Source of the DNA: Escherichia phage ph0021 | Sequence record: OP557970.1 | DNA: 64,000 nucleotides | Strand: one strand, 5' to 3' | Shown here: positions 1-64,000 of the stretch, one piece after another | Layout of the letters: each line of letters starts with the position of its first letter | Numbering within the stretch: the first letter of the stretch is position 1 | Translations under genes and position numbers: made by a program | The notes under the pieces: generated by a model | The model's input: the letters and a program-made list of their open reading frames with translations, nothing else | Told to the model about the DNA's origin: nothing | Database searches by the model: none

Positions 1-315
1 ATTAAATCTCGTAAAGAAATAGATGGTTATACTTATGATATTAATGACGTTTATGTATGCCAAAGATTGGAATTTCAATACCAAGGAAATACATTTTATT
101 TTAGACCTCCTGGAAAATTTGAACAATTTTTAACTGTAAGCGATATGTTATCCAAATGCTTGCTTAAGGTCAATGATGAAGTTAAAGAAATTAATTTTCT
201 TGAGATGCCAGCATTTGTTTTAAAATGGGCAAATGATATTTCTACAACTTTAGCAATTCCTGGCCCTAATGGTCCAATAACCGGAATTGGCAATATTATT
301 GGATTATTTGAATGA
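1..315 (+). CDS. 28: baseplate hub distal subunit gp28, 3' portion (gene enters from upstream of window)
   Basis: Frame open from position 1 into the 67..315 ORF; sits immediately upstream of gene 29 as in T4. Confidence 0.5.
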   Translation: MKSRKEIDGYTYDINDVYVCQRLEFQYQGNTFYFRPPGKFEQFLTVSDMLSKCLLKVNDEVKEINFLEMPAFVLKWANDISTTLAIPGPNGPITGIGNIIGLFE

Positions 316-2084
316 AAAAGCCACAAGAAATGCAAACGATGCGTAGAAAAGTTATTTCAGATAATAAACCAACACAGGAAGCGGCTAAATCCGCTTCTAA
401 CACTTTATCTGGACTTAATGACATATCTACGAAATTGGATGATGCTCAAGCTGCCTCTGAATTAATAGCTCAAACTGTCGAAGAAAAATCGAATGAAATA
501 GTTGGAGCAATTGATAACGTTGAAAGCGCAGTAAGTGATACTACTGCCGGTTCTGAGTTAATTGCTGAAACTGTTGAAATTGGCAACAATATTAATAAAG
601 AAATCGGTGAATCGCTCGGAAGCAAATTAGATAAATTAACAAGTTTACTGGAACAAAAAATTCAGACAGCTGGAATTCAGCAAACTGGAACGAGTTTAGC
701 AGTAGTCGAAAATGCTATTCCTGTTAAAGTCGTCGAGGATGATACAGCTGAATCTGTGGGTCCTTTATTACCGGCTCCTGAAGCAGTTAATAATGATCCT
801 GATGCTGATTTTTTCCCTACTCCTCAGCCAATTGAACCAAAACAAGAGTCTCCAGAAGAGAAGCAAAAAAGAGATGCATTTAACTTAAAATTATCTCAAG
901 CTTTAGATAAATTAACAAAGACAGTTGATTTCGGATTTAAGAAATCTATTTCAATTACTGATAAAATATCTAGCATGCTATTTAAGTATACCGTCAGTGC
1001 TGCTATTGAAGCTGCTAAAATGGTTGCATTGATAATGGCTGTTGTTATTGGAATAGACCTGCTGATGGTTCATTTTAAATACTGGTCAGATAAATTTTCA
1101 AAAGCCTGGGATTTATTTAGCACTGATTTTAAAACTTTCTCAAGCGAAACAGGAACTTGGGGCCCTTTATTACAAAGCATCTTTGAATCTATTGATGAAA
1201 TTAAAAAGTTCTGGGAAGCTGGAGATTGGGGCGGATTAACAGTAGCTATTGTTGAAGGGCTTGGAAGTGTTCTTTATAATTTAGGAGAGCTTATTCAATT
1301 AGGTATGGCTAAATTATCTGCAGCAATTCTTCGAGTCATTCCTGGCATGAAGGATACTGCTGATGAAGTAGAAGGAAGAGCATTAGAAAATTTCCAAAAT
1401 TCTACTGGAGCATCTCTTAATAAAGAAGACCAAGAAAAAGTAGCAAATTATCAAGATAAACGAATGAATGATGATCTTGGCCCAATAGCAAAAGGATTAG
1501 ACAAAATTGCGAACTGGAAAACTCGTGCATCTAACTGGATTCGTGGTGTAGATAATAAAGAAGCATTGACTACTGACGAAGAACGTGCAGCAGAAGAAGA
1601 AAAATTAAAACAACTTTCACCGGAAGAAAGAAAAAATGCTTTAATGAAAGCTAATGAAGCTCGTGCTGCGATGATTCGTTTTGAAAAATATGCTGATTCA
1701 GCTGATATGAGCAAAGACTCGACAGTTAAATCAATTGAAGCTGCTCATGAAGACCTTAAAAAACGAATGAATGATCCGGATTTAAATAATTCACCAGCAG
1801 TTAAAAAAGAACTTGCTTCTAGATTTGCTAAAATTGATGCCACTTATCAAGAGCTCAAGAAAAATCAACCTGAAGCAAAACCTGAAACTTCTGCTAAATC
1901 ACCAGAAGCAAAACAGGTCCAGGTGATTGAAAAGAACAAAGCACAACAAGCTCCTGTTCAACAAGCATCTCCTTCAATCAATAATACTAATAATGTTATT
2001 AAGAAAAATACTGTCGTTCATAATATGACACCTGTAACGAGCACGACTGCTCCTGGTGTATTTGGTGCGACGGGAGTTAATTAA
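312..2084 (+). CDS. 29: gp29 baseplate hub / tail-tube length determinant
   Basis: 590 aa, same length as T4 gp29; position 28-29-48-54; ATGA overlap with preceding ORF. Confidence 0.85.
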   Translation: MKKPQEMQTMRRKVISDNKPTQEAAKSASNTLSGLNDISTKLDDAQAASELIAQTVEEKSNEIVGAIDNVESAVSDTTAGSELIAETVEIGNNINKEIGESLGSKLDKLTSLLEQKIQTAGIQQTGTSLAVVENAIPVKVVEDDTAESVGPLLPAPEAVNNDPDADFFPTPQPIEPKQESPEEKQKRDAFNLKLSQALDKLTKTVDFGFKKSISITDKISSMLFKYTVSAAIEAAKMVALIMAVVIGIDLLMVHFKYWSDKFSKAWDLFSTDFKTFSSETGTWGPLLQSIFESIDEIKKFWEAGDWGGLTVAIVEGLGSVLYNLGELIQLGMAKLSAAILRVIPGMKDTADEVEGRALENFQNSTGASLNKEDQEKVANYQDKRMNDDLGPIAKGLDKIANWKTRASNWIRGVDNKEALTTDEERAAEEEKLKQLSPEERKNALMKANEARAAMIRFEKYADSADMSKDSTVKSIEAAHEDLKKRMNDPDLNNSPAVKKELASRFAKIDATYQELKKNQPEAKPETSAKSPEAKQVQVIEKNKAQQAPVQQASPSINNTNNVIKKNTVVHNMTPVTSTTAPGVFGATGVN

Positions 2085-2092
2085 GGAATAAT

Positions 2093-3187
2093 ATGGCAAT
2101 TGTTAAAGAAATAACTGCTGATTTAATTAAAAAGTCCGGTGAAACAATTTCAGCCGGACAGAGTACTAAATCAGAAGTAGGAACTAAAACATACACAGCC
2201 CAGTTTCCAACTGGGCGTGCTAGTGGTAATGACACTACAGGGGACTTCCAGGTAACAGATCTATATAAGAATGGATTATTATTTACTGCATACAATATGT
2301 CATCTAGGGATTCTGGAAGTCTTAGAACGATGAGATCTAACTACTCTTCTTCATCTTCGAGTATTTTACGTACAGCCAGAAACACTATCAGTAATACAGT
2401 ATCAAAACTATCAAATGGACTAATATCAGATAATAATTCAGGAACAATAAGTAAAGTTCCTGTTGCAAATATTCTTTTACCTAGATCTAAATCTGACGTC
2501 GATACGTCATCACATAGATTTAATGATGTTCAAGATAGTCTTATTACAAAAGGTGGAGGTACTGCTACTGGTGTGCTAAGCAATATGGCTTCAACCGCAG
2601 TATTTGGAGCGCTGGAAAGTATAACACAAGGTATAATGGCTGATAATAATGAACAGATTTATACGACAGCCAGAAGCATGTACGGCGGTGCTGAAAATAG
2701 AACTAAAGTGTTCACTTGGGATTTGACTCCGCGCTCAACAGAAGATTTAATGGCTATTATTAATATCTATCAGTATTTTAACTATTTTTCTTACGGTGAA
2801 ACTGGTAAATCTCAATATGCTGCTGAAATAAAAGGATATCTAGATGAGTGGTACCGTTCTACTTTTATTGAGCCGTTAACTCCAGAAGATGCAGTTAAAA
2901 ATAAGACGTTATTTGAGAAAATGACATCGAGTTTAACTAACGTTCTTGTAGTTTCAAACCCGACAATTTGGATGGTGAAAAACTTTGGTGCAACATCTAA
3001 GTTTGATGGAAAAACGGAAATATTCGGTCCATGTCAAATCCAGAGTATCAGATTTGATAAAACACCTAATGGTAACTTTAACGGATTAGCTATTGCTCCA
3101 AATCTCCCTAGTACATTTACTCTCGAGATTACTATGAGAGAAATTATCACGTTAAACCGTGCTTCTTTATATGCGGGGACTTTTTAA
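2093..3187 (+). CDS. 48: gp48 baseplate tail-tube cap
   Basis: 364 aa as in T4 gp48; conserved order. Confidence 0.85.
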   Translation: MAIVKEITADLIKKSGETISAGQSTKSEVGTKTYTAQFPTGRASGNDTTGDFQVTDLYKNGLLFTAYNMSSRDSGSLRTMRSNYSSSSSSILRTARNTISNTVSKLSNGLISDNNSGTISKVPVANILLPRSKSDVDTSSHRFNDVQDSLITKGGGTATGVLSNMASTAVFGALESITQGIMADNNEQIYTTARSMYGGAENRTKVFTWDLTPRSTEDLMAIINIYQYFNYFSYGETGKSQYAAEIKGYLDEWYRSTFIEPLTPEDAVKNKTLFEKMTSSLTNVLVVSNPTIWMVKNFGATSKFDGKTEIFGPCQIQSIRFDKTPNGNFNGLAIAPNLPSTFTLEITMREIITLNRASLYAGTF

Positions 3188-4152
3188 TGTATTCTTTAGA
3201 GGAATTTAATAATCAAGCAATAAACGCAGATTTCCAACGTAATAATATGTTTAGCTGCGTTTTTGCAACAACTCCATCAACTAAAAGCTCTTCGTTGATA
3301 AGTTCAATTAGCAACTTTTCTTATAATAACTTGGGCCTAAATTCAGATTGGTTAGGATTAACTCAAGGCGATATTAATCAGGGAATTACTACGCTAATTA
3401 CAGCTGGCACACAAAAACTGATAAGAAAATCAGGGGTTAGTAAATATCTTATTGGTGCCATGAGTCAACGTACAGTTCAAAGTTTATTAGGCTCATTTAC
3501 AGTTGGTACATATTTAATTGACTTCTTTAACGTGGCATATAACTCATCTGGATTGATGATATACTCTGTAAAAATGCCAGAGAATAGATTATCCTATGAA
3601 ACTGACTGGAACTATAATTCTCCTAATATTCGTATAACTGGGAGAGAATTAGACCCTTTGGTTATTTCATTCAGAATGGATTCAGAAGCTTGTAACTATC
3701 GTGCAATGCAAGACTGGGTTAACGCTGTTCAAGACCCAGTAACTGGATTGCGTGCTTTGCCGCAAGATGTCGAGGCAGATATTCAGGTTAATCTTCATTC
3801 TCGCAATGGATTACCACATACTGCGGTGATGTTCACTGGATGCATTCCAGTGTCCGTAAGCGCTCCTGAGTTATCATATGATGGAGATAACCAAATAACT
3901 ACATTTGATGTTACTTTTGCGTATAGAGTGATGCAGGCTGGAGCAGTTGATAGACAAGCTGCCCTTGAATGGCTTGAATCTGCTACTATAAATGGTATTC
4001 AAAGCGTTCTCGGAAATAGTGGAGGTGTTACTGGACTATCTAATTCGCTTTCACGACTTAGTAGATTAGGGGGAACTGCAGGAAGCATTTCAAATATTAA
4101 TACTATGACAGGAATTGTCAATTCGCAGAGTAAAATATTAGGAGCAATATAA
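3187..4152 (+). CDS. 54: gp54 baseplate tail-tube initiator
   Basis: 321 aa, T4 gp54-sized; start overlaps gp48 stop. Confidence 0.85.
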   Translation: MYSLEEFNNQAINADFQRNNMFSCVFATTPSTKSSSLISSISNFSYNNLGLNSDWLGLTQGDINQGITTLITAGTQKLIRKSGVSKYLIGAMSQRTVQSLLGSFTVGTYLIDFFNVAYNSSGLMIYSVKMPENRLSYETDWNYNSPNIRITGRELDPLVISFRMDSEACNYRAMQDWVNAVQDPVTGLRALPQDVEADIQVNLHSRNGLPHTAVMFTGCIPVSVSAPELSYDGDNQITTFDVTFAYRVMQAGAVDRQAALEWLESATINGIQSVLGNSGGVTGLSNSLSRLSRLGGTAGSISNINTMTGIVNSQSKILGAI

Positions 4153-4156
4153 CAAT

Positions 4157-4186
4157 GGGGACCGAAAGGTCCCCATATTTTTATTT
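4157..4186 (+). terminator. rho-independent terminator after gene 54
   Basis: Perfect hairpin ggggaccgaaaggtcccc followed by T-run atatttttattt. Confidence 0.7.
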
Positions 4187-4471
4187 ACGGAATGAAATGA
4201 AAGCAGAAACTGAAGCAACTAAACTGTCTTCAATATAAACTTCAATTTTTACCGGAGCTTCTGACTCAAATTTACCTGTTACTACACCTTGGAAAATACT
4301 TTCAGTCTGTTCTGGCTTTGAAAAATTTTCAGAAGGAAAAATTCCGAACTTTTTATCTGTTCCAAAAATTTTGATAAATTCATCGTAAACTGCTTCATTA
4401 AAAGCATTATCAGCAGGAATAACTCCTTCAACTACAAGTTCTTGACCTAAAAAGCGCAAAGAAGATTTCAT
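4181..4471 (-). CDS. hypothetical protein (alt-downstream small ORF)
   Basis: 96 aa ORF with GAGGA RBS and its own early promoter. Confidence 0.45.
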   Translation of the reverse strand: MKSSLRFLGQELVVEGVIPADNAFNEAVYDEFIKIFGTDKKFGIFPSENFSKPEQTESIFQGVVTGKFESEAPVKIEVYIEDSLVASVSAFISFRK

Positions 4472-4501
4472 TTTGTGTTCCTCATGTTATGTCAGTAAGA
4501 C

Positions 4502-4532
4502 TACTATAACACAACACGAGGGACTTGTAAAC
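4502..4532 (-). promoter_or_regulatory. T4-type early promoter
   Basis: Minus-strand GTTTAC -35 (4527..4532) and TATAGT-like -10; part of a repeat shared with the alc promoter. Confidence 0.6.
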
Positions 4533-6589
4533 TACATTTTGAACTTTTTAGACATTCCGTTGATGTTAACCAAAGAAGTCAAGATTTGAGAAACTTCATT
4601 TTCCTCTTCTTTTGATTCTTCTACAAGGAATTGATTAAATCCAGCCATTGGACGAACTTCACCAGTTTCCATTAGATGGTCTCCATCATATACTGATTCT
4701 TCTAATTGTTCAGAAGGAGGAACGATTGTACCTTCGATTAGATACTTGTTATAAGCAGTTTCTTTCATAAAGTACGTACTTACTTTATTAATCTTCAGTA
4801 AAATTCCACGTGGTAGAATAACTTCAGCTTCTGACGGAAATCCTGATAAATGACCTGGAACGATAACTTTGATTCGCTCAGCTCCTTTAATTACCATACC
4901 CACGCTAGTTTCTGCATCTTCATTAGCATATGTAGAATGACTACCCATATGCATCAAATCTTCTGCATCAACGGAACCTTCTCCTTCACCAGAAAATACT
5001 GCGCCGGAATCATCTAGAGCCATATAGTTTTTACCATGCTCACCGAAGATATTTGGTTTAAGCGATGTGGATACGAAGTTCTTGAAATAGAACATTTTAT
5101 TTTCAATGTTATGACGCAAAGTTTTAAAGGTAACTTCTTGCCCACGGTAAAGTGTAGTTCCTGGAGGAAGAACTGATCCTTTGGCAAAGGCAGAATCTAA
5201 CGTCTCGATGTGCTTAATAGCTCGTTCCATGTATTCTTCACGGGTAGAATCTGGTTTACCCAAAAGGAACGAGTTCATTTCAACATATGAATCTGCACAA
5301 TAATCTTCAATTACATCAGATTCAGCCTGAGTCAGTCCTTTTGGAGCTACTTCGGTGCTTGCGTATTCATATGCCTGGGCAGCAGATTCATTAATCAATT
5401 TATAAATGCCATTCATGACAAATTGAATAATAGCTGTCTTTTCATCTGGTGTGGTTTTAGAACCTTTAACTAAATCATTAATAATTTTCTTAATAACATC
5501 AAAGCTATTAGAAATATTAATGTCAGCAAGATCGCTTAAAATTTTATCAGTTTTATAATCAAAGAATTCTTTATTCTTTAAATATTCTTGAGAACCTTGA
5601 TATGTTATATCGCTCTGCAACTTGATAGATGGATCACGTAAACGTGCATGGGCTAATGCAATATGATTTCGGAAACTTTCTAGTTCATAATCGTTAGATT
5701 TAAAACGAAAAGCACTTCTCATACCACCGATAGCTCCTTTGCTGAAGTTTGAACCAATCTGAATAACGCCAGAGTTCATTGGTCCTTCTGCTTTATATAC
5801 CGGAACTTTAGATTCAAATTCTTGATATTTCTTAGCAGCGAAGCTATCACCCTGAAGTGAAGCATCAACAGTAGAATATTGAGCTTGTGCTGCTAATCGA
5901 CGACTAATTTTAGTTTTCTGAATAACAGCTTGATCCGTGCGCTTATCATTTTCTAAAGCAATAGAAGCAGCAACAGCAACAGCTTTAGGAACAGCATTAC
6001 CTGTTTTAACGTCTACATAAACATCACCAACCTTTGATTCAACTTTTGTGAATAACTCGGTTGAAATAGGAGGTACACCTGGAATGTCTTCTAAATTGGC
6101 ATTTTTACGGTAAACCATAATATATGCGTACTTTTTATCATAATCCCAGATTTCCTTTAAAAGAACATATCGACCTGCTCCTTTAGTACGTACTAAACGG
6201 TCAGCAATAACTTGCATTTGACGAGCTGCGCCATTTGTTTTACTTTTTAGTACGCGGAATAGGCATGCATCAATTTTATACTGCTTCATTGTTTGAAGAG
6301 CAGTATCAAAAACAGCATTAATGACGCCAATTGGATTTCCACCCAAGTTTTTAAGCTTAACTAATGATAGTTTCTCATTAACACCTATCATTACGATATG
6401 CATCATTTTGTCGCCTGGCTTAACGTTTTTATTCGTATCACCGCCAGAGGTGTATGTACAAAATCTAAATCCAGGAAGCACGCTTTCTTCACCTGCTTGA
6501 ATAGCAAAAATTTGAGGTATTTTATGCTTAGGATTTAAGTTAACAACCGGCGCCGAAGCGCCGTCAAATAATTCTGTAATAAGTTCCAT
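4532..6589 (-). CDS. Alt-like ADP-ribosyltransferase, paralog 2
   Basis: 685 aa; N-terminal ~230 aa and C-terminus (YDGDHLMETGE) closely match the adjacent Alt; ART motifs LYRG, FVSTSL, EAEVILPRG; central region diverged. Confidence 0.8.
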   Translation of the reverse strand: MELITELFDGASAPVVNLNPKHKIPQIFAIQAGEESVLPGFRFCTYTSGGDTNKNVKPGDKMMHIVMIGVNEKLSLVKLKNLGGNPIGVINAVFDTALQTMKQYKIDACLFRVLKSKTNGAARQMQVIADRLVRTKGAGRYVLLKEIWDYDKKYAYIMVYRKNANLEDIPGVPPISTELFTKVESKVGDVYVDVKTGNAVPKAVAVAASIALENDKRTDQAVIQKTKISRRLAAQAQYSTVDASLQGDSFAAKKYQEFESKVPVYKAEGPMNSGVIQIGSNFSKGAIGGMRSAFRFKSNDYELESFRNHIALAHARLRDPSIKLQSDITYQGSQEYLKNKEFFDYKTDKILSDLADINISNSFDVIKKIINDLVKGSKTTPDEKTAIIQFVMNGIYKLINESAAQAYEYASTEVAPKGLTQAESDVIEDYCADSYVEMNSFLLGKPDSTREEYMERAIKHIETLDSAFAKGSVLPPGTTLYRGQEVTFKTLRHNIENKMFYFKNFVSTSLKPNIFGEHGKNYMALDDSGAVFSGEGEGSVDAEDLMHMGSHSTYANEDAETSVGMVIKGAERIKVIVPGHLSGFPSEAEVILPRGILLKINKVSTYFMKETAYNKYLIEGTIVPPSEQLEESVYDGDHLMETGEVRPMAGFNQFLVEESKEEENEVSQILTSLVNINGMSKKFKM

Positions 6590-6592
6590 GAT

Positions 6593-8686
6593 TTATCCTT
6601 GAACGAACTTGTAAGGCATGTTTGTAATATCTATGCAAGACGCAATAATTCCAAGAGATGATTCTACTTTCTGTTTAATATTTGATGAAACAAATGATGC
6701 AAAGTCAACTCTGTCTTCTATTTCAATATCACCTGTCATTGCAACCAATTCACCAGTTTCCATTAAATGGTCTCCATCATAGATTACCGATTCGGTGAGC
6801 TCTTCCGTGGTCATAACTTCAGCTTGAATGAGTTTTGTATTATTAGATGTTGTTCCGTCATTATTAGAAGCATCGGTTATTTTATTAACTTTGACCATCA
6901 ATCCACGCGGTAGAATAACTTCAGCTTCTGTTGCTATTCCGAGACTTCCTGGATATACAACATTAACTTTATGAGCTCCATCAATTGCCCATCCTATTTG
7001 AACTTTAACATATTCAGGATTTTCTTTATACGCTCTTATTTCGTTTGGATTAATAGTTATTCCTTCTTCATTTTTATCAACTGTTAATTCATTGCGAGCT
7101 TCTGGTTCTAAAAGACCAATACCAGCATGTGTGATTCCAAAACGTCCAAAAATGATAGGAGTTAAAGAAGTAGATACAAAATTTCTGAAGTAGAACACTT
7201 TATTTTTAACTAACGCTTCATATATAGGAGCAGTCATACTTTGAGCACGATAAACTGTAATGCCTTCTGGTATACGGTCACCATTTTCAAAAGCTGAATC
7301 TAAGTTATTTATAGCAGATTCAATTTCTTTTTCACTCATTACATCGTATCGTTCTGGATTGTAACGACCTAAAAGAAGATTATTGATGTCAGTATATCCT
7401 GAACCGCAATATTCTCTAATGCCACGCTTTTGTGATGGAGTATATTTAGAACCATCGCGGGCAATAGTAATATCAATCATTGGACCAGCACCAATTCCAG
7501 AAAAACTGTAAATCATTCGTTTGAGGAATTTAGTTTTTGCTGCGTTCCAGGAATTTTTAGTTATTTCTTCCCAGACTTCATCTGGTTGTCCTTTACGATT
7601 TTTATTATGATTAGCAAGCCATTTATCTTTATAATCTTCAAAGAATTGATTTACAGCTGCTGCGTATTTCTCTAAACATTTTATTGAAGTAGTTGGTTCA
7701 TTTTTAATTGCATTAAAAATTACTTCTTTAATTTTTTCTGAAACTTCACCGACTTGACTCATTGGAAAGAATTTATAATCATAGTGAAGTTCATCTGCCG
7801 TTCCTTCAGCAATAATTTTTGCTGCCTTTGTTTTAGAAGCTAATGAATTAATTCCAATTTTCATTTCTTCTGCTTCGGGAATTAAAGGTGCAGTAGCTGG
7901 TTTATTAAAATTGGCTGCTGTAGATTCATACTTCTGGAATAATTCACTTTCAAATCTAGAAGATTCCAATGACTGACTTTGTGCAATTGCTCTACGGGAA
8001 ATTTTAACTTTAACGATTACAGCTTGGTCAGAACGTTTATCATTTTCTTGTGCAATAGATGCTGCAATTGCTTCATTTTTAGTTACTTGAGCTCCAGTAT
8101 CTTTATTGATATAAACATCACCGACCTTCGATTCAACTTTAGTAAAGAGTTCAGTGCTAATTTCTGGAACTCCTGGAATGTCTTCTAATGATACATTTTT
8201 GCGATGTATAAGAATATATGCATACTTTTTATCGTAATCCCAGAGTTCCTTAAGAAGGACGTATCTGCCACCTGAACGACTACGGATAAGTCTATCAGCA
8301 ATAACTTGAATTTGTCGAGCTTGGCCAGCAGTTTTAGACTTAAGAATACGAAGCATGCAGGCATCAATTTTATATTGACGCATCGTTTGCATTGCAACAG
8401 TAAAAACTGAATTGATATAATTAATTGGGCTTGGACCAAGACCTTTTAATTTAGCAATTGAGCCTTTAGCAGTTAATGTAAAAGGAACAATATGCATCAT
8501 TTTATCGCCCATCTTTAAATCGCGATTAGTATCACCTCCAGATGTATAGGTACATAAACGAAAGCCTGGTTGTTCAATTGCATCATCAACATGAACTGAA
8601 AAAATTTGTGGTATTTTCTTCTTTGGATTTAAGTTTGTAATCGGAAGAGTAGTATCTTCGTCAAATAATTCTGTAATAAGTTCCAT
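6593..8686 (-). CDS. alt: Alt ADP-ribosyltransferase (head-packaged, modifies host RNA polymerase)
   Basis: 697 aa starting MELITELFDEDTTLPITNL; ART R-S-E motifs; located between 54 and 30 as T4 alt. Confidence 0.85.
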   Translation of the reverse strand: MELITELFDEDTTLPITNLNPKKKIPQIFSVHVDDAIEQPGFRLCTYTSGGDTNRDLKMGDKMMHIVPFTLTAKGSIAKLKGLGPSPINYINSVFTVAMQTMRQYKIDACMLRILKSKTAGQARQIQVIADRLIRSRSGGRYVLLKELWDYDKKYAYILIHRKNVSLEDIPGVPEISTELFTKVESKVGDVYINKDTGAQVTKNEAIAASIAQENDKRSDQAVIVKVKISRRAIAQSQSLESSRFESELFQKYESTAANFNKPATAPLIPEAEEMKIGINSLASKTKAAKIIAEGTADELHYDYKFFPMSQVGEVSEKIKEVIFNAIKNEPTTSIKCLEKYAAAVNQFFEDYKDKWLANHNKNRKGQPDEVWEEITKNSWNAAKTKFLKRMIYSFSGIGAGPMIDITIARDGSKYTPSQKRGIREYCGSGYTDINNLLLGRYNPERYDVMSEKEIESAINNLDSAFENGDRIPEGITVYRAQSMTAPIYEALVKNKVFYFRNFVSTSLTPIIFGRFGITHAGIGLLEPEARNELTVDKNEEGITINPNEIRAYKENPEYVKVQIGWAIDGAHKVNVVYPGSLGIATEAEVILPRGLMVKVNKITDASNNDGTTSNNTKLIQAEVMTTEELTESVIYDGDHLMETGELVAMTGDIEIEDRVDFASFVSSNIKQKVESSLGIIASCIDITNMPYKFVQG

Positions 8687-8709
8687 GTTATCCTCTCTAG
8701 TGTTTATTC

Positions 8710-8717
8710 TATTTATA
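8710..8717 (-). promoter_or_regulatory. late promoter TATAAATA upstream of alt
   Basis: Reverse complement reads TATAAATA about 25 nt upstream of the alt ATG. Confidence 0.6.
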
Positions 8718-8722
8718 AAATT

Positions 8723-8740
8723 AAAGGCCCGAAGGCCTTT
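8723..8740 (-). terminator. UUCG-loop hairpin, terminator or RNA-stability element
   Basis: aaaggcccgaaggccttt palindrome followed on the transcript by a U-rich tract. Confidence 0.5.
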
Positions 8741-8742
8741 AA

Positions 8743-8928
8743 TTAATAGAGAGCTAAAAGAGTACGATATACTTCAAACTTTGGACCTTTTTCATATGGA
8801 TCAAATCTTTCCGTGAATTCATCATATGCTAGTTTATCTGGGAATTCAAGAATAACCTGCGATACCGCAGTGGAAACATCTCCACCTTCTTTTTGAGCCA
8901 CGACAATTGTTTCTAAGTAAGCTTTCAT
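8743..8928 (-). CDS. hypothetical protein
   Basis: 61 aa ORF, start overlaps ligase stop. Confidence 0.4.
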   Translation of the reverse strand: MKAYLETIVVAQKEGGDVSTAVSQVILEFPDKLAYDEFTERFDPYEKGPKFEVYRTLLALY

Positions 8929-10388
8929 AAACCAGTTACCTCATGAAAATCGCCAAATACATCTTCGAACGTATTAGCTTTAGTTTTATCTTCACGTAAA
9001 CGAATTGCAATTGGAAGAAATAGCTTAACGTAATCAGTACGTCCATCTAATTTTACCCAGCCGTTGCATTCGCACTCTAGAATTTTTCCAATATAATAAT
9101 TTTGGTTTTCCATAATGCGAGTACGATCAAGTTCATGCGATTTTATACCGGCTTTATCTTTTAAGCCTGAACCAGCATTTACTTTAATTTTTCCACACTC
9201 TGATTCAAGAATGAAACCACCTGCTTTAGTAGGGTCTTTACGGTGAGGATAAATTCCTACAATTTTTAAATCAACATCAATTACTTCTTTAAATTTATAA
9301 AGATTTTTTGAACGAGCATTTTCCCATAATCCATCGATATTTTTAAGAATAATACCTTCAAGACCTTGGTCAATATACTTTTTATAAATTACCTTAGCTT
9401 CATCTAGGTTATTTACTACTTGGTTTTCAATTAAAATTACTTTATCATAGCCTGATGTCATTTGTTCTAGTTTAGAAAAACGTACATCATATTTTAAACG
9501 AAATGCTGGAAGACCATATATTTCTACTAATGGAACATAGTCCCAGACCTGAAACTTCATGCATTGTGCTTCTTTTTCAGAAATGGTTCCCTTTAAAGAT
9601 TTATTAGCGATTCCATTAGAAGTAGTACGTGATTCAGCTACTTCGGCGAATTCTTTAGCTTTACTAATTTCAGGATAAGCATCAAAAAGAAAATCTAGGC
9701 CTTCTGGTTCCTTTTTAACTTGCTCATGGTATACCAATTCGCCATCAATTAACACACCTTCTGGATGAATCTGGCGAGCTTCTGCAGTCATTTTGATTAA
9801 CTCTTCCTTGAGAAGATCTAATCCTAGATATTCATTACCAGCTCGTGATAAAAGACGAACATCATCTAATTCATCACCTCTGACTTCAGCAAAACAGCGA
9901 GCTCCATCAGCTTTTAGCTGTGCAAAGGCTGGAAATTTGATATTCTTATTAATGCCTTTTTCGTCATAAGAACTTGCTAGCATTTGAGGTTGTTCAGGAA
10001 TTAAACCTGGCCAAACTTTGTTTGCAATAGATACTGATGCACCGCATTCAAGGTCTCGCATCATCACCCGACGCAAAACTTCAACATCATCTTTTTTACC
10101 GTCAGTAATATATCCAGTTAATTCCTCAATTGCCGCATTTCCAGTCAATTTCCGAGTAGCTAACGTGAATTCAATGAAGTCAAGCATATCGGTAAGAGTC
10201 AACATTCCAAAACTCTGGGTAGTAATACCCGGTTTAGGCCATTTCTTGATATAATACTGTAACCCACGAGAATAAGTCAGACGATATACTCGTTTAAGCA
10301 ATTCATTATCTTTATTCTTTTCAAGAATTGCTTGCTTCTGCTTAGTTGAACCAATAGATGCTATTTCGTTCAGAATTTTAAGAATCAT
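8925..10388 (-). CDS. 30: ATP-dependent DNA ligase gp30
   Basis: 487 aa, N-terminus MILKILNEIASIGSTKQKQAILEKNKDNELLKRVYRLTY matches T4 DNA ligase. Confidence 0.95.
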   Translation of the reverse strand: MILKILNEIASIGSTKQKQAILEKNKDNELLKRVYRLTYSRGLQYYIKKWPKPGITTQSFGMLTLTDMLDFIEFTLATRKLTGNAAIEELTGYITDGKKDDVEVLRRVMMRDLECGASVSIANKVWPGLIPEQPQMLASSYDEKGINKNIKFPAFAQLKADGARCFAEVRGDELDDVRLLSRAGNEYLGLDLLKEELIKMTAEARQIHPEGVLIDGELVYHEQVKKEPEGLDFLFDAYPEISKAKEFAEVAESRTTSNGIANKSLKGTISEKEAQCMKFQVWDYVPLVEIYGLPAFRLKYDVRFSKLEQMTSGYDKVILIENQVVNNLDEAKVIYKKYIDQGLEGIILKNIDGLWENARSKNLYKFKEVIDVDLKIVGIYPHRKDPTKAGGFILESECGKIKVNAGSGLKDKAGIKSHELDRTRIMENQNYYIGKILECECNGWVKLDGRTDYVKLFLPIAIRLREDKTKANTFEDVFGDFHEVTGL

Positions 10389-10654
10389 TGTTCATCCTTT
10401 AGAGTTTGGTTTACAGCTCTATTATAAATCAATTCATCATTAAGCTCAGTCAAAGACCTGTGATACGTGGTTCTAACTTTATTTCCTTGCATCCAGTGCT
10501 TGACATAAATGAAACCTTGCTCTACACATTTTTTAAAAATTCGTTCGTCTTTTTGAGCTCGGAATTCTGGATTGCATCTAAAAAATTGATTTACGTGACC
10601 GTAATCACGTGTAGTATTACCTTCATTTTCATAAATAGTGTGAACGACAAACAT
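10385..10654 (-). CDS. hypothetical protein (30.1 position)
   Basis: 89 aa ORF, coupled overlaps with neighbours. Confidence 0.4.
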   Translation of the reverse strand: MFVVHTIYENEGNTTRDYGHVNQFFRCNPEFRAQKDERIFKKCVEQGFIYVKHWMQGNKVRTTYHRSLTELNDELIYNRAVNQTLKDEQ

Positions 10655-11490
10655 TAGAATGCTCCTTGGAAAATATTATCACCACTAGTAGGTCTATTAT
10701 ACAAATACTCTATGCCACCGGGTTTAATATAGTTCCATGTCTGAAACGGATGCGTCTGATATGGATGATATAGATTATAAGGATTAAATCCAGGAGTTCT
10801 CCAGGTAGTGTTCCAAGGAAAAGAATCGTTTTTAATCATCTTTTCAATTACATCTTTTATAGCTTTTTCACTATCAAAACTTTCTTTATTTTCATTCGAT
10901 GGAAAAAGCTTATTCTCTACATCATTCCATGTATAAACTCGCTGTGCAGTTTTTGGAATATTGTCACGCTCTCCTCGAGCCATCCAATAAACAGGAACAT
11001 TTAATATTTCACTCGCATGATCGCAGTGGTGAGCGAGATCGTCAATATAACAAATTACGTTATATTTCTCTTTTGCCTTTTTGAACAACTCTTCTTTTGA
11101 AGAATCATGACCACACATCAATACTTCTGAGAAGGCACCAGGAAAAAGAGCATTCAAATTAAATTGACGATTCAGCAGAGCGTCAATAGAATCACCCAGT
11201 GCTGTAACAGCTACAAAATTATAATCTTCTTTTAATTTGTTAATTACACACAGGGCATCTTTATATGGAGACAAATAGCGAATAAAATCTGAACGATTAT
11301 ACTTTTCGATTAATTTAACACCAAGTTCTTCATCGCAATTAAAGAGCTTACCAGGAGAAATAAATTTTTCGTCCTGAATCATTTTTAAAATATGTTCCAA
11401 CGGAAGATTATATTTTTGGGCAAAATAAGGAAGGCCTGATTGCCAGCTTAAACATACACCATCAATATCAGTCAAAATAGTAGGCTTCAT
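10654..11490 (-). CDS. HAD-superfamily hydrolase, possible nucleotidase (30.2 position)
   Basis: 278 aa; motif I LTDIDGV near N-terminus and later YIDD motif typical of HAD phosphatases. Confidence 0.55.
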   Translation of the reverse strand: MKPTILTDIDGVCLSWQSGLPYFAQKYNLPLEHILKMIQDEKFISPGKLFNCDEELGVKLIEKYNRSDFIRYLSPYKDALCVINKLKEDYNFVAVTALGDSIDALLNRQFNLNALFPGAFSEVLMCGHDSSKEELFKKAKEKYNVICYIDDLAHHCDHASEILNVPVYWMARGERDNIPKTAQRVYTWNDVENKLFPSNENKESFDSEKAIKDVIEKMIKNDSFPWNTTWRTPGFNPYNLYHPYQTHPFQTWNYIKPGGIEYLYNRPTSGDNIFQGAF

Positions 11491-11951
11491 AGAGAGTCTC
11501 TTAATAGGTTTAACACATCAATAAATTCAACTTCGGTTAGTATTGTATCATCTTTTGTTAGACCACTAGCCATGCTATGCTTCAAAATTTTTCCTTTTGA
11601 GGCTTGTAAGGCATCACGAAACCCCTTGTTTTGGATCGCTGCTTCAAAATATGCATTTGTATACAATTCTTTCCACGCTGGGGAGTATCTTGAAAATGGA
11701 ACTCCGAGCCAGAAGAGGGTCCCACGGTCCGCAGCTCTTGCATAAGACCTTCCAGCTTGTTGGGCGGCAAGCCCGGATAACCCAAATATACGTCTTTGCT
11801 GCTCAACATTTTTCACCTTGCATCCTTGGAGGAATCCTTCAAGACCTCCGAATTGAATACCATCCATGACGAAAGGCCATTGGGCGAAATTACTTAATGC
11901 GCATGATGGCCATCTAAAATTGCTTCTAATCTCTAACTCAGACATTTTCAA
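11487..11951 (-). CDS. NADAR-domain protein (YbiA-like; 30.3 position)
   Basis: 154 aa; motif ALSNFAQWPFVMDGIQFGGLEGFLQGCKV parallels E. coli YbiA FSNFAAWPIKVDGKTWPTSEHYFQAQKF. Confidence 0.6.
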   Translation of the reverse strand: MKMSELEIRSNFRWPSCALSNFAQWPFVMDGIQFGGLEGFLQGCKVKNVEQQRRIFGLSGLAAQQAGRSYARAADRGTLFWLGVPFSRYSPAWKELYTNAYFEAAIQNKGFRDALQASKGKILKHSMASGLTKDDTILTEVEFIDVLNLLRDSL

Positions 11952-12144
11952 TACTTATAATTTCAACATCAGCCCAATGACCATAGCAAGGAAGACGAAA
12001 TTCAACTGGCCAGTTAGGGTCCTTTTCTAATATAATAGACTTAACTTGTGGTTCTTCATGTTCATCAGTATATGGATTTTTATCTGTTACTTTATATGTG
12101 ACCTTAATGTATTGAATTCCAAAAATCTTATTAATTATATTCAT
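11938..12144 (-). CDS. hypothetical protein
   Basis: 68 aa ORF in 30.x cluster. Confidence 0.35.
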   Translation of the reverse strand: MNIINKIFGIQYIKVTYKVTDKNPYTDEHEEPQVKSIILEKDPNWPVEFRLPCYGHWADVEIISIENV

Positions 12145-12338
12145 ACTAATTCCTTTAATCCGTAAATAGGAGACAATTCATCACCCATACGAAGGTCTTC
12201 ATTTCCATCTACCCAGGAAACAATATAAGCCTCTTTTATTTGAACACCACTCCATTTAAATGGAGGTAGAACCTTAGAAATTAATCCAGGTATACCAACT
12301 CCCTTTAATTCAACAGTTTGACCTAAAAAGAATTTCAT
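12141..12338 (-). CDS. hypothetical protein
   Basis: 65 aa ORF in 30.x cluster. Confidence 0.35.
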   Translation of the reverse strand: MKFFLGQTVELKGVGIPGLISKVLPPFKWSGVQIKEAYIVSWVDGNEDLRMGDELSPIYGLKELV

Positions 12339-12625
12339 TAGAACCTCATCTGAAAACCATGCGATTTAACATTACCGCCGCCAATATCAGAAATATTAAT
12401 TTCACGCGCAATCGAAGGATCGATGTCAATTTCACGATTAAGTTTAGCGATAGCTAAAGTATCACGCCCATTTACAGTACGGAACTCTAAAGGACAAACC
12501 ACATCAACGTAATTTTTAATCGATTCACTGGTAGGTTGCAAATGAGCAGGAAGGTCTTTGGGCGCCTTTGAGAAAACCACTTCACAGAAATTTTTACGGG
12601 TATCAAAATAAGTAGTCATAAACAT
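12338..12625 (-). CDS. hypothetical protein
   Basis: 95 aa ORF preceded by a UUCG hairpin and RBS. Confidence 0.4.
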   Translation of the reverse strand: MFMTTYFDTRKNFCEVVFSKAPKDLPAHLQPTSESIKNYVDVVCPLEFRTVNGRDTLAIAKLNREIDIDPSIAREINISDIGGGNVKSHGFQMRF

Positions 12626-12666
12626 AGTATTTTCCTCAGTAAGGGGCCGAAGCCCCTCATTTTATT

Positions 12667-13044
12667 TTAAATATCAAATTCATTAAGAACTACATCAAAG
12701 ATTGCTTCAAGATGCTCAGGTTTAGCTCTGTTACTCAGAATATGACGAATCCAAGTTTTAACCAAAAGCTTGCGATTATCACCATTCCAGCAAGGATGAG
12801 TCCCTAAATCGCGTTGACGAAAATCATCATCCAGAGCGATTTTAAAGTTGGAACCTTCCATTGTGATTGAAACCGTGATGCCATTTTCAAATCGCATATA
12901 AACGTAATTAGGAGTCATATACTGTTCAATTTCGCATACTGATCCATTTTGATGTTTCCAAAGGCAAATAGTATCAATAGAACCTGCAATACCATTAGAA
13001 ACATATTTACGTTCAAAGTTGATGTAGTTCATTTTATTCTCCAA
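12667..13044 (-). CDS. hypothetical protein
   Basis: 125 aa ORF with its own early promoter. Confidence 0.4.
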   Translation of the reverse strand: MENKMNYINFERKYVSNGIAGSIDTICLWKHQNGSVCEIEQYMTPNYVYMRFENGITVSITMEGSNFKIALDDDFRQRDLGTHPCWNGDNRKLLVKTWIRHILSNRAKPEHLEAIFDVVLNEFDI

Positions 13045-13063
13045 GATGTTTAATTGCGGTACA

Positions 13064-13097
13064 GGTATATAATATCATATCCTGTACCAAAGTAAAC
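13064..13097 (-). promoter_or_regulatory. T4-type early promoter
   Basis: GTTTAC -35 (13092..13097), 17 nt spacer, TATTAT -10 on minus strand. Confidence 0.55.
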
Positions 13098-13099
13098 AA

Positions 13100-13432
13100 T
13101 TATTTTACTACTTTCCAGTGTTGCATGTCAAGTTTACCGACTTTTTTCATCTTCTCAATTAAGCGTTCGGCGCGTTGGCGAGCTGTAACATAATGCCATT
13201 CGCCTAATTCATTTTGTTCAATTTTTCCAACGATTACTGTATTCAATTCATAAATCCAACCAGTAAAGAAATTATGAACTTGAATTGTAAAGGTGAAATC
13301 TGTTCCCATACCTTCTGTTGTTTCTACTTCAATAATATCACCTTCAACTGCCATTAAGAACCACATAGTTTCGTTATATTCACCATTGAAGCATTTAGCT
13401 TTAACTGCAGCGTTCAGATTAATCGTTTTCAT
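13100..13432 (-). CDS. hypothetical protein
   Basis: 110 aa ORF with its own early promoter. Confidence 0.4.
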   Translation of the reverse strand: MKTINLNAAVKAKCFNGEYNETMWFLMAVEGDIIEVETTEGMGTDFTFTIQVHNFFTGWIYELNTVIVGKIEQNELGEWHYVTARQRAERLIEKMKKVGKLDMQHWKVVK

Positions 13433-13457
13433 TTTATTCTCCTTTGTTTGTGTAAGA

Positions 13458-13489
13458 TAATACTATCACAAAGGAACCATACTGTAAAC
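13458..13489 (-). promoter_or_regulatory. T4-type early promoter
   Basis: GTTTACA -35 (13484..13489) and TAGTAT -10 on minus strand. Confidence 0.55.
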
Positions 13490-13509
13490 AACTTTATGCA
13501 ATCTTTGGA

Positions 13510-13537
13510 AAATAAAAAAGGACTCCCGAAGGAGTCC
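13510..13537 (-). terminator. rho-independent terminator
   Basis: Hairpin ggactcccgaaggagtcc (UUCG loop on transcript) followed by U-run. Confidence 0.65.
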
Positions 13538-13542
13538 TCAAC

Positions 13543-13719
13543 TTATGCTTTCTGCTTACCAAAACGAGAAGCATCATCTCGAAGAACCGCACGTGCTCGG
13601 CGCATGATCTTCTCAACAGTTTGATTGATACGAGAGTTCGACCCACGCTTGTAGCCAGCGCGTTTAGAATCACCAACTTTCTTTTCAACTGCTTTCTTTG
13701 CTTTAGCTTGTTTTGCCAT
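13543..13719 (-). CDS. small highly basic protein (about 58 aa from MAKQAKAKK)
   Basis: Lys/Arg-rich ORF; the internal start with upstream RBS is preferred over the longer 72 aa reading. Confidence 0.4.
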   Translation of the reverse strand: MAKQAKAKKAVEKKVGDSKRAGYKRGSNSRINQTVEKIMRRARAVLRDDASRFGKQKA

Positions 13720-13964
13720 TATAAATTCTCTTTTAAATGAAAATGCAGGACTTATTGGCATTGCCTGCGCAAGCCCTCAAGGGGAACATAGGTTTTTGGG
13801 TATTTAACGACCAGGATAACCATAAACCCGTCATCATTCACATTCAAGAGGTACACCATAAAACTGCCGGGGTCTTAAAACTATAATGATTCGCAAATCA
13901 TTAATCAGACAGTTCGATGGCTCCTCGATTTTAGCTCACACTAAGGCAGTGAATCTCCAATAAA

Positions 13965-14213
13965 TTACTTCAATGTTACCACAAAGTGACGAACTGCTTT
14001 TCGTGCAGCAGAAGCCAGAGGCTTAGCATACTTAAGTTCATCTTTTTCCTGAAGCTCAGCAGCTAATGCAGTTTGAGCAGGATTTAGATGTTTGAAATAA
14101 CGCAGGATTTCAAGAGCTTCGGCTTCAACATCAATAGATGCGCCATAGTTTTCGTGACCATTATTCCATGCGTTTCGTTGCAGTTCAAGAGCGTGTTGTA
14201 ATTGTTTAATCAT
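13965..14213 (-). CDS. rIII: rIII lysis-inhibition accessory protein
   Basis: 82 aa, same length and position (beside gene 31) as T4 rIII. Confidence 0.8.
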   Translation of the reverse strand: MIKQLQHALELQRNAWNNGHENYGASIDVEAEALEILRYFKHLNPAQTALAAELQEKDELKYAKPLASAARKAVRHFVVTLK

Positions 14214-14360
14214 TTAAAAATTCTCGTTAGAGATTAAAACTCGGTAGTCACGTTCTTCTGAATTTCATCTTCTTTCGACAGATCTCTCAGTTGTAGACTA
14301 CCACATAGAATTGTTCGGTTAACTTATTATTCCGACACCCAATTCATATTATTATTTATA

Positions 14361-14696
14361 TCACTTATAAAGACATGGAATAGCTTTATAGTGGCAAGTG
14401 ACGAATTTTTGTTTAATTTCTTTTGGCTGCTTAAGACCCAGAGCTACAAAAGGATGCGGAACATTTCGAATTTGACCAACTGGAAGAGAAGTCAAATCAC
14501 CAACTTCGCAGAAACCTTCAGGAACATCAGGACCAACAGAGTGAACTACACACAGTTCAGGAACTTCACCTTGAACACGTTTACCGATAATAAGTCCTGA
14601 TTCTGTAACTTCTTCATCACCAGCTTGTGCAGGTTCAGAAACTAAAATAACATATTCACCGACAGCACGAATTGGTAGCTGTTGTACTTCAGACAT
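14361..14696 (-). CDS. 31: gp31 co-chaperonin (GroES analogue for capsid folding)
   Basis: 111 aa starting [19 protein letters not shown], matching T4 gp31. Confidence 0.9.
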
Positions 14697-14724
14697 CGTT
14701 TTTCCTTTTTGTTAACAGATGAAT

Positions 14725-14755
14725 TAATAATAACAAATAATTCTTAAAGCATTTA
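14725..14755 (-). promoter_or_regulatory. candidate MotA-dependent middle promoter for gene 31
   Basis: Minus-strand TGCTTTA (MotA-box-like) about 12 nt upstream of a TATTAT -10. Confidence 0.4.
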
Positions 14756-15061
14756 TTTACCAATAAATTGAAGCAAATGCTCAACTTTCATACCATTAAC
14801 AGAAATCAATTTGCCAATAGAAAAACCTCGCCATGCGCCAAGTTCAACATCAAATACTGGAATCATGTCAGTAGATTCTTTCCGAGTAGATTCAGTCAAT
14901 TTACCAGTTTGCATGGTTGGCATAAAGTCTGCATCACGAGTACCTTTCATAGTACGAATAGTACCATCAGACTTTTCAAAAACTACGTTTGAAACACCCA
15001 TGGACAATTTGGTTTTCAAAATTTCGCGAATTGCTACTTTCTGCTCAGTTGTCAGTTTCAT
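14753..15061 (-). CDS. hypothetical protein (31.1 position)
   Basis: 102 aa ORF. Confidence 0.4.
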   Translation of the reverse strand: MKLTTEQKVAIREILKTKLSMGVSNVVFEKSDGTIRTMKGTRDADFMPTMQTGKLTESTRKESTDMIPVFDVELGAWRGFSIGKLISVNGMKVEHLLQFIGK

Positions 15062-15298
15062 TTATTTACCTATTACAGTTTTAATATGAGTTGTTCCACG
15101 TTCTTTAAGGGTGGAAAGTAATTTTTGGCATTTTTCTAAATCAGATTTCCAACTATATGGTCTATCAATACTAGTCCAATCAGTTTTATAATACTGTTTC
15201 CATTTAGAGAAAAAATATTTCTTATACTCTACAGCAAACGAGATGTTCTCGTTAGAATAAGAACTAATTGCTGTAAGCTTTACCAAACGAAATTTCAT
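15062..15298 (-). CDS. hypothetical protein (31.2 position)
   Basis: 78 aa ORF. Confidence 0.4.
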   Translation of the reverse strand: MKFRLVKLTAISSYSNENISFAVEYKKYFFSKWKQYYKTDWTSIDRPYSWKSDLEKCQKLLSTLKERGTTHIKTVIGK

Positions 15299-15879
15299 TA
15301 TTCACCACAGAATTCGTTGATATTTTCCCAGTTTAACTTATTCAAGTTTTTCTTAGGAACATTAAACACTTCAATACCTGCATTTCGCAGAATATCATCC
15401 CAGCCAGGTTTATTTTTATCGTATGTTTCACAATAAACCAACTTTTTAATTCCAGATTGAGCTATTGCTTTTGCACAATCTGGGCAAGGAGAAAGTGTTA
15501 CATACATAGTAGCACCTTCAATTGAAGAACCATTTCGTGCAGCAAACAAAATCGCATTTAGTTCAGCATGAATTTCATTTTTAGACGACCATTCAGAGTG
15601 AGCGCTACGATGTTCTTTCGCCAAGACAAAACGATCAGTTGAACCAAATGATACACATTCGGGTTTATGACCTTGGATAATAGTATGTTTAGGTTTATTC
15701 AGCAACCAACCTTGCTCGGCAGCATAATCACAGCAGTTCACACCACCAGCAGGTGAACCATTATATCCGGTAGAAATAATACGTCCATTCTTTTCAATTA
15801 CTGCTCCTACCTTCCAGGAGCAACATTTTGATTCTTGTGATACTAAATATGCAATTTGAAGTACTGTACTCGCTTTCAT
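15298..15879 (-). CDS. cd: dCMP deaminase
   Basis: 193 aa; zinc-binding deaminase motifs HAELNAI and SPCPDCAKAI. Confidence 0.95.
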   Translation of the reverse strand: MKASTVLQIAYLVSQESKCCSWKVGAVIEKNGRIISTGYNGSPAGGVNCCDYAAEQGWLLNKPKHTIIQGHKPECVSFGSTDRFVLAKEHRSAHSEWSSKNEIHAELNAILFAARNGSSIEGATMYVTLSPCPDCAKAIAQSGIKKLVYCETYDKNKPGWDDILRNAGIEVFNVPKKNLNKLNWENINEFCGE

Positions 15880-16214
15880 TTCATAATCACCAGATAAGCA
15901 GATTTAGCAGTTTCAACACGATAAATTTCATGACGAAGTTTAGTTATACTTTTAATAACAGAACTAATTATATTCTGCCCATCTTTAAAGCGGTTTTTCT
16001 TATCAATAAAAATTGCACCAGTCATCTTTTTGTGAAGCTCAACTGGATACTTCGTCACAATAATAGCATCATACACAGAAGGATGAATACTATTCACCAG
16101 AGTATCATTCATTAAAGTTATTCTAATGAACTTTGCTGTTTCAGAGTCAAGCGCTCTATGATCGCCAGTATCATTTTCAAGACAATTATCAATTATATCA
16201 GTTAAATTCATCAT
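15876..16214 (-). CDS. hypothetical protein (cd.x)
   Basis: 112 aa ORF. Confidence 0.35.
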   Translation of the reverse strand: MMNLTDIIDNCLENDTGDHRALDSETAKFIRITLMNDTLVNSIHPSVYDAIIVTKYPVELHKKMTGAIFIDKKNRFKDGQNIISSVIKSITKLRHEIYRVETAKSAYLVIMK

Positions 16215-16447
16215 AGTACGCCATACACCCTTTGTGCTTCAACTAATCCATCAAAATCCAATTTAAGATGCGATATTTGATCGCCATCACCTGGATTCAC
16301 AATTACTAATACTGAACGAGGAGTTTCGGTAATAACACGAACCGATGTTTCAGGAAATCGTTCAGAAACCTTATTTACTAATTCCTGCGCAAATAGTTTA
16401 ACTTTTTCTTGAAATTCTTTAACAGTAATTGGTTTTTCACTTAGCAT
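16211..16447 (-). CDS. hypothetical protein (cd.x)
   Basis: 78 aa ORF. Confidence 0.35.
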   Translation of the reverse strand: MLSEKPITVKEFQEKVKLFAQELVNKVSERFPETSVRVITETPRSVLVIVNPGDGDQISHLKLDFDGLVEAQRVYGVL

Positions 16448-16983
16448 GTTGATCCCAGCTCCTTACTTTCAACGTTTTTAACTAATTTGACAGAAACTAA
16501 TTCAGCATCTTGGGTAATCATTACTGGACCTTCTTCATACTCTTCAAGATATTCTAGAGCTTTCTTTTTAGCTTCTTCCTTCGTATCAGTTTGAGCATAG
16601 ATATAAAACATACAACCAGTAATACCTACTACTTTCCATTTAATTTCTTTATCAGTTTTAATTTCAAATTTACTGACAGAATCATCTTTTTGAACTTCTT
16701 CGAAAAAATAATATTCTGACATATAAGTAATTGAAAACAACGGGCTATCTTTATAGCATTCGCCCATTACATCAACAGCTTTATACCAGTAATCGTCAAT
16801 TTCGCGTTTAATGCTAATAACATTCTTCGCAGGATCAATTTTTACTTTAAATGAATTTTCATCAATAAACTGGGCAATTCGTTTATTAGCCCCACAGGTT
16901 TCATTAAAAATATCTTTATATCCAGCTTTAAAGCGATAAACCTTATCTTCTTCAAACCATTCGCTCATTTTCAATTTCCTCAT
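16441..16983 (-). CDS. hypothetical protein (cd.x)
   Basis: 180 aa ORF with its own early promoter. Confidence 0.4.
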   Translation of the reverse strand: MRKLKMSEWFEEDKVYRFKAGYKDIFNETCGANKRIAQFIDENSFKVKIDPAKNVISIKREIDDYWYKAVDVMGECYKDSPLFSITYMSEYYFFEEVQKDDSVSKFEIKTDKEIKWKVVGITGCMFYIYAQTDTKEEAKKKALEYLEEYEEGPVMITQDAELVSVKLVKNVESKELGSTC

Positions 16984-16996
16984 TTGTTTGGTAGAG

Positions 16997-17028
16997 CTAT
17001 AATATCACAACTCTACCGTAAAGTAAAC
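16997..17028 (-). promoter_or_regulatory. T4-type early promoter
   Basis: GTTTAC (17023..17028) plus TATTAT -10 on minus strand. Confidence 0.55.
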
Positions 17029-17030
17029 TA

Positions 17031-17306
17031 TTAAATTGCTTTGAATTCTGATGTCTGTGATTCAAAGCGAATGTCGCCTTTGATGACTAGCTCAGCATCA
17101 AGACCGAATACGACAATGATATGCGCGGAACCTGGATACAGCGTAATTGCAATAGAATCCACTTGGTCTGGAAGCAAAGCGTTCAATACATGAGTCACTT
17201 GAGCATGGATTCGAAGTTCAGCTGCGTTATCAAGCTTTTCAAACATATTATTAGCGATAATTTGACTAAACACTACTTCTACGATTTTAGAATAAGTCGG
17301 AAACAT
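17031..17306 (-). CDS. hypothetical protein (cd.x)
   Basis: 91 aa ORF. Confidence 0.35.
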   Translation of the reverse strand: MFPTYSKIVEVVFSQIIANNMFEKLDNAAELRIHAQVTHVLNALLPDQVDSIAITLYPGSAHIIVVFGLDAELVIKGDIRFESQTSEFKAI

Positions 17307-17308
17307 AT

Positions 17309-17509
17309 TTACCTCACATAATTTTCTTCAAGCCAATCAATAACATCCAACGCATTATCAAAAGTTGAACCATCTACTTTGTCTTCTGTTTCATAATCAA
17401 GAACATCTAAACCTACTCTTCCATTAACAATAGGCCATAAACAAAACAGGTATTTCTTTTCTTTTTCAATTTTATCGCAAAGATGATAAATTTTTTCTAT
17501 GTTATTCAT
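17309..17509 (-). CDS. hypothetical protein (cd.x)
   Basis: 66 aa ORF. Confidence 0.35.
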   Translation of the reverse strand: MNNIEKIYHLCDKIEKEKKYLFCLWPIVNGRVGLDVLDYETEDKVDGSTFDNALDVIDWLEENYVR

Positions 17510-17698
17510 AAGTTTTCCATGGTAAAGGCAGTTTAGTTTTCTTTACTGTTAGTTCAACATCAGGATTCTTTTCTCTTAATTTAAGGCATTCCTCCCAAGC
17601 TCTGATTTCACTAGTGAATACACAAAATTGCCCATTACTAGTACCGACTAAACCACTATTTACAATAATAATAGCCCAAGTTTCATGATGCCACGCCA

Positions 17699-17699
<1 letters not shown>
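17502..17699 (-). CDS. hypothetical protein (cd.x)
   Basis: 65 aa ORF. Confidence 0.35.
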
Positions 17700-18792
<1,093 letters not shown>

Positions 18793-18888
18793 TTAATACT
18801 ACCCCACGGTCCAAATCCATATATACTGCACCATTGCATGCATCAATGTAACGGTCTGAACATTCAATATAACGTTCTAACAGAGCTT

Positions 18889-19119
18889 TCATTTATTTTT
18901 CTCAACTAATGATTGAATATAATCATGCAGATCTTTAGACGCCTTAGCCCAATTATTTTGATATTCATTTTTAAGATTAGCACGTGATTGAGCTAATAAA
19001 ACATCATTAGTTGGAGGTAAAGATTCTAACCGCTGAATCTGGCGTCCGTAAATCATTGCAGCCATCTCGGATTCATAAATCAATCCTTTGAGATGTTCAA
19101 ATTGATGCCATGAAATCAT
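18889..19119 (-). CDS. hypothetical protein (pseT.1 position)
   Basis: 76 aa ORF. Confidence 0.4.
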   Translation of the reverse strand: MISWHQFEHLKGLIYESEMAAMIYGRQIQRLESLPPTNDVLLAQSRANLKNEYQNNWAKASKDLHDYIQSLVEKNK

Positions 19120-19415
19120 TTACATTTATCCTCTTTTAACTCTTGACGATAATAACATATCATAGTTTTTTGATCATGTACATATCGTTTTACATCATTA
19201 AGCCAAATACGAAATTCCTGGGAATCTTCAAATGGCATACCGACCCAAGCTTTACCATCAATAACTTTAACTTGCCAAGATAGTTTAGCTTCGTCATATG
19301 ACTTTATTTGTACAGGCCAATTAGGATGAACTGTTTCTTTCTTTACTTCTAGAGGCTTTGTCGAACAACCAACTAGAAGACCAATAGATAATATTACTGC
19401 TGATAGTTTAATCAT
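19116..19415 (-). CDS. o-spanin (outer-membrane lipoprotein; pseT.2 position)
   Basis: 99 aa; signal peptide with lipobox LLVGCS; paired with upstream type-II membrane protein. Confidence 0.7.
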   Translation of the reverse strand: MIKLSAVILSIGLLVGCSTKPLEVKKETVHPNWPVQIKSYDEAKLSWQVKVIDGKAWVGMPFEDSQEFRIWLNDVKRYVHDQKTMICYYRQELKEDKCK

Positions 19416-19765
19416 TTAGAAAGGTCCTGGATGTCTTCTGCGAACTTGTTGAAGGAGTTGTTGATTTGTTTTTCAACCAATCCTGGCTTACGAGCCACCA
19501 CATCCGCCTTCTTTGCGTCTTTGCGCAGTTTTTCATTTTCACGCTCAATAGCAGCAATCGCCTCACGATTTTTATTATTCATCGCATCAATATAATTATA
19601 TTGATTTTTTAAATCATTTAATGCTAAAGCGTTTTCATTGGCCGTTTTTGTAATTTCTACAACAGACGTTTCTAATCCTTCAATTTTATTTTTTAAAATT
19701 AAAGAAGTTCCGCCTAATGCAATTACAATTAATAGCAAACCTGCTGTCGTATTACTTAATTGCAT
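19412..19765 (-). CDS. i-spanin (pseT.3 position)
   Basis: 117 aa; N-terminal TM helix AGLLLIVIALGGTSLIL then coiled-coil-like periplasmic domain. Confidence 0.7.
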   Translation of the reverse strand: MQLSNTTAGLLLIVIALGGTSLILKNKIEGLETSVVEITKTANENALALNDLKNQYNYIDAMNNKNREAIAAIERENEKLRKDAKKADVVARKPGLVEKQINNSFNKFAEDIQDLSK

Positions 19766-20262
19766 AAAGTTTTAATAACCTCTATAATATCGTCTTGAGA
19801 AAGACCGTTAATTAAAATATGATGTTCAGCTGGAGATTTAGAAATTTTAAAGCATGCCTCAACATCTTCTGCCATATCCGATGCACTACGATTTGGATTA
19901 CTAACCCCAAGGCGGTGTTTTCCCGTCAAAGGATTAACGATGATATAGCATTTGCAGCTATTGATATGAACATTGGGTTGAGTCTGATTAATGAACACTT
20001 CACAATCATACTTAGCGAGTTGATTTTCTAAAAAGACTTTCATCTCCTCAACCGCATCAGGAAGCATATCACGGGCTTGCTCAAGACGACGATTTCGATA
20101 TTCTTTAATGGTCGTTTTCCGCTTGACTTGCTTAGCTAAATCTTTCTTAAGATCGGTGATATATCCAACTCGACGATTTCCTTTGAATACAGAAATCCCA
20201 TCTGTAGTATCACCGTATGCTTCAACGACCATTTCAGTAGTAATAAGCTGCAAATCCATCAT
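19756..20262 (-). CDS. alc: Alc-like transcription unfolder/terminator
   Basis: 168 aa ORF at the T4 alc position between rnlA and pseT.3, T4 Alc size. Confidence 0.6.
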   Translation of the reverse strand: MMDLQLITTEMVVEAYGDTTDGISVFKGNRRVGYITDLKKDLAKQVKRKTTIKEYRNRRLEQARDMLPDAVEEMKVFLENQLAKYDCEVFINQTQPNVHINSCKCYIIVNPLTGKHRLGVSNPNRSASDMAEDVEACFKISKSPAEHHILINGLSQDDIIEVIKTLCN

Positions 20263-20291
20263 AAAGTCCTCATGTTATGTCAGTAAGACTA

Positions 20292-20320
20292 CTATAACAC
20301 AACATAAGGAACGTGTAAAC
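20292..20320 (-). promoter_or_regulatory. T4-type early promoter (alc)
   Basis: GTTTAC (20315..20320) and TATAGT-like -10; a 38 bp core is identical to 4479..4516. Confidence 0.6.
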
Positions 20321-20323
20321 AGC

Positions 20324-21911
<1,588 letters not shown>

Positions 21912-21938
21912 AATAAAATGGGCCTTGCGGCCCACTCC

Positions 21939-23117
21939 TTAAAAGTATTTTTTAAAACTCATCATAACTTTATCATCAACATCATTATCAATCTGTGCAA
22001 CAAGGTAAGATGACAATTCTACTTCTTGTGGCGCAGATTGAACATTATCAGAATTAAGATATTCACGAATCCAAGGATATGGATGTTTAACCGGAGCATC
22101 GGTAATTGGGCATGGAAGACCACACTGTTTCATACGAGATACAGTTAAGTAATCAATAAAGCTCCACATGCTATTTGTATTTAATCCAGGAACATCGCCA
22201 TCTTTAAATAAATGAACTGCCCAGTCTTTTTCCTGGCGGTTAACTTCCATGAAAATATCAACTGCTTCTTGTTCACACTCTTGAGCAATTTTAACCCATT
22301 CATCGCCATCAGTACCGGATTGAAGCTGACGAATAATATATTGGGTGCCTTTAAGGTGAAGCTGCTCATCACGTGCAATGAACTTCATAATCTTGGCATT
22401 ACCTTCCATGATTTCCATGTTCTTATGGAAGTTAAAGGTACATGCAAAAGATACATAAAAACGAATAGCTTCCAATGCGTTGATTACATGCAAACAGAGG
22501 TAAAGAGATTTCATTAGCTCACGCTTCCAATATGTCTCATGCTCAATAGCATCTTCAATAACGTCTTCGTCTGCATTAATTTCTTTTTGGTATTCGATAT
22601 CAGCTTTAGCGTTTTCCCAATAACGAGTTTTAGTCAGAACATCATCATAATAACGTCCAATGGATTCAGCACGTTTCATAATAGCTTCATCTAATACAAT
22701 CTCATCAAATACCTTTGACGGATCAGTATAAAGATTTCGCATGATATGGGTATATGAACGGCTGTGAATAGTTTCACTAAAAGTCCATGTAGCAACCCAT
22801 GTATCAAGACTTGGGTCTGAAATTAACGACATAAGTACAGCAGACGGTGCACGACCTTGAATGCTATCTAGAAGTGATTGATACTTCAGGTTATTAGTAA
22901 AAATATCTTGCTGATATTGAGGAAGCTTGTTAAATTGCGCAGCATCCATCATTAAGTTTACTTCTTCAGGACGCCAGAAAAATGACAACTGCTTTTCGGT
23001 TAAATCTTCAAAAACTTTATGACGTTGAATATCGTAACGCGCAATACCAAGACCTGAACCGAAGAACATAGGTTCTTTTAAAACATCAACTGGATTTGTA
23101 TTAAAAACTGTAGACAT
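21939..23117 (-). CDS. nrdB: ribonucleotide reductase small subunit
   Basis: Continuous ORF with ferritin-like R2 fold residues; likely start MSTVFNTNPVD; no intron interruption visible. Confidence 0.9.
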   Translation of the reverse strand: MSTVFNTNPVDVLKEPMFFGSGLGIARYDIQRHKVFEDLTEKQLSFFWRPEEVNLMMDAAQFNKLPQYQQDIFTNNLKYQSLLDSIQGRAPSAVLMSLISDPSLDTWVATWTFSETIHSRSYTHIMRNLYTDPSKVFDEIVLDEAIMKRAESIGRYYDDVLTKTRYWENAKADIEYQKEINADEDVIEDAIEHETYWKRELMKSLYLCLHVINALEAIRFYVSFACTFNFHKNMEIMEGNAKIMKFIARDEQLHLKGTQYIIRQLQSGTDGDEWVKIAQECEQEAVDIFMEVNRQEKDWAVHLFKDGDVPGLNTNSMWSFIDYLTVSRMKQCGLPCPITDAPVKHPYPWIREYLNSDNVQSAPQEVELSSYLVAQIDNDVDDKVMMSFKKYF

Positions 23118-23848
23118 TAATTTTTCCTCTTTAAAATTCTGCCGCGTTTCCAACCTGGCGGTATAATATCATCTTTACCTATAAGCGTGCATTCACTTCC
23201 ATTATTAATCCATTTCTTACCGCGGATTCCTTTATAATCTCTTGGCTGTATTTTGTCAAACTTTGCGTCAAGCTGATATGCCCATCGAAATCCATAGGCA
23301 TATTGAAATTTACCCTCAGCACAATATTTGATATTTGACCCGTTTCCATTAACTGACCTGGACGCTGCGGCAATAGAGTGAAAGGTTTCTATGAAATCCC
23401 CATCTAATGAGAATTTATGTATTTCGATAGATGGGCATGCATACCTATTCACATTTGATACATGTTGTTTAGTTTCGTTTTTATGATGCTTGCCTAACAT
23501 TCCTCTAGGATGAGGATTATTTTTCCAATATTTCTTAAAGAAATCAGAATTAGCTTTAGCAAATAATTTTCTGTGCAAGCTATACAATCTGTTATTAATT
23601 CTATTACCAGCTTTATCTGTTGCCATTAACGTTAACGCAGAGGCAAGACCAAAATGGCCTTCATTTATCTTGCATAGTAATAGATGCGCTATAAAATGTT
23701 CTCTAGCTGTTAATTCAACTAAATTTTCTTTATCATCAGAACCTCCCATGCATTTAGGGACTATATGATGTGTCTCTTTATATTCGGATAAAGGTTCCCG
23801 AGCCTGAGCTCGGGAAATTAGGTCATTATAGATTTTTTGATAATTCAT
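23117..23848 (-). CDS. HNH homing endonuclease (MobE-like)
   Basis: 243 aa; His-Me finger motif HHIVPKCMGGSDDKENLVELTAREHFIAH; sits between nrdA and nrdB where T4 carries mobE. Confidence 0.75.
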   Translation of the reverse strand: MNYQKIYNDLISRAQAREPLSEYKETHHIVPKCMGGSDDKENLVELTAREHFIAHLLLCKINEGHFGLASALTLMATDKAGNRINNRLYSLHRKLFAKANSDFFKKYWKNNPHPRGMLGKHHKNETKQHVSNVNRYACPSIEIHKFSLDGDFIETFHSIAAASRSVNGNGSNIKYCAEGKFQYAYGFRWAYQLDAKFDKIQPRDYKGIRGKKWINNGSECTLIGKDDIIPPGWKRGRILKRKN

Positions 23849-26112
23849 TACAATTTACACGCTGCACAATCGTCGGCTTTAGGAGTTTCTATTTCATAAT
23901 CATCAGTACCAGAACCATCACGGGTATTATGATAATAGAAATTTTTAATGCCATAATACCATCCGTATAGCATGTCATCAATCATTATTGACATTGGAAC
24001 CTTTCCTTTTGGAAAAATCTGCGGGTCATAATATGTATTCGCTGAAGCTGATTGACATACCCATTTCAGCATAATAGCTACCTGCGTAAGATAAGGTTTA
24101 TTACCTTTCTTAGCTAATTTCCATGTATAATCATAGAGGTCTATGTTATGCTCAATATTGGGCACGACTTGATTAAAGGAACCCTCTTTTGATTCTTTAA
24201 CAGAGACTGGTCCACGTGGAGGCTCGATACCGTTTGTACTGTTAGAAACTTGGGAAGATGACTCACATGGCATAAGTGCTGATAATGTGCTATTACGGAT
24301 GCCAAAGAGCTTAAGGTCTTCCCGCAGCGCCGACCAGTCACAAACGTATTTTGGAGCTGCGATTTGGTCAATCTTTTTATTGTACCAGTCGATAGGTAAT
24401 TCGCCTCGAGACCAACGAGTGTCTGAATAATATTCGCAAGGTCCTTTTTCTTTGGCGAGCTTAATGGATGCTTTAATGAGTCCATACTGTAATCTCTCAA
24501 ATAGTTCATGTGTTAAATCGTTAGCATCTTCATAAGAAGCAAAGTTACTTGCCAGCCAAGCTGCATAGTTAGTAACACCTACACCGAGGTTACGACGCTT
24601 TTTAGCTTTTTCTGCTTCAGGAACTGGATATCCTTGGTAATCCAAAAGATTATCAAGAGCACGAACTTGGACTTCTGCCAATTCATTAATTTTATCTTGG
24701 TCTTGCCAGTCAAAATTATCCAGTACGAATGCAGAGAGAGTACACAATCCAATTTCAGCATCAGGACTATTCACATCATTTGTTGGAATAGCAATTTCAC
24801 AACACAAGTTACTCTGACGAATAGGTGCCTTTTCACGAATAAACGGAGTATAATTATTCGTATTATCGATGAACTGCACATAAATCCTTGCTGTTCCTGA
24901 GCGTTCAGTCATGAGCAATTCAAATAGTTCACGGGCTTTAATGCGCTTTTTACGAATATTAGGGTCTTTTTCTGCTGCTTCGTATAATTCGCGGAAACGG
25001 TCTTGGTCTTTAAAATAAGAATAATAAAGCTCGCCACCCATTTCATGCGGACTGAACAAAGTAATGTAGTCGTTCTTTCCAAAACGTTCCATCATCAAAT
25101 CATTCAGCTGGACGCCATAATCCATATGACGGATACGGTTTTCTTCTACACCTTTGTTATTTTTCAAAACGAGAAGATTTTCAACTTCCAAATGCCAAAT
25201 AGGATAATAAGCAGTAGCAGCGCCGCCACGAATTCCACCCTGTGAGCATGATTTAACAGCAGTCTGAAAATGTTTCCAAAAAGGAATAACACCAGTATGG
25301 CGTACTTCACCCATGCCAATCTTGGAACCTTCGGCACGAATCATACCAACGTTAATACCAATTCCAGCACGTTTGGAGATATATTCAACAATTGAAGCGG
25401 AAGCCTTATTGATAGACTTTAATGAATCACCTGCCTCAATAACAACACATGAACTAAACTGTCGAGTCGGAGTACGACAACCAGCCATAATAGGAGTTGG
25501 TAATGAAATCTGTCGAGTAGATACTGCTTCATAAAAATGAATAACATGTTTTAATCTATCAACAGGTTCATCTTGATGCAATGCCATTCCAATAGTCATA
25601 AATGCAAACTGTGGAGTTTCATAAATTTGACCAGTGGTTTTATCTTTAACTAGATATTTTTCTTTTAATTGCATCGCCCCGGAATAAGTAAATTCCATAT
25701 CCCGCTCATGCTTAATTTTTGATTCTAAAAATGTAATTTCTTCTGCTGAATATTTTGACAATAATTCAGGGTCATATTTACCTTCATTTACACAGTAAGA
25801 AATATGGTCAATAAATGAACATGGTTCATACTGTCCGTACACATGTTTACGAAGAGCGAACATTAGACAACGTGCAGCTACATATTGATAATCAGGCTCT
25901 TCAACCGAAATAGAATTCGCAGCGGCCTTAATGACAATAGTCTGAATATCATCAGTTGTCATTCCATCACGGAGATAAGATTTAATATTTTCATATAATT
26001 CATAAGGATCGACTGATGTTCCTTCAGCTGCCCAAGATAAAACTTTAATAATTTTTTGTGGGTCAAAGCTCTGAGAAACACCACTACTTTTGATAACATT
26101 AATTAATTGCAT
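23848..26112 (-). CDS. nrdA: ribonucleotide reductase large subunit
   Basis: 754 aa, same as T4 NrdA; class I RNR motifs. Confidence 0.95.
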   Translation of the reverse strand: MQLINVIKSSGVSQSFDPQKIIKVLSWAAEGTSVDPYELYENIKSYLRDGMTTDDIQTIVIKAAANSISVEEPDYQYVAARCLMFALRKHVYGQYEPCSFIDHISYCVNEGKYDPELLSKYSAEEITFLESKIKHERDMEFTYSGAMQLKEKYLVKDKTTGQIYETPQFAFMTIGMALHQDEPVDRLKHVIHFYEAVSTRQISLPTPIMAGCRTPTRQFSSCVVIEAGDSLKSINKASASIVEYISKRAGIGINVGMIRAEGSKIGMGEVRHTGVIPFWKHFQTAVKSCSQGGIRGGAATAYYPIWHLEVENLLVLKNNKGVEENRIRHMDYGVQLNDLMMERFGKNDYITLFSPHEMGGELYYSYFKDQDRFRELYEAAEKDPNIRKKRIKARELFELLMTERSGTARIYVQFIDNTNNYTPFIREKAPIRQSNLCCEIAIPTNDVNSPDAEIGLCTLSAFVLDNFDWQDQDKINELAEVQVRALDNLLDYQGYPVPEAEKAKKRRNLGVGVTNYAAWLASNFASYEDANDLTHELFERLQYGLIKASIKLAKEKGPCEYYSDTRWSRGELPIDWYNKKIDQIAAPKYVCDWSALREDLKLFGIRNSTLSALMPCESSSQVSNSTNGIEPPRGPVSVKESKEGSFNQVVPNIEHNIDLYDYTWKLAKKGNKPYLTQVAIMLKWVCQSASANTYYDPQIFPKGKVPMSIMIDDMLYGWYYGIKNFYYHNTRDGSGTDDYEIETPKADDCAACKL

Positions 26113-26429
26113 AAGTCCTCAACTTGAAAATCGTCTTTAAACAATCGGTTAACTATATGAGCTATTATATCACCATGACACGGCTTTGGTTTACATGTGC
26201 ATCCTAGCCTCATTCCACGTAAAGGCTCTAAATGTGCTTTAGTTATTTCTCCGGATTTAATTCGACGTATAAAATCTTTTTTGAATAATTCAATGGCAGC
26301 CTCCCGGCTGCCAGCATCTTTACCGACGTAATTTCCCCAAAATGTACCACGGTGAATATTAACATCAAAGTCGGATTTATATTTATTCACTACTCGGCAT
26401 ATACGGCCTGCGCGGTTGTAGGTGTTCAT
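26103..26429 (-). CDS. hypothetical Cys/His-motif protein (nrdA.1 position)
   Basis: 108 aa; C-terminal [13 protein letters not shown] motif. Confidence 0.4.
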
Positions 26430-26646
26430 ATTGTTCTTCCGTTAAAACAGTAATATCGTAGTAACAGTCAGAAGAAGTTTTAACTGTGGAAATTTTATTA
26501 TCAAAATACTCACGGGTCATTTTATGAGTATAATATTTTTTGCCATAAATGATAATAGGCTGATTTGGTCCTGGAACTTCTAACTCGCTTGGGTTAGGAA
26601 GTGTAAAAAGAACTACACCAGAAGTATCTTTAAATCGTAAAATCAT
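26383..26646 (-). CDS. hypothetical protein (nrdA.2 position)
   Basis: 87 aa ORF. Confidence 0.35.
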
Positions 26647-26669
26647 AAATCCTCACAATTAAATTAAAA

Positions 26670-26984
26670 TTACACCGCCATTTTTCCTTTCAAGACGCCG
26701 TGGGACTGATAATCTTTGAGAACGAAATCTTTAGGCCTGAGTTTAAGAATGTATTCCAATTGTTCTTTAGTAGAAAGATAGCGGAATTTATAAGGCAATC
26801 CGCCTATTATCAGTTCACAAAGCTCTTTAGGTTCACGACGCAAAATTTCTTTACATTGTTCTACGTGATTCATATAGATATGAGTATTACCGCCAGAAAA
26901 TATCAAATCTCCAGGAATAAGATTACACATCTTAGCTACAATATGAACTAACGCAGCATATGATGCAATATTAAATGGAAGCAT
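26670..26984 (-). pseudogene. td: thymidylate synthase exon 2 only (td remnant)
   Basis: Translation LPFNIASYAALVHIVAKMCNLIPGDLIFSGGNTHIYMNH is the TS C-terminal third; the apparent start ATG lies in intron-derived sequence; no exon 1 found in the window. Confidence 0.75.
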
Positions 26985-27128
26985 TATGTTCAGATAAGGT
27001 CGTTAATCTTACCCCGGAATTATATCCAGCTGCATGTCACCATGCAGATCAGACTATATCTCCAACTTGTTAAAGCAAGTTGTCTATCGTTTCGAGTCAC
27101 TTGACCCTACTCCCCAAAGGGATAGTCG
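26985..27128 (-). mobile_element. 3' portion of td group I intron (remnant)
   Basis: Non-coding, structured GC-rich segment between the td exon 2 splice junction and an ORF ending in the I-TevI C-terminus. Confidence 0.55.
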
Positions 27129-27380
27129 TTAGGCATTTATGTAGAACCAATTCCATTTATCAGATTTTACACGATAAGTAACTAATCCAGACGAAATTTT
27201 AAAATGTCTAGCTGCATCTGCTGCACAATCAAAAATAACCCCATCACATTCATCTTCCCATCCCATATCACGTAAAAGATGTTCAGCTTTTTCAACGAGT
27301 TCAGAATCTTTACCAATGATATTAAAATACCATTTACCTCTAACTTCTGAATCTTTGATGCTCTGACGTTGTAATCTCAT
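27129..27380 (-). CDS. chimeric ORF carrying the I-TevI C-terminal HTH DNA-binding domain
   Basis: 83 aa; last ~39 aa CDGVIFDCAADAARHFKISSGLVTYRVKSDKWNWFYINA match the I-TevI C-terminus; N-terminal 44 aa unrelated; own early promoter and AAGGAG RBS. Confidence 0.6.
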   Translation of the reverse strand: MRLQRQSIKDSEVRGKWYFNIIGKDSELVEKAEHLLRDMGWEDECDGVIFDCAADAARHFKISSGLVTYRVKSDKWNWFYINA

Positions 27381-27399
27381 TTTATTCTCCTTAGTTGAT

Positions 27400-27435
27400 A
27401 GGGTAATAGTATCACACTACTACCCTTCCGTAAAC
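27400..27435 (-). promoter_or_regulatory. T4-type early promoter
   Basis: GTTTAC (27430..27435) and GATACTAT -10 on minus strand. Confidence 0.55.
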
Positions 27436-27800
27436 TACTTTTTGAAAGTTTTTCGCAAAAGTTCAATGATTTCATCTACATTGTTTTCGTCTACAATGCA
27501 GTGAATTTTTGTTACGCCAGAAATCTTGTCTTCGACTTCATCTTCTTCAAAAGTCGATTCTTTATACTCACGAAAACAATGAAATTCATCTTCACAGACG
27601 TTGAAGTAAAAATGCTTTCCATTTGCGCATTTAATGTGTTTTATTACTCTAAATCCATCAGCAGAGAAAGCTTCTTTAACTTCAAACCATCCGCCATTAT
27701 CTCGAATAATTTTAACTATTGATGAATTAGAACGTGGGCGATAATTAATAAATGTATCAATAAGTCTTGGAACAAGCTCATACTTTTTGCCAATATACAT
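27435..27800 (-). CDS. hypothetical protein (frd.2-like position)
   Basis: 121 aa ORF. Confidence 0.4.
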   Translation of the reverse strand: MYIGKKYELVPRLIDTFINYRPRSNSSIVKIIRDNGGWFEVKEAFSADGFRVIKHIKCANGKHFYFNVCEDEFHCFREYKESTFEEDEVEDKISGVTKIHCIVDENNVDEIIELLRKTFKK

Positions 27801-27844
27801 TACGTTTTCCTCATTTTAATAGGGGCTTTATAGCCCCTTAATAA

Positions 27845-28096
27845 TTATTGTTCAATCAGTCCCATGTAAAATTCTGCGTCTTCAGAATCCATGCCATCAC
27901 AATATTCATTAGCCATAAAGCGGGTGAGGTCTTCAAGAGGACCTTCAATGACAATAGAAAAATTGCAATAATTGGGATCATCATGAATACTTGTGATACT
28001 AAGTTCAGGATAACGATTACGAATAATTTCTTCAATATATTCAAAATCAACGATGTCAATATCAACTTTAGCCATATTATTTTCCTCTTTAATCAT
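27845..28096 (-). CDS. hypothetical acidic protein (frd.3-like position)
   Basis: 83 aa ORF with its own early promoter. Confidence 0.4.
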
Positions 28097-28114
28097 CAGC
28101 AGTATTGCCGATAG

Positions 28115-28148
28115 TTGTATAGTACCATAAAGCTTTATGCTTGTAAAC
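28115..28148 (-). promoter_or_regulatory. T4-type early promoter with A/T-rich UP element
   Basis: GTTTACA (28143..28148), TATACA-like -10, upstream ttttgtgaaaaaattttgaaataaaaaa; near-repeat of 45390..45450. Confidence 0.55.
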
Positions 28149-28164
28149 CGTTTTGTGAAAAAAT

Positions 28165-28197
28165 TTTGAAATAAAAAAGGGGACCTCTAGGGTCCCC
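28165..28197 (-). terminator. rho-independent terminator after gene 32
   Basis: Hairpin ggggacctctagggtcccc followed by U-run on the minus-strand transcript. Confidence 0.65.
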
Positions 28198-28219
28198 AAT
28201 TAATTAGTAATATAATCTA

Positions 28220-29128
28220 TTAAAGGTCATTCAAAAGGTCATCCAGGTCCGTGTCATCAGCACTAGATGAACTGCCAGAGCTTGAGCTCATAAAATCATC
28301 TTCAGTTTTTGTTTTGAAGTCATCAACATTGAATGCATCCAAATCATCAGCAACTTTATCAGCTTTCTTAGCGGCAGTTGCTGCGGCACCACCCATAGCA
28401 GCAGTTCCCATAACTTGACTGAACTTAGTGCTCAGTTCTTCAAACGATTTGAATTTATCTTTAGAAGTCATTTCAGAAAGGTCAACCATTTGTTCGAACA
28501 GTTCTTTCTGGAAAGATTCATCATCAATGTTTGGAATCGCAGATTGATTCAGGAATTTAGATTCGTCGTAGTTACTAAAACCAGAAACTTGTTTAACTTT
28601 CAGTACAAAGTTAGCACCTTCCCACGGACAAGTTACATCAACCGGAGTTTCACCCATTTCAACATCAACTGCAATCATTGCATTGATTTTATCCCAGATT
28701 TTCTTACCGAAACGGTATTTAAATACTTTGCCTTCATTTTCTGGAGCAGCTGGGTCTTTTACTACAAGAATGTTAGCCCAGTAAGAAGTTTTACGTTTAA
28801 CAAGACCGTACTCTTTATTGTCAGTATTATACAAATCATTTTTACTGATGTACTGACATACTGGACAAGAATCGTAATCACCGTAGGTAGATGAGCATGT
28901 TTCGATATACCATTTACCATTTTTCTTGAAACCGTGATTTACAAGAAGTGCAAATGGTGCTTGTTCATCATTTTTAGACGGAAGAAAACGAATTACTGCT
29001 TGACCGTTACCCGCATTATCGAGTTTCAGTTTCCACTCGCCTTTATCTTCAGAAGAAAAACCACCTTTATTTCCAGCCAGTTTAGCCATTTGTGCAGCGA
29101 GTTCAGCAGTAGATTTACGTTTAAACAT
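28220..29128 (-). CDS. 32: single-stranded DNA-binding protein gp32
   Basis: 302 aa; [18 protein letters not shown]-terminus and acidic C-terminal tail [22 protein letters not shown] as in T4 gp32. Confidence 0.95.
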
Positions 29129-29190
29129 TTTTATTTCCTTTTTAATTTAATTAACAGTTGGTGCTATGACACTTTACCTCATAGCTGGCA
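29129..29190 (-). promoter_or_regulatory. gene 32 autoregulatory translational operator (AU-rich leader plus pseudoknot)
   Basis: Leader reads uuaauuaaauuaaaaaggaaauaaaaAUG, preceded by pseudoknot-forming gccagcuaugagguaaagugucauagcacc. Confidence 0.6.
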
Positions 29191-29811
29191 TAATTCACAA
29201 TACTCTGGGTCTTCGAGAGGTATCCAACCTGAGTTGAAATACTTTACCATCGATTTAGCAGTTGTATCAGTTATATTTATATTACCCTTAACTCTTCGCC
29301 ATCCAGGAGTTTTACCGTACAGATTAGAGGATAATAATAACACATAATTCTCGTAAGCAATATGAGATAATTTCCAAGACTCTATATTAGCTCGTGATGT
29401 TTTCCAAGGTCTAAAATCGTCACGGTTCATATAATTAGCCAATCTCATATGCTCTCTAACTTCCGGGTCTTTGGCTGGATGAGTTTCACCACTCACACCA
29501 AATCCGCCGCCAGCATATACCAGATTAAAATAGTCTGGATTATCTCTGGCATTTACTTCAAGTTGGTATTTTCGCTCTGCTTCAATAACATCCAAATCAT
29601 CATCAATTTGAATTATTTTAACGCTCGGTTTTTGAAGCATTACCGCATTTAAAAATCTTTTTTGTTTACATGAGCTCCAGTATTCCTTTCCGGAAGAGTC
29701 ATATATTATTCCATTCTCAAATGAGCAATTTAATTTACTACCGATATAGTAGTACGGCGGAGTCTTATTTTTGACACGGTCTTCAAATGTAAACCAATAT
29801 ACTATATTCAT
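29179..29811 (-). CDS. GIY-YIG homing endonuclease (SegG-like)
   Basis: 210 aa; N-terminal IVYWFTF...YYIGSK resembles a GIY-YIG motif; located between 32 and 59 where T4 has segG. Confidence 0.55.
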   Translation of the reverse strand: MNIVYWFTFEDRVKNKTPPYYYIGSKLNCSFENGIIYDSSGKEYWSSCKQKRFLNAVMLQKPSVKIIQIDDDLDVIEAERKYQLEVNARDNPDYFNLVYAGGGFGVSGETHPAKDPEVREHMRLANYMNRDDFRPWKTSRANIESWKLSHIAYENYVLLLSSNLYGKTPGWRRVKGNINITDTTAKSMVKYFNSGWIPLEDPEYCELCQL

Positions 29812-29812
29812 A

Positions 29813-30466
29813 TTAATACTTACAGGATTTCACAGTTTCAATGAAAACACTTTTGGCTTTCTGTGAATCAATATTTAAAATTTTTCTATAAGCTTTTAAC
29901 TTTATAGAATAATTATTCCAGACTAAATTATCAGTCTGTTCATCATGTTTATCAATTATATTTAAAAACGAATCAAGCAAGATAAACGTCTCAAACGAAA
30001 TTATATTCGATTGAAGTAGTTTAAAAATATAACTTGATTGAACTTTTGGATTATACTCAAAGATTTCTTTAAAAGCAGAAACTTCAACTTTTTTACTAAA
30101 ATAATAAATGTTGCGAATATCTTCTTCAAACTTAAATTTAATTTGCTTTAAGCGTCCGATATATTCACGATAAAACACAAGTGCATCAGCGTCAGAGATG
30201 TCACCAATCCAAGCATCTTGGTTAGCAACCAGATTGCTTATAAAGATTAAAGCAAGTTCCTTTAATTTATATTTTTCTGATAACTTCTGGAAAAAATACT
30301 TATCCCTTCGCTTTTGATAAGCGGCATCAGACACCCGCATGCACCAATTATACTTAATTACATCATACTTTCCATTCATATGTTGTTTTATCATTAAGTA
30401 TAATTTATAAACTGATTTACCATCAATATATCTTTCACCACCAGCAGGCATGCGGAGTTTAATCAT
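29813..30466 (-). CDS. 59: gp59 helicase loader
   Basis: 217 aa, T4 gp59 length and position. Confidence 0.85.
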   Translation of the reverse strand: MIKLRMPAGGERYIDGKSVYKLYLMIKQHMNGKYDVIKYNWCMRVSDAAYQKRRDKYFFQKLSEKYKLKELALIFISNLVANQDAWIGDISDADALVFYREYIGRLKQIKFKFEEDIRNIYYFSKKVEVSAFKEIFEYNPKVQSSYIFKLLQSNIISFETFILLDSFLNIIDKHDEQTDNLVWNNYSIKLKAYRKILNIDSQKAKSVFIETVKSCKY

Positions 30467-30801
30467 AGTAGAAAATCTAATGTATTAGTTTTTTCACAAC
30501 GAACAACAGAAGGACGTAAAAGATTTTCGTCAATAGCTTCTGACTGAATTTTTTCAATTATACCCGAAGGAATAAATTTAGCAAATTGAGTTTCAGGAAT
30601 AGAATTTTCTTCTAAAAATGCTGTTGTAGCTTCAAGATAACTCATTCCAAACTCTTCTACCATTTTTTCAATAATAAATCCATTTTCTTGACGATCAAGA
30701 AGCTTTGCTATTTCATCCTTTTCTTTCTTAATTGAAAGTTCTTTTTCTGAAAGACCGGTCTCATCGACCGGACGAATATCATTTAGAGAAAACTGTGTCA
30801 T
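30463..30801 (-). CDS. 33: gp33 late-transcription co-activator
   Basis: 112 aa from MTQFSLND; conserved position 59-33-dsbA. Confidence 0.75.
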   Translation of the reverse strand: MTQFSLNDIRPVDETGLSEKELSIKKEKDEIAKLLDRQENGFIIEKMVEEFGMSYLEATTAFLEENSIPETQFAKFIPSGIIEKIQSEAIDENLLRPSVVRCEKTNTLDFLL

Positions 30802-31048
30802 AAAGTTCAACTACCTCTTCGGTTTCAGCTTCAAACACATCACGGTTATCTTTATGATACAAAGCTAATAGACGATTAAACATCTTACCATCAACGCCAA
30901 GTTCATCTTTGGCACGAATTCGAATATCTTTAATCAGTTCATTATAACCGGAAATTTTCAGTTTATGATCAGATGCTTCTTTGATAAATTTAGCCAAGTC
31001 TTCGCCGTGGATAGCTTCATCAAATTCAACCATTTCTTTTTTAGCCAT
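30779..31048 (-). CDS. dsbA: DsbA dsDNA-binding late transcription protein
   Basis: 89 aa, T4 DsbA length and position. Confidence 0.75.
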   Translation of the reverse strand: MAKKEMVEFDEAIHGEDLAKFIKEASDHKLKISGYNELIKDIRIRAKDELGVDGKMFNRLLALYHKDNRDVFEAETEEVVELYDTVFSK

Positions 31049-31056
31049 TATTCACC

Positions 31057-31974
31057 TCAAAATTCATTAATGCTATTAGTTAATTTAGAAAGACCCGCTT
31101 TTACAAAATATGAATAAATTTTGCCACGCGGTGGTAATTTATATGAATTATAGTAATTCACAATGTTTGAAGCAATATTATCAGGAATATAATCAAAATC
31201 AATTAGAACTAAATTTTCTTTATATCGATTATATTCAGATTCAGTGAGAAGCACCTTAGCTTGCTCACGGTCATTAGCAATAGCTTCAACAATAGAGGTT
31301 TTCATTGAAGGAGTTCGTTCACCTTCAACTCTGGTAAACCAAAAGTCAGATCGTACTTTAACTGAAGCAACGTTATCCTTTTTGTCGCCTTTAAGGATTT
31401 TAGTCATACAGTCAATTTCAGCAGAACCACTTTTAATTTTAACCCATTTCTTGTGCATCGGTGACCATTGCTTAACATTTGGGTATTTATGAAGTTGAGT
31501 AAAGTCACCATCTGATGAAATGATTAAAATCTTATGTCCTTCTAAAGAGAACTTTTTAACAAGAACAGCAATGTGGTCATCTGCTTCATACTTATCAATA
31601 TCCATAACAATGTATGGCATATAAGCTTTCAATTCATCTATAACTTTATGACTGGATTCAAAATAACCTTCCCAGTCCCAAGTAGATTCTTCTCGTGCTT
31701 TTCCACGGTTTTTCTTGTAATAGTAAGCGAAATCACGACGCCAGTATCCAGATTTCGCGTTATCAATACACAGCACAATTTTAGTGTATCCAAGCGTTTT
31801 TGCTTTTTTGACATTAAACTTAATTGAGTTCAATATCAAATGACGAACCATTGATAAATTAATTTTTTCTTTATTTGGGAAGTTTACAAGAGCAGTTGAA
31901 AGTGCAATTTGACTAAAATCAATAAAGCAAATTCCTTCTTTATAATCTTCATCCAGCATCATTTCTAAATCCAT
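31057..31974 (-). CDS. rnh: RNase H (5'-3' exonuclease / flap endonuclease)
   Basis: 305 aa from MDLEMMLDEDYKEGICFIDFSQIALS; FEN-family acidic residues. Confidence 0.9.
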   Translation of the reverse strand: MDLEMMLDEDYKEGICFIDFSQIALSTALVNFPNKEKINLSMVRHLILNSIKFNVKKAKTLGYTKIVLCIDNAKSGYWRRDFAYYYKKNRGKAREESTWDWEGYFESSHKVIDELKAYMPYIVMDIDKYEADDHIAVLVKKFSLEGHKILIISSDGDFTQLHKYPNVKQWSPMHKKWVKIKSGSAEIDCMTKILKGDKKDNVASVKVRSDFWFTRVEGERTPSMKTSIVEAIANDREQAKVLLTESEYNRYKENLVLIDFDYIPDNIASNIVNYYNSYKLPPRGKIYSYFVKAGLSKLTNSINEF

Positions 31975-32036
31975 ATGAACCTCGTTCAATTAGTGAGATT
32001 TCTATTATATACTATCCAAATCTTAAAGTAAACAAG

Positions 32037-32044
32037 TATAAATA
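32037..32044 (+). promoter_or_regulatory. late promoter TATAAATA for gene 34
   Basis: Exact TATAAATA 35 nt upstream of the gene 34 ATG. Confidence 0.7.
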
Positions 32045-32078
32045 CTTATTATTGAAAACACAATAGGAGCCCGGGAGA

Positions 32079-35000
32079 ATGGCCGAGATTAAAAGAAAGT
32101 TCAGAGCAGAAGATGGTCTGGACGCAGGTGGCGATAAAATAATCAACGTAGCTTTAGCTGATCGTACCGTAGGAACTGACGGTGTTAACGTTGATTACTT
32201 AATTCAAGAAAACACAGTTCAGCAATATGATCCAACTCGTGGATATTTAAAAGATTTTGTAATCATTTATAATAATCGTTTTTGGGCAGCAACGGATAAT
32301 ATTCCAAAACCTGCTGGAAATTTTAATAGAATTCGTTGGAAAGCATTACGTACTGATGCTGTATATACAACTGTATCATCTGGACCATATCAATTAAAAT
32401 CCGGAGAAGCAATTTCAGTAGATACATCAGTTGGCAATGACATTGAGTTTACTTTACCACCTTCTCCACTTGATGGAGAAACCGTAATAATTCAAGATAT
32501 CGGTGGAAAACCTGGCATAAATCAGGTTAAAATAAATTCTTCAAATCAGAGTATTGTCAATTTTAGAGGTGAACAGGTACGTTCAGTTCTAATGACTCAT
32601 CCAAAGTCACAGATGATATTCATTTTTAATAATCGTTTGTGGCAAATGTATGTTGCTGATTATAGCAGAGAAGCTGCGATTGTTACTCCATCGACTGCAT
32701 ATCAAGCACAATCTAATGATTTTATCGTGCGTAGATTTACTTCCGCTGCGCCGATTAATGTTAAGCTTCCAAGATTTGCTAATCATGGCGATATTATTAA
32801 TTTCGTTGATTTAGATAAATTAAATCCACTTTATCATACAATTGTCACGACATATGATGAAACAACTTCAGTACAAGAAGTTGGAACTCATTCTATTGAA
32901 GGCCGTGCATCGATTGACGGTTTCTTGATGTTTGATGATAATGAAAAATTATGGAGATTGTTTGACGGGGATAGTAAAGCACGTTTACGCATTATAACAA
33001 CTAATTCTAATATTCGTCCAAATGAAGAAGTTATGGTATTTGGTGCGAATAACGGAACAGCCCAAACAATTGAACTTCAGCTTCCAACCGATATTTCCAT
33101 TGGTGATACTGTTAAAATTTCCATGAATTACATGAGAAAAGGACAAACAGTTAAAATCAAAGCTGCCGGTGAAGATAAAATTGCTTCTTCAGTTCAATTA
33201 CTGCAATTCCCAAAACGCTCAGAATATCCGCCTGAAGCTGAATGGGTGACTGTTCAAGAATTAGTTTTTAACGGTGAAACTAATTATGTTCCGGTTTTAC
33301 AACTTGCTTATATAGAAGATTCTGACGGAAAATACTGGGTTGTACAGCAAAACGTTCCAACAGTTGAAAGAGTCGATTCTTTAAATAATTCTACTAGAGC
33401 AAGATTAGGCGTAATAGCTTTAGCTACACAAGCTCAAGCAAATGCTGATTTAGAAAATTCTCCACAAAAAGAATTAGCAATTACACCAGAAACATTAGCT
33501 AACCGTACTGCTACAGAAACTCGCAGAGGTATTGCAAGAATAGCAACTACTGCTCAAGTAAATCAGAACACCACATTCTCTTTTGCAGATGACCTTATCA
33601 TCACTCCTAAAAAGCTGAATGAAAGAACTGCTACAGAAACTCGTAGAGGTGTCGCTGAAATTGCTACGCAGCAGGAAACTAATACAGGTACTGATGATAC
33701 TACAATCATCACTCCTAAAAAGCTTCAAGCTCGCCAAGGTTCTGAGTCATTATCTGGTATTGTAACCTTTGTATCTACGGCAGGTGCTACTCCAGCTTCT
33801 AGTCGTGAATTAAATGGTACAAATGTTTATAATAAAAACACTAATAACTTAGTTGTTTCACCTAAAGCCTTGGATCAGTATAAAGCTACTCCAACACAGC
33901 AAGGTGCAGTAATTTTAGCAGTTGAAAGTGAAGTAATTGCTGGACAAAGTCAGGAAGGATGGGCAAATGCTGTTGTAACGCCAGAAACGTTACATAAAAA
34001 GACATCAACTGATGGAAGAATTGGTTTAATTGAAATTGCTACGCAAAGTGAAGTTAATACAGGAACTGATTATACTCGTGCAGTCACTCCTAAAACTTTA
34101 AATGACCGTAGAGCAACTGAAAGTTTAAGTGGTATAGCTGAAATTGCTACACAAGTTGAATTCGACGCAGGCGTCGACGATACTCGTATCTCTACACCAT
34201 TAAAAATTAAAACTAGATTTAATAGTACTGATCGTACTTCTGTTGTTGCTCTATCTGGATTAGTTGAATCAGGAACTCTCTGGGACCATTATACCCTTAA
34301 TATTCTTGAAGCAAATGAGACACAGCGTGGCACACTTCGTGTGGCTACACAGGTTGAAGCTGCTGCAGGAACATTGGATAATGTTCTAATAACTCCTAAA
34401 AAGCTTTTAGGTACTAAATCTACTGAAGCGCAGGAAGGCGTTATTAAAGTTGCAACTCGGTCTGAAACTGTAGCTGGAACGTCAGCAAATACTGCTGTAT
34501 CTCCAAAAAATTTAAAATGGATTGTGCAGAGTGAACCTACTTGGGCAGCGACTACTGCGATAAGAGGTTTTGTTAAAACTTCGTCTGGTTCAATTACATT
34601 CGTTGGTAATGATACAGCTGGTTCAACACAGCCATTAGAATCATATGAGAAAAATGGTTATGCAGTATCACCATATGAATTAAATCGCGTATTAGCAAAT
34701 TATTTGCCGTTAAAAGCAAAAGCCGTAGATAGTAATTTACTGGATGGTCTAGATTCGCTCCAGTTCATTCGTAGGGACATTGCACAAACAGTTAATGGTT
34801 CACTAACCTTAACACAACAAACGAATCTGAGTGCCCCTCTTGTATCATCTAGTACTGCTACGTTCGGTGGATCAGTTTCAGCAAATAGTACACTAACTAT
34901 TTCTAATACTGGAACAGCAACTCGTCTGATTTTTGAGAAAGGACCTCAAACTGGAACAAACCCGGCTCAAACGATGACAGTCAGAGTGTGGGGAAATCAA

Positions 35001-35948
35001 TTTAGTGGGGAATCAGACACAACACGTTCTACCGTATTTGAAGTTAGTGATGAAACGTCTAGTCATTTTTATTCTCAGCGCAATAAAGCTGGAAATATAA
35101 CATTTAATATCAACGGTACAGTAACACCGATAAATGTTAATGCTTCAGGAACATTGAATGCAAATGGTGTAGCAACATTTGGTAATTCAGTCACTGCAAC
35201 TGGTGAAATTATTTCTCGAAGCGCAAATGCTTTCCGTGCTATTAACGGAAATTATGGTTTCATTGTTCGCAATGATGGGTCAGTAACGAATTTTATGCTT
35301 ACTGCATCGGGTGATCAGACTGGTGGATTTAATGGATTACGTCCTTTAGCTATTAATAATGCATCTGGTCAAGTAACGATTGGTGAAAGCTTAATCATTT
35401 CCAAAGGTGCTACTATAAGTTCAGGTGGTTTAACTGTTAACTCGAGAATTCGTTCTCAGGGTACTAAAACCTCTGATTTATATACCCGTGCGCCAACATC
35501 TGATACAGTAGGATTCTGGTCAATCGATATTAATGATTCAGCCACTTATAACCAGTTTCCGGGTTATTTTAAAATGGTTGAAAAAACTAATGAAGTTACT
35601 GGACTTCCATACTTAGAACGTGGTGAAGAAGTTAAATCTCCTGGTACATTGACTCAGTTTGGTAACACACTTGATTCACTTTACCAAGATTGGATTACTT
35701 ATCCAACGACTCCAGAAGCACGTACCACTCGCTGGACACGTACATGGCAGAAAACCAAAAACTCTTGGTCAAGTTTTGTTCAGGTATTTGACGGAGGTAA
35801 CCCTCCTCAACCTTCAGATATAGGAGCGATCCCATCTGATAACGGAATAATAGGTAATCTTACTATTCGCGATTTCTTGCGAATTGGTAATGTTCGCATT
35901 ATTCCTGACCCAGTGAATAAAACTGTTAAATTTGAGTGGATTGAATAA
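32079..35948 (+). CDS. 34: gp34 long tail fibre proximal subunit
   Basis: 1289 aa (T4 gp34 length); repetitive beta-rich fibre sequence. Confidence 0.95.
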   Translation: MAEIKRKFRAEDGLDAGGDKIINVALADRTVGTDGVNVDYLIQENTVQQYDPTRGYLKDFVIIYNNRFWAATDNIPKPAGNFNRIRWKALRTDAVYTTVSSGPYQLKSGEAISVDTSVGNDIEFTLPPSPLDGETVIIQDIGGKPGINQVKINSSNQSIVNFRGEQVRSVLMTHPKSQMIFIFNNRLWQMYVADYSREAAIVTPSTAYQAQSNDFIVRRFTSAAPINVKLPRFANHGDIINFVDLDKLNPLYHTIVTTYDETTSVQEVGTHSIEGRASIDGFLMFDDNEKLWRLFDGDSKARLRIITTNSNIRPNEEVMVFGANNGTAQTIELQLPTDISIGDTVKISMNYMRKGQTVKIKAAGEDKIASSVQLLQFPKRSEYPPEAEWVTVQELVFNGETNYVPVLQLAYIEDSDGKYWVVQQNVPTVERVDSLNNSTRARLGVIALATQAQANADLENSPQKELAITPETLANRTATETRRGIARIATTAQVNQNTTFSFADDLIITPKKLNERTATETRRGVAEIATQQETNTGTDDTTIITPKKLQARQGSESLSGIVTFVSTAGATPASSRELNGTNVYNKNTNNLVVSPKALDQYKATPTQQGAVILAVESEVIAGQSQEGWANAVVTPETLHKKTSTDGRIGLIEIATQSEVNTGTDYTRAVTPKTLNDRRATESLSGIAEIATQVEFDAGVDDTRISTPLKIKTRFNSTDRTSVVALSGLVESGTLWDHYTLNILEANETQRGTLRVATQVEAAAGTLDNVLITPKKLLGTKSTEAQEGVIKVATRSETVAGTSANTAVSPKNLKWIVQSEPTWAATTAIRGFVKTSSGSITFVGNDTAGSTQPLESYEKNGYAVSPYELNRVLANYLPLKAKAVDSNLLDGLDSLQFIRRDIAQTVNGSLTLTQQTNLSAPLVSSSTATFGGSVSANSTLTISNTGTATRLIFEKGPQTGTNPAQTMTVRVWGNQFSGESDTTRSTVFEVSDETSSHFYSQRNKAGNITFNINGTVTPINVNASGTLNANGVATFGNSVTATGEIISRSANAFRAINGNYGFIVRNDGSVTNFMLTASGDQTGGFNGLRPLAINNASGQVTIGESLIISKGATISSGGLTVNSRIRSQGTKTSDLYTRAPTSDTVGFWSIDINDSATYNQFPGYFKMVEKTNEVTGLPYLERGEEVKSPGTLTQFGNTLDSLYQDWITYPTTPEARTTRWTRTWQKTKNSWSSFVQVFDGGNPPQPSDIGAIPSDNGIIGNLTIRDFLRIGNVRIIPDPVNKTVKFEWIE

Positions 35949-35956
35949 GAGGTATT

Positions 35957-37072
35957 ATGGAAAAATTTATGGCAGAGTTTGGACAAGGATACGTCCAAAC
36001 GCCATTTTTATCGGAAAGTAATTCAGTAAGATATAAAATAAGTATAGCGGGTTCTTGCCCGCTTTCTACAGCAGGACCATATGTTAAATTTCAGGATAAT
36101 CCTGTCGGAAATCAAACATTTAGCGCAGGTCTTCATTTAAGAGTTTTTGACCCTTCAACAGGAGCATTAGTTGATAGTAAGTCATATGCTTTTTCTACTT
36201 CAAACAATACAACATCTGCCGCTTTTGTTAGTTTCATGAATTCTTTGTCAAACAATAGACTTGTTGCTATATTAACTAGCGGAAAGGTTAATTTTCCTCC
36301 TGAAGTGGTATCTTGGTTAAGGGGAGCAGGAACTTCAGTTTTTCCATCAGATTCAGTATTGTCAAGATTTGACGTATCATATGCTGCTTTTTATACTTCT
36401 TCTAAAAGAGCTATTGCATTAGAGCATGTTAAACTAAGTAATAGAAAAAGCACAGATGATTATCAAACTATTTTAGATGTTGTATTTGATAGTTTAGAAG
36501 ACGTCGGAGCTACGGGATTTCCTAAAAGAACATATGAAAGTGTCGAGCAATTTATGTCAGCGGTTGGTGGAACTAATAATGAAATTGCGCGTTTGCCAAC
36601 TTCATCCGCGATAAGTAAATTATCTGATTATAATTTAATTCCTGGTGATGTTCTTTATCTTAAAGCACAGTTATATGCTGATGCTGATTTACTCGATCTT
36701 GGAACTACAAACATATCCATTCGTTTTTATGATGCATCAAATGGATATATTTCCTCTACCCAAGCTGAGTTTACTGGGCAAGCTGGGTCTTGGGAATTAA
36801 AGGAAGATTATGTAGTTGTTCCTGAAAATGCAGTCGGATTTACTATATATGCGCAGAGAACTGCTCAAGCTGGTCAAGGCGGAATGAGGAATTTAAGCTT
36901 TTCTGAAGTATCAAGAAATGGCGGCATTTCAAAACCTGCCGAATTTGGCGTCAACGGTATTCGCGTTAATTATGTCTGTGAATCGGCTTCACCTCCAGAT
37001 ATAATGGTACTTCCTACACAAGCCTCTTCTAAAACTGGCAAAGTGTTTGGGCAAGAATTTAGAGAAGTTTAA
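35957..37072 (+). CDS. 35: gp35 long tail fibre hinge
   Basis: 371 aa; position after gene 34. Confidence 0.85.
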   Translation: MEKFMAEFGQGYVQTPFLSESNSVRYKISIAGSCPLSTAGPYVKFQDNPVGNQTFSAGLHLRVFDPSTGALVDSKSYAFSTSNNTTSAAFVSFMNSLSNNRLVAILTSGKVNFPPEVVSWLRGAGTSVFPSDSVLSRFDVSYAAFYTSSKRAIALEHVKLSNRKSTDDYQTILDVVFDSLEDVGATGFPKRTYESVEQFMSAVGGTNNEIARLPTSSAISKLSDYNLIPGDVLYLKAQLYADADLLDLGTTNISIRFYDASNGYISSTQAEFTGQAGSWELKEDYVVVPENAVGFTIYAQRTAQAGQGGMRNLSFSEVSRNGGISKPAEFGVNGIRVNYVCESASPPDIMVLPTQASSKTGKVFGQEFREV

Positions 37073-37075
37073 ACT

Positions 37076-37100
37076 GAGGGAGCCTTCGGGTTCCCTTTTT
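37076..37100 (+). terminator. rho-independent terminator after gene 35
   Basis: Hairpin gggagccttcgggttccc followed by tttttcttt. Confidence 0.6.
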
Positions 37101-37103
37101 CTT

Positions 37104-37111
37104 TATAAATA
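37104..37111 (+). promoter_or_regulatory. late promoter TATAAATA for gene 36
   Basis: Exact TATAAATA 24 nt upstream of the gene 36 ATG. Confidence 0.7.
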
Positions 37112-37134
37112 ATATTAAAATAAAGGGGCATATA

Positions 37135-37785
37135 ATGGCTGATTTAAAAGTAGGTTCAACTGTAGGTGGATCTGTCATTTGGCATCAAGGAAATTTTCCA
37201 TTGAATTCAGCCGGTGACGATGTACTCTACAAATCATTTAAAATATATTCAGAATATAATAAACCACAGGCAGCTGATAACGATTTCGTTTCTAAAGCTA
37301 ATGGTGGTACTTACACCGGTCCAATTACTATTAATTACGGGGTAAATAGTTATCTTCAATTAAGTAATAATGAAACCCCCATTCGAATTCGTTCTGGTGG
37401 CGGTACCGGTAATACTCTTGTAGTTGGCGGCTCTTCCGGTGGTATTAGTTTTAGACCTGCAGGTAGTGAAATCACTACTGGACAAATTACCATTACGCCA
37501 GAAGGTTTGACAACATTTACCAGGGCTGTAACGGCTCCATCGGTAACTGTTACATCTACTCCTTCCGCAGCATCTGATGTTACTCGTAAAGATTATGTTG
37601 ATGGAGCAATAAATACTGTTACAGCAAATGCAAACTCTAGGGTATTACGCTCTGGAGACACTATGACAGGAAATTTAACTGCGCCAAACCTTTTTTCACA
37701 GAATCCTGCATCTCAACCTTCACACGTTCCACGATTTGACCAAATCGTAATGAAGGATTCTGTTCAAGATTTCGGCTATTATTAA
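37135..37785 (+). CDS. 36: gp36 long tail fibre distal connector
   Basis: 216 aa; position and Gly/Thr-rich fibre composition. Confidence 0.85.
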
Positions 37786-37793
37786 GAGGACTT

Positions 37794-40760
37794 ATGGCTA
37801 CTTTAAAACAAATACAATTTAAAAGAAGCAAAACTGCAGGTCAACGTCCTGCTGCTTCAGTATTAGCCGAAGGTGAATTGGCTATAAACTTAAAAGATAA
37901 AACAATTTTCACAAAAGATGACTCAGGTAGTGTTATAGAATTAGGTTTAAAATATGGAGGAACAATTGATGGTTCTTTAACTGTTAATGGAAACATAATT
38001 GGAAATTTAACAGGTAACGCTGCAACTGCAACGAAATTAAAAACAGCACGAAAAATTAATGGTATATCCTTTGATGGGTCAAAAGATATCACGCTAACTC
38101 CATCTGACATAAATGTCAATAGCACAACGTTTATAAAAAATAACGGCGAATTACCTGTTGATGCTAATTTAGATGAGTATGGGCCTGTTGAAGAATATCT
38201 TGGAGTTTGGTCGAAAGCAACTTCAACCAACGCTCAACCAGCAAATAAATTTCCAGAAGAAAATGCTGTAGGTGTTCTAGAAGTATTTGTGGCCGGTCAA
38301 TTTGCTGGTACTCAGAGATATACAACTAGATACGGAAATGTTTATATTCGTTCCTTGACTGCTACATGGAACGGAGTAAATGGTCCGTGGAGTGTGTGGC
38401 GAAATATTCAATCCGGTACTCGTCCACTGTCAACAACAATTGATCTTAATGATCTAGGAGGCGCTGAACACCTTGGTTTGTGGCGAAATAGTTCAAATTC
38501 CATTGCTACCTTTGACAGAAATTTCCCAGAAGAGGGGTCGTCAGCTCAAGGTCTTTTGGAAGTATCTGAAGGTGGAAACTATTCTCGTACACAAAGATAT
38601 ACAACCAGATTTGGAGTTGTTTATACTCGCTGTCTTACTGCTGCATGGGATGCATCTGCGCCTAAATGGGGACCGTGGCAACAAGTCGGTAATGTCACAC
38701 CGGCGACTTTCTATGATGGAGATCTGAATGATTTTAAAACTCCTGGGTTATATAATATTTTAGGCACTGATGCCGTTATTAACTGTCCTACAGGTGAAGG
38801 TTTGCCGACTGTTATTGTTGGTTTGCTGGAAGTTAAACAGCGTGCTTCTGGCGGTGCTATTTTCCAAAAATTTACTACTGCCGGAACAGGTGCAACTACT
38901 CGCGATCGTATTTTTGAGCGTGCATATACTGGTGGTGCGTGGGGTGCATGGAACGAAGTATATACATCTTATTCTCTGCCAATTACTTTGGGTATGGGTG
39001 GTATTAAAGCTCAATTAGCGGAGTTAGATTGGCAAACCTTTGATTTTGTCCCTGGTAGTATGTTTAGTGTTCCTTTGAACAAAATAAAGAATATGCCCGC
39101 AAATATGGATTGGGGCACGATTGATGGAAACCTGGTTATGTTTTCCGTTGGTCCTAGCGAACACACTAGCACAGGACGTACTGTTCAGATTTGGCGTGGT
39201 ACTGTATCCCAGACAAACTACCGTTATTTTGTCGTTCGTGTATTCGGTAATTCAGGAAATAGAACTTGCACAGTTCGTCGTGTTGTTCTTGAAGACGGAT
39301 CACATACTTGGACTGCTAAACAAGATTTTAATGGCGCAGTTAACTTTAACTCTACTGTTAACCTTAATAACACTACCACATTTAAAACAGAAGTTAAATT
39401 TCGCTCATTGAATGCATTCCGTATGTATGGCGGAAAATTTGGTACATTTTTACGTAATGATGGAGAGAGTCTTTATATTCTTTCCACCGACGAAGATGAT
39501 CAAGATGGAAACTTTAATACAAATAGACCTTTCCGTTATGAATTAAGAACTGGTGATGTTACTTTAGGTGGTATTAGTGGTGCTAACGTTTTAAAATTAA
39601 AACGTGATTCTCTCACCGCATTTTTTGGTGGTGATATTAACATGAAAGGCTTGATGACTTTTGACGCCGGACGTTTAGGATCACGAGATTATTTTAAATT
39701 TAACCATTGGGGTGATAGTAATAATGCGCGTGATAACATTATTCAGTTAGAAGACAGCAAAGGCGCTCATTTTTCCACTGAACGTACTTTAGCGACTGGT
39801 GCAATTAAGACTAAATTTTTTGGTGAAATTGAATCCGATGGTAAATTGGTTATTAAACGTCCGGGTGATTCTATTGTATTATCAGCACCTGCTAATAATT
39901 CTTTGCATATTCGCGGTGATATAGACGGGACTGGTAACTGGTATATTGGTAAAGGTGGTACTGATAATGGATTAGCGTTCTATAGTTATGCTACTAATGC
40001 TGGTGTATACATTACAAACGCAGGAGATATCTCGCTAAGTCCAAAGGGTGCCGAAATGGCTCAGGTCAATAACGTTCGATTATATGTTCATGGTGAACGT
40101 TGGACCGCTAGTCAACCAGGTGATTGGGGCAGTCAGTGGCAAGTGGAAGCGCCAATATTCGTCGATCATGGTTATGTTGGATCAGATAGCTATTATCCAA
40201 TTATTAAAGGAAGAAGTGTAGTCACCAATCAAGGGTTTGTAACTGCCGTCGATCTTGGTATTCGTCGTGTCAATAACAATTGGGGACAAGCAATTATTCG
40301 TGTTGGATCTGCGGAGGCATCGCCAGCGGCTGGACACCCTAACGCGGTATTTGAATTTCATTACGACGGTACTTTCTATTCTCCTGGTAATGGTAACTTT
40401 AACGATGTGTATATTCGTTCCGATGGTCGTCTTAAGATTAATAAAAAAGAGCTAGAAAACGGAGCACTTGAAAAAGTATGCCGACTGAAAGTTTATATTT
40501 ACGATAAGGTTAAGTCTATTAAAGACCGTAGTGTTATTAAACGCGAAGTTGGTATTATTGCTCAGGATCTTGAAAAAGAATTACCGGAAGCTGTGTCTAA
40601 AGTTGAAGTTGATGGATCTGATGTTCTGACAATTTCTAACTCCGCTGTGAATGCTCTTTTAATTAAGGCTATCCAAGAAATGAGCGAAGAAATTAAAGAA
40701 TTAAAAACGCCTTTCTTCACTAAAATTGCTCGCAAAATTAGTAAATATTTTAAATTCTAA
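37794..40760 (+). CDS. 37: gp37 long tail fibre distal subunit with C-terminal chaperone-like tail
   Basis: 988 aa fibre protein; last ~110 aa switch to a charged helical segment ([12 protein letters not shown] ... EEIKELK). Confidence 0.9.
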
Positions 40761-40763
40761 CAA

Positions 40764-40790
40764 CAAGGGGCAACGCCCCCTTTGGAGATA
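40764..40790 (+). terminator. hairpin between genes 37 and 38 (attenuator-like)
   Basis: aaggggcaacgccccctt hairpin immediately before the gene 38 RBS. Confidence 0.4.
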
Positions 40791-40794
40791 AATT

Positions 40795-41595
40795 ATGGCA
40801 GTAGTTGGTGTTCCTGGTTGGATTGGTAGTTCATCCGTAAATGAAACAGGACAACGATGGATGAGTCAAGCGGCTGGTCAATTAAGATTGGGTGTTCCTT
40901 GCTGGATGAGTCAATTTGCAGGTCGCTCACGAGAAATTATTCATACACTTGGAGCAGACCATAACTTCAATGGTCAATGGTTCCGAGATAGATGTTTTGA
41001 GGCCGGTAGTGCACCTATAGTGTTTAATATTACAGGTGATTTAGTATCATATTCTAAAGATGTTCCTTTATTCTTCATGTACGGGGATACGCCTAATGAA
41101 TATGTTGTTCTTAATATTCATGGTGGTGTTCATATGTGGGGTCGTGGTGGTAATGGTGGATACACTCACTCAGGAGGCGACGGTAACGGTACACAAGGCG
41201 GTCATGTTATTCAAAATGATATCGGCGGACGGCTTCGTATTTGGAACTACGGTGTTATAGCTGCTGGCGGTGGCGGTGGCGGTGGTATTGCATATCGTCC
41301 ACACTCAGGGGCAAACTGGCAAGATATCGGTGGCGGTGGTGGTCGACCTTTCGGTGGCGCTGGCGGTGGCGGTTATTCCGGTGGTGCTGCTTCGTATGAA
41401 GGTCCGGGTGGTGGTTATGACTATGGTAACGCACACTCCGGCGCTGGTGGTAATGCTGGTGCTGCTGGTCAGAATGCATGGTCTGACGGCGGTAAAGTTC
41501 TTAAAGTTGGTGTTGGTGGTGCGTCTGGTCATGCAGTGTTTGGATCTTCTCCAACTTGGGGTGTTGTTGGAACAATTTACGGACCAAGAGTATAA
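40795..41595 (+). CDS. 38: gp38 receptor-binding adhesin, T2-type with glycine-rich motifs
   Basis: 266 aa; N-terminus [13 protein letters not shown] and multiple poly-Gly blocks (GRGGNGG, GGGGGGG, GGAGGGG) separated by variable segments. Confidence 0.9.
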
Positions 41596-41625
41596 TGTGA
41601 ATAAATACCCTTAAAAGGAGGGTCT

Positions 41626-42282
41626 ATGGCAGCACCTAGAATATCATTTTCGCCCTCTGATATTCTATTTGGTGTTCTAGATCGCTTGTTCAAAGATAAT
41701 GCTACCGGGAAAGTTCTTGCTTCCCGGGTAGCTGTCGTAATTCTTTTGTTTATAATGGCGATTGTATGGTATAGGGGAGATAGTTTCTTTGAGTACTATA
41801 AGCAATCAAAGTATGAAACATACAGTGAAATTATTGAAAAGGAAAGAAATGCACGCTTTGAATCTGTCGCCCTGGAACAACTCCAGATAGTTCATATATC
41901 ATCTGAGGCAGACTTTAGTGCGGTGTATTCTTTCCGCCCTAAAAACTTAAACTATTTTGTTGATATTATAGCATATGAAGGAAGATTACCTTCAACAATA
42001 ACTGAAAAATCACTTGGAGGATATCCTGTTGATAAAACTATGGATGAATATACAGTTCATTTAAATGGACGTCATTATTATTCCAACTCAAAATTTGCTT
42101 TTTTACCAACTAAAAAGCCTACTCCCGAAATAAACTACATGTACAGTTGTCCATATTTTAATTTGGATAATATCTATGCTGGAACGATAACCATGTACTG
42201 GTATAGAAATGATCATATAAGTAATGACCGCCTTGAATCAATATGTGCTCAGGCGGCCAGAATATTAGGAAGGGCTAAATAA
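41626..42282 (+). CDS. t: holin T
   Basis: 218 aa; MAAPRISFSPSDILFGVLDRLFKDN and single TM helix as in T4 holin. Confidence 0.95.
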   Translation: MAAPRISFSPSDILFGVLDRLFKDNATGKVLASRVAVVILLFIMAIVWYRGDSFFEYYKQSKYETYSEIIEKERNARFESVALEQLQIVHISSEADFSAVYSFRPKNLNYFVDIIAYEGRLPSTITEKSLGGYPVDKTMDEYTVHLNGRHYYSNSKFAFLPTKKPTPEINYMYSCPYFNLDNIYAGTITMYWYRNDHISNDRLESICAQAARILGRAK

Positions 42283-42555
42283 TTATTTGTTCGTATACAT
42301 CTCTAGATATCGATATACACCCTCAAAACCCTCGTTGAATTCGTCGATGAGGGTTTTCTTATCTTCTTGAGTTAATTCAGAAACAATTTTACGGAATGAA
42401 TTCTGATTTAACTTTCTACCTTCATGCGTTACTCCAATCTCATTCAGAAATGCAATAAAATTAGCACGATTCTCAACAATATCTTCTCTGGAAAATTTAA
42501 TCAAAATAGACGCAACAGTAATAATTTCACGAACTGTATCAATATTTTTATTCAT
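42283..42555 (-). CDS. asiA: AsiA anti-sigma70 factor
   Basis: 90 aa starting MNKNIDTVREIITVASILIKFSREDIVENRANFIAFLNEIG. Confidence 0.9.
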   Translation of the reverse strand: MNKNIDTVREIITVASILIKFSREDIVENRANFIAFLNEIGVTHEGRKLNQNSFRKIVSELTQEDKKTLIDEFNEGFEGVYRYLEMYTNK

Positions 42556-42584
42556 TAACTATACCACTCAATTAGTTGACTTTG

Positions 42585-42616
42585 TTATAATATCATCAGA
42601 CGTTTGTTTTGTAAAC
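42585..42616 (-). promoter_or_regulatory. T4-type early promoter for asiA
   Basis: GTTTAC (42611..42616) with TATTATAA -10 on minus strand. Confidence 0.55.
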
Positions 42617-42716
42617 TGGTCTGTGTTATTTTCTTCAAAAATTTTTTCTACGAATTCCTTGAACGACTCACGTTCCTGAGCTACATTATGCTCGATTACC
42701 ATTTCAAGATTATGAC

Positions 42717-42995
42717 TCATTCGAAATAATCTTCAATTTCGTAATCATGGACGTAAATCATTATAGTTTTTAATACATCATCAATACTTTTTCCTGGAGC
42801 TGGAATTACGTAAAAATATCCTGCTTTTGAGAGGTCTTTATAAGTTCCAACCAAGAAATCATTATTCTCGAGATGTAATTCTTCAACTAATTCATTAACA
42901 ATTGAATGGTATAAATTTGGTAGAAACTTATATAGCTTTTCTAGAATATCAATTTTGATTGTATATTGAACCACAGATTGAGAATCAATAATCAT
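42717..42995 (-). CDS. arn: Arn-like anti-restriction protein (McrBC inhibitor)
   Basis: 92 aa acidic protein at the T4 arn position between asiA and motA. Confidence 0.6.
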   Translation of the reverse strand: MIIDSQSVVQYTIKIDILEKLYKFLPNLYHSIVNELVEELHLENNDFLVGTYKDLSKAGYFYVIPAPGKSIDDVLKTIMIYVHDYEIEDYFE

Positions 42996-43078
42996 AGACC
43001 TTCCCCTTATGTTTCTGTTTGCGATTAGATTCTTTAAACGCTTTCTTCTTATCCTTATGAACAGAAGCTTTATTAAAA

Positions 43079-43297
43079 TTATGTTTTGCGACTAAATTGT
43101 TCATAGTGCTGAATTACCTCTCTCAAACATTTGCATGTGAATGAAAACTTTTTAGCTACACCACATTCAAATATGTGTTCTCTTAAATCACGTGTATCAG
43201 TATATCCCATCTCAACAATAAAATGCCGTATTAGATTTTTATCTTTATCATTGAGAGAATTAAAATAATCGGATTTTGAATTAATTTCCCTGGCCAA
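43079..43297 (-). CDS. hypothetical protein
   Basis: 72 aa ORF. Confidence 0.35.
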   Translation of the reverse strand: MAREINSKSDYFNSLNDKDKNLIRHFIVEMGYTDTRDLREHIFECGVAKKFSFTCKCLREVIQHYEQFSRKT

Positions 43298-43577
43298 ATT
43301 GAATCACCTTCAGTTGACGTTTTAATTCTTTTATCATCTCTTCGTTCATCGCAATATAAAGATCGCGTAAAGCAGGTTTTAACATTCCATTTACTGGAGA
43401 ACTAAATGGACATACATAATCTTTTCCTACGAGCTTTTTGGTGAATTCCATATCACAGAACTGAAATGCCGGTTCATTGGCATAAATTCCCCAATTAGTT
43501 GACATCATTTTATTGGCATATTCCAACGCCTGGATTTGATTCTTAATTCCATCAATTTGAAACTTTTTAATATTCAT
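43281..43577 (-). CDS. hypothetical protein
   Basis: 98 aa ORF. Confidence 0.35.
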   Translation of the reverse strand: MNIKKFQIDGIKNQIQALEYANKMMSTNWGIYANEPAFQFCDMEFTKKLVGKDYVCPFSSPVNGMLKPALRDLYIAMNEEMIKELKRQLKVIQFGQGN

Positions 43578-44038
43578 TAGTAAAGGTCCTCAGAGTAAAG
43601 TTCTTTTTCACTACCACCGTGTTCAATACGTACTTGTCCGGCGTAAGTTGCAATAATCATTGCTTCTTCACGTGTCCAGTAATTGCTATACTGATCAATA
43701 AACCCTTGGTCATCATCACAAACTTGCTGAGTAACTAATTGGGGTTTAACTACATCTAAAACTTCTGCCATATCTTTAGAATAATGACGAGCACCTGGAA
43801 TAACAAGAGTTCGTCCATCTTTTAATTTAAAACGGTTGGCGGCACAAACAATTCGTCGTTGATACTTTTGGTTTTCATCCCAGTATGCGGTCTGCCAACA
43901 GATTTCAGGAACTTCTTTCAGAATATCTTCTTCTGTGCATTTATAACCATGTGCTTTAAATTTTTCAACAAGACTTTCTGGAGTTTCACGAGATAAAGGA
44001 ACATTCAGCATTTTTAAACGATTAATAAATGGGTTCAT
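43577..44038 (-). CDS. hypothetical protein
   Basis: 153 aa ORF; no motif recognised. Confidence 0.4.
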
Positions 44039-44364
44039 TTAAACCATCCTTTAATACGCTGCCACAGAGTTTTCTGTTGAGCTTTGTTAACACCAATTGA
44101 GCGAATAACTGGTTGAGATTCCTGGAATTCTTTATAATCAGCAAGGTAAATTTCGTAAGCCGATTGAACAAAGGTACTAATCGCTGCCATGAAGTTCTTG
44201 CGAATTCCCATAGAGGCTTCAGAACCACCACGGATGATTAAATATTTACCAGTCTTAATCTTTACGATAGTTCCAAGATAAGCTCCATGGTACCAGATGT
44301 CCCACCCCTCTTGAGTGGGTTCTGCACAACGACGAAGTTCATTAACAATTTCTAACTTGTTCAT
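44035..44364 (-). CDS. hypothetical protein (motA.1 position)
   Basis: 109 aa ORF. Confidence 0.4.
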
Positions 44365-44374
44365 TATTTATTCC

Positions 44375-45010
44375 TCACAGTTCAGATGCTACGGTGATTA
44401 CCGCTTCAATGTTTTCTGCCGAGCGTTTAATGTCAAGATACACATTACCGTTTTTAGCGATTTTACATGACATTCCGATATCAATAAATTTCTGAATATG
44501 ATGTTCCATCATTTTGTATCCAAAAATTCGCATATTTCCATTATTGTTAATTTCAAAATTACGAATTCCGTGAGTGCGTTTTTCTAAAATAGCGAGATAG
44601 TTACTACGATAAGTTTCAACCTTTTTAAGAACAAATCCATTTTCATCTAAAAGTTTTAGCATAAGGTCTTTATCTTCTTCCATATCGGAAGTAATCTCAC
44701 GAGCTTTACGAGTTGCTCGTTTTTTCAGTAGTTCAGGAGCATTTTCCTGTGCATATAAAGTTGCTGCATTTGAAATAATATCCTGAGCTTCTCCTGTAAT
44801 GATTAATCCATCACCAGATTTCTCTACCAGACCTTTTTTAATCAATACCCCAATATTACTATTAACTACTGCATTACCTAAATCTGGATGCACCTCACGA
44901 ACTTCTGCGGCTGTAATGAAATCTTTCTTAGCAATGGTAATTAAAATCGCAGCAGTTTTTTCATTCAGAACATCGTTAGAAGCTTTGATGATGTAAGTTA
45001 CTTTAGACAT
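44375..45010 (-). CDS. motA: MotA middle-transcription activator
   Basis: 211 aa starting MSKVTYIIKASNDVLNEKTAAILITIAKKDFITAAEV. Confidence 0.9.
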   Translation of the reverse strand: MSKVTYIIKASNDVLNEKTAAILITIAKKDFITAAEVREVHPDLGNAVVNSNIGVLIKKGLVEKSGDGLIITGEAQDIISNAATLYAQENAPELLKKRATRKAREITSDMEEDKDLMLKLLDENGFVLKKVETYRSNYLAILEKRTHGIRNFEINNNGNMRIFGYKMMEHHIQKFIDIGMSCKIAKNGNVYLDIKRSAENIEAVITVASEL

Positions 45011-45045
45011 TTTAATCTCCGTTTCAGTTCATTTATTTGATAGGT

Positions 45046-45076
45046 CTATAGTATCATGTTTAAAGCAGAAGTAAAC
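45046..45076 (-). promoter_or_regulatory. T4-type early promoter for motA
   Basis: GTTTAC (45071..45076) and GATACTATAG -10 region on minus strand. Confidence 0.55.
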
Positions 45077-45115
45077 ACTTTTTTGCACTCTTTTTCAAGA
45101 GCTCTAATAAAGTAC

Positions 45116-45343
45116 TTACTTAATGTTCAGATTACGAACTTCGATTTCGTCTTCATGGGCAAAATCAAACTGTTTGAATTCTGTGTCACCTTTAAATTTA
45201 AAAATCATTGTGAAGAAAGTCAGAACACCAGGTTTTTCTTCACGAACTCCACAGATATCATATTCAATACCATCTACAACCAGTTTGTTAGCAGTCAGAG
45301 CATTTTTAGCTTTAACGATTTCGTTTTCGATTTTAAATTTCAT
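45116..45343 (-). CDS. hypothetical protein
   Basis: 75 aa ORF with its own early promoter. Confidence 0.4.
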   Translation of the reverse strand: MKFKIENEIVKAKNALTANKLVVDGIEYDICGVREEKPGVLTFFTMIFKFKGDTEFKQFDFAHEDEIEVRNLNIK

Positions 45344-45389
45344 TTTTTGTATCTCCGGGTTGTTTGTTTCAGTTCATTTATTTGATAGT

Positions 45390-45422
45390 TGTATAGTACC
45401 ACAGTATGCTTTGGTTGTAAAC
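45390..45422 (-). promoter_or_regulatory. T4-type early promoter with UP element
   Basis: GTTTACA (45417..45422), TATACA-like -10, upstream ttttgtgaaaaaatttttgaaataaaaaa. Confidence 0.55.
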
Positions 45423-45439
45423 CGTTTTGTGAAAAAATT

Positions 45440-45472
45440 TTTGAAATAAAAAAGGGAGAGCCTCGGCTCTCC
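45440..45472 (-). terminator. rho-independent terminator
   Basis: Hairpin gggagagcctcggctctccc followed by U-run on the minus transcript. Confidence 0.6.
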
Positions 45473-45477
45473 CTAAA

Positions 45478-45627
45478 ATTACTGCATGACTGTGATAACT
45501 GTCATGATAACACGTTGAATTCCGAACGCAAGAAGACCTCCTGCTACGGCAGGAACAACACCTAAACCCGCCAGTAAAATGCCACCAGATACTAATGCAG
45601 CGCTTGTAATACCTATGAATGGACTCA
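45478..45627 (-). CDS. small hydrophobic membrane peptide (~49 aa), translationally coupled to gene 52
   Basis: MSPFIGITSAALVSGGILLAGLGVVPAVAGGLLAFGIQRVIMTVITVMQ; ATG overlaps the gene 52 stop (ATGA); below the ORF-track size cut-off. Confidence 0.45.
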
Positions 45628-46953
45628 TTTGATTTCCTCTAAATCTTTGGTGTATTCTGTAACTACATCAGTAGTTTTCCAATATTCGTTTTCTTCTTTT
45701 TTAGCTTTAGCTTCTTCAGCAAGTTTCTTTGCTTCGTCGGAAGTCATATGAAAAATATTCATTCCGACTAGTTTATCAACATAAGAAGAATACATCTCAA
45801 TTTTAGAAAGTTCTTCAGTCAGTTCTTTGCGAGTTTTACCCTGTACAACGATTTCACCTGAAATTACTTTCTTAATGAAATGTGCCTTGGCAAAAGCTAA
45901 ACGAAAAGCTGACTCAGTTTCTTTAATTTTATTATCAATTCGTTTTTGGACATAAGTTTTACGAACTTCAACGAAGTCTTTGATTAAATCAACTACGTTA
46001 TCGTAAACTTGTAGTTTTCCTTTCTCATTAATAACCGTAATATTCTGAGAACGACGCTCAATCAACCCGAAGTCTTTCATAATTTTTGCATGGCGTTCTT
46101 CTTCATTATCGCTCAAAGAGTATTCTTTTCGGAATTTAACTTTGAATCCAAAACCATGCTCACCACAAGCATCATCCCATGTAATGAAGCCTTTATCTTC
46201 AAGTGGGTCTAAGATTTTACTCACATAAATTTCACGATCATACTTATACGGAATCTCAGTGATATGCATTTGAGTTCGTGAAGTAAACTTATATGTTCCA
46301 CGAATTTCATATTGCCCATCAATTTCAACGACTTCACCACGAAATTCTGGGAATTCTACCTTCGGTTTAGTTACTTTCTTTCCTTGAAGAGCTTGTAATA
46401 CAGCTTTCTTGACAGAAGAAACACTATGAGGAAGAATGTAAGTTGCATAACCAGTTGCAATACCGGAAACGCCATTAAGAAGAACAGTAGGAATAATAGG
46501 CAAATAGAAAGCAGGCGGAATGTGTTCTTTATCTTGATGTACCGGAGCATATTCAGTATCTTTATATACGTTATAGAAATTTTTACTTACACGAGCAAAA
46601 ATATAACGACTTGCTGCTGCCTTTTGGACAGTACGAGAACCAAAGTTTCCTTGACCGTCTAACAGAGGAAAGTTATTATTCCAAGTGTTAGCCATCAAAG
46701 CACCTGCGTCTTGCGCAGAGTTTTCACCATGATGATATCCAAGGTCCGCTACACCGCCTGCGATAGAAGCGAGTTTGTGAAACTTATCTTTATTTCCTCG
46801 TGCCAAATCAAGAGCTCGAGCAATAACAAATCGTTGAACTGGCTTAAATCCGTCAATCATATTTGGAATGGCACGATTTTCAACCGTGTACATAGCATAA
46901 GCCAATGCTTCATTATCAATGATACTTTTTAAATCGCGATTATTCAGTTGCAT
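45625..46953 (-). CDS. 52: topoisomerase II medium subunit gp52
   Basis: 442 aa; GyrA/ParC-like N-terminus MQLNNRDLKSIIDNEALAYAMYTVENRAIP. Confidence 0.95.
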   Translation of the reverse strand: MQLNNRDLKSIIDNEALAYAMYTVENRAIPNMIDGFKPVQRFVIARALDLARGNKDKFHKLASIAGGVADLGYHHGENSAQDAGALMANTWNNNFPLLDGQGNFGSRTVQKAAASRYIFARVSKNFYNVYKDTEYAPVHQDKEHIPPAFYLPIIPTVLLNGVSGIATGYATYILPHSVSSVKKAVLQALQGKKVTKPKVEFPEFRGEVVEIDGQYEIRGTYKFTSRTQMHITEIPYKYDREIYVSKILDPLEDKGFITWDDACGEHGFGFKVKFRKEYSLSDNEEERHAKIMKDFGLIERRSQNITVINEKGKLQVYDNVVDLIKDFVEVRKTYVQKRIDNKIKETESAFRLAFAKAHFIKKVISGEIVVQGKTRKELTEELSKIEMYSSYVDKLVGMNIFHMTSDEAKKLAEEAKAKKEENEYWKTTDVVTEYTKDLEEIK

Positions 46954-46957
46954 AAAT

Positions 46958-47098
46958 TTACCATACTAGTGAATGTAGTGCCATAATAACATCAGAAATG
47001 AAAAGCACGACTTGAATTAATCCGAACATTACTCCATAATATAGTGCTACCAATAAAGTAGCAAGGGCTAATGAATAGCCCAAGATTTTCTTAATCAT
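46958..47098 (-). CDS. small hydrophobic peptide (~46 aa)
   Basis: MIKKILGYSLALATLLVALYYGVMFGLIQVVLFISDVIMALHSLVW; hand-translated. Confidence 0.35.
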   Translation of the reverse strand: MIKKILGYSLALATLLVALYYGVMFGLIQVVLFISDVIMALHSLVW

Positions 47099-47249
47099 TA
47101 GTAGATAACAACACAAATGTTAAATATGCACACATACCCTGGGCTAAAGCTTGTGAAAACACACTGCTAGCATCGATACAGATAGTTAAAACACATGCTA
47201 CTATCCAACAAATAAATGAAATAACTCCTAATAATTTTGCGATATTCAT
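47091..47249 (-). CDS. small membrane protein (~52 aa), Ac-like by size and position
   Basis: MNIAKLLGVISFICWIVACVLTICIDASSVFSQALAQGMCAYLTFVLLSTND; preceded by UUCG hairpin and RBS. Confidence 0.35.
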   Translation of the reverse strand: MNIAKLLGVISFICWIVACVLTICIDASSVFSQALAQGMCAYLTFVLLSTND

Positions 47250-47336
47250 ATTTTCCTCACTGGCGTCCGAAGACGCCTTTAGTTTTAAGATTATTACGAT
47301 AGAACTGCATCACATGTTCGTTATGGAAATTACTCA

Positions 47337-47795
47337 TTAATATGCCTGCAAAACGAATTTAAAATTATCAGCCAACATACGGTTCATTTCTTCAAGTGTT
47401 TGATACTCAGAATGATGATTACGAGTAAACGCTAAAGCTAACTGTCCTTTTCCAAATCCCGTCGTCAGAGGTTTCATCTTAGAAGCAGGCAGATAAAATA
47501 CTGCGTATGGAACATTGTTATTTGCAATAGTACGTGCAAGCTGAGACCGACGTTGACGAATATGACTTAGAACTGCACTGAATCCTTGCTTAGAACGCTG
47601 ATTACCTACATAAAATCGTGCAGACACGCATGGATTACTAAATGGACGACCATCTAATTTACTCACTAAAAAGTAAAATCCAGGTTTAGATAAAAAGTCT
47701 TTATGCGGAGTTCCCAAAAACCATTCACCGTTCTTGATTGTACCAATAACGGTAGCGCCAGCATTATTCAGATCAGTAGCAGTCATATATTTCAT
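47337..47795 (-). CDS. ndd: Ndd nucleoid disruption protein
   Basis: From internal Met [29 protein letters not shown]4 Ndd-like, ~152 aa. Confidence 0.85.
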
Positions 47796-47855
47796 ATTAA
47801 TTTCCTCTAAATTATTTTCTACTCCAAGGCCGCATGAATACACGCGGCCATTAAA

Positions 47856-48071
47856 TTAATCGTCGCAGTCGACGCTCAATTCCCAAAACTCTTCTACGGT
47901 ATAAGTTTCAGTATCATTTTCAATACAGAAACGTTCATTACTATTATTTGCTAAAGTAGCGTTAACTGTCATTTTCTCGCTGGTGCTCTTAAGAGGTGAA
48001 ATACGAATTAACTGATCACCACTATCCAAGCAAAAAATTTCACCAACTTTTACATCTTTAAAGATTTTCAT
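47856..48071 (-). CDS. hypothetical protein (ndd.x)
   Basis: 71 aa ORF. Confidence 0.35.
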   Translation of the reverse strand: MKIFKDVKVGEIFCLDSGDQLIRISPLKSTSEKMTVNATLANNSNERFCIENDTETYTVEEFWELSVDCDD

Positions 48072-48186
48072 AATTCACCTCAAGGAGTATAAAATCCAAA
48101 TGCAGTTGTTGACCATCCCATCCAATATGGAAAATTTGCGCCAATGTAAAACATAAGAATATAAAACCAACCACTCAGCAAATTCA

Positions 48187-48384
48187 TCATTTTACACCAT
48201 TCCAAATTGTTTCAACCACGGATTTTAAACCATTTTGATGAATATCCATTCCGACTACCGTCATCAAATAAATTCCAACTACAACTGAACCTAAGGCAAA
48301 AATCAGCATGAAAATGAATAAAGCCGGAAAAATATTATCGAAAAACCATTCAATAAATGTAAAAGCACTGCGTTTACGCTTCAT
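48187..48384 (-). CDS. small membrane protein (ndd.x)
   Basis: Hydrophobic core FPALFIFMLIFALGSVVVGIYLMTVV; likely start MKRKRS after a GAGGA RBS. Confidence 0.4.
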   Translation of the reverse strand: MKRKRSAFTFIEWFFDNIFPALFIFMLIFALGSVVVGIYLMTVVGMDIHQNGLKSVVETIWNGVK

Positions 48385-48391
48385 ATTTTCC

Positions 48392-48505
48392 TCACATAAA
48401 TCCAAAGTAAACGTTTAATACATCAATCATTAAAACGATTGGGAATATACTCAAAACTATTAGTATTATAACTACATTCCATATAGCTTTAACAATCTTT
48501 TTCAT
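48392..48505 (-). CDS. small membrane peptide (~37 aa)
   Basis: MKKIVKAIWNVVIILIVLSIFPIVLMIDVLNVYFGFM directly downstream of a promoter and GGAGG RBS. Confidence 0.4.
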   Translation of the reverse strand: MKKIVKAIWNVVIILIVLSIFPIVLMIDVLNVYFGFM

Positions 48506-48530
48506 TTTCTGTTCCTCCGTAGTTGATAGG

Positions 48531-48564
48531 GTAATAGTACCACGGAAGAACAGTCTTGTAAACA
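48531..48564 (-). promoter_or_regulatory. T4-type early promoter
   Basis: GTTTAC (48559..48564) and TACTAT -10 on minus strand. Confidence 0.55.
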
Positions 48565-48748
48565 ACTTTTTTAAAAATATTCGTAATAAATGTGAATACC
48601 AATCACTACTGCCGAAACTTGTGCAACCCACCATGCACACGCAATAAGTACAGAATTCAAAATTTTCATAATAACCTCATCACAAAAGTAAATGTTAAAC
48701 AAATTACTGGAATACTAATTAACCAAACAAAACACCAACATAATGAAC

Positions 48749-49012
48749 TCATAGTTCAATCTCAACGATTTCCAAGTGTTTTTGTTTTATTGCCTTTTTA
48801 ACACAATCATGGACTAAATATGACCATGAATCATTATATTCTCCATTAACTAATCGTTGGAGATCTTCACGTGATGATAAGTAAGGTTGATCTGATTCCC
48901 ATTTTGATAAAAATACTGCAGTAAAAATATCTCCTTCATCTGTAGTTGAAGTCGTAAATGCAATAAATTCACCGGTAATTTTATGTTTAGCGTAATAAAA
49001 TTTAAATTTCAT
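48749..49012 (-). CDS. hypothetical protein (~87 aa from MKFKFYYAK)
   Basis: Promoter and GGAGG RBS lie inside the longer ORF-track reading, so the internal start is preferred. Confidence 0.4.
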   Translation of the reverse strand: MKFKFYYAKHKITGEFIAFTTSTTDEGDIFTAVFLSKWESDQPYLSSREDLQRLVNGEYNDSWSYLVHDCVKKAIKQKHLEIVEIEL

Positions 49013-49038
49013 TTTTACTCCTCCGTAGCTGATAGTTG

Positions 49039-49069
49039 TATAGTACCACGGTCCTTGTGGTATGTAAAC
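49039..49069 (-). promoter_or_regulatory. T4-type early promoter
   Basis: GTTTACA (49064..49069) and TACTATACA -10 region on minus strand. Confidence 0.55.
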
Positions 49070-49086
49070 TGTTTTGTGAAAATTTT

Positions 49087-49644
49087 TTAAATGGAAAGAT
49101 ACCATCCATTGTAGTTGCTTTTTCTTACAACCTTACGAAGGTCTTCTCTGTCACCGATGAACTTCGGAGTGTACTGGATGACACCTGGATGAATTTCTTT
49201 AGTGTTGAATATAATTATACAGTCAGCGACTTGATGATTTAGAATGGGCCCTAGATTTATTCCAGAACCGTATGGATACTCTCCGCTGCATCCTGTTGTT
49301 ACAGAAATCCAACGTGAGCCAGTTTGATGTGTCTTAACTTCTACACGAAGCCCACAGTATTTTGGATGTGCTAAAACATCCCACGCGTATGTATATGGAT
49401 CATCGACATCTTCTTGACCTTTATTAACATACCCGCTTAGCCAATCTGCTACAAAAAACTCTGCGTATACAGCAATACGACATCTTTCAATAACTTCTGC
49501 TTTATCCTGGTTCGGGTTTTGTTTTAAAGAGTATCTTGCAGTATCAGCAATTTTGACCTTCATTTCACTAGTCAAGTCACTGTTCGATAGGGTAAATGTC
49601 GGAATCTGAAATAGTCTCTGTAAACCCGGATTCGTTTTCTGCAT
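49087..49644 (-). CDS. denB: DenB-like endonuclease IV
   Basis: 185 aa (T4 DenB size) located between ndd and rIIB. Confidence 0.55.
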   Translation of the reverse strand: MQKTNPGLQRLFQIPTFTLSNSDLTSEMKVKIADTARYSLKQNPNQDKAEVIERCRIAVYAEFFVADWLSGYVNKGQEDVDDPYTYAWDVLAHPKYCGLRVEVKTHQTGSRWISVTTGCSGEYPYGSGINLGPILNHQVADCIIIFNTKEIHPGVIQYTPKFIGDREDLRKVVRKSNYNGWYLSI

Positions 49645-49906
49645 TTAGACTTTCCTTTTTACCACTGAGATAAGCGTTATATACTTTAAGAGTGCCGTAA
49701 TAAATTCGGTCATTTTCATCTAAAGACTCGCGGTCAAGTTCATCAAGCTCCTTTTTATCCATGACTATAACATCATTACAGTAAAGAAACCCAAGTTTTT
49801 CGTGACCAAACTCAAATTTATTACAGTACACAATATTAGCGTGATGATTTCCGTGCAGTTTAATCTCTTTTATGTCGGAATCACCGATATTCATACAATA
49901 AATCAT
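49577..49906 (-). CDS. hypothetical protein
   Basis: 109 aa ORF, partly overlapping denB in another frame. Confidence 0.3.
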   Translation of the reverse strand: MIYCMNIGDSDIKEIKLHGNHHANIVYCNKFEFGHEKLGFLYCNDVIVMDKKELDELDRESLDENDRIYYGTLKVYNAYLSGKKESLNAENESGFTETISDSDIYPIEQ

Positions 49907-49944
49907 AATTTTTCCTTAAAACAAAAGGGCCGAAGCCCTTTATT

Positions 49945-50139
49945 TTACTTGAATTGTGCAATTCTTTTCTCTAGACATTCAGCATAAGATTTCATTGAGA
50001 TGAACTGTGAAAGTAGCAGTTCTTGCTCAACTACACTAACTGTTAGAAACTTTGCGCTTTCTAAAAATTTACTCAGTGCATTAATTTTGAGCATTAATTG
50101 ATCGTATTCTTCTTTTACTCGTGCTTGATAACCTAACAT
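49945..50139 (-). CDS. hypothetical protein
   Basis: 64 aa ORF flanked by GNRA/UUCG hairpins. Confidence 0.35.
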   Translation of the reverse strand: MLGYQARVKEEYDQLMLKINALSKFLESAKFLTVSVVEQELLLSQFISMKSYAECLEKRIAQFK

Positions 50140-50167
50140 AATTTTCCTTAGTTAAGGGCCGAAGCCC

Positions 50168-51106
50168 TTATTTAAATTGTTCAGTAACGTCTTCAACTAC
50201 TTCGTATTGGCAGGTACGCATTTTAGCGTCGTTATAATCAATCGGAATTGATACCACATCGCGAGGATGCACTTTAACTTTTACGACTCGGCTGGTTGAA
50301 CTGCCAAAGTGACGAATATAAGATTTAGAACACACATGCAGACCACGAGAACAAGTTTGTGTATCATCGTCATTCACACGAGTACGTGGCATTTTAACTA
50401 CTTTACCCGGACTGTTATCAAAGGTATTTGAGTGACAGTCAAAGTAATTGCTGCGAACTACTTTCCAAGCATAGAAGTAGCCATCTTCTGTAATTTCAAT
50501 ATCGTTTGCTACCAAGAAATCAAAGAGTCGAGATACCGCTTTTTGGCTTGGGTTTTCCAGCAGATTTTCCAAGAACGGAAAATAAAATTCAAAGTTTTCG
50601 CCTTTTTCCATCGAGTCAAGAATACGATCAACCAAACCAGACCGCAATTCAATATTTTGATAGAACAAGCTTCCACCTTCAATTCGAACATCGCCGGAAA
50701 TATATTTTTCAACAGCGCGACGAACATTAATTTTTTGTGCTGCTTCTTCCAGCTTATCCGCTACAAGCAGATTAAGAATTTCCTGGAAGTTTGAATGAGT
50801 ATTAGGAGTTGCGTTATAAGTTACACCGTCAACAGTAATTGAAATGAATTTTTTAGATGCATTCCAAATAATGTCAGATTTAGCAACTGGAGCAATAACT
50901 GCATCGCTATTAACTTTAACTGTAATATCACCACTAATAGTAACTTTAGAGCGTTCTGCTTCTTCAGCATTTTTCAAAACACGACGGATTGTGTCAACCG
51001 ATACACCTTGCCAATCAGCCAATTCCTGCTGGGTGTAATTACCACTTGAATACAGTTTAACAATTTCAGCTTGTTCGTTTTTGGTCAGGCATTTAATATT
51101 GTACAT
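50168..51106 (-). CDS. rIIB: rIIB
   Basis: 312 aa, T4 rIIB length, directly downstream of rIIA. Confidence 0.9.
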   Translation of the reverse strand: MYNIKCLTKNEQAEIVKLYSSGNYTQQELADWQGVSVDTIRRVLKNAEEAERSKVTISGDITVKVNSDAVIAPVAKSDIIWNASKKFISITVDGVTYNATPNTHSNFQEILNLLVADKLEEAAQKINVRRAVEKYISGDVRIEGGSLFYQNIELRSGLVDRILDSMEKGENFEFYFPFLENLLENPSQKAVSRLFDFLVANDIEITEDGYFYAWKVVRSNYFDCHSNTFDNSPGKVVKMPRTRVNDDDTQTCSRGLHVCSKSYIRHFGSSTSRVVKVKVHPRDVVSIPIDYNDAKMRTCQYEVVEDVTEQFK

Positions 51107-51117
51107 AATTTTCCTTA

Positions 51118-53295
51118 TTAGGCCGCAAGGGCCTTCATAGTTTTAGCGATTTGAGAAACTTCATCATCACTTAAAGAGTTGCGATAACCGATGAAGTCGG
51201 AAACAATACGGAATTTCTTGGTAAACTCAGCAACCATTTTATCACTGTTTTTTGAAGCATTATTTGACAATACATCAAAAAGATTAGTTACTGTCCAGAT
51301 GTCATGACCAATGGTATCTTTTCCACCATTAAAATATACACCGCGCAATGAACTAACTATATTAGCGAGTCGTGTATATTCTTCAGAAACTTCATCTGTA
51401 CTGAAGTACTTCATCATAAAATCTAACTCAGGATACTTGATAATTTTATCAATATATCGTTGAGCTGAACTTGAATAACCTACGTACTTATCATAATCTA
51501 CATCATCAAAAGCATCTACATATAAATCACGCAAAGCTTCAAAAATACACTGGCACTGACCGAGTTCTTTTACCTTTTTCTGTAAAAGCGGACGAATAAC
51601 ATAAAATTCATTAATGCCAATAAGATTAGCCATACGAATCAAAATATTCATAGATGGATGACAAAGAGATGTAGTACCATCCATAGAGAAAATATCAGAA
51701 CGATGCATATACGCTACATAACCAGTAATTTCATCTGCTTCTGATGTGAGCGTAAATAATTCCTCTTTTTCCCAGCGCCCGTCTTTAATTTCAAACTTAA
51801 ATGCTGTAGCAGCTTTAGGACGAGGAGCTTTACTTTTAACTACCTTTGGAATATAGCTTTTAACTAAAGCTTCGATTTCTGACAAATAATGAATGTTAAC
51901 TTCATCACTTTCAAACATCGCCATAATATCAGGGAGTAAATCAATCTGCGATTCTACTTCTGGGTTAATAAACAGAAGGCGTTCGTTATGATGAATATTC
52001 AAAGTGTTATTAAATTCACTATCATCTAACGCTCGTGCTAATCCACGAACAATATTAACACGATTTTTAATATTATCAATAACGATATTAATTTTTGTTG
52101 TATTAATACCAAACAGACGATAACTTGATGCAACGGCTGAAGTTTCATGACTTTGCTTAATGCGTTTCAGTCGAGGGTCAAGATTTACTTCATACACAAC
52201 TCCTGCATTGCATAACTTACTATCAGGTTCAAACATGCTTTGCATCTTTTTATATGACAGATTTTTAGTCGTGAATTTAACTGAATTACTAATCATATAA
52301 TCTCGAGCAGAATACCCCATCTTCATCAATTCACGATATGTGTGACGAGGAGATGTGGATTCTTTAAATCGTTTTACATCTTCATTAAATGCTTTCTCAC
52401 TGAGTTCTTTAACTCGTTCAATAATATTTTTACGAGTACGATCATCCAGTGAAAGAGCCTCGCGAGATGGAGCAATATCAAGTGAACCCATTGGAAACTT
52501 AATGTAATTCACTTCATTGCGAATGCTTAGCCAGTTACGGTCTCTAATAACACCATCGATAGGATAAACAATACCGCCATAGATAGCATATAATCCACCA
52601 CGATCAGGCCAGTATCTTTCTGGATTTACACCGTAATAGTCATCAAAATCCGGAAAATAATCAATTTCGCGGTCAAGACCATTAATGATAGCCAAATCTT
52701 TGAATGGTCGCATGATATAAGAAACTTCATAAGCAAAGTTTCTAAAGTCTTTTTCTTCAACTGGAACTACGATTTCAATACCAGTTTTATCATCTGGACC
52801 CATTTCTTTTACGAATGTAGGTTTAATCTGTGGACCATCACCATCCATGTAAGCTACATAACCACGAATTTCGCCTTTATGATATGAAGTAATACTAAAT
52901 GTATCAGTATAACTAAACGGAGATTTAGAACCTAAACCAAATCCACCAATGAAATCGTTAGATTCAGCCTTAGATGAACTAAAGTATGAATTATACAACC
53001 CAGGAGAATTATCATCACCCTGAATATCAAAATCGCTCATACCTGGACCAAAATCACGACAAACAAATCGCGGATCTAATCGTCCTGGAACTTGAATGAT
53101 AAATTTTTCAGGATTTCCATTGAGAGCATGGGCATCAATCATATTGGTAATCAATTCACGGACTACTGCGCGAATCTTGTTTGTATACAAATCAGATGAC
53201 AGAATTTTAAATACTTTAGGAGATGCTGTGATGCTAAATGCTTTTGATTTAGAACCATTGCCAAGAATTGTTTCTTTTTCAGTGGTGATAATCAT
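51118..53295 (-). CDS. rIIA: rIIA
   Basis: 725 aa, T4 rIIA length; N-terminus [26 protein letters not shown]. Confidence 0.95.
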
Positions 53296-53305
53296 AATTT
53301 CCTCA

Positions 53306-53509
53306 TTAATTCATATTGCGTTTAATAACTTCAGCGACTTCTAGTAGTTCATCTTTAGTTGCAGTGTCAGATTGAATTTTATCTCTAATATCCTTAAAGC
53401 GGTTTTTAAACTCTTCAGCTTCTCCCATATCGAAAAAGCGTTGAATGATTCTATATTCTCGATGAACTGCTTTATCAAAAAGTTCTAAATTTACTTTATA
53501 TGATTTCAT
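53306..53509 (-). CDS. hypothetical protein (rIIA.1 position)
   Basis: 67 aa ORF with its own early promoter. Confidence 0.4.
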
Positions 53510-53535
53510 TTCAATATCCTCATTTGCCCAATTAA

Positions 53536-53565
53536 TTATACCACATCCTTGTGGTAAAGTAAACT
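53536..53565 (-). promoter_or_regulatory. T4-type early promoter
   Basis: GTTTAC (53560..53565), 17-18 nt spacer, TATAAT on minus strand. Confidence 0.6.
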
Positions 53566-55384
53566 ACTGGCTCATCCATTCTTTACGAAGGTCAGCATTA
53601 TCTCCCATGAGCATTTCAAAAAGCTCTTTCCAATTCTCAGGAAGTTTAACAACATCATATACTGGGTTTTGAATCATCTCACGATATTCAGATTTTTCCA
53701 AAGAGCCAAGTCCTTTAATATAACGGATGCTATGTTTAGGTAGAGCATCTTTGGCACTCTCATATTCAGCGACTGTATAAAACCATTCTTGTTTTTTACC
53801 AATTTGAGCGATGATTACAGGAGTTTTGACAAAACGAATTCGTCCTTGCTCAAACAATTCTGGCCAATTACTAAAAAATCCGAGCAAAGAAGGATAAATG
53901 CTTCCTAGACCATCATGGTCGGCATCAGTCATAATAGCAATATTATGATAATTTAAGTTTTCAGCCTTTTCACCGAGAACTAATCCAGTGATTGCGCAAA
54001 TATCAAATAGTTCTTTGTTTTTAAGCATATCTGCATAAGACATACCCCAACTGTTGAGAACTTTACCGCGCAATGGATAACCACCGTGAAGTTCTTTATC
54101 ACGAACATCAATAAGATATCCGATAGCCGAATCACCCTCAGTTAAGAATAGTGTAGTGTCAGCATCTTTACCGCAAAGATTCGCTTTAATATGTTTATGA
54201 ACCTTAGCTTTAGAAGCCTTTTTAGCTGCTTTAGTTTCTGCTGCTTTTTCTGCTGCCAATTTACGGGCCAAGGCAGCTTCAATAATCGGCATTAAAATTG
54301 CTTCATTATTTAGAATAGCGCGTGAAATCTTTTTAGCATCAAGTTGAATATGACTACGAATTTCGCCAAATGGAGAAGTCAAACGCTCTTTAGTTTGAGA
54401 ATCAAATCGCATGTTTTTCATATCACGGACAAACATAACGATAGTCAAACATTCTTTGACACGTGCTTTAGTCACATCAATTTTGAACTTACGTTTGATT
54501 TGCGGAATAAGGTCTTCACAAATATCATCCATAACACAGTCAATGTGATGGCCACCATTCTTAGTGTGAATGTTATTGACGTATGTTAATTGACGAAAAC
54601 CATCCGGTGAACGACCAACCGCAATAGAACAATTTTCTTGTTCTTGAACAATAGCATGCTCATCATATTGGCGTGCATATTTCTTAAAATTGCCCTGAAC
54701 CTTTTTACCATTAAAGGTAAATTGAATATCAGGATAAACTACTGCAAGTGTCTGGAGACGATCTAGTGTAATGTCAAGATAAACTTGAGATAGCTCATTA
54801 GTTTCAAATGACATAAAATCAGGAATGAAAGTAACACGTGTTCCTTTCCATTTTCCAGGAATATCTTCCCATGATTTATTTTCCATACCATTTGAACAAC
54901 GAACTACAATATTATTTTGACCGTCGCCAGTTTCACCAACAAACATCACAGAAAAAATGTTTGTCAAACTAGAACCAACACCGTTCATACCGCCAGTGAC
55001 GCGTTCTTTATCATCACCGAAGTTACCACCTGCTTTTGGAATAGTCCATGCAGCAACAGGACCAGGAATTTCTTCACCGGTAGGTGTTTTGACCATCGCT
55101 TGTGGAATACCACGACCGTTATCTTCAACTGTTACTTGATTGTTTTTAATAGTAACATTAATTTTATTCGCGAATTTAAACTTAGTACGAATACCTTCAT
55201 CTACTGAGTTATCGATAATTTCATCAATAAGCTTAACAAGACCAGGTACATACTGAACACTTTCCCATTTACCAAACAGAAAGCGCTCATGCATTTCATT
55301 AGCAGAAGAGCCAATGTACATGCCACTACGCTTTTTGATATGTTCAATATCGCTCAGAATTTTAATTTCATTCTTAATCATCAC
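53564..55384 (-). CDS. 39: topoisomerase II large (GyrB-like ATPase) subunit, single uninterrupted ORF
   Basis: 606 aa with GHKL ATPase motifs (IEVEDNGRGIP-like), no interruption or bypass element visible. Confidence 0.9.
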   Translation of the reverse strand: MMIKNEIKILSDIEHIKKRSGMYIGSSANEMHERFLFGKWESVQYVPGLVKLIDEIIDNSVDEGIRTKFKFANKINVTIKNNQVTVEDNGRGIPQAMVKTPTGEEIPGPVAAWTIPKAGGNFGDDKERVTGGMNGVGSSLTNIFSVMFVGETGDGQNNIVVRCSNGMENKSWEDIPGKWKGTRVTFIPDFMSFETNELSQVYLDITLDRLQTLAVVYPDIQFTFNGKKVQGNFKKYARQYDEHAIVQEQENCSIAVGRSPDGFRQLTYVNNIHTKNGGHHIDCVMDDICEDLIPQIKRKFKIDVTKARVKECLTIVMFVRDMKNMRFDSQTKERLTSPFGEIRSHIQLDAKKISRAILNNEAILMPIIEAALARKLAAEKAAETKAAKKASKAKVHKHIKANLCGKDADTTLFLTEGDSAIGYLIDVRDKELHGGYPLRGKVLNSWGMSYADMLKNKELFDICAITGLVLGEKAENLNYHNIAIMTDADHDGLGSIYPSLLGFFSNWPELFEQGRIRFVKTPVIIAQIGKKQEWFYTVAEYESAKDALPKHSIRYIKGLGSLEKSEYREMIQNPVYDVVKLPENWKELFEMLMGDNADLRKEWMSQ

Positions 55385-55450
55385 TTATCCTCGTTTGGTT
55401 TCGGGAATATTATACTCCGGTAATCATAAAGCTAAAGGCCCGAAGGCCTT

Positions 55451-55711
55451 TTATTTAAAACGAATAGTTGAATCCTTAAAGAACAGTCCAGAACATACTG
55501 TTCCTTCTACTTTCTGCCCAGTAGGTCCAATAGCACGAAATCCAGTATGTTGGAAATCATTTTCAGAGCAACCGAACCAGTTATATCCAGTGATTTCAAT
55601 ATTAGTAAAACCGCTTGAAGACAAAACTTTGGTTGCATTATCAGCATCAGTACATCCTACTAAAGACACTACTAATACTAATGCTGCAATAGAACGATTA
55701 ATATATTTCAT
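55451..55711 (-). CDS. small lipoprotein
   Basis: 86 aa; signal peptide with lipobox LVGC. Confidence 0.5.
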   Translation of the reverse strand: MKYINRSIAALVLVVSLVGCTDADNATKVLSSSGFTNIEITGYNWFGCSENDFQHTGFRAIGPTGQKVEGTVCSGLFFKDSTIRFK

Positions 55712-55713
55712 AA

Positions 55714-55890
55714 TTACCCTTTAAGCAAGTCGTAAAATCCGCCATTCACATGCTTAGGAGCGGAAACTAACCGAATAGCAATCCGATGACAATCAGGACA
55801 TACATCAGTATCCCTTTCAGAAATTTTCTTGATTTTTTCATATTCATGTCCGCAATCTTCGGATTGGCATTTATAATCATACATTGGCAT
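55714..55890 (-). CDS. FmdB-like zinc-ribbon protein (~58 aa)
   Basis: MPMYDYKCQSEDCGHEYEKIKKISERDTDVCPDCH: two CxxC pairs; hand-translated, below ORF-track cut-off. Confidence 0.45.
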   Translation of the reverse strand: MPMYDYKCQSEDCGHEYEKIKKISERDTDVCPDCHRIAIRLVSAPKHVNGGFYDLLKG

Positions 55891-55892
55891 AA

Positions 55893-56312
55893 TTATTCCT
55901 TAAAGTGTGCTTTCAACATCTGATACAAGGACCATGCTTGTTCATTATTTTCAATAATAACTTTCATGATCGGGAATTCTGTGAAATCTTCTATTTGTTC
56001 TTGCTCTTCCTGCTCTTGTTCTTCAGCTGCCTGATATGGATTTTCCACTTCATTAAAGAACTCAGCTTCGCTCGTTGAAAGCCAAATAAAATCTTCATCC
56101 AAAATATCTTTACCGGAGGATAACGCCAATCTTCCAGTAGATGTCACAATTTTAGTAGGACGACCAAGATGGTCAATATCTATAACTTTAAAAGGTTCCA
56201 TACCTAAACGCCGCGCATAGATTCCGTTATCAGTATGGTCTTTAATAAAATTTTCTTGAGCTTGTTTATTTTTAAATTGATACCATTTATTAACTTCGAA
56301 TTTAATAGCCAT
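55893..56312 (-). CDS. hypothetical protein with acidic repeat (goF-like position)
   Basis: 139 aa; [10 protein letters not shown] tract. Confidence 0.35.
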
Positions 56313-56530
56313 TAATAAATTTCCTTCCAGTAAGTTGTGCCATCTTCAGTAATTTCACGAAATACACCGTAAATTGGTTGTTTATCCCCAACCTTTTCAT
56401 ACACATAAACCGAAGTCAAGTGAGTAAACTTAGCAGTGTGTTCCTTTTGAACTACTACCAAATCTGGATCGAATAATACATCTTCAAATTCATCATTAGT
56501 GCAATTCTGAACAATTTTACGTTTCATCAT
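56312..56530 (-). CDS. hypothetical protein (cef-like position)
   Basis: 72 aa ORF. Confidence 0.3.
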
Positions 56531-56701
56531 AATTTCCTCATTAATTGAACATTGGAGCGATGCGTTTCAGAAGAGTATCAGCGCACCTTTAACGAATTAT
56601 CCATTTTATTCTTCAAGTTGTTTTCTGTATCAGTAGTTGATATTGATATAGTACCATAATCAACTACTGATGTATATAGTTTTATGAAAAAATTTTAAAC
56701 T

Positions 56702-57193
56702 TTATGCATAGCGAGCTTTGCTGTAGTGTTTAATCCAACTTTCAGGAATGACTTTGTATGTTCCTAAAAATACCGCGTTGTATAACTTAACGCCATCTTC
56801 TACCCATTGATCAGTAATGTATGCACACATAGCGCGAGTACGCTGAGGAAGTGGTTGTCCACCTTCGGTAAATTCAAACTCATAAGGAGCAATGAACTTG
56901 ATAGCTTGACCAAGTTTCCACTTAAAGTCTACACCTACATGCGAAGTATCAATCGTTTCAATTCCTTTAGCAGGAACAGCTTTCAAAAACGCAGGCTCAA
57001 GAAATTTCCATCGAACATAACCAAACTGGGGCTTAGACATTCCATCTTTAGCAATGATACGTACTTTTACTTCAGAATCTTCATCTTTAACACCGTGTTT
57101 AAGCTGAATGCTTACAACTTCGACCAATTTTCCTGCTGCTTTAGAACGGGATTTATCAGATACACGAGCAATTTCACCGATATTAATATTCAT
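56702..57193 (-). CDS. motB: MotB-like protein
   Basis: 163 aa at the T4 motB position upstream of dexA. Confidence 0.5.
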   Translation of the reverse strand: MNINIGEIARVSDKSRSKAAGKLVEVVSIQLKHGVKDEDSEVKVRIIAKDGMSKPQFGYVRWKFLEPAFLKAVPAKGIETIDTSHVGVDFKWKLGQAIKFIAPYEFEFTEGGQPLPQRTRAMCAYITDQWVEDGVKLYNAVFLGTYKVIPESWIKHYSKARYA

Positions 57194-57237
57194 AATTATC
57201 TCTCACTTGTTAAAAAGATTTTATACTCCACAGGACC

Positions 57238-57267
57238 ATTATACTCTGGTCCCAAGAGTTTGTAAAC
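57238..57267 (-). promoter_or_regulatory. T4-type early promoter
   Basis: GTTTAC (57262..57267) and GTATAAT -10 on minus strand. Confidence 0.55.
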
Positions 57268-57815
57268 TAGCTTACACGAACATTAATCACTGCGCTACGA
57301 GGAACTACAGAGTATTCTCCAGCATGAACTACGTTCAGAAGTTCAACACCATCTTCAATCCACTGGTCTGTTACCCAACCACAGATAGGATTATCAAAAG
57401 GACGACGGATAGACACAGCAGCACACAACAAGTCTGTAGGGTCTTGTTCTTCAACTTCTTGGAACAGGATGAACTCATCTTCATAAACCAGGTTTTTCTT
57501 TATTTTGTTATTATCTAACCGGCGACCGTGGATGACGTAAGATTTGTCAAACCACTCACTTTTGGCAAATTCTTCAACAATAAATTCGCCTTCGCCAAAA
57601 ACATCAGTCAGAGTTTTATGACCAGAAATCAAGGCATTAGTTTTAATTTTAGGTTCAACCAGTTTGTAGGTTTTGCCGATTTCAATAGCGGTAGTCATAG
57701 TAGTTTCCTTAATTTCCAGTGGTTTAACAGGGCATACATAAGTGCTTACAACATCAAAATCAATCAGTTTAGCTACTGGATTTGGTGTGTATTCAGGATT
57801 ATAATTAAATTTCAT
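57267..57815 (-). CDS. MotB paralog
   Basis: 182 aa; C-terminal ~45 aa (WVTDQWIEDGVELLNVVHAGEYSVVPRS) parallels the neighbour (YITDQWVEDGVKLYNAVFLGTYKVIPES). Confidence 0.5.
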   Translation of the reverse strand: MKFNYNPEYTPNPVAKLIDFDVVSTYVCPVKPLEIKETTMTTAIEIGKTYKLVEPKIKTNALISGHKTLTDVFGEGEFIVEEFAKSEWFDKSYVIHGRRLDNNKIKKNLVYEDEFILFQEVEEQDPTDLLCAAVSIRRPFDNPICGWVTDQWIEDGVELLNVVHAGEYSVVPRSAVINVRVS

Positions 57816-57817
57816 AA

Positions 57818-58318
57818 TTATCTCATTTCAATAAAATCTACGAGTTCAGCATGGGATTTACGGAACATTACTTGATGTCCACCAATGATAACTTCATCTT
57901 CAGGAACTTCATATACAGCGAGATAAAATCCTTTAGAAGCTAATTCTTCACGCTCTTCTCGTGTGAACCATCTCATCATATCATATTCACTAGCGAAAGC
58001 AAAATGATAAAGACCTATAAACCATCCGGGAATATGATATTCTACTCCAACATAATCTTTCTTGAACTTAGTATTAATTACTATATTAGCGTTTTTAACT
58101 AATAGTTTATCTTCGTGCGGTAAAGGAATTCTTTTATTATTATCGCTATGATGCATAAAATTAGGTCTGTCATAACCTACGTGTAATAGCCACTCTTCGC
58201 TCCATGAATCTATTATACTCCTGTACGGCGTTATTTGAACACAAAGATTTCGACGTATTGTTATAGCATCTTCATAATCAAGAATACTAAACGATGATTC
58301 AACACGATAAATTTTCAT
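57818..58318 (-). CDS. hypothetical protein
   Basis: 166 aa ORF with its own early promoter. Confidence 0.4.
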   Translation of the reverse strand: MKIYRVESSFSILDYEDAITIRRNLCVQITPYRSIIDSWSEEWLLHVGYDRPNFMHHSDNNKRIPLPHEDKLLVKNANIVINTKFKKDYVGVEYHIPGWFIGLYHFAFASEYDMMRWFTREEREELASKGFYLAVYEVPEDEVIIGGHQVMFRKSHAELVDFIEMR

Positions 58319-58344
58319 TTTATTATCCTCGGTTAGCTATGGTG

Positions 58345-58377
58345 TTATAATACCATAACTAACCGAGGAAGTAAACA
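58345..58377 (-). promoter_or_regulatory. T4-type early promoter embedded in an inverted repeat
   Basis: GTTTAC (58372..58377), TATTATAA -10 flanked by ggttagctatggt / accataactaacc. Confidence 0.5.
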
Positions 58378-58382
58378 ACTTT

Positions 58383-59066
58383 TTATCGTTTAGTTGGAAG
58401 AGATAGAGGATCGCATTCTTCCTCTGATGGAGCGTCTTCAAGACCCATAGCATACCGCAAAGCATACTTCATCATCAGGATGTCTTTCGCACAGTCATGA
58501 ATGGAATCATGTGCAACAAATCCATCCAAGGTTCCTTTTGGAAGAGGACATGTGGTCATATCACGAACGAGTAGAAGTGCTTCAATTCTGGTACGAATAT
58601 CACGCTGATTCCAGAATTTACATGGTTCTAACTTAAATGTGTCAAGTTCATTCTCAGAAACGCCATTAAAACGTTGAATATCGCGAATGAGATCGACTAA
58701 AATTGGAAAATCAAACGACATTCCACGGCACCAGCCTTGAGATTTCCAAGGATCGATATTATGCGCATTGATGTAATCATTAAATTTTGCAATACCGTCA
58801 ATAGTGCTTACATCTTCATCGGATGGTGCAATATTTTTTCTAGCTTCAGGGGATTGATTCTTCCACCATTCGATAGTGCTTTTAGTAAAAAGACGATGTC
58901 CTTTTTGGCTTTTTAAATCAAATTTGATTTTAATGCCGCGTGAAACTAATTCATCAAATGTTTCAACTACTTCTGGGTTAGGGTCAAAAGCAATTACAGC
59001 TAAATCAATAACAGCTGCTTTTTCACCGCTTCCCATTGTTTCAAAATCTATAATAAAATCAAACAT
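58383..59066 (-). CDS. dexA: exonuclease A (DEDD 3'-5' exonuclease)
   Basis: 227 aa; N-terminal FDFIIDFETMG exo motif I; T4 DexA size and position. Confidence 0.85.
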   Translation of the reverse strand: MFDFIIDFETMGSGEKAAVIDLAVIAFDPNPEVVETFDELVSRGIKIKFDLKSQKGHRLFTKSTIEWWKNQSPEARKNIAPSDEDVSTIDGIAKFNDYINAHNIDPWKSQGWCRGMSFDFPILVDLIRDIQRFNGVSENELDTFKLEPCKFWNQRDIRTRIEALLLVRDMTTCPLPKGTLDGFVAHDSIHDCAKDILMMKYALRYAMGLEDAPSEEECDPLSLPTKR

Positions 59067-59341
59067 TAAATTTTCCTCGCTAAATCACGAATTTGGCCTA
59101 CAGTATAATCTTGAATATAAACTATATTAATAGGTTCATCAATAAATTTTGCCATAGATTCAATATCTTTTTGTATTTCTTCAAGACTGTATATTATCTT
59201 TAAAGCTTTTTCGCGAATAGTAACATTATCAGGTCCTGGATTTTCCTCAATGACAGCTTTGACATTTGTCATAAGAGATTTAAACTGATGCAAACTTAAT
59301 TCAATCATTAATAATCGCCTTATAAAGATGGCTAATTTCAC
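59066..59341 (-). CDS. hypothetical protein
   Basis: 91 aa ORF. Confidence 0.35.
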   Translation of the reverse strand: MKLAIFIRRLLMIELSLHQFKSLMTNVKAVIEENPGPDNVTIREKALKIIYSLEEIQKDIESMAKFIDEPINIVYIQDYTVGQIRDLARKI

Positions 59342-59561
59342 CTAAAACATAATCACTGATTGTAACAGTTTTTACTTCACCACAAAAGAATTCTAACGCA
59401 ATCAAATCTCGTTCAATTTCTTCCAATTGAAGCATTAACTTGCCTGATTCAGTTTTCACATTTTTGCGATTTTTGCTATAAGCTATTTCATAAATTTCGC
59501 TTATTTTATCTTGAAGAAGATAAAACTGATCTTTAGTTATTTCCACGAATAGCTTCCTCAA
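59301..59561 (-). CDS. hypothetical protein
   Basis: 86 aa ORF. Confidence 0.35.
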   Translation of the reverse strand: MRKLFVEITKDQFYLLQDKISEIYEIAYSKNRKNVKTESGKLMLQLEEIERDLIALEFFCGEVKTVTISDYVLGEISHLYKAIIND

Positions 59562-59793
59562 ATTTAATCAATAATTTACAGACGCTTTCATCTAATGTAA
59601 TTACCGTATCTGTATTACTATGATATGATTGTTTTTCAATTCGTTTAATTGCTAATATAGTATCACTTATAAGATAAAGCTTATGAAGCAGCTCAGCTCC
59701 TGTTACCATAACATTAAGATTATCTTGCTTATTAGTATGCTTCCTTATACCATCTATTAAACGATTTAAATATTTTGAATTGATGTTAATCAT
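59533..59793 (-). CDS. hypothetical protein
   Basis: 86 aa ORF. Confidence 0.35.
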   Translation of the reverse strand: MININSKYLNRLIDGIRKHTNKQDNLNVMVTGAELLHKLYLISDTILAIKRIEKQSYHSNTDTVITLDESVCKLLIKFEEAIRGNN

Positions 59794-59799
59794 ATATCC

Positions 59800-61119
59800 T
59801 CACACATAAAATACGTCATAACGACCACGGGTAACACCAACATAAAGAAGTTGTTGAGCCAATTCAGCATCTGCATAATGAATACAAGGCGTATAGATGA
59901 AAGCACGATCTACAGACATACCCTGAGCTTTATGGAATGTTGATGCAGGAAGTGCTTTCACTTTACTAAACTGTGATTTAGCATCCCAAAAATCACTCCA
60001 CGGAGCTTTTCCGCCTTTATTCCAGTTCTTATAAGTTTCTGCCGTTTTACCTAAAAATAGGTTAAACTTATATAGCTCTTCATCAGATGAAATTATTTTA
60101 ATCTTTTCGCGATAATATTCATCATCGCCGTAAGTTTCTACTGTTAAATCCCAATGACGAATTAAGTATTCTCCAGGAACACCACGAGCTTTAACAAATG
60201 TTGATGTATATTCTGCTTCTATAATACGAACTAATTGTCCATTATTAAAAATAATTTCTGACACAGGCTTTCCATCAATTTTATATGTTTTAATTAATGG
60301 TTCCTGCATTACAATAATTTCACCGACAATAAAATCTTTATCAGTTTCAAAAATCTTTTTACGAATAATGCTATTTAACTTGTCAACAGATTTATTCGTA
60401 AATGCCATTACGCGATTTTCAAACAAATCATCTAGAGATTTGACGATTGAAAAATAATTTACCATAAAATCGCGTAAAGCGGTATCACCAGTAAATCCAC
60501 GTACTCCATGCCCGTCAACAATTTTATCATAAATCCACTTACCGTTACGAACGTCAGTAGCTACATCAATAATAGGAGCATTACTGCGTTTAACTTCAGT
60601 GAGTTCACACTGATAAAAATCTTTATGTGTAAAGAATGGACTGATATAAGCAGTGTTTTCTCCTGGGTCAACAGGTCTAATTTGCTTATTATCACCTATT
60701 CCAATTATAGTACACCACGGCGGGATAGTTGAAAGCAGAATTTTAAATAGCTTTCTATCATACATTGACACTTCGTCACAGATTAATACCCTGCATTTAG
60801 CTAAATCTGGTACTTCCTTCTGTTCAAAAAGAACATTTTCTTCATATGTTACTGGGTTAATTTTAAGAATACTATGAATAGTACTCGCTTCTTTTCCTGA
60901 TAGTTTTGAAAGAATCTTTTTAGCTGCATGAGTAGGAGCTGCTAAAATAATACCAGTTTCACCTGTAGATATTAGGGCTTCAATAATAAACTTAGTAAGA
61001 GTAGTCTTACCGGTACCAGCAGGTCCATTAATAGTTACATGATGTTTCTTTTCTTTAATAGCCTTCATAACGATGTTAAAGGCATTTTTCTGGCCTTCGG
61101 TCAAATCATCAAATGTCAT
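59800..61119 (-). CDS. dda: Dda DNA helicase (SF1B)
   Basis: 439 aa; Walker A GPAGTGKTT; T4 Dda length. Confidence 0.95.
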   Translation of the reverse strand: MTFDDLTEGQKNAFNIVMKAIKEKKHHVTINGPAGTGKTTLTKFIIEALISTGETGIILAAPTHAAKKILSKLSGKEASTIHSILKINPVTYEENVLFEQKEVPDLAKCRVLICDEVSMYDRKLFKILLSTIPPWCTIIGIGDNKQIRPVDPGENTAYISPFFTHKDFYQCELTEVKRSNAPIIDVATDVRNGKWIYDKIVDGHGVRGFTGDTALRDFMVNYFSIVKSLDDLFENRVMAFTNKSVDKLNSIIRKKIFETDKDFIVGEIIVMQEPLIKTYKIDGKPVSEIIFNNGQLVRIIEAEYTSTFVKARGVPGEYLIRHWDLTVETYGDDEYYREKIKIISSDEELYKFNLFLGKTAETYKNWNKGGKAPWSDFWDAKSQFSKVKALPASTFHKAQGMSVDRAFIYTPCIHYADAELAQQLLYVGVTRGRYDVFYV

Positions 61120-61427
61120 CGTAAATTCCCTGCAATTGGTATACTAACAATACGCCCAGTATCTAAAATTCGCTGATATAATCTTTGTGTGTCTACGTCA
61201 GGCTTAACATGTTTAACTTCTATTTTATTAAACCAAAACTTGCGTGGAGTCTCAACTAATCTTGGAATTCCCTTACCTAAAGCTAATCGATACTGCTCTT
61301 TAAGAGTAGTAAATACTTTATCAGCAATATTCCATTCAAAAAATACAGCAGGACGATGTTCATCAAGCGGAACTGGCGCCGTAAATCCGTCTTTGTCTCG
61401 GTAAACTATCGCATATACATAAACCAT
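61116..61427 (-). CDS. hypothetical protein (dda.1 position)
   Basis: 103 aa ORF. Confidence 0.4.
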   Translation of the reverse strand: MVYVYAIVYRDKDGFTAPVPLDEHRPAVFFEWNIADKVFTTLKEQYRLALGKGIPRLVETPRKFWFNKIEVKHVKPDVDTQRLYQRILDTGRIVSIPIAGNLR

Positions 61428-61428
61428 A

Positions 61429-62175
61429 TTATCCTCGGATAAGTTTAAAAATTGAACAATTTAGCGGATATCCTCTTTTCAGTTTAAGTTTATCAATAAA
61501 AGACAAATTTTGATACCGCTCTACACCTTGAATAATTTTATCACACATATCATATTGCATTTCTGCTTCTGACAGCTTTTTCACAATTTTCCAATCCGAG
61601 CCTTTAAGAAGAACGTTCAATTTAACAACTTCAGCGCCTTCTGCTATACGAGAACCATCAATACGAGCTTTAAGTGCTATAATCGTTAGCTTAACGTCAG
61701 AAGTTTGTTTTGATTTAGAAAGCTGAGAAATGTGCTCAATTCGGTTTTCACGTTTTTTCTGTATAGCTTTAATTTGATTATAAGTCTTTTTGATTTTAGC
61801 CCATTTCTTTTCATCTAAATTTAGTTTATGAACTTTTTTCGCAGATGAACGACCAATTCGCAAAGCAAATAAATCACGCTTTTCAATCAACTCTTCTAAA
61901 GTATAATCAGAACGAAATGTATTATACTTTTTCTTTACTGCAATAACATTCCCTTTAATGTATCCAACGTTATTATCAAAACGTTCTAATGATAATTTCT
62001 CTCCTTCAATACGATTATCAAAAGGTTCTCCCGAGTAAGCACAAACTTTCTGATCTAAAATGTTCTTAATGTAATTGAAGTCTAAGTTAAAATCTTTAGA
62101 ACGTCTTTTTGCAGATGCCTGAGTATGCTCTAGACGACGTTTAATTTTACGAATTTGGTTATTAGACAGCTTCAT
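61429..62175 (-). CDS. srd: Srd-like protein
   Basis: 248 aa basic protein at the T4 srd position between dda and modA. Confidence 0.45.
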   Translation of the reverse strand: MKLSNNQIRKIKRRLEHTQASAKRRSKDFNLDFNYIKNILDQKVCAYSGEPFDNRIEGEKLSLERFDNNVGYIKGNVIAVKKKYNTFRSDYTLEELIEKRDLFALRIGRSSAKKVHKLNLDEKKWAKIKKTYNQIKAIQKKRENRIEHISQLSKSKQTSDVKLTIIALKARIDGSRIAEGAEVVKLNVLLKGSDWKIVKKLSEAEMQYDMCDKIIQGVERYQNLSFIDKLKLKRGYPLNCSIFKLIRG

Positions 62176-62206
62176 ATTTTTCTCACATCTTACGGACGGT
62201 TAACTA

Positions 62207-62241
62207 CTTATACTATAACATTTTTACCTTAACTTGTAAAC
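62207..62241 (-). promoter_or_regulatory. T4-type early promoter
   Basis: GTTTACA (62236..62241) and TATAGTAT -10 on minus strand. Confidence 0.55.
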
Positions 62242-62298
62242 AACTTTATGTAAAAATGCTTTAAAACTTTCATGGTATAATGAATCTAAGTCCTTCCA

Positions 62299-62901
62299 TT
62301 ATAGATTAAATCCTTCAAAGTCAAGAGTATAGATAGTGTATGTTGAATACTTTTTATACTCATATCTATCTGCAATTCTAAATACACTTCCAGCCGGTAT
62401 CATTACTTCTTGTTCATCTGAAACTAATTCCATATTACGATAACGATGACTATCCGGAAACTTAAAGTTTGGATTGTATTCTTTACAGCGTAGAGCTTTT
62501 ATAGCATACTCCTGGAAATTGAATACCATAGGAGCTTTGAATTCAAAAATAACCTGTGTGTTATACTCTAAACCGGAAGCAAAATGTAGAGCTATATTTT
62601 TATCATATGAAGCTGATACGACTTTATCAAATGTAATAATATCAATTCCTTGATTTAATACTTGCTTAGTCTCAGCTGGAACACCTCTCCAAAGAGGTTT
62701 ATCGTTTGGAACCAAACGAGATTTGATTATTTCATTTAACCAAGTATGGTCATCTGGCTTATTAGTAATACAATGAATTAAAAGTTCAATTTCAGATAAA
62801 TTAAACCCTTCAGAAAGTAATTCTTCACGAATAGAAGCACGCACCGATGCATCCATTGATTTTATTTTAAAATCTTTTAGTTGCATTACTGAGTATTTCA
62901 T
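62299..62901 (-). CDS. modA: ModA ADP-ribosyltransferase
   Basis: 200 aa; ART R-S-E motifs (LWRGV, SASYD, EQEVMIP). Confidence 0.8.
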   Translation of the reverse strand: MKYSVMQLKDFKIKSMDASVRASIREELLSEGFNLSEIELLIHCITNKPDDHTWLNEIIKSRLVPNDKPLWRGVPAETKQVLNQGIDIITFDKVVSASYDKNIALHFASGLEYNTQVIFEFKAPMVFNFQEYAIKALRCKEYNPNFKFPDSHRYRNMELVSDEQEVMIPAGSVFRIADRYEYKKYSTYTIYTLDFEGFNL

Positions 62902-63521
62902 TCAACTACCTCAATATCATAAACTTTAAATATTCCAAACGAATCGTGTAATTTTTCTTTTGAAATAGAAGTTATTTTATACTTTCCAATTGGAATCATC
63001 CATTCTTGTTCACGCACAATCATCATTAAGTTATCAGTACGCTCTGAATCTAATCCATCAGTATCTTCATACGTGTACTTAAACTCAGTATTAGGAGAAG
63101 AAAGTATAATATCGCTGATATGGTCAGAATAATTAAAAGCTTTATCAGTTTTTAAGCGAAATATTATTTCAGTGAAATACTCAACATAAGAAAAACCGCA
63201 TGCTGTGTGCAAACTAGTAGTAAATGAATCTACCCTGTTCGTTGAAAACACTTCTCCAACTTGTAAATCTTTAATAAGTTCTTCTGTTGATTTTGATATA
63301 CCACGATATAACTGATATGGTGATTTAGTTAAATGCTTTTTAATGATTTTATTCAACTGCTGATGAAGAGATTCATTCTTTTTGGCTTCCATACATTGCC
63401 AAAGAATTGACTGTTCAAAGTCAGTAAATTTTTCACAGACCTTTTTATACATATCATATTGAAAATCAACGCTTTCAGCTTTTATAGATAACTGTTCAAC
63501 ATCTGCAAGATTAATAATCAT
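62898..63521 (-). CDS. modB: ModB ADP-ribosyltransferase
   Basis: 207 aa; ART motifs (LYRGI, FSTNRV, EQEWMIP); tandem with modA. Confidence 0.8.
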   Translation of the reverse strand: MIINLADVEQLSIKAESVDFQYDMYKKVCEKFTDFEQSILWQCMEAKKNESLHQQLNKIIKKHLTKSPYQLYRGISKSTEELIKDLQVGEVFSTNRVDSFTTSLHTACGFSYVEYFTEIIFRLKTDKAFNYSDHISDIILSSPNTEFKYTYEDTDGLDSERTDNLMMIVREQEWMIPIGKYKITSISKEKLHDSFGIFKVYDIEVVE

Positions 63522-63545
63522 GATAGCCTCCGTATACTTCAGAAG

Positions 63546-63577
63546 CTATCATATCACCGTTAGAAAGGAAAGTAAAC
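63546..63577 (-). promoter_or_regulatory. T4-type early promoter for modB
   Basis: GTTTAC (63572..63577) and TATGAT -10 on minus strand. Confidence 0.5.
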
Positions 63578-63588
63578 AACTTTTTGAA

Positions 63589-63771
63589 TTATTTTGCCCA
63601 GGGAGCCCAGGGCGGAGGGTCAAGATGGTATGAAGCTAGTTCTTCTAGAAGAGCATCTGGGGCTTCAATTCCATAATTCTGTAATACTATACGGTATTCT
63701 TTCTTATAATCACTAGAATCATTCTGGTTATTCGTAGAATGATTATCTTCTAACATCTCAAATAAATCCAT
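63589..63771 (-). CDS. hypothetical protein
   Basis: 60 aa acidic ORF. Confidence 0.35.
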   Translation of the reverse strand: MDLFEMLEDNHSTNNQNDSSDYKKEYRIVLQNYGIEAPDALLEELASYHLDPPPWAPWAK

Positions 63772-63780
63772 ATTAATTCC

Positions 63781-64000
63781 TAGCGATAAAAACCAAATTG
63801 ACGATTAGCTTCAATAATCTTTCTTTCTTCTTCGGACATTCTCCAGCGTAGTCCAACATCAAAATGGGCCCAGACCATCTTAACAAATGCATTTATGTCT
63901 TTAATATCTTCAATGATGAATGTTTTACTTTTAAAAGGCTGACTCGCTAATTTAACTTTATCATCTTCAAACAGGTCAAAAAGACCATATTCATGAGCTC
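63781..64000 (-). CDS. hypothetical protein, partial (continues beyond window end)
   Basis: Open frame on minus strand from the window edge, ending ...RKIIEANRQFGFYR at a TAG stop at 63781. Confidence 0.35.

Follow-up and report, generated by a model that had tools for sequence, protein, structure and literature searches.

The early promoters (Pe) of bacteriophage T4 are reportedly treated in Liebig and Ruger 1989, Wilkens and Ruger, and Miller et al. 2003. They have been described as 'uber' UP/-35/TGn/-10 promoters with additional conserved positions (Hinton, 2010, PMC2988021). Promoter-early stem-loop (PeSL) cassettes are known from T4-like phages (Arbiol, 2010, PMC2839356; Comeau, 2014, PMC4122927), and a mechanism for their shuffling has been published for RB49/phi1 and for PST/T4, including a worked example at ndd.4/.5 (PMC2839356, PMC4122927). 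Mini-circles between such repeats have been shown experimentally in RB49/phi1 (PMC2839356). The stem-loops of RB49/phi1 that overlap the -10 box have been interpreted as terminators or attenuators. Repeated early-promoter elements have also been reported at the internal-protein (IP) loci of T-even phages (Repoila et al., 1994, to the extent that it is cited in PMC2839356), and analogies have been drawn with the morons of lambdoid phages and with integron gene cassettes (PMC2839356). The promoters considered here are textbook T4 early promoters, and their possible role as recombination linkers was already published in 2010 and 2014. The locus provides one more clean example, a 75-aa ORF between two promoter copies, that can help annotation and serve as a test locus.

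The window, a stretch of 64,000 nucleotides from Escherichia phage ph0021 (OP557970.1), is by its sequence that of a T4-like phage, a Tequatrovirus. Window positions 26000-30000 and 43500-51500 show 100% identity with GenBank OR584013 ('Pseudomonas phage PsgM02F') and ~96% with hundreds of T4-like coliphages. Given this second identity, the host entry of OR584013 (Pseudomonas coronafaciens, coffee leaves) looks doubtful. Positions 1-8360 of the window map past the end of the linear OR584013 record, and the window is thus a different permutation. The gene order is that of T4, from gene 32 and the frd genes (Table 1) to motA, 52, ndd, denB, rIIB and rIIA farther along, all on the minus strand. 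Since the repeats and the surrounding genes are on the minus strand, the repeat segments must be read as the reverse complement. No known RNA families or tRNAs were found in the window.

It had been noticed in the original prediction that a segment of ~70 bp upstream of a frd.3-like ORF recurs elsewhere in this DNA. The recurrence is real, with positions off by 3-9 nt. A direct-repeat search placed the members of this family (D1) at 28110-28183, 45384-45457 (81% ungapped), 49031-49104 (70%), 48525-48598 and 56639-56712; the starts given earlier were 28107, 45383 and 49023. Below, promoter copies are designated by the position of the G of GTTTAC on the minus strand. Read on this strand, every repeat has A/T-rich DNA (the UP region), then GTTTAC(A) and, across a gap of 18 nt whose last three are TGG, TACTAT; a conserved transcript start (ACAACTATC or TACCCTATC) and a Shine-Dalgarno sequence come after it. 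In the five copies cited originally TGG or TGA precedes TACTAT. The copies run with the early genes and stand directly 5' of a Shine-Dalgarno sequence and a start codon. A position weight matrix (PWM) was built, and the window and the complete T4 genome were scanned with it. On the minus strand 34 sites were found in T4 and 18 in the window. The only plus-strand matches, two in T4 and a single one in the window, arise where a palindromic site is also read in mirror image; the early-gene strand holds 34 of the 36 T4 matches and 18 of the 19 window matches. The family in the window comprises ~19 copies, all on the minus strand. A 126-nt probe over the frd.3 unit matched 537 phage records at 2714 places, which is ~5 per genome.

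Table 1. Positions in the window of the promoters, terminators, genes and promoter-associated features discussed in the text.
Feature	Position	Strand	Details
Gene 32	28220-29128	minus	then frd.3, frd.2, frd.1
Intrinsic terminator of gene 32	28179-28197	minus	GGGGACC-CTAGA-GGTCCCC, then TTTTTTATTT; dG -13.1
Early promoter of frd.3 (28148)	28107-28178	minus	UP region 28149-28178; -35 GTTTAC 28143-28148; TGG 28125-27; -10 TACTAT 28119-28124; predicted start near 28112; PWM 62.7
frd.3 ORF, 76 aa	27845-28075	minus	predicted to be driven by the 28148 promoter
Early promoter of frd.1 (27435)	27392-27470	minus	-35 27430-27435; -10 27406-27411; PWM 53.6
Intrinsic terminator after motA.1 / gene 52	45453-45474	minus	AGGGAGAGCC-GAGG-CTCTCCCT, then TTTTTATTTC; dG -19.3
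Early promoter before 75-aa ORF (45422)	45384-45452	minus	-35 45417-45422; -10 45393-45398; PWM 65.2
75-aa accessory ORF, phrog_10955	45116-45343	minus	PHROGs 'unknown function'; T4 without counterpart
Second early promoter, adjoining motA (45076)	45023-45113	minus	-35 45071-45076; -10 45048-45053; 17-nt gap
Early promoter after denB (49069)	49023-49100	minus	-35 49064-49069; -10 49040-49045; PWM 64.7
87-aa accessory ORF, phrog_2390	48749-49012	minus	predicted to be driven by the 49069 promoter
Early promoter of ndd.4 (48563)	48509-48598	minus	-35 48558-48563; -10 48534-48539; PWM 64.5
Promoters within a -10 hairpin	63577, 58376, 57267, 56677, 48563, 27435, 20320, 17028, 13489, 13097, 4532	minus	
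Indels relative to T4 that abut a promoter	4551, 16975, 27394, 45056-45379, 49022		

In promoter orientation, the 28148 copy reads GGGGACC-CTAGA-GGTCCCC TTTTTTATTTCAAAATTTTTTCACAAAACG GTTTAC AAGCATAAAGCTTTATGG TACTAT ACAACTATC... The 45422 copy has the same layout behind another hairpin (GGGAGAGCC-GAGG-CTCTCCC), and the 49069 copy, which is without a hairpin, has the segment from TTTTCACAAAAC to ACAACTATC in common with 28148. In the 27435 and 48563 copies TACCCTATCAACTA takes the place of ACAACTATC. The A/T-rich UP element of the cited copies, AAAATTTTTTCACAAAAC, lies upstream of the -35 box at about -40 to -60. By our own count it agrees with the Estrem UP consensus at 10-11 of the 13 positions that this consensus specifies. 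The copies at 27435 and 48563 had been set apart as a second family on the strength of a string that begins at 27392 and 48520 (27395 and 48511 in the original prediction). This string is the -10 and transcript-start part of the frd.1 and ndd.4 promoters, which differ only in having the TACCCTATC variant and score as ordinary members of the family; a separate second family was therefore rejected.

The five cited sites are orthologs, 97-100% identical, of the T4 early promoters at 146875 (frd.3), 163673 (motA), 167086 (ndd.6), 166807 (ndd.4) and 146143 (frd.1). The element of the frd.3 promoter is ~97-99% identical to that of T4 and corresponds to the Pe at 146875, the 45422 promoter to the motA promoter at 163673, and the 49069 promoter, whose UP region overlaps the end of denB, to the Pe at 167086. 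The orthologous frd.3 and frd.1 sites are annotated in OL960580 as 'similar to phage T4 early promoter GTTTAC(N14)gtggTAttaT (Miller et al. 2003)', and one family member, Pe133295, is named in the T4 RefSeq record. The sequence layout and the T4 orthology thus bear out that the cited elements are promoters with UP elements. The ORF behind the first copy was likewise correctly named: it matches Pfam PF05798 (Phage_FRD3) with E = 6e-38, and frd.3 was found in 731 phage records. For the cassette ORFs other than frd.3 and an ORF with DUF7418, Pfam and PHROGs give only 'unknown function'. On this sequence evidence, the repeats are almost certainly early promoters with terminators.

The GC-rich hairpins had been described as following each promoter. 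As the elements are read on the minus strand, the hairpin precedes the promoter in the direction of transcription, and it accompanies the copies at 28148 and 45422 only; a terminator scan found no terminator hairpin at 49069, 48563 or 27435. Scanning and folding identify these hairpins as rho-independent terminators of gene 32 and motA.1, not as elements that follow promoters, and the gene 32 hairpin is annotated as a rho-independent terminator in OL960580. The T-run of each terminator passes directly into the UP element of the promoter behind it (gene 32 to frd.3, motA.1 to the 45422 promoter). Such a terminator-promoter fusion is seen in only three of the ~19 window promoters (28148, 45422 and 13489).

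The mode of action of these elements has been established for T4; for the window phage we infer it from sequence and orthology. Immediately after infection the early promoters would be bound very strongly by the E. coli sigma-70 RNA polymerase in its unmodified form, through a combination of recognition elements, namely the UP element (alpha C-terminal domains), the -35 box GTTTACA, the extended -10 TGG and the -10 box TA(C/T)TAT. Transcription would start ~7 nt past the -10 box, with a leader of ACAACTATC or TACCCTATC, then AACTAC, then GGAG, and each promoter would serve one or a few small early genes. At gene 32 and motA.1 the terminator T-run, by passing into the UP element, would create a terminator-promoter unit of ~90 bp that insulates adjacent expression units. 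T4 recombination requires only short homology, and the many copies in the same orientation, with near identity over 50-75 bp, could serve as crossover points. Because near-identical copies in one orientation are so many and the homology requirement so short, small accessory ORFs may be inserted, deleted or exchanged together with their promoters. Crossover at the promoter copies corresponds to the published PeSL model and is the part of the explanation that we infer. Taken as a whole, the repeats are very probably T4-type early promoters and terminators that also have a role in recombination.

The 18 minus-strand members in the window share a mean pairwise identity of 47% (sd 8%) over 72 nt. 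The top pair, 28148/45422, reaches 78% ungapped (z = 3.8 against the family), and the other pairs over 72 nt reach 74% (28148/49069), 72% (45422/49069) and 69% (27435/48563). The orthologous frd.3/motA pair of T4 stands at 85%, with z = 4.1 among 561 pairs. The cited copies are thus more alike than generic early promoters, where the original prediction had held out the possibility that their similarity might be no greater than that between unrelated T4 early promoters. 'Almost verbatim' recurrence at 45383 was an overstatement. The gapped identity of 28148/45422 is 63/74 (85%); it holds at 59/61 without the 13-nt spacer core, and the core matches at 4/13, which is background (the family mean is 29%). 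By part, 26/30 positions match in the UP region, 6/6 in the -35 box, 9/9 in TGG and the -10 box, and 9/12 in the first transcribed bases. With a spacer core of this kind, a recent duplication of the whole 70-nt block is not supported for this pair. The copies are mosaics in which spacers, UP types and leader types occur in varying combinations.

In a comparison with T4 and five other phages, the gain, loss or replacement of small ORFs was seen immediately at the promoters' 3' edge. That the copies sit where small ORFs come and go agrees both with what had been suspected from the sequence and with the PeSL idea (PMC2839356, PMC4122927). In T4 a single promoter stands before motA. In the window the same slot contains the T4-type promoter, a new leader, the 75-aa ORF, a weak hairpin (GAGCTCTTGAAAAAGAGTGC) upstream of the second promoter at 45076, and then motA. 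The two promoters around the 75-aa ORF include a 36-nt direct repeat (45021-45056 / 45366-45401, 92%). This ORF is present in 167 records only, and its homologues in Gelderlandvirus, Jiaodavirus and Karamvirus lie at other loci, with early promoters on both sides. In Dhakavirus IME08 two unrelated ORFs occupy the motA-52 slot, both preceded by nearly the same promoter and leader; the 45076 element is homologous to the promoter type in that slot, and no homology was found between the 75-aa ORF and the same-slot ORF of IME08. Depending on the phage, the motA-52 slot carries 0, 1 or 2 cassettes. In IME08 an unannotated ~73-aa ORF (MKTLNINSFFYNAN...) with its own early promoter was observed at 3410-3630 (minus strand), between orf245 and motA. 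Recombination between the two repeats beside the 75-aa ORF would leave a simple deletion product, for which a search of 50,697 phage records gave no full-length single-piece match.

Similar changes are seen at the other cited copies. In the denB slot the 87-aa ORF follows the 49069 promoter, and T4 retains only its last ~8 codons; behind the frd.1 promoter (27435-type) T4 is longer by 84 bp, in which lies a 20-codon ORF. At both 49069 and 27435 the homology to T4 breaks directly after CTATCAA. At 146018-146103 of T4 this unannotated 20-codon ORF (MFAPYIMAAVMLVCLYLLIKAC) separates frd.1 from its promoter, with nearly duplicate leader/Shine-Dalgarno sequences on both sides; it is absent at window 27394/27395. 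The interval from the denB-side promoter to the ndd.4 promoter measures 279, 506, 513 or 729 bp among six phages. Relative to T4, 5 of 18 indels of at least 8 bp end in or at a promoter and its leader, in a small sample and with footprints of <3% of the window (Table 1). A rough count against a gene-junction null, also on a small sample, placed 5 of 11 junction events at promoter-bearing junctions, with ~1.8 expected. Over the 8 kb from motA to rIIB in five phages, 3 of 7 distinct indels abut a promoter (a small sample; footprints 3-5% of the sequence). The null used for this enrichment accounts only partly for the intergenic bias of indels, and the enrichment is weaker against an intergenic-only null. 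However an indel arose, the edges of any conserved element are where homology would be seen to break off.

Several other differences from T4 were observed in the window. At the junction at ~27241-27249, 2,050 bp are missing compared with T4 (143814-145865) and the closest relatives. The dihydrofolate reductase gene frd is lost, as are the 3' end of frd.1, the first exon of td and a portion of the td intron with I-TevI; of td only a 315-nt fragment is still annotated. A promoter-mediated origin of this deletion, the largest one nearby, was rejected, as the junction has ~8 nt of microhomology inside frd.1 and I-TevI and no promoter. A full-length second alt copy (4532-6589, minus strand; 685 aa), an RNA polymerase ADP-ribosyltransferase paralog, occupies a site at which T4 has only the remnants alt.-1 and alt.-2. 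This 1.7-kb difference begins 19 nt upstream of the -35 box of the 4532 promoter; over 54 nt, this promoter and its leader share 93% identity with the promoter of alc (20320). An ORF of 175-180 aa at 16441-16983 (minus strand; phrog_3710, unknown function in PHROGs), which T4 is without, is inserted exactly between the Shine-Dalgarno/start of a Pe133295-type promoter (17028) and cd.2. The DUF7418 ORF (49577-49906, minus strand; 109 aa) lies between denB.1 and denB and is absent in T4, ECP52 and RB51. It is located near members of a second repeat family, the GGGCCGAAGCCC terminator-like hairpins at 49924-49941, 50153-50170 and 12629-12666. They are reminiscent of the GGGC/GCCC motifs found where T4 deletions end (Mosig, 1998, as far as it is quoted in PMC2839356). 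The nrdB intron with I-TevIII is absent from the window phage (22441-22444), and so is the gene 60 / 60.1 / mobA insertion that splits the topoisomerase gene of T4 (53912-53964).

Different explanations of the repeats can be weighed against these observations. With 65% A+T in the genome and A/T-rich intergenic regions, some likeness between intergenic segments might arise by chance. Shuffle controls argue against this: TTCACAAAACRGTTTACA gave 3 matches where 0.05 were expected, GGTACTATWMMMCTATC with up to two mismatches 7 against 0.09, and GTTTAC-N18-TANNAT 13 against 0.34, the last with all 13 on the minus strand. Random 90-mers are 27% identical (sd 5%), against 62-78% for the cited pairs. 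Chance similarity was rejected on these grounds, and its probability is close to nil. Nor is it at all probable that the repeats are a promoter-carrying mobile element, autonomous or non-autonomous (MITE-like or homing-type). Such an element would suit the ~5 blast-detectable copies per genome in >500 phage genomes and the sharp repeat borders of some pairs, but all copies have one orientation, stand exactly before a Shine-Dalgarno sequence and a start codon, and occupy orthologous positions in different phages; terminal inverted repeats, target-site duplications and an associated transposase or endonuclease were not found. The cassettes had been called 'mobile or recombinogenic'. The second term agrees with the PeSL model; mobility, the first, is putative.

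A closer rival is selection alone, by which each copy has on its own been kept at, or brought to, one optimal promoter sequence, without any causal role in shuffling. The nearby indels would on this account reflect the clustering of accessory genes in early regions, where promoters also lie. Selection for promoter function does explain much of the similarity, since the likeness is confined to the RNA polymerase contacts and the first ~10 transcribed bases, and conserved blocks at these contact regions are common to the whole family in several genera. It could also keep 28148 and 45422 similar without recent exchange, because their similarity is confined to functional elements and the spacer core stays at background. 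The absence from the databases of the predicted recombinant junction is in its favor as well. Against it stand two cases in T4. Between Pe55384 and Pe146875 identity extends over ~75 nt, spacer included (18/18), with sharp borders and with unrelated terminator stems and leaders, and a recent duplication of the whole block is supported for this pair. Pe27080 has the spacer of Pe166807 with another UP region and leader; at Pe166807 this spacer pairs with the Shine-Dalgarno sequence, whereas Pe27080 is without the matching leader and looks like a relic of recombination. The occurrence of one promoter module next to unrelated ORFs in Tequatrovirus and Dhakavirus also counts against selection alone, as do the mini-circles found experimentally between such repeats in RB49/phi1 (PMC2839356). 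We regard selection alone as rather unlikely for the likeness of the copies, and the clustering of accessory genes as an equally unlikely sole source of the indels. Recombination at the copies, rather than selection alone, is the somewhat more probable explanation for the identity within subfamilies and for the nearby indels.

For each window promoter the 60 nt from just past GTTTAC toward the start codon were folded. A hairpin enclosing the -10 box with z <= -2.4 was found in 11 of the 19 (Table 1). One example is 58376 (dG -30.6, z = -9.8). At the ndd.4 promoter (48563) the hairpin occupies 48509-48553 (dG -22.7, z = -5.7), and the promoter spacer pairs with the GGAGG Shine-Dalgarno sequence; at the frd.1 promoter (27435) it lies at 27397-27429 (dG -16.2, z = -3.15). 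Folding gave no significant hairpin at 49069 (z = -0.7), and among the cited copies the -10 hairpin is present in 27435 and 48563 and absent in 28148, 45422 and 49069. In T4, 14 of 34 early promoters (~40%) lie in such a hairpin, compared with 6% of 400 random windows (Fisher p = 8e-8). In these hairpins the promoter spacer forms the 5' arm, the -10 box lies in the loop and the leader forms the 3' arm. In T4 that 3' arm contains the Shine-Dalgarno sequence in 8 of the 14 significant cases, or roughly one early promoter in four. Two compensatory changes from C-G to T-A distinguish the T4 paralogs Pe20612 and Pe57990.

The 5' arm lies ahead of the start site, so that this hairpin could form in read-through RNA and in no other transcript. 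It is possible, if on balance doubtful, that RNA from the promoter itself, without the 5' arm, is translatable, and that read-through RNA folds the hairpin and is translationally silent or attenuated. If true, each cassette would be an insulated unit restricted to the immediate-early period, and the differences in spacer between otherwise near-identical promoter copies would be explained. A hairpin device is known in the late-promoter genes e, soc, 49 and I-TevI of T4 (PMC3014915). No description of the hairpin as a general property of T-even early promoters was found in two reviews of 2010. The pairing of the spacer with the downstream ribosome-binding site around the -10 box is the only part of this analysis possibly worth further work, and it is a lead, not a result.

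The cassettes can be compared with several known systems. Like morons and integron cassettes, an accessory gene with its own promoter and terminator forms a plug-in expression unit. Morons, however, are not thought to move via their regulatory sequences, and integrons use a dedicated integrase and attC sites, whereas no recombinase is implicated for the window cassettes. The IP loci, as far as the quoted account of them goes, resemble the present case in that T4 early-promoter-based repeats flank highly variable small genes in T-even phages; they are different loci, outside the window. The early-promoter hairpin would act in the same way as the device of e, soc, 49 and I-TevI, which are late-promoter genes. 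With T4 Pe, the window promoters share the consensus GTTTAC-N14-gtggTAttaT, an A/T-rich UP region, and the strand and positions before frd.3, frd.1, motA, ndd.6 and ndd.4 at 97-100% identity. No essential difference is seen; here the motA-type promoter is predicted to drive the extra 75-aa ORF, and a second promoter of the Dhakavirus type to drive motA. PeSL cassettes show the same succession of stem-loop, A/T-rich region, early promoter, Shine-Dalgarno sequence and start codon beside variable small ORFs, and the PST/T4 consensus TTTACW-N17-TAYWAT fits the window copies. In PST/T4 the stem-loops are directly upstream of the promoter, which is true here of some copies only. A promoter is joined to a stem-loop in four of the five cited copies, as an upstream terminator at 28148 and 45422 and spanning the -10 box at 27435 and 48563, and many window copies have the stem-loop across the -10 box, as in the RB49/phi1 class.

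Follow-up and report, generated by a model that had tools for sequence, protein, structure and literature searches.

The window, a 64,000-nucleotide stretch of DNA from Escherichia phage ph0021 (OP557970.1), carries on its plus strand gene 37 (37794..40760), an open reading frame encoding the 988-aa precursor (108.2 kDa) of the long tail fibre distal subunit, and gene 38 (40795..41595), encoding an Ox2-type receptor-recognising adhesin of 266 aa (26.9 kDa). The product of gene 37 matched PHROG 1699 ('long tail fiber protein distal subunit', E 2.7e-224), and the gene was 98.1% identical at the nucleotide level to g37 of E. coli phage DalCa and 100% identical to that of OR584013. Its neighbours are g34 (1289 aa), g35, g36 and the holin gene t. 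Gene order and gene lengths around the locus agreed with the annotated T4 record, as stated in an initial annotation of this DNA. A pattern search revealed the T4-type late-promoter motif TATAAATA (37104..37111, plus strand) 5' of g36, in agreement with the T4 gene layout; a late g36-g37-g38(-t) transcript is probably driven from this motif.

Gene 38 starts 34 nt past the stop codon of gene 37, which carries a predicted cleavable chaperone domain. Between this stop codon and the Shine–Dalgarno sequence of g38 (GGAG, 40784-40787, plus strand), the sequence contains the hairpin GGGGC-AAC-GCCCC (40767..40779, plus strand). Its stem is kept in M1, T6, RB32, and T2, with differing loops and stem bases (alignment A3), and it may serve mRNA stability or translational coupling. 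The same gene order and intergenic hairpin are found in the gene 37 (3' end)/gene 38/gene t locus of Ox2 (X05675; Montag et al. 1987). An Rfam scan of the entire window gave no match, and scans for sigma-70 promoters and terminators yielded counts at or near the shuffle expectation. Antisense and out-of-frame open reading frames within gene 38 (52-114 aa) were dismissed as by-products of its GGN-rich coding strand. Loci of this kind are already known from their gene sequence (since 1987), from the cleavage of their product (since 1986), and from structures (since 2018 and 2026).

Extent of the mosaic block

The flanks of the locus are 95-100% identical to T4 and T2, whereas nucleotide similarity is wholly lost from ~37950 to ~41600. 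Because T4/T2-like flanks enclose a block without nucleotide similarity, the earlier proposal of a mosaic module holds relative to T4; its confinement to the fibre tip does not, as the module covers nearly all of gene 37 together with gene 38. The block differing from T4 extends from gp37 residue ~60 to the stop codon of gp38 and comprises ~3.6 kb. The last segment homologous to T4 and T2 is the conserved N-terminal, gp36-joining end of gp37 (37794..37991, plus strand; ~66 residues), in which residues 1-66 are 79% and 76% identical to T4 and T2, respectively.

Finer breakpoints were located in the gp37 tip and just 5' of the first gp38 glycine motif. Among Tequatrovirus genomes, vB_EcoM_DalCa is 94-100% identical at the nucleotide level over the entire fibre locus, with a single amino acid difference in gp38; VEc20 has an unrelated gp37 tip (window 39860-40560), and WL-3 has diverged in the N-terminal half of gp38 and in segments of gp37. 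As VEc20 and WL-3 differ from the window in separate segments, the module has been reassorted in pieces, and the locus represents a clean textbook case of sub-genic mosaicism in tail-fibre genes. The T2-type arrangement predominates among T4-like phages (Trojet 2011, PMC3157838), which makes T4 the atypical one.

The C-terminal domain of gp37

Residues 876-988 of gp37 constitute a C-terminal intramolecular chaperone domain (40419..40757, plus strand; 113 aa, 12.9 kDa, pI 9.3). It matched Peptidase_S74 (Pfam PF13884) with 43.1 bits (curated cut-off 22) and E 5.2e-11 over aa 876-934, spanning profile positions 1-57 of 58, and the match opens exactly at residue 876. Gly, Asn, Thr, and Ser together account for 35% of residues 1-875 and 18% of residues 876-988, with charged residues rising from 19% to 36%; 55% of the residues in the latter segment favour helix formation. 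The compositional switch in the 988-residue protein noticed in the initial annotation is thus real, with a tail of 113 residues rather than ~110; the start assigned to it at 40431 corresponds to codon 880 and lies four codons after S876 (nt 40419-40421), the predicted cleavage serine.

The domain begins with the Ser/Lys catalytic dyad motif S876-D-G-R-L-K881 (40419..40436, plus strand), and autocleavage is predicted between R875 and S876. In alignment A2, the S, D, R, and K of S-D-x-R-x-K are invariant in all six phages compared (window, Ox2, M1, T2, T6, and S16). The preceding pentapeptide DVYIR (aa 871-875; 40404..40418, plus strand) is the predicted C-terminus of mature gp37 and the predicted docking surface for gp38. 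S16 gp37 is cleaved at DLNVS/SDRRIKK, which frees its last 113 residues, and alignment to this experimentally cleaved site identified DVYIR/SDGRLKI as the cleavage context in fPS phages, in which DVYIR is the gp38 docking strand (PMC7917993). The cleavage context in the window is the exact fPS sequence. Together with the Peptidase_S74 match and the invariant motif, this identity bears out the earlier assignment of the gp37 tail to the self-cleaving intramolecular chaperone type, and release of the domain is predicted to follow trimerisation.

Comparison with other fibre proteins gave a consistent picture. The chaperone domain aligned to the intramolecular chaperone of the S16 gp37 crystal construct (6F45_A) and, in 29 tail-fibre PHROG families, matched the very C-terminal end. 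In control analyses, gp37 of T2, T6, and S16 also proved to have this domain, again with the motif at its start, but gp37 of T4 did not. The C-terminal 251 aa of Ox2 gp37, which contain the cleavage motif and the complete chaperone domain, are 96% identical to the window; nine substitutions were found in the Ox2 gp37 tip. Chaperones of the endosialidase/T5 pb1 type belong to the same Pfam family (PF13884) and share the Ser-x4-Lys dyad at the domain start, but are attached to a fibre body unrelated to gp37; they lie at the very C-terminal end of trimeric fibres (for their role, see PMC7289586). A phmmer search with the chaperone domain alone retrieved S16 gp37 and a weak tail-fibre match (8JOV) but no endosialidase or T5 pb1 chains. 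A single-sequence AlphaFold2 model of gp37 aa 840-988 was helical in the chaperone region, but its mean pLDDT of 47.6 was too poor for fold searches.

The helix-prone character of the charged C-terminal segment would also suit a structural coiled-coil or a receptor-contacting element retained in the mature fibre. We consider such retention highly improbable, since autocleavage is the defining trait of the family whose Ser/Lys dyad motif is present in full in this segment. In T2 and T6, the gp37 C-terminus is removed by proteolysis, and gp38 caps the tip (PMC3157838); removal is likewise documented in S16, and docking of gp38 needs the tip exposed by cleavage (PMC7917993).

Domain architecture of gp38

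Two Pfam families cover gp38 almost completely: Gp38_N (PF21721) matched aa 1-42 with 69 bits (E 3.2e-19), and GP38 (PF05268) matched aa 47-266 with 227 bits (E 2.5e-67) over the full profile (positions 1-218 of 218). Like the Peptidase_S74 match in gp37, both exceed the curated Pfam cut-offs, and chance is no plausible source of any of the three. The protein also matched PHROG 2056 ('tail fiber protein; host specificity') with E 1.8e-109. The N-terminal attachment domain (aa 1-42; 40795..40920, plus strand) contains W9, W22, and W37, which are invariant in alignment A1. According to work cited in PMC7917993, tryptophans of S16 gp38 act as 'prongs' that insert into the gp37 tip.

The specificity region (41140..41529, plus strand), a predicted polyglycine type II sandwich, was delimited from motif positions, invariant glycine columns, and loop mapping. 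The C-terminal 151 residues of gp38 contain 36% Gly, with glycine-rich motifs at aa 116-122, 158-164, 179-193, 203-207, 216-225, and 240-245. These include all four poly-Gly motifs quoted in the initial annotation, namely GRGGNGG (aa 116-122), GGGGGGG (158-164), GGAGGGG (187-193), and GPGGG (203-207). They frame the predicted receptor loops A-E (aa 122-130, 167-177, 189-194, 209-213, and 229-235), which were mapped by alignment to PP01 gp38 (structure 9V85), with loops defined as in PMC12892980. Across Ox2, M1, T2, and T6, the glycine columns are invariant and the segments between them variable (alignment A1), and DNA similarity to T6, M1, and T2 disappears exactly within the specificity region.

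Among solved structures, gp38 matched the receptor-binding domain of PP01 gp38 (9V85) best (E 3e-65), followed by S16 gp38 (6F45_D, E 5e-43). PP01 gp38 combines a beta-helix with a polyglycine-II sandwich bearing five receptor loops and binds OmpC of E. coli O157 (PMC12892980); its loop sequences differ from those of the window gp38. The gp37-gp38 complex of Salmonella phage S16 (PDB 6F45; Dunne et al. 2018) has the same architecture as the window, with a 113-residue Peptidase_S74 chaperone, the S-D-x-R-x-K motif, a Trp-bearing gp38 attachment domain, and glycine-rich motifs. At the sequence level, however, gp38 is 43% and the chaperone domain ~31% identical, and the similarity of the gp37 shaft and tip is confined to the last residues; the target of S16 is Salmonella OmpC (PMC12892980). 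A single-sequence AlphaFold2 model of gp38 reached a pLDDT of 32.8, too poor to test the fold.

In T4, receptor binding is a function of gp37 itself, which is devoid of a cleavable chaperone, and the 183-aa gp38 is an assembly chaperone unrelated to the window protein. That gp38 of the window acts likewise outside the virion, leaving receptor binding to gp37, is hardly credible. The gene does occupy the same position as T4 g38, and some database homologues are labelled 'distal long tail fiber assembly catalyst', but BLASTP against T4 gp38 gave E = 3.7 and hence no similarity, so this identity was refuted at the sequence level. Moreover, T4 gp38 lacks a Pfam GP38 match, and in T4 gp37 Collar and Phage_fiber domains take the place of Peptidase_S74, whereas the window gp38 matched adhesin families and solved adhesin structures. 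The earlier identification of gp38 as a T2/S16-type adhesin is therefore retained on the basis of the GP38 and Gp38_N matches, the three tryptophans, and the identities to S16 and Ox2.

Predicted receptor and host assignment

Alignment of gp38 with known adhesins, from which a receptor prediction had been anticipated, assigned it to the Ox2 type. It has the same length as Ox2 gp38 (X05675) and is identical at 264 of 266 positions (99%); identities to RB32 (89%, no gaps), M1 (77%), T6 (73%), and T2 (50%) were lower, and the variable segments of M1, T6, and T2 were unalignable with the window gp38. The adhesin being specifically of the Ox2 type, OmpA is the predicted receptor. By sequence, gp38 clusters with the adhesins of the experimentally OmpA-dependent phages Ox2 and RB32: Ox2 binds four OmpA loops and needs specific residues in these loops of E. 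coli OmpA (PMC12032242), and RB32 requires OmpA (PMC3157838). The receptor can be predicted from gp38 phylogeny (PMC12032242). VEc20 and WL-3, two phages of E. coli, have a specificity domain 100% identical to that of the window. The domain is at least 95% identical in 40 records, all from enterobacterial hosts except OR584013.

The two differences from Ox2, K174N and R193G, are located in predicted loops B and C, respectively, so that fine specificity could differ. It is conceivable, though unlikely, that N174 and G193 direct a tip of otherwise identical architecture to a receptor other than E. coli-type OmpA, with the adhesin or another virion protein recognising a surface molecule of Pseudomonas syringae or another porin or LPS of enterobacteria. 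As cited in PMC12892980, single substitutions in the variable regions of Ox2 gp38 alter receptor specificity (Drexler 1989/1991), and P. syringae pv. garcae served for isolation and propagation of the phage behind record OR584013, which is identical to the window; on E. coli ATCC 25922 this phage plated with an efficiency of only 0.11% (PMC10815195). Against a different receptor, both N174 and G193 are also present in gp38 of E. coli phage DalCa, VEc20 and WL-3, both E. coli phages, have the entire specificity domain unchanged, and coliphages match the flanking genome at 95-100% identity. Further counterevidence comes from the Ox2 requirement for E. coli OmpA loop residues and from the database records, since only one of the 437 matching records, OR584013, is labelled Pseudomonas.

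Taking these data together, we assign a probability of about 90% to the interpretation that the locus is a module for the distal tip of a T-even long tail fibre of the T2/Ox2 type that uses OmpA as receptor. It is proposed to work as follows. gp37 would be produced late, as a precursor of 988 residues, in which the Peptidase_S74 chaperone (residues 876-988) would nucleate fibre trimerisation and folding, starting at the C-terminal end. The chaperone would then cut itself off between R875 and S876 by Ser876/Lys881-catalysed autoproteolysis, exposing a flat trimeric gp37 tip that ends with DVYIR. A single copy of gp38 is predicted to dock on this tip via its N-terminal domain (W9, W22, W37), presenting at its far end five variable loops, for which the glycine-rich motifs would form a rigid polyglycine-II sandwich as support. 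Binding of these loops to the OmpA surface loops of E. coli-type hosts would represent the reversible adsorption that leads to baseplate rearrangement. For cleavage, the 3:1 gp37:gp38 stoichiometry, and the fold, this model draws on the homologues T2, S16, PP01, and Ox2, and the choice of OmpA likewise follows the homologous adhesins. No contradiction to the tip-module explanation was seen in the sequence. As the adhesin sequence gives a confident OmpA prediction, resistance routes and cocktail design become predictable for any phage with this module, which gives it limited but real practical value.

One oddity of the locus is the combination of a Pseudomonas label with an E. coli OmpA-type adhesin in GenBank OR584013, a record 100% identical to the window that names Pseudomonas coronafaciens pv. 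garcae as host. We know of no E. coli-type OmpA loops in this organism. The source publication reports productive infection of P. syringae pv. garcae by this phage, a Tequatrovirus with essentially the Ox2 adhesin; that such infection truly takes place appears very improbable. If true, either the OmpA-type gp38 would cross-recognise an unrelated Pseudomonas surface molecule, or adsorption would bypass the long tail fibre; both would amount to a cross-order host jump with the adhesin unchanged. The Pseudomonas label on a phage whose adhesin is shared with coliphages down to single residues calls for caution in its use for plant biocontrol.

Organization and mosaicism of the long-tail-fibre locus

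The window carries on its plus strand a long-tail-fibre operon of the standard T-even kind, identified by ORF calling and comprising g34 (32079-35948, 1289 aa), g35 (35957-37072, hinge protein gp35), g36 (37135-37785), g37 (37794-40760, 988 aa, distal fibre subunit precursor), g38 (40795-41595, 266 aa, Ox2-type adhesin), and the holin gene t (41626-42282). Downstream of the operon, asiA, motA, and gene 52 are encoded on the minus strand. The region assigned to a T2-type host-range module in the initial annotation (40431-41595) comprises the final 109 codons of g37 together with the entire g38. As stated there, the surroundings are T4-like: the genes agree in order and length with those annotated for T4, except for g37 (1026 aa in T4) and g38 (183 aa in T4). 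The T4-type late-promoter motif TATAAATA was found at 32037 upstream of g34 and at 37104 upstream of g36; sigma-70 promoter and terminator scans gave signals at or near background. A GGGGC-AAC-GCCCC hairpin (40767-40779) was observed in the g37-g38 gap, after the g37 stop codon and ahead of the g38 ribosome-binding site. A stem is kept at this position in Ox2, M1, DalCa, T6, RB32, and T2 despite differing loop and stem bases, which suggests a conserved RNA element, possibly for mRNA stability or translational control.

Mosaic boundaries were determined by sliding-tile BLAST. The flanks are 95-100% identical to T4 and T2, and nucleotide similarity to both disappears at ~37950 (gp37 residue ~55-66), resuming at ~41600 for T4, directly past the g38 stop codon, and at ~41560 for T2. 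As for the proteins, clear similarity to T4 is confined to gp37 residues 1-66 (79% identity); T2 shares these residues and additionally the C-terminal chaperone domain (46%). The proposed mosaic module was thus confirmed, but the unit exchanged relative to T4 is not limited to the fibre tip: it spans ~3.6 kb and covers nearly all of g37 plus g38. No break exists versus the nearest relatives, as the whole locus is 94-100% identical in DalCa without discontinuity. In VEc20, the N-terminal half of gp37 and gp38 are 97-100% identical, whereas the gp37 tip (39860-40560) is unrelated. WL-3, T6, and M1 have the chaperone domain and the N-terminal half of gp38 in common with the window; at ~41060-41120, just ahead of the first glycine motif, T6 and M1 lose all similarity, whereas WL-3 climbs from 78-85% to 94-100%. 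Modular shuffling of this kind has been described by Tetart and Trojet (PMC3157838), and the T2-type arrangement is the common one (PMC3157838). Two further mosaic patches were observed in g34 (32100-32500 and 34650-35250), with 72-80% identity or no match to T4/T2 versus 96-100% to T6 and DalCa; outside these patches, g34 is 88-100% identical to T4.

The C-terminal chaperone domain of gp37

The predicted compositional switch near the end of gp37 was evident from residue counts: Gly/Asn/Thr/Ser drop from 35% (aa 1-875) to 18% (aa 876-988), and charged residues rise from 19% to 36%, with 55% helix-favouring residues in the tail. The tail comprises 113 rather than ~110 residues and starts four codons upstream of the position initially proposed. 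Its assignment as an intramolecular chaperone was supported by a Pfam match to Peptidase_S74 ('chaperone of endosialidase', aa 876-934, E 5.2e-11, above cut-off), which begins precisely at Ser876 of the motif DVYIR-S876-D-G-R-L-K881. When gp37 C-termini from the window, Ox2, M1, T2, T6, and S16 were aligned, the S, D, R, and K residues of the motif did not vary. Peptidase_S74 is likewise C-terminal in the gp37 controls from T2, T6, and S16, whereas T4 gp37 contains Collar and Phage_fiber domains instead. The 113-residue fragment aligned to the chaperone portion of 6F45_A, a crystallised construct of S16 gp37, and to the extreme C-terminal end of 29 tail-fibre PHROG families, indicating a portable module. 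Single-sequence AlphaFold2 models of gp38 and of gp37 aa 840-988 were unusable.

S16 gp37 sheds its C-terminal 113 residues by autocleavage at DLNVS|SDRRIKK, and the aligned fPS-phage sequence, DVYIR|SDGRLKI (PMC7917993), is letter for letter the cleavage context encoded in the window. The DVYIR strand has been proposed as the gp38 docking tip (PMC7917993). For T2/T6, removal of the gp37 C-terminus and capping of the fibre by gp38 have long been established (PMC3157838, citing Drexler 1986). We infer that gp37 of this phage is also autocleaved, which would yield a mature gp37 of 95.4 kDa and a fragment of 12.9 kDa. A Gp34_trimer domain was additionally found in gp37 (aa 518-581, 39345-39536, E 2e-12). 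The domain recurs in the gp37 of T2 and T6, with a sub-threshold match in that of T4, and is thus a trimerisation module common to the proximal and distal fibre subunits.

The gp38 adhesin and its predicted receptor

Pfam analysis of gp38 gave matches to GP38 (full length, E 2.5e-67) and Gp38_N (aa 1-42, E 3.2e-19), and the protein belongs to PHROG 2056 ('tail fiber protein; host specificity'). All four glycine motifs reported initially were found (aa 116-122, 158-164, 187-193, and 203-207). Glycine makes up 36% of the C-terminal 151 residues, which accounts for a local GC peak of 53% over a background of ~35%. No variation was seen across Ox2, DalCa, M1, T2, and T6 at W9, W22, W37, or the glycine columns. 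Sequence identity was 99% to Ox2 gp38 (X05675; 264/266), 89% to RB32 (ungapped), 77% to M1, 73% to T6, 50% to T2, and 43% to the crystallised S16 adhesin. The top matches among solved structures were the PP01 gp38 RBD (9V85, E 3e-65) and S16 gp38 (6F45_D, E 5e-43), both of which combine a β-helix with a polyglycine-II sandwich from which receptor loops protrude (PMC12892980). The refuting outcome named in the initial annotation did not arise: no similarity of the window gp38 to the T4 gp38 chaperone was detected (E 3.7), and the interpretation as a T2/S16-type adhesin stands.

Ox2 binds E. coli OmpA at its four extracellular loops (PMC12032242), OmpA is likewise required by RB32, which is LPS-sensitive (PMC3157838), and gp38 phylogeny without the N-terminus is predictive of the receptor (PMC12032242). 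VEc20 and WL-3, both E. coli phages, carry a specificity domain (aa 116-266) with 100% identity to that of the window. Identity of this domain is at least 95% in 40 phage records and 80-90% in a further 93 (RB32/fFiEco06 clade); with one exception, the hosts are Escherichia, Shigella, Yersinia, and Salmonella. On these grounds, OmpA is the predicted receptor with a probability of roughly 85%. The sole differences from the 1987 Ox2 sequence, K174N (41314-41316) and R193G (41371-41373), each remove a positive charge and sit at the equivalents of the variable receptor loops B and C in the PP01 gp38 crystal structure. The two exchanges could tune specificity, but coliphage DalCa carries both N174 and G193. 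RB32 has K174/G193.

A Pseudomonas-labelled record and further observations

The published Tequatrovirus 'Pseudomonas phage PsgM02F' (OR584013; PMC10815195) is 100% identical to window positions 22000-46900; the same 25 kb are 95-97% identical in many coliphages. The module, its cleavage, the adhesin, and the structure class are already described in the literature and are not new. The OR584013 host is given as Pseudomonas coronafaciens/syringae pv. garcae, making it the only Pseudomonas-labelled record among 437 matches. PsgM02F was isolated on P. syringae pv. garcae, plated on E. coli ATCC 25922 with an efficiency of 0.11%, and was placed by its authors in a genus without any other Pseudomonas virus (PMC10815195). 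Such a host is surprising because the adhesin is identical to that of coliphages and the backbone 95-100% so. Productive infection of Pseudomonas via this adhesin appears highly improbable, and carry-over of a coliphage, or a host culture that was mixed or misidentified, would explain the label more economically. Either the assigned host is in error or the case is remarkable.

Elsewhere in the window, the Pfam profile ILEI (interleukin-like EMT inducer) gave an above-cut-off hit in gp35 (aa 58-112, E 5e-8). Across 1-64000, no Rfam match reached the gathering threshold; hence, the region where T4 has group I introns in td and nrdB appears intron-free, like the T2 annotation. A 75-aa ORF (45116-45343, minus strand) between motA and gene 52 is 100% identical at the nucleotide level in DalCa and annotated in VEc20. 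The surrounding stretch (44900-45350) has nearly no match in T4, T2, or T6, which marks the ORF as a small, indel-type accessory gene. The arn.3/arn.4 region (43500-44250) is locally variable relative to DalCa (75-89% identity) and to T4/T2/T6 (86-88%) at ~43950-44200; the ORF at 44035-44364 encodes 109 aa, compared with 68 aa for T4 arn.4.

Follow-up and report, generated by a model that had tools for sequence, protein, structure and literature searches.

Bacteria possess small inner-membrane regulators such as AcrZ (which binds AcrB), MgtS, MgrB, SgrT and KdpF, and phage T4 encodes the membrane proteins Imm and Sp (superinfection exclusion) and rI/T (lysis inhibition), which are 83 to 218 amino acids long and have defined phenotypes. 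At the level of genome organization, the hyperplastic regions of T4-type phages hold promoter-early stem-loop (PeSL) cassettes and ORFan genes (Arbiol 2010, PMC2839356; Comeau 2014, PMC4122927), and ndd.4/ndd.5 has been published as a PeSL-exchanged cassette (PMC4122927). The small-gene cluster to which these two belong has already been discussed (Kutter 2018, PMC6071114; Comeau 2014, PMC4122927; a 2025 preprint on Ac, bioRxiv 10.1101/2025.06.30.662393), and the sa-delta-9 deletion, which runs from 52.1 through denB, is viable, with 50% burst size and loss of T4-induced phospholipid stimulation (PMC6071114).

The window analyzed here, 64,000 nucleotides of Escherichia phage ph0021 (OP557970.1), is part of a T4-like (Tequatrovirus) genome, and the region under study is the non-essential T4 "D region," which here spans denB to motA (rIIB to gene 52 in T4), with every gene on the minus strand. 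In a nucleotide database search, the region was 100% identical to OR584013 and ~98% identical to many T4-like phages. An earlier note on this DNA had pointed to a cluster of tiny hydrophobic peptides around gene 52 and ndd. We found eight hydrophobic ORFs of 28 to 65 amino acids, seven of them within positions 45478-48700 and the ndd.6-like one straddling the upper edge of that range (Table 1). Judged by their sequences, these frames are real conserved genes that are already catalogued, the T4 counterparts being motA.1, 52.1, ac, ndd.2, ndd.2a/ndd.3 (a single 65-aa gene), ndd.4, ndd.5 and ndd.6. All of the small peptides matched a PHROG family (E about 1e-17 to 1e-31), two have Pfam DUF families (52.1, DUF7396; ndd.2a/3, DUF7248), and stp has PF08133. 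Thus, the cluster had been correctly spotted, but it is already known and was partly misdescribed, and the implied novelty of the peptides falls away, as every one is a T4 gene that already has a name and a PHROG or Pfam family. Gene order, strand and overlaps are those of T4 (NC_000866, T4p263-T4p275), with amino acid identities of 96 to 98% and the promoters Pndd.3 and P52 at equal positions. The ph0021 region differs in an intact 65-aa gene that takes the place of ndd.3 and ndd.2a in the T4 reference (which lacks one G); in one additional Thr in Ac, three codons ahead of the stop, as in phage PP01; and in two ORFs that T4 does not have, one of 87/118 aa (between denB and ndd.6) and one of 75 aa (between motA.1 and motA).

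Table 1. Genes and regulatory elements of the denB-motA region, in coordinates of the 64,000-nucleotide window
Feature	Position	Strand	Description
ndd.6-like gene	48666..48752	-	28 aa, single hydrophobic helix; phrog_8851 E=7e-17
ndd.5	48571..48669	-	32 aa; N-terminal Lys, one TM helix, aromatic/acidic C-terminus; GAGG Shine-Dalgarno; phrog_5011 E=4e-26
Early promoter, T4-type	48534..48563	-	GTTTAC, 17 nt, TG-extended TACTAT
Hairpin, perfect 15-bp	48509..48553	-	MFE -22.7 kcal/mol, z -4.4
ndd.4	48392..48505	-	37 aa; N-terminal KK..K then one TM helix; phrog_3098 E=3e-21
Middle promoter Pndd.3	48458..48470	-	Inside ndd.4 coding sequence; -10 TATAAT 48465-48470; published start site maps to 48458
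Fused ndd.2a/ndd.3	48187..48384	-	65 aa; MKRKR N-terminus, long TM helix; DUF7248
ndd.2	48080..48190	-	36 aa; aromatic-/Gly-rich; phrog_4135 E=2e-24
ndd.1	47856..48071	-	71 aa, soluble, acidic, GRAVY -0.38; phrog_2183; same operon, not a hydrophobic peptide
GC-rich hairpin, ndd.1-ndd gap	47828..47849	-	GGCCGCGUG-UAUU-CAUGCGGCC; MFE -22.4 kcal/mol, z -3.8
ndd (nucleoid disruption protein)	47337..47795	-	152 aa
stp	47257..47337	-	26 aa, hydrophilic, not a TM peptide; PF08133 75.3 bits vs cutoff 25
UUCG-tetraloop hairpin	47262..47277	-	GGCGUC-UUCG-GACGCC; within last stp codons, just 5' of ac Shine-Dalgarno
ac (acridine-sensitivity determinant)	47091..47249	-	52 aa; phrog_2501
52.1	46958..47098	-	46 aa; DUF7396
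Middle promoter P52	46976..47007	-	In 52.1 codons 31-38; MotA box TGCTTTT; -10 TATTAT 46983-46988; published start site maps to 46976
Gene 52 (topoisomerase II medium subunit)	45625..46953	-	442 aa
motA.1	45479..45628	-	49 aa, Gly-rich, hydrophobic, GxxxG-type repeats; phrog_3487 E=7e-31
Intrinsic terminator	45453..45474	-	9-bp GC-rich stem then U-run; MFE -20.1 kcal/mol, z -4.3

The earlier note had held that most of the peptides have their own early promoter, ribosome-binding site and UUCG hairpin. This description fails: the range holds a single T4-type early promoter (those at 49040-49069 and 45393-45422 fall outside) and, counting stems of 4 bp or more, just one UUCG-loop hairpin. It also has one terminator and two middle promoters known from the literature, which lie within ndd.4 and 52.1. 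Of the eight small genes, six lack their own promoter, and a GAGG/GGAGG Shine-Dalgarno sequence is present in five; the three without one, ndd.6, ndd.2 and 52.1, each overlap the upstream stop codon. The ndd.6-like gene begins on the stop of the ORF ahead of it (ATGA) and ends on the ndd.5 start, the ndd.2 start again overlaps the preceding stop (ATGA), stp starts over the ndd stop (TAATG), and the first 8 nt of 52.1 coincide with the end of ac. With motA.1, which also has a GAGG Shine-Dalgarno sequence, the start overlaps the gene 52 stop as ATGA, so that the coupling of one peptide to gene 52, as proposed earlier, is correct. Intergenic gaps range from -8 to +8 nt, except for 65 nt before ndd.4, which hold the early promoter, and 60 nt before ndd, which hold a hairpin. 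We concluded that the genes are closely packed, in part overlapping, within one polycistron.

The perfect 15-bp hairpin has its 5' arm in the spacer of the early promoter and its 3' arm over the ndd.4 GGAGG. It can form solely on read-through transcripts from upstream promoters, and RNA beginning after the -10 element of the early promoter was unstructured on folding; a functional effect of the hairpin is putative. The hairpin between ndd.1 and ndd, which lacks a U-tract and is not of the UUCG type, is probably an RNA-stability or processing element. Start sites of the middle promoters came from Table 1 of Hinton 2010 (PMC2988021): that of Pndd.3, at T4 166702, was converted by the window/T4 offset of 118244, and that of P52, printed as 65227, was taken as T4 165227. 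Most nucleotides of the P52 block are invariant across six genera. All three early promoters fit the PST/T4 consensus TTTACW-N17-TAYWAT (PMC4122927), and the intrinsic terminator with the promoter at 45393-45422 makes a typical PeSL, a terminator/promoter cassette. Unlike PeSL genes, however, most of the small genes are not individually flanked and lie head to tail behind one promoter; a stem-loop upstream of a promoter at each small gene was not found, the arrangement holding only for the terminator/promoter pair just named, and the promoter ahead of ndd.4 had none upstream.

Peak 19-residue Kyte-Doolittle hydropathy was 2.2 to 3.1 in seven of the eight ORFs and 1.2 in ndd.2, which has zero charged residues. 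At the plus-strand frequency of 0.19 per kb, ~0.6 ORFs of 25 to 70 aa with hydropathy of at least 2.0 would be expected per 3.4 kb; the 3.4-kb region contained seven (six real and one out of frame inside gene 52). The clustering exceeds chance, and a similar concentration was not found elsewhere in the 64-kb window. All four peptides quoted in the earlier note (motA.1, ac, ndd.4 and ndd.5) are present where it placed them, on the minus strand. The single TM helix that the note gave to the cluster's peptides is uncertain for ac, 52.1 and motA.1; with 41 to 45 hydrophobic residues, these could form helical hairpins. These TM and topology calls used hydropathy and the positive-inside rule, with no dedicated predictor. 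AlphaFold2 gave a single helix for 52.1 (residues 2-45, pLDDT 94) and two for ndd.2a/3 (3-51 and 53-64, pLDDT 80). Legacy T4 labels call ndd.2, ndd.5, ndd.6, motA.1 and ndd.2a outer-membrane or periplasmic proteins. We rejected these labels, which would call for a cleavable signal peptide, a lipobox or a beta-barrel and look like old localization-program output: the products are 28 to 49 aa and nearly all one hydrophobic helix, with no lipobox seen in them and no room for a mature domain.

From the identity of the genes, their coding status and conservation, and the layout of the operon, all observed here, we think it probable that this part of the D region is an accessory operon of genuine small, probably inner-membrane proteins that act as dispensable envelope-directed factors. 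A polycistron of ~3.1 kb, with ndd.4, ndd.2a/3, ndd.2, ndd.1, ndd, stp, ac, 52.1, gene 52 and motA.1, runs from the early promoter ahead of ndd.4 to the intrinsic terminator, ndd.6 and ndd.5 lying just upstream; read-through from 49040-49069 and the two internal MotA-dependent middle promoters add to its transcription. All of the small genes are early-transcribed (PMC9697503 supplement). Through ordinary Shine-Dalgarno sites or stop/start overlap with the preceding gene, the eight hydrophobic ORFs would yield small proteins whose predicted place, within the first minutes of infection, is most likely the host inner membrane; the basic N-termini of ndd.4, ndd.5, ndd.2a/3 and 52.1 predict an N-in, C-out topology. 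Each protein may bind to some part of the host envelope or disturb it. Ac would impair AcrAB-TolC-type efflux, accounting for acridine sensitivity, and one or more of the others, or denB-proximal genes, may be responsible for the T4-specific stimulation of phosphatidylglycerol synthesis, which sa-delta-9 loses. Two results given below weigh against this reading: the peptides escaped detection by mass spectrometry, and the fitness screens showed no effect.

Ac of ph0021 matches phrog_2501 over residues 1-51 (E=3.7e-25) and shares 96% identity with T4 Ac; its gene is placed as in T4, after stp and before 52.1 and gene 52. Gly38, which is critical to function, is retained, as is the D26-A27 junction between the helices. 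Expression of Ac sensitizes E. coli to acriflavine and ampicillin, whereas T4 without ac is resistant and the G38R change leads to resistance; a block of AcrAB-TolC efflux is a proposal of the same preprint, based on phenotypes and structure prediction (bioRxiv 10.1101/2025.06.30.662393). The small proteins are like the AcrZ-type regulators in size (~30-65 aa), in having one hydrophobic helix and no enzymatic domain and in their proposed mode of action, the binding of a larger membrane protein; moreover, Ac is proposed to target the very pump that AcrZ binds. They differ in being phage-encoded, in a proposed effect that is inhibitory and in interactions that are putative. Ac gave no BLASTP alignment with AcrZ at E <= 100. 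With Imm, Sp and rI/T they share the character of early phage-encoded small membrane proteins altering the envelope of the infected cell, but those are larger proteins with defined phenotypes whose genes lie elsewhere in the genome, and a PHROG scan of the small ORFs gave no match annotated as Imm, Sp, rI or holin.

The same genes might instead be counter-defence factors directed against systems of abortive infection or exclusion that act on the membrane in natural hosts, as the neighboring rIIA/rIIB counter RexAB, although we regard this as unlikely. Their setting would suit it, being a hyperplastic accessory region that adjoins rIIB, denB and stp; the product of stp, 100% identical to T4 Stp with the 26-aa length kept, is an activator of the host PrrC anticodon nuclease and interacts with the EcoprrI/PrrC restriction system. 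The small genes are dispensable on laboratory strains ("Not Fit" in CRISPRi-ART and "Non-essential" in transposon sequencing, with no fitness effect in either) yet under purifying selection in nature, the gene content of the ndd-to-52 slot varies by genus, as that of arms-race genes would, and ndd.4/ndd.5 is an exchangeable cassette (PMC4122927). However, a T4 transposon library screened on RexAB, RnlAB, CBASS, DarTG1 and DarTG2 gave the expected hits and tk.4 and none from this cluster, and in one conditional comparison the cluster genes have q = 1 (no effect). No match of the small proteins to known anti-defence families was seen, and Ac, the sole characterized member, acts on drug efflux and not on a known defence system.

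We give still less weight to the idea of membrane-damaging host-shutoff toxins, type I toxin- or holin-like, that depolarize or permeabilize the inner membrane early and without specific targets. Ac induction sensitizes cells to drugs with no intrinsic killing reported (bioRxiv 10.1101/2025.06.30.662393), T4 development requires an energized membrane, and eight separately conserved peptides exceed the needs of generic depolarization. Apart from the two DUF families, Pfam gave nothing at E <= 0.1, and there is therefore no tie to a named toxin or holin family. These points stand against the features that such toxins would share with the peptides here: short single-helix hydrophobic sequences expressed straight after infection, glycine-zipper-like repeats in motA.1 of a kind typical of pore-forming peptides, and the classical finding that ac raises permeability to acridines.

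The coding status of the small ORFs was assessed by pN/pS and by the codon position of variable sites in 12 Tequatrovirus genomes. The reading frames, whose conservation the earlier note had proposed as a check, are intact in nearly all 12, and cross-genus homologues were found. Values of pN/pS were 0.02 for ac, 0.08 for ndd.2a/3, 0.09 for ndd.5, 0.13 for ndd.2, 0.14 for motA.1, 0.19 for ndd.6, 0.38 for 52.1 and 0.55 for ndd.4 (the last resting on just 5 variable sites), with 0.11 for ndd and 0.01 for gp52 as controls. Third codon positions carry most of the variation in most of the genes (10 of 12 variable sites in ndd.5 and 14 of 22 in ndd.2). The conservation of 52.1 is partly at the DNA level because P52 sits in its coding sequence. 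On these data, the small ORFs are best taken as genuine genes under purifying selection, some of them conserved across Tevenvirinae genera. It is thus highly improbable that they act in cis, translated to carry ribosomes (coupling, Rho/RNase protection) with the peptide irrelevant, or at the extreme are chance ORFs: the stop/start overlaps and common 4- to 8-nt gaps, the three ORFs without a Shine-Dalgarno sequence, the promoters and hairpins embedded in ndd.4, 52.1 and stp, the fact that chance hydrophobic ORFs do arise in AT-rich DNA (e.g., 46371-46550 inside gene 52) and the lack of any peptide detected by mass spectrometry (all ten small products scored "none" in time-resolved proteomics; PMC9697503 supplement) speak for it, but amino-acid-level selection is clear in the six genes from ac to ndd.6 listed above, cross-genus motifs (YYG and SL(I/V)W in 52.1, GLKSVVExIWNG in ndd.2a/3) survive many synonymous changes, positional analogues with diverged sequence stay hydrophobic, and ac point mutants, e.g., G38R, show a phenotype (bioRxiv 10.1101/2025.06.30.662393).

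Sequence conservation across genera was found for 52.1, ndd.4, ndd.2a/3 and ndd.6. The most widely conserved of the set is 52.1 (72 to 93% identical in three genera and 50 to 54% in two more), which matches PF24129 (DUF7396) over its full length (1-46) with 81.9 bits versus a gathering cutoff of 27 and forms only 8 clusters at 50% identity among 1.8 billion proteins. ndd.4 is 61% identical in Dhakavirus and Gaprivervirus and ~30% in Karamvirus, Jiaodavirus and Winklervirus; the ndd.6-like product is 96% identical to T4 Ndd.6 and ~50% to those of Mosigvirus, Dhakavirus and Gaprivervirus. Sequence homologues of ndd.5 came from Tequatrovirus only, and all 16 database homologues of motA.1 are at least 82% identical, while a short TM ORF over the gene 52 stop keeps its position with diverged sequence in Dhakavirus, Gaprivervirus, Jiaodavirus and Winklervirus. 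That such ORFs are easily missed by annotation was borne out in seven annotated Tequatrovirus records, with ndd.6 annotated in one, stp in two, 52.1 in ~5 and ndd.5 in five; 52.1 is left unannotated in JS09 and SP18. The GenBank record of identical sequence carries no annotation for the ndd.6-like gene. The fused ndd.2a/3 product matches PF23906 (DUF7248, ndd.2a/"periplasmic protein") with 71 bits versus a gathering cutoff of 27, is ~40% identical in three other genera, and ends in a conserved motif, (N/D)GLKSVVExIWNG, of which GLKSVVExIWNG is invariant in the homologue alignment. Sf25 gp120 is an in-frame fusion of an ndd.4 N-terminus to an ndd.2a/3 C-terminus, which is consistent with an equal membrane topology for the two proteins.

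An ORF listing and a re-annotation of the minus strand gave the gene order, tabulated below 5′ to 3′ by window position, and we identified the region by comparison with the T4 reference annotation and with the identical record OR584013. The stretch from 45478 to 48700, in the classical T4 D region, matches GenBank OR584013 ("Pseudomonas phage PsgM02F") at 100% identity and hundreds of T4-like phages of E. coli, Shigella, and Yersinia at ~98%. The tiny hydrophobic peptides claimed in an earlier note are present, the four that it quoted being motA.1, ac, ndd.4, and ndd.5; the other four are 52.1, ndd.2, a fused ndd.2a/ndd.3 gene, and an ndd.6-like gene. All eight have been annotated in T4 for decades, so that this is a rediscovery and not a new element. 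PHROG families cover all of the small genes, Pfam DUF families cover two, and stp belongs to PF08133; a Pfam search at E ≤ 0.1 gave no match for ndd.6, ndd.5, ndd.4, ndd.2, ac, or motA.1. The OR584013 entry, the sole 100% match, names Pseudomonas coronafaciens as the host of the phage and coffee leaves as its source; the sequence is that of a typical E. coli-type Tequatrovirus, ~98% identical to coliphages, and the host assignment may deserve checking.

Features of the denB-motA.1 region, with pN/pS across 12 Tequatrovirus genomes
Feature	Coordinates	Strand	Product	pN/pS
denB	49087-49644	minus		
ORF without T4 counterpart	48749-49105	minus		
ndd.6-like	48666-48752	minus	28 aa	0.19
ndd.5	48571-48669	minus	32 aa	0.09
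ndd.4	48392-48505	minus	37 aa	0.55 (from five variable sites only)
Fused ndd.2a/ndd.3	48187-48384	minus	65 aa, DUF7248	0.08
ndd.2	48080-48190	minus	36 aa	0.13
ndd.1	47856-48071	minus	71 aa, soluble	0.08 (control)
GC-rich hairpin between ndd.1 and ndd	47828-47849			
ndd	47337-47795	minus		0.11 (control)
stp	47257-47337	minus	26 aa, hydrophilic	
ac	47091-47249	minus	52 aa	0.02
52.1	46958-47098	minus	46 aa	0.38
Gene 52	45625-46953	minus	gp52	0.01 (control)
motA.1	45479-45628	minus	49 aa	0.14
True terminator 3′ of motA.1	45453-45474			

Over 19 residues, hydropathy peaks at 2.2 to 3.1 in seven of the eight small products and at 1.2 in ndd.2, which is aromatic-rich and has no charged residues. Comparable hydrophobic ATG-initiated ORFs occur on the plus strand at 0.19 per kb, so that ~0.6 would be expected in a stretch of this length, whereas seven were observed (six real genes and one out-of-frame ORF inside gene 52). 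The clustering is thus not a by-product of AT-rich DNA, and no comparable concentration of such ORFs was found elsewhere in the 64-kb window.

To estimate selection, we counted substitutions per reading frame in the window and 11 Tequatrovirus copies (T4, T2, RB32, Ac3, SYGD1, N2, and five IMG/VR contigs; n = 12); an Ndd-based locus search returned 5 loci, and further diversity was assembled from GenBank phage records. The earlier note had looked to conservation of the reading frames in related phages, and the frames are intact in nearly all 12 genomes, with variable sites accumulating at codon position 3 for most genes (pN/pS values in the table). The sequenced T2 stock (PV648363) carries nonsense mutations in ac (S11*) and in ndd.2a/3 (G45*) and an altered stp C terminus, which fits decay of dispensable genes under laboratory culture; this stock should be acridine resistant.

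The arrangement of signals did not match the claim that most of these ORFs have their own early promoter and a flanking UUCG hairpin. A search for the T4 early-promoter pattern (GTTTAC..TAnnnT) gave one site in the range, at 48534-48563, with neighboring matches outside it at 49040-49069, 45393-45422, and 45048-45076. A σ70 scan for an early promoter at each small ORF found 23 sites versus 18.2 ± 4.8 in shuffled sequences, which is no enrichment, and only the three TG-extended sites are credible as early promoters. Similarly, a search of both strands of the whole window for UUCG loops closed by a stem of ≥4 bp placed one hairpin in the range, at 47262-47277, within the last stp codons and immediately before the ac ribosome-binding site (RBS). 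An Rfam scan of 45000-49700 at E ≤ 1 returned a lone CrcZ match on the terminator (21.6 bits, below the threshold of 95), which we discarded as noise. The assertion that most of the genes have their own RBS held for five of the small genes, which have GAGG or GGAGG 5 to 8 nt before the ATG, but not for ndd.6, ndd.2, and 52.1, which have none; the starts of these three overlap the stop codon of the preceding gene. Gaps between genes range from −8 to +8 nt, except for those of 65 nt, holding the early promoter, and 60 nt, holding the ndd.1-ndd hairpin. Furthermore, two experimentally mapped MotA-dependent middle promoters (Hinton 2010, Table 1, PMC2988021) are embedded in small genes. Pndd.3, with its start at T4 166702 (window 48458), has its −10 element TATAAT at 48465-48470 within the ndd.4 coding sequence. 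P52, whose start is printed as 65227 in that table and is read here as T4 165227 (window 46976), has its −10 element TATTAT at 46983-46988 and its MotA box at 47001-47007, within 52.1, and was also found by an independent pattern search. The region is thus one tightly packed early/middle polycistron and not a string of self-contained mini-genes.

At 48509-48553 (minus strand), the early-promoter spacer pairs with the ndd.4 Shine-Dalgarno sequence in a perfect 15-bp hairpin. RNA started at the 48534-48563 promoter lacks the 5′ arm of this hairpin, so that only read-through RNA from upstream should have a masked RBS, and ndd.4 translation would depend on the origin of the transcript. Such sequestering hairpins are not a general local feature: a weak 7-bp counterpart is present at the 49040-49069 promoter, and no such pairing was seen at 45393-45422 or 45048-45076.

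The overlap of coding sequence and promoter is clearest in 52.1, where codons 31 to 38 (VLFISDVI; 46976-47010, minus strand) contain the MotA box and −10 region of P52. Six Tevenvirinae genera share the GTG, CTT, ATT, and GAT codons of this block without a single nucleotide change, even at third positions, and the codons neighboring them vary synonymously. Some of the "protein" conservation of 52.1 is therefore promoter conservation, and one stretch of DNA doubles as 52.1 coding sequence and P52 promoter. The rest of 52.1 (YYG, SL(I/V)W) is kept through synonymous change and so still behaves as coding sequence. The family is small, with only eight 50%-identity clusters in an exhaustive HMMER scan. 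In protein P0018, a natural in-frame fusion, the Ndd N terminus is joined to the 52.1 C terminus; this is equivalent to the loss of most of ndd, stp, ac, and the 52.1 start, with the P52 block kept.

Across genera, 52.1 is 72 to 93% identical in Mosigvirus, Dhakavirus, and Gaprivervirus and 50 to 54% identical in Jiaodavirus and Karamvirus, exceeding the conservation of Ndd (57 to 63%). For ndd.4, identity is 61% in two genera and ~30% in three more; ndd.6 is ~50% identical across genera; and ndd.2a/3 is ~40% identical, with an invariant C-terminal motif of the GLKSVVExIWNG type. By sequence, ndd.5, ndd.2, and motA.1 are Tequatrovirus specific, and motA.1 has 16 homologues in a 5.8-billion-protein index, all at least 82% identical. 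An all-against-all BLAST without composition correction joined 52.1, ndd.4, and ndd.2a/3 in one cluster, which we treated as an artifact of hydrophobic composition and not as a sign of homology. As with motA.1, a short transmembrane (TM) ORF overlaps the gene 52 stop codon in JS10, SP18, KP182, and Gravdalen; these ORFs, from four other Tevenvirinae genera (loci L004, 5311-5415; L005, 5329-5427; L006, 5320-5391; L007, 4927-5067), encode 23 to 46 aa unrelated in sequence to motA.1 and lack annotation in JS10, SP18, and KP182. The slot between ndd and gene 52 holds different small TM families elsewhere (a 52-aa "...VWVPS..." family and a 57-aa family). An Acinetobacter locus has a single short TM ORF in the corresponding position, and none was found in the Aeromonas and Krischvirus loci.

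Two observations concern possible exchange of these genes. RB32 and Ac3 have a divergent form of ac, undetected in nucleotide BLAST with the window ac and flanked by stp and 52.1 sequences that are 94 to 96% identical; the RB32 annotation describes its ac as "more similar to RB69," and the pattern points to allele replacement through recombination. In addition, 71 nt of stp (47267-47337) matches, at 88.7% identity, a stretch without annotation in NC_073322 (Escherichia phage vB_EcoS-Ro145c2YLVW), a 42-kb record of a siphovirus by name that is unrelated to T4; this match suggests that the Stp peptide gene has spread horizontally.

AlphaFold2 modeled 52.1 as one helix (residues 2 to 45; pLDDT, 94) and the DUF7248 protein as a long helix (3 to 51) with a short C-terminal helix (53 to 64; pLDDT, 80). 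Such helix-only models fit TM peptides and are uninformative on function. Under the positive-inside rule, the basic N termini (MKK.., MKRKR, MIKK) of ndd.4, ndd.5, ndd.2a/3, and 52.1 suggest an N-in, C-out orientation. Shigella phage Sf25 gp120 is a natural in-frame fusion of the ndd.4 N terminus to the ndd.2a/3 C terminus, consistent with a shared topology of the two. The legacy labels "outer membrane protein" and "periplasmic protein" are implausible for helices of 28 to 49 residues.

The viable sa-delta-9 deletion removes exactly these genes, halves the burst size, and leaves T4 unable to induce phospholipid and phosphatidylglycerol synthesis, and several D-region products are thought to be located in the membrane (Kutter et al. 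2018, PMC6071114). ndd.4/ndd.5 has been described as a cassette exchanged through promoter-early stem-loops (PeSL) (Comeau et al. 2014, PMC4122927). Expression of Ac sensitizes E. coli to acriflavine and ampicillin, T4 without ac is resistant, and a block of AcrAB-TolC by Ac has been proposed (2025 preprint, bioRxiv 10.1101/2025.06.30.662393), a view taken up in a 2026 PNAS paper; BLASTP of Ac against AcrZ gave no alignment. In time-resolved omics (PMC9697503), all ten small genes yielded early transcripts and their proteins were undetected, Ndd.4 (P39249) being cited as an example missed for its size; no pertinent T4 ribosome-profiling data came up in our literature search. CRISPRi-ART scored all of the small genes "Not Fit," and transposon sequencing found all of them nonessential, insertions having been recovered at all or almost all TA sites.

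The data above establish the identity, coding status, conservation, and operon layout of these genes and the promoters embedded in them. We infer that the small products most likely enter the inner membrane in the first minutes after infection, where they would modulate components of the host envelope in an accessory role. Experiments back only one member, Ac, the sole one of the eight with even a tentative mechanism, which would act on an RND efflux pump, and the sa-delta-9 lipid-synthesis phenotype may stem from one or more members. More speculatively, the cluster might serve the phage as a "toolkit" of small inhibitory proteins, each tuned to a different inner-membrane machine of the host, with the ndd-to-52 and post-52 slots maintained in evolution as landing pads in which the Tevenvirinae swap inhibitors by host; targets could include an RND efflux pump (Ac), phospholipid-synthesis enzymes (any gene responsible for the sa-delta-9 lipid phenotype), and transporters or proteases (others). 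Anti-defense roles for the small membrane proteins seem to us unlikely; no cluster gene was reported as a hit in challenges with RexAB, RnlAB, CBASS, DarTG1, DarTG2, or minimal medium. Still more doubtful is a generic membrane-toxin role for the peptides. That the ORFs are purely cis acting or due to chance is contradicted by selection at the amino acid level and by the fact that point mutations in ac have a phenotype, and we give this reading hardly any weight. As a set, the eight genes represent compact, well-conserved phage "dark matter," under purifying selection, dispensable in the laboratory, and never seen as proteins. Knowledge of their host targets could lead to new small proteins that inhibit envelope machines of bacteria, efflux pumps among them, and could also account for the old observation that T4 stimulates phosphatidylglycerol synthesis.

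That such genes are easily missed by annotation, as the earlier note had proposed, was borne out: ndd.6 is annotated in one and stp in two of seven Tequatrovirus records, and 52.1 is absent from the JS09 and SP18 annotations. Besides this inconsistency, our analysis exposes the splitting of one gene by a single missing base in the T4 reference. In NC_000866.4, one G is missing just behind the ndd.2a/3 start codon (ATGAA-CGT versus ATGAAGCGT), so that the DUF7248 gene appears there as two, "ndd.3," a PHROG singleton, and "ndd.2a." Since the frameshift is absent from the newer T4 assembly OZ035787 and from all other Tequatrovirus genomes checked, "ndd.3" is very likely an annotation artifact or a strain-specific lesion. 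Finally, the ORF without a T4 counterpart, annotated as 118 aa in OR584013, overlaps denB, and its first 30 codons include the early promoter at 49040-49069; JS09 and SP18 have homologues of 87 aa, and the real start is probably an internal ATG at about 49012 (MKFKFYYAK...).

Follow-up and report, generated by a model that had tools for sequence, protein, structure and literature searches.

The two small genes at positions 55451 to 55890 of the window (the whole 64,000-nucleotide stretch of Escherichia phage ph0021 that we analyzed, record OP557970.1) appear to be the early genes 39.2 and 39.1 of a Tequatrovirus, independent accessory genes that encode, respectively, the chaperonin modulator NwgI and a prolipoprotein and that do not constitute a functional module. 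We put the probability of this reading at roughly 0.8. Both genes are already known from T4, so the locus itself offers little novelty.

A 571-bp stretch of the window (55380-55950) identifies it as a Tequatrovirus, matching OR584013 at 100% identity and hundreds of T4-like phages at more than 96%. (OR584013, the only record with 100% identity, is labelled 'Pseudomonas phage PsgM02F' with Pseudomonas coronafaciens as host, an odd label for a genome that otherwise has the look of an Escherichia Tequatrovirus.) The genes around the locus all lie on the minus strand and follow the same order as in T4: rIIA (51118-53295), rIIA.1 (53306-53509), gene 39 (53564-55384), 39.1 (55451-55711), 39.2 (55714-55890), goF (55893-56312), cef (56312-56530), and motB (56702-57193). 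The 39.1 ORF encodes an 86-aa prolipoprotein that starts MKYINRSIAALVLVVSLVGC, and the 39.2 ORF encodes a 58-aa zinc ribbon that starts MPMYDYKCQSEDCGHEYEKIKKISERDTDVCPDCHR. An earlier sequence-only reading of this DNA had both ORFs right to the nucleotide, in coordinates and in sequence, but had placed the pair downstream of gene 39, with the lipoprotein gene first and a gap of 3 nt. Given the minus-strand orientation of all these genes, the pair in fact lies upstream of gene 39 in transcription, which runs from goF through 39.2, 39.1, and a hairpin into gene 39. On the coding strand the zinc-ribbon gene therefore precedes the lipoprotein gene, and the spacer between them is 2 nt (GGG-TAA-TT-ATG, a TAATTATG junction). 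Gene 39 is unsplit in the window, a single 606-aa ORF that spans T4 gp39 and gp60, and mobA, 60.1, and the gene-60 bypass element are all absent from its region.

Comparison with T4 is complicated by its canonical record, NC_000866, in which the annotated lengths are 65 aa for 39.1 and 45 aa for 39.2, against true lengths of 86 and 58. Relative to the window, to Yersinia phage fPS-90, and to the resequenced T4 genome MT984581, NC_000866 carries one extra T in each of the two genes, and its lipobox reads LINS in place of LIGC, along with several other private substitutions. These private differences, which fall at 5590-5720 of NC_000866 when compared with MT984581 (window 55640-55780), truncate both 39.1 and 39.2 and remove the signal peptide of 39.1. 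We considered whether the two genes might be frameshifted pseudogenes in T4 and rejected this, as MT984581 encodes the complete 86-aa and 58-aa proteins and the length of gp39.2 given in the literature (PMC5153855) is 58 aa. Since a second T4-derived record (H158) also has an intact mature 39.1 domain, the differences in NC_000866 are most probably old sequencing errors, to judge from these sequence comparisons. Their effect has been to hide the lipoprotein nature of gp39.1, and the error has spread to UniProt (a 65-aa 'uncharacterized 7.2 kDa protein'), to PHROG (a 'singleton'), and to the design of guides for genome-wide knock-down.

Substitution patterns among T4-like orthologs indicate that 39.1 and 39.2 are more than chance ORFs, because variability is concentrated at third codon positions and synonymous codon differences outnumber non-synonymous ones. 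Variable sites at the three codon positions number 31, 14, and 73 in 39.1 and 12, 9, and 38 in 39.2, and the ratios of synonymous to non-synonymous codon differences are 344:191 and 128:60, respectively. A 136-aa shadow ORF lies antisense to the locus on the plus strand (55314-55724), spanning 39.1 together with the hairpin and the beginning of gene 39. We rejected it as a gene, given a ratio of 262:296 in its frame compared with 344:191 in that of 39.1. The T2 record PV958097 annotates this antisense ORF as a CDS (1442-1828) and omits the real 39.1.

The locus has the features of an early transcription unit, as the sequence-only reading had supposed. Upstream of motB, on the minus strand at 57238-57266, lies a near-consensus early-promoter-like element (TTTACA-17-TATAAT, 11 of 12 matches), and the homologous place before motB in fPS-90 is annotated 'predicted early promoter'. 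A motB-cef-goF-39.2-39.1 early transcript would likely originate at this site, and in T4 the transcripts of all five genes belong to the early class (PMC9697503, Table S2). Downstream, a predicted hairpin with a 7-bp stem and a UUCG tetraloop (AAAGGCC-UUCG-GGCCUUU, 55434-55451, minus strand) overlaps the 39.1 stop codon by 1 nt and is followed on its 3' side by a weak U tract. The hairpin is invariant among the window, T4, and fPS-90 and is annotated 'terminator' in fPS-90; a simple terminator scan made no call at this position. From its sequence and place, it is a probable 3' end or stabilizer of the early transcript. Immediately beyond it on the minus strand, at 55409-55433, is a middle-promoter-like element for gene 39, consisting of a MotA-box-like AGCTTTA (55433-55427), a 12-nt spacer, and TATAAT (55414-55409). 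As fPS-90 is annotated with a 'predicted middle promoter' at the homologous position, we infer that this element may work as a gene 39 promoter.

At the protein level, T4 gp39.1 has been detected by mass spectrometry, with protein class 'late' and with its N-terminus not covered, while gp39.2 was not detected in the same work (PMC9697503, Table S2). Expression in T4 is thus established for both genes as early RNA and for gp39.1 as protein. In CRISPRi-ART knock-down of T4, the scores were -0.45 (p = 0.92) for 39.1 and 0.08 (p = 0.26) for 39.2, both classed 'Not Fit', compared with 1.84 (p = 0.0008) for gene 39 (PMC11879866). This lack of a fitness effect in the laboratory host is consistent with accessory roles and agrees with the earlier placement of both genes outside the core functions. 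However, the 39.1 guides (5565-5615) were designed from a mis-annotated internal start and erroneous reference bases (PMC11879866, supplementary files 15 and 25), so the 39.1 result may be a false negative.

The product of 39.2 is a zinc ribbon by profile search, as had been proposed, scoring above the curated cut-offs of both Pfam PF09723 Zn_ribbon_8 (46.0 bits, cut-off 34.4, 5e-12) and TIGR02605 FmdB (CxxC_CxxC_SSSS; 47.7 bits, cut-off 31.3, 1e-12). Its predicted zinc ligands are C8, C13, C31, and C34, arranged as C8-x4-C13 and C31-x2-C34. An alignment of orthologs from several Tevenvirinae genera shows conservation of MPxYxY, KISERD, V(S/T)AP, and, at the C-terminus, GGFYDLL; nearly all orthologs keep the four ligands at variable spacing, and in one lineage the first knuckle reads C..H. 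The window protein shares the MPxYxY start, the two Cys pairs, and V(S/T)AP with the FmdB family, but its first knuckle, like those of Tequatrovirus and Mosigvirus orthologs generally, is C-x4-C, whereas more distant orthologs have the canonical CxxC. An AlphaFold model of 39.2, built from a shallow alignment, was unusable (pLDDT 54).

By sequence and position, the window gene is an ortholog of T4 gp39.2: it occupies the same place between goF and 39.1, has the same length and the same motifs, and is identical to the resequenced T4 protein (MT984581) at 52 of 58 residues, the six substitutions being M3L, E11K, G14A, H15K, I37L, and I39V. T4 gp39.2, 58 aa, was named NwgI by Ang & Georgopoulos 2012 (Genetics 190:989) and, according to PMC5153855 and PMC4396842, is a modulator of GroES/GroEL that shifts GroEL towards an open state able to bind a co-chaperonin. 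The same papers describe a T4 39.2 deletion that does not grow on certain groEL mutants and refer to literature on T4 and RB69 for allele-specific suppression of groEL/groES mutants by 39.2. By orthology, the window's 39.2 product would be a cytoplasmic zinc-ribbon protein that moves GroEL into an open state able to bind GroES or a phage co-chaperonin and so keeps chaperonin-dependent phage growth possible where the host GroEL is sub-optimal. We assume that the window allele, six residues from that of T4, modulates GroEL likewise.

The earlier suggestion that the zinc ribbon could be a regulator, and that neither gene had an explanation, does not hold for 39.2, whose chaperonin function in T4 is published. 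A transcriptional role is one half of a competing interpretation, whose other half makes 39.1 an exclusion factor (discussed below). It draws on several records that name 39.2 an 'FmdB-like transcriptional regulator', but Pfam and TIGR profile searches found no DNA-binding domain in the protein. The FmdB 'regulatory' name has no experimental basis for 39.2, and the sole phage member that has been studied acts on the chaperonin. Given the published function of NwgI, we regard the label as a family name and not as functional evidence.

We next turned to 39.1, which the sequence-only reading had described as an 86-aa lipoprotein with lipobox LVGC. The protein satisfies a PROSITE PS51257-type rule, which calls for Lys or Arg in the first 7 residues, an uncharged hydrophobic h-region, a lipobox of the form [LVI..][ASTVI..][GAS]-C, and a Cys at 15-35. 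In 39.1 these are K2 and R6, the h-region AALVLVVSL, and L-V-G-C with the Cys at position 20. The predicted signal peptide (aa 1-19) is encoded at 55711-55655 and the codon of the predicted lipidated Cys20 lies at 55654-55652, both on the minus strand; the remainder of 55451-55711 encodes a mature domain of 67 aa with a putative C48-C73 disulfide, as judged from the family alignment and AlphaFold. The window protein is 84/86 identical to that of resequenced T4 (MT984581), and the mature parts are identical.

A profile search of 1.84 billion cluster representatives, with clusters defined at 50% identity, recovered 2,225 clusters of the 39.1 family at E <=1e-3 and 1,118 at <=1e-10. We aligned 200 family representatives to the family HMM and counted residues by HMM column. 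The lipobox column is Cys in 180 of the 200, as expected for the lipoprotein that had been proposed; 178 combine this Cys with a hydrophobic h-region, and in 17 others a TM-type anchor takes its place. (Pfam LPAM_1 matches 9 of 35 members.) Of the positions that follow the Cys, +2 holds Thr in 165 representatives and Ser in 19, and +3 holds Asp in 120 and Asn in 29. Positions 48 and 73 both carry Cys in 185 representatives; the two Cys are missing together 9 times, in at least 4 residue combinations, and one without the other 3 times, which is the covariation expected of a periplasmic disulfide. Near-invariant residues in the same set are Y43, D52, T56, F58, A60, G70, K79, T82, and R84.

By the sequence rule, then, gp39.1 is a genuine exported lipoprotein, and it is expressed in T4. 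Sequence rules further suggest that the prolipoprotein is Sec-exported, that Cys20 receives the lipid and signal peptidase II removes the signal peptide, and that the Lol system then delivers the product to the outer membrane, in its inner leaflet. In E. coli, lipoproteins without Asp at +2 are transferred to the outer membrane; with Thr at this position, 39.1 would by that rule probably be sorted there. For homologs with a TM anchor the expected location is the inner membrane, and which of the two membranes holds the protein may therefore be unimportant. The mature domain would face the periplasm as a helix and a four-stranded sheet stapled by the C48-C73 disulfide. In the AlphaFold model, made from a 35-sequence alignment, helix 23-32 is packed on four strands, with a pLDDT of 78 overall and 75-94 in the domain.

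Neither the sequence nor the model led to a family of known function. The window protein belongs to PHROG 902 ('unknown function'), and a Pfam search of 35 family members matched only the lipid-attachment motif. Searches with the family found no match among PADLOC profiles or, by sequence profile, in the PDB, and a Foldseek search with the model returned nothing significant. In a second profile search, the best 120 of 401 matches all had neither a Pfam domain nor a functional name, and a literature search for the function of gp39.1 found no relevant paper. The model resembles cystatin, PepSY, and VirB8/NTF2-like alpha+beta domains, but at the level of the fold only and with no sequence-profile signal. 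So generic a fold hints, weakly, at a module for binding or inhibition.

Does the zinc ribbon nonetheless act together with the lipoprotein, for example by controlling or chaperoning it? The idea of a 39.1/39.2 functional module could appeal to the tight 2-nt junction, to the order shared by T4-like loci of several genera, and to two family members in which a Cys-rich N-terminal extension is fused to the 39.1 domain. However, goF and 39.2 meet in an identical TAATTATG junction, which makes it a local style of gene packing. In an iterative HMM search, a 39.2-like ORF lay upstream of 39.1 in 25 of 69 IMG/VR loci, all of them T4-like, and all 25 also keep dexA-motB-cef-goF and gene 39. At about 45 non-T4 viral and about 20 bacterial 39.1 loci we found no 39.2-like ORF and no T4 neighbors, and in Stenotrophomonas and Pseudomonas jumbo phages no zinc ribbon adjoins the 39.1 homolog.

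Even within the T4-like phages the two genes are separable. In Pseudotevenvirus RB16, the 39.1 homolog (L100 2441-2704) sits away from gene 39 among a series of small ORFs, with a putative endolysin and a PhoH-family gene following about 1.2 kb downstream. A small ORF lies between 39.2 and 39.1 in Karamvirus, and a goF paralog does so in many Tequatroviruses, T2 included. This paralog, of 105-123 aa (phrog_622, E = 3e-29), is found for example in Shigella phage sb2 (L002 1838-2209) and in four further loci (L005, L006, L008, and L009), with a truncated copy in T2 (L104 1080-1397); the window and T4 do not have it. The fused extensions were also considered as a 'Rosetta stone' link between the two families and rejected, since they occur in 2 of 200 members (P0169 and P0196) and the 39.2 HMM is silent on them at E <=10. 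Finally, the product of 39.2 is cytoplasmic and that of 39.1 is exported. The chance that the two form a module is very slight, and the 'gene pair' of the sequence-only reading dissolves into two genes linked only by synteny within Tevenvirinae. We conclude that 39.1 and 39.2 are independently inherited accessory genes that are neighbors only in that group.

The distribution of 39.1 bears on what it may do. Its mature domain reaches 99% identity or more in 313 phage records and 95-99% in another 180; these 493 records at >=95% come from phages of Escherichia, Shigella, Yersinia, and Salmonella. Beyond these, family members turn up in unrelated phages and, across several bacterial phyla, in chromosomes. 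We located the bacterial loci with a degenerate DNA pattern and read the identities of their neighbors from N-terminal sequences, not from profile searches. Some of these loci look phage-like, with a polymerase and a primase (L083), a CI-like repressor (L078), or ThyX and a GIY-YIG nuclease (L074). Others are apparently chromosomal: six Acidobacteriaceae MAGs (L081, L082, L086, L090, L092, and L093) have a homolog adjoining an aroA-like gene, in which a TM anchor with a conserved VEDLHL motif replaces the lipobox, and in a Patescibacteria MAG (L084) the homolog lies among ScpA/ScpB-like genes. No neighbor family recurs at the non-T4 loci outside close relatives. The domain itself has been elaborated in several ways, among them a tandem duplication (P0123, 142 aa), a Cys-rich N-terminus with a prepilin-like GFTLVEM segment (P0169), a CxH...CPGC N-terminal extension (P0196), and a long N-terminal extension in a 241-aa Polaromonas protein (L087 3976-4701).

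For the function of gp39.1, our working proposal is that it binds and blocks a broadly conserved target, either periplasmic or associated with the cell wall, or else an incoming phage component, and thereby protects the envelope of the infected cell. This proposal is plausible but tentative, with the odds somewhat against it. A conserved target is suggested by the near-invariance of Y43, D52, T56, K79, T82, and R84 across about 2,200 clusters and by the identity of the mature domain in T2 and T4.

The sequence-only reading had raised superinfection exclusion as a frequent role of such small lipoproteins. The identity of the T2 and T4 domains bears on its specific Llp/Cor form, in which 39.1 would mask the phage's own outer-membrane receptor while the zinc ribbon served as transcriptional regulator. 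T5 Llp and lambdoid Cor, which block FhuA, are small phage lipoproteins at the cell envelope, as is 39.1, and T5 Llp is expressed early. The small size, early expression, and predicted outer-membrane location of 39.1 fit such a role, as does its general resemblance to T5 Llp, and there is a marginal PHROGs match to Cor (phrog_1119, E = 0.067). That match, however, covers residues 8-29 only, which is the signal peptide, and in the PHROG profile search the mature part showed no sequence relationship to Cor or Llp. T2 and T4 use different receptors. Because their mature 39.1 domains are nevertheless identical, receptor masking is unlikely; across T2, T4, and the 493 records with at least 95% identity, the domain does not vary with the phage receptor. 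Moreover, the family is spread over many phage types and phyla, including Acidobacteriaceae and Patescibacteria chromosomes, unlike Llp or Cor. Taken with the evidence on the regulator half, this combined interpretation is improbable.

A periplasmic inhibitor of a protease or peptidoglycan hydrolase, comparable to PepSY/cystatin domains or to T4 Spackle, would be a more specific version of the working proposal, and one that we consider unlikely. Spackle is a small periplasmic inhibitor that acts on the gp5 lysozyme of a superinfecting phage. Together with Imm, Spackle (gp61.3) is one of the T4 superinfection-exclusion proteins, which are early, non-essential, and located in the envelope, as 39.1 is. 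In contrast to both, 39.1 is predicted to be lipid-anchored, and we found no homology between it and either protein; nor has an exclusion phenotype been reported for 39.1.

The late accumulation of gp39.1 protein in T4 might instead point to lysis, with gp39.1 as an o-spanin-like lipoprotein or a lysis-timing factor, and its small size, its predicted outer-membrane location, and the position of the RB16 homolog near an endolysin could be cited in the same sense. Yet 39.1 belongs to the early transcript class, and its neighbors are 39.2 and gene 39, with no i-spanin-like gene beside it. Its mature part is modelled as a folded alpha+beta, disulfide-stapled globule and not as a proline-rich extended peptide, and T4 already has its spanin pair elsewhere. 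We therefore give a lysis role very little credence.

Returning to a conserved envelope target as the preferred proposal, a bolder form of it would place gp39.1 at the head of a large family that has escaped curation, built on a membrane-anchored, disulfide-stapled periplasmic domain of 67 aa. Phages of many types and phyla would carry the gene as a mobile 'moron' whose product acts on one universally conserved envelope target, and it would have been overlooked in T4 because the reference sequence had erased its signal peptide. We consider this less likely than not. If it were true, phages would have in this family a novel kind of effector directed at the envelope, which might, for instance, bar superinfection or lysis from without in a general way or inhibit an enzyme of the cell wall.

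Collectively, these data offer nothing new on 39.2 beyond the correction of a label that misleadingly makes a transcription factor of a chaperonin modulator. For 39.1, they reveal in T4 and its relatives an expressed lipoprotein, which the canonical NC_000866 sequence conceals. The family to which it belongs is very widespread and uncurated, and may hold a new envelope function.
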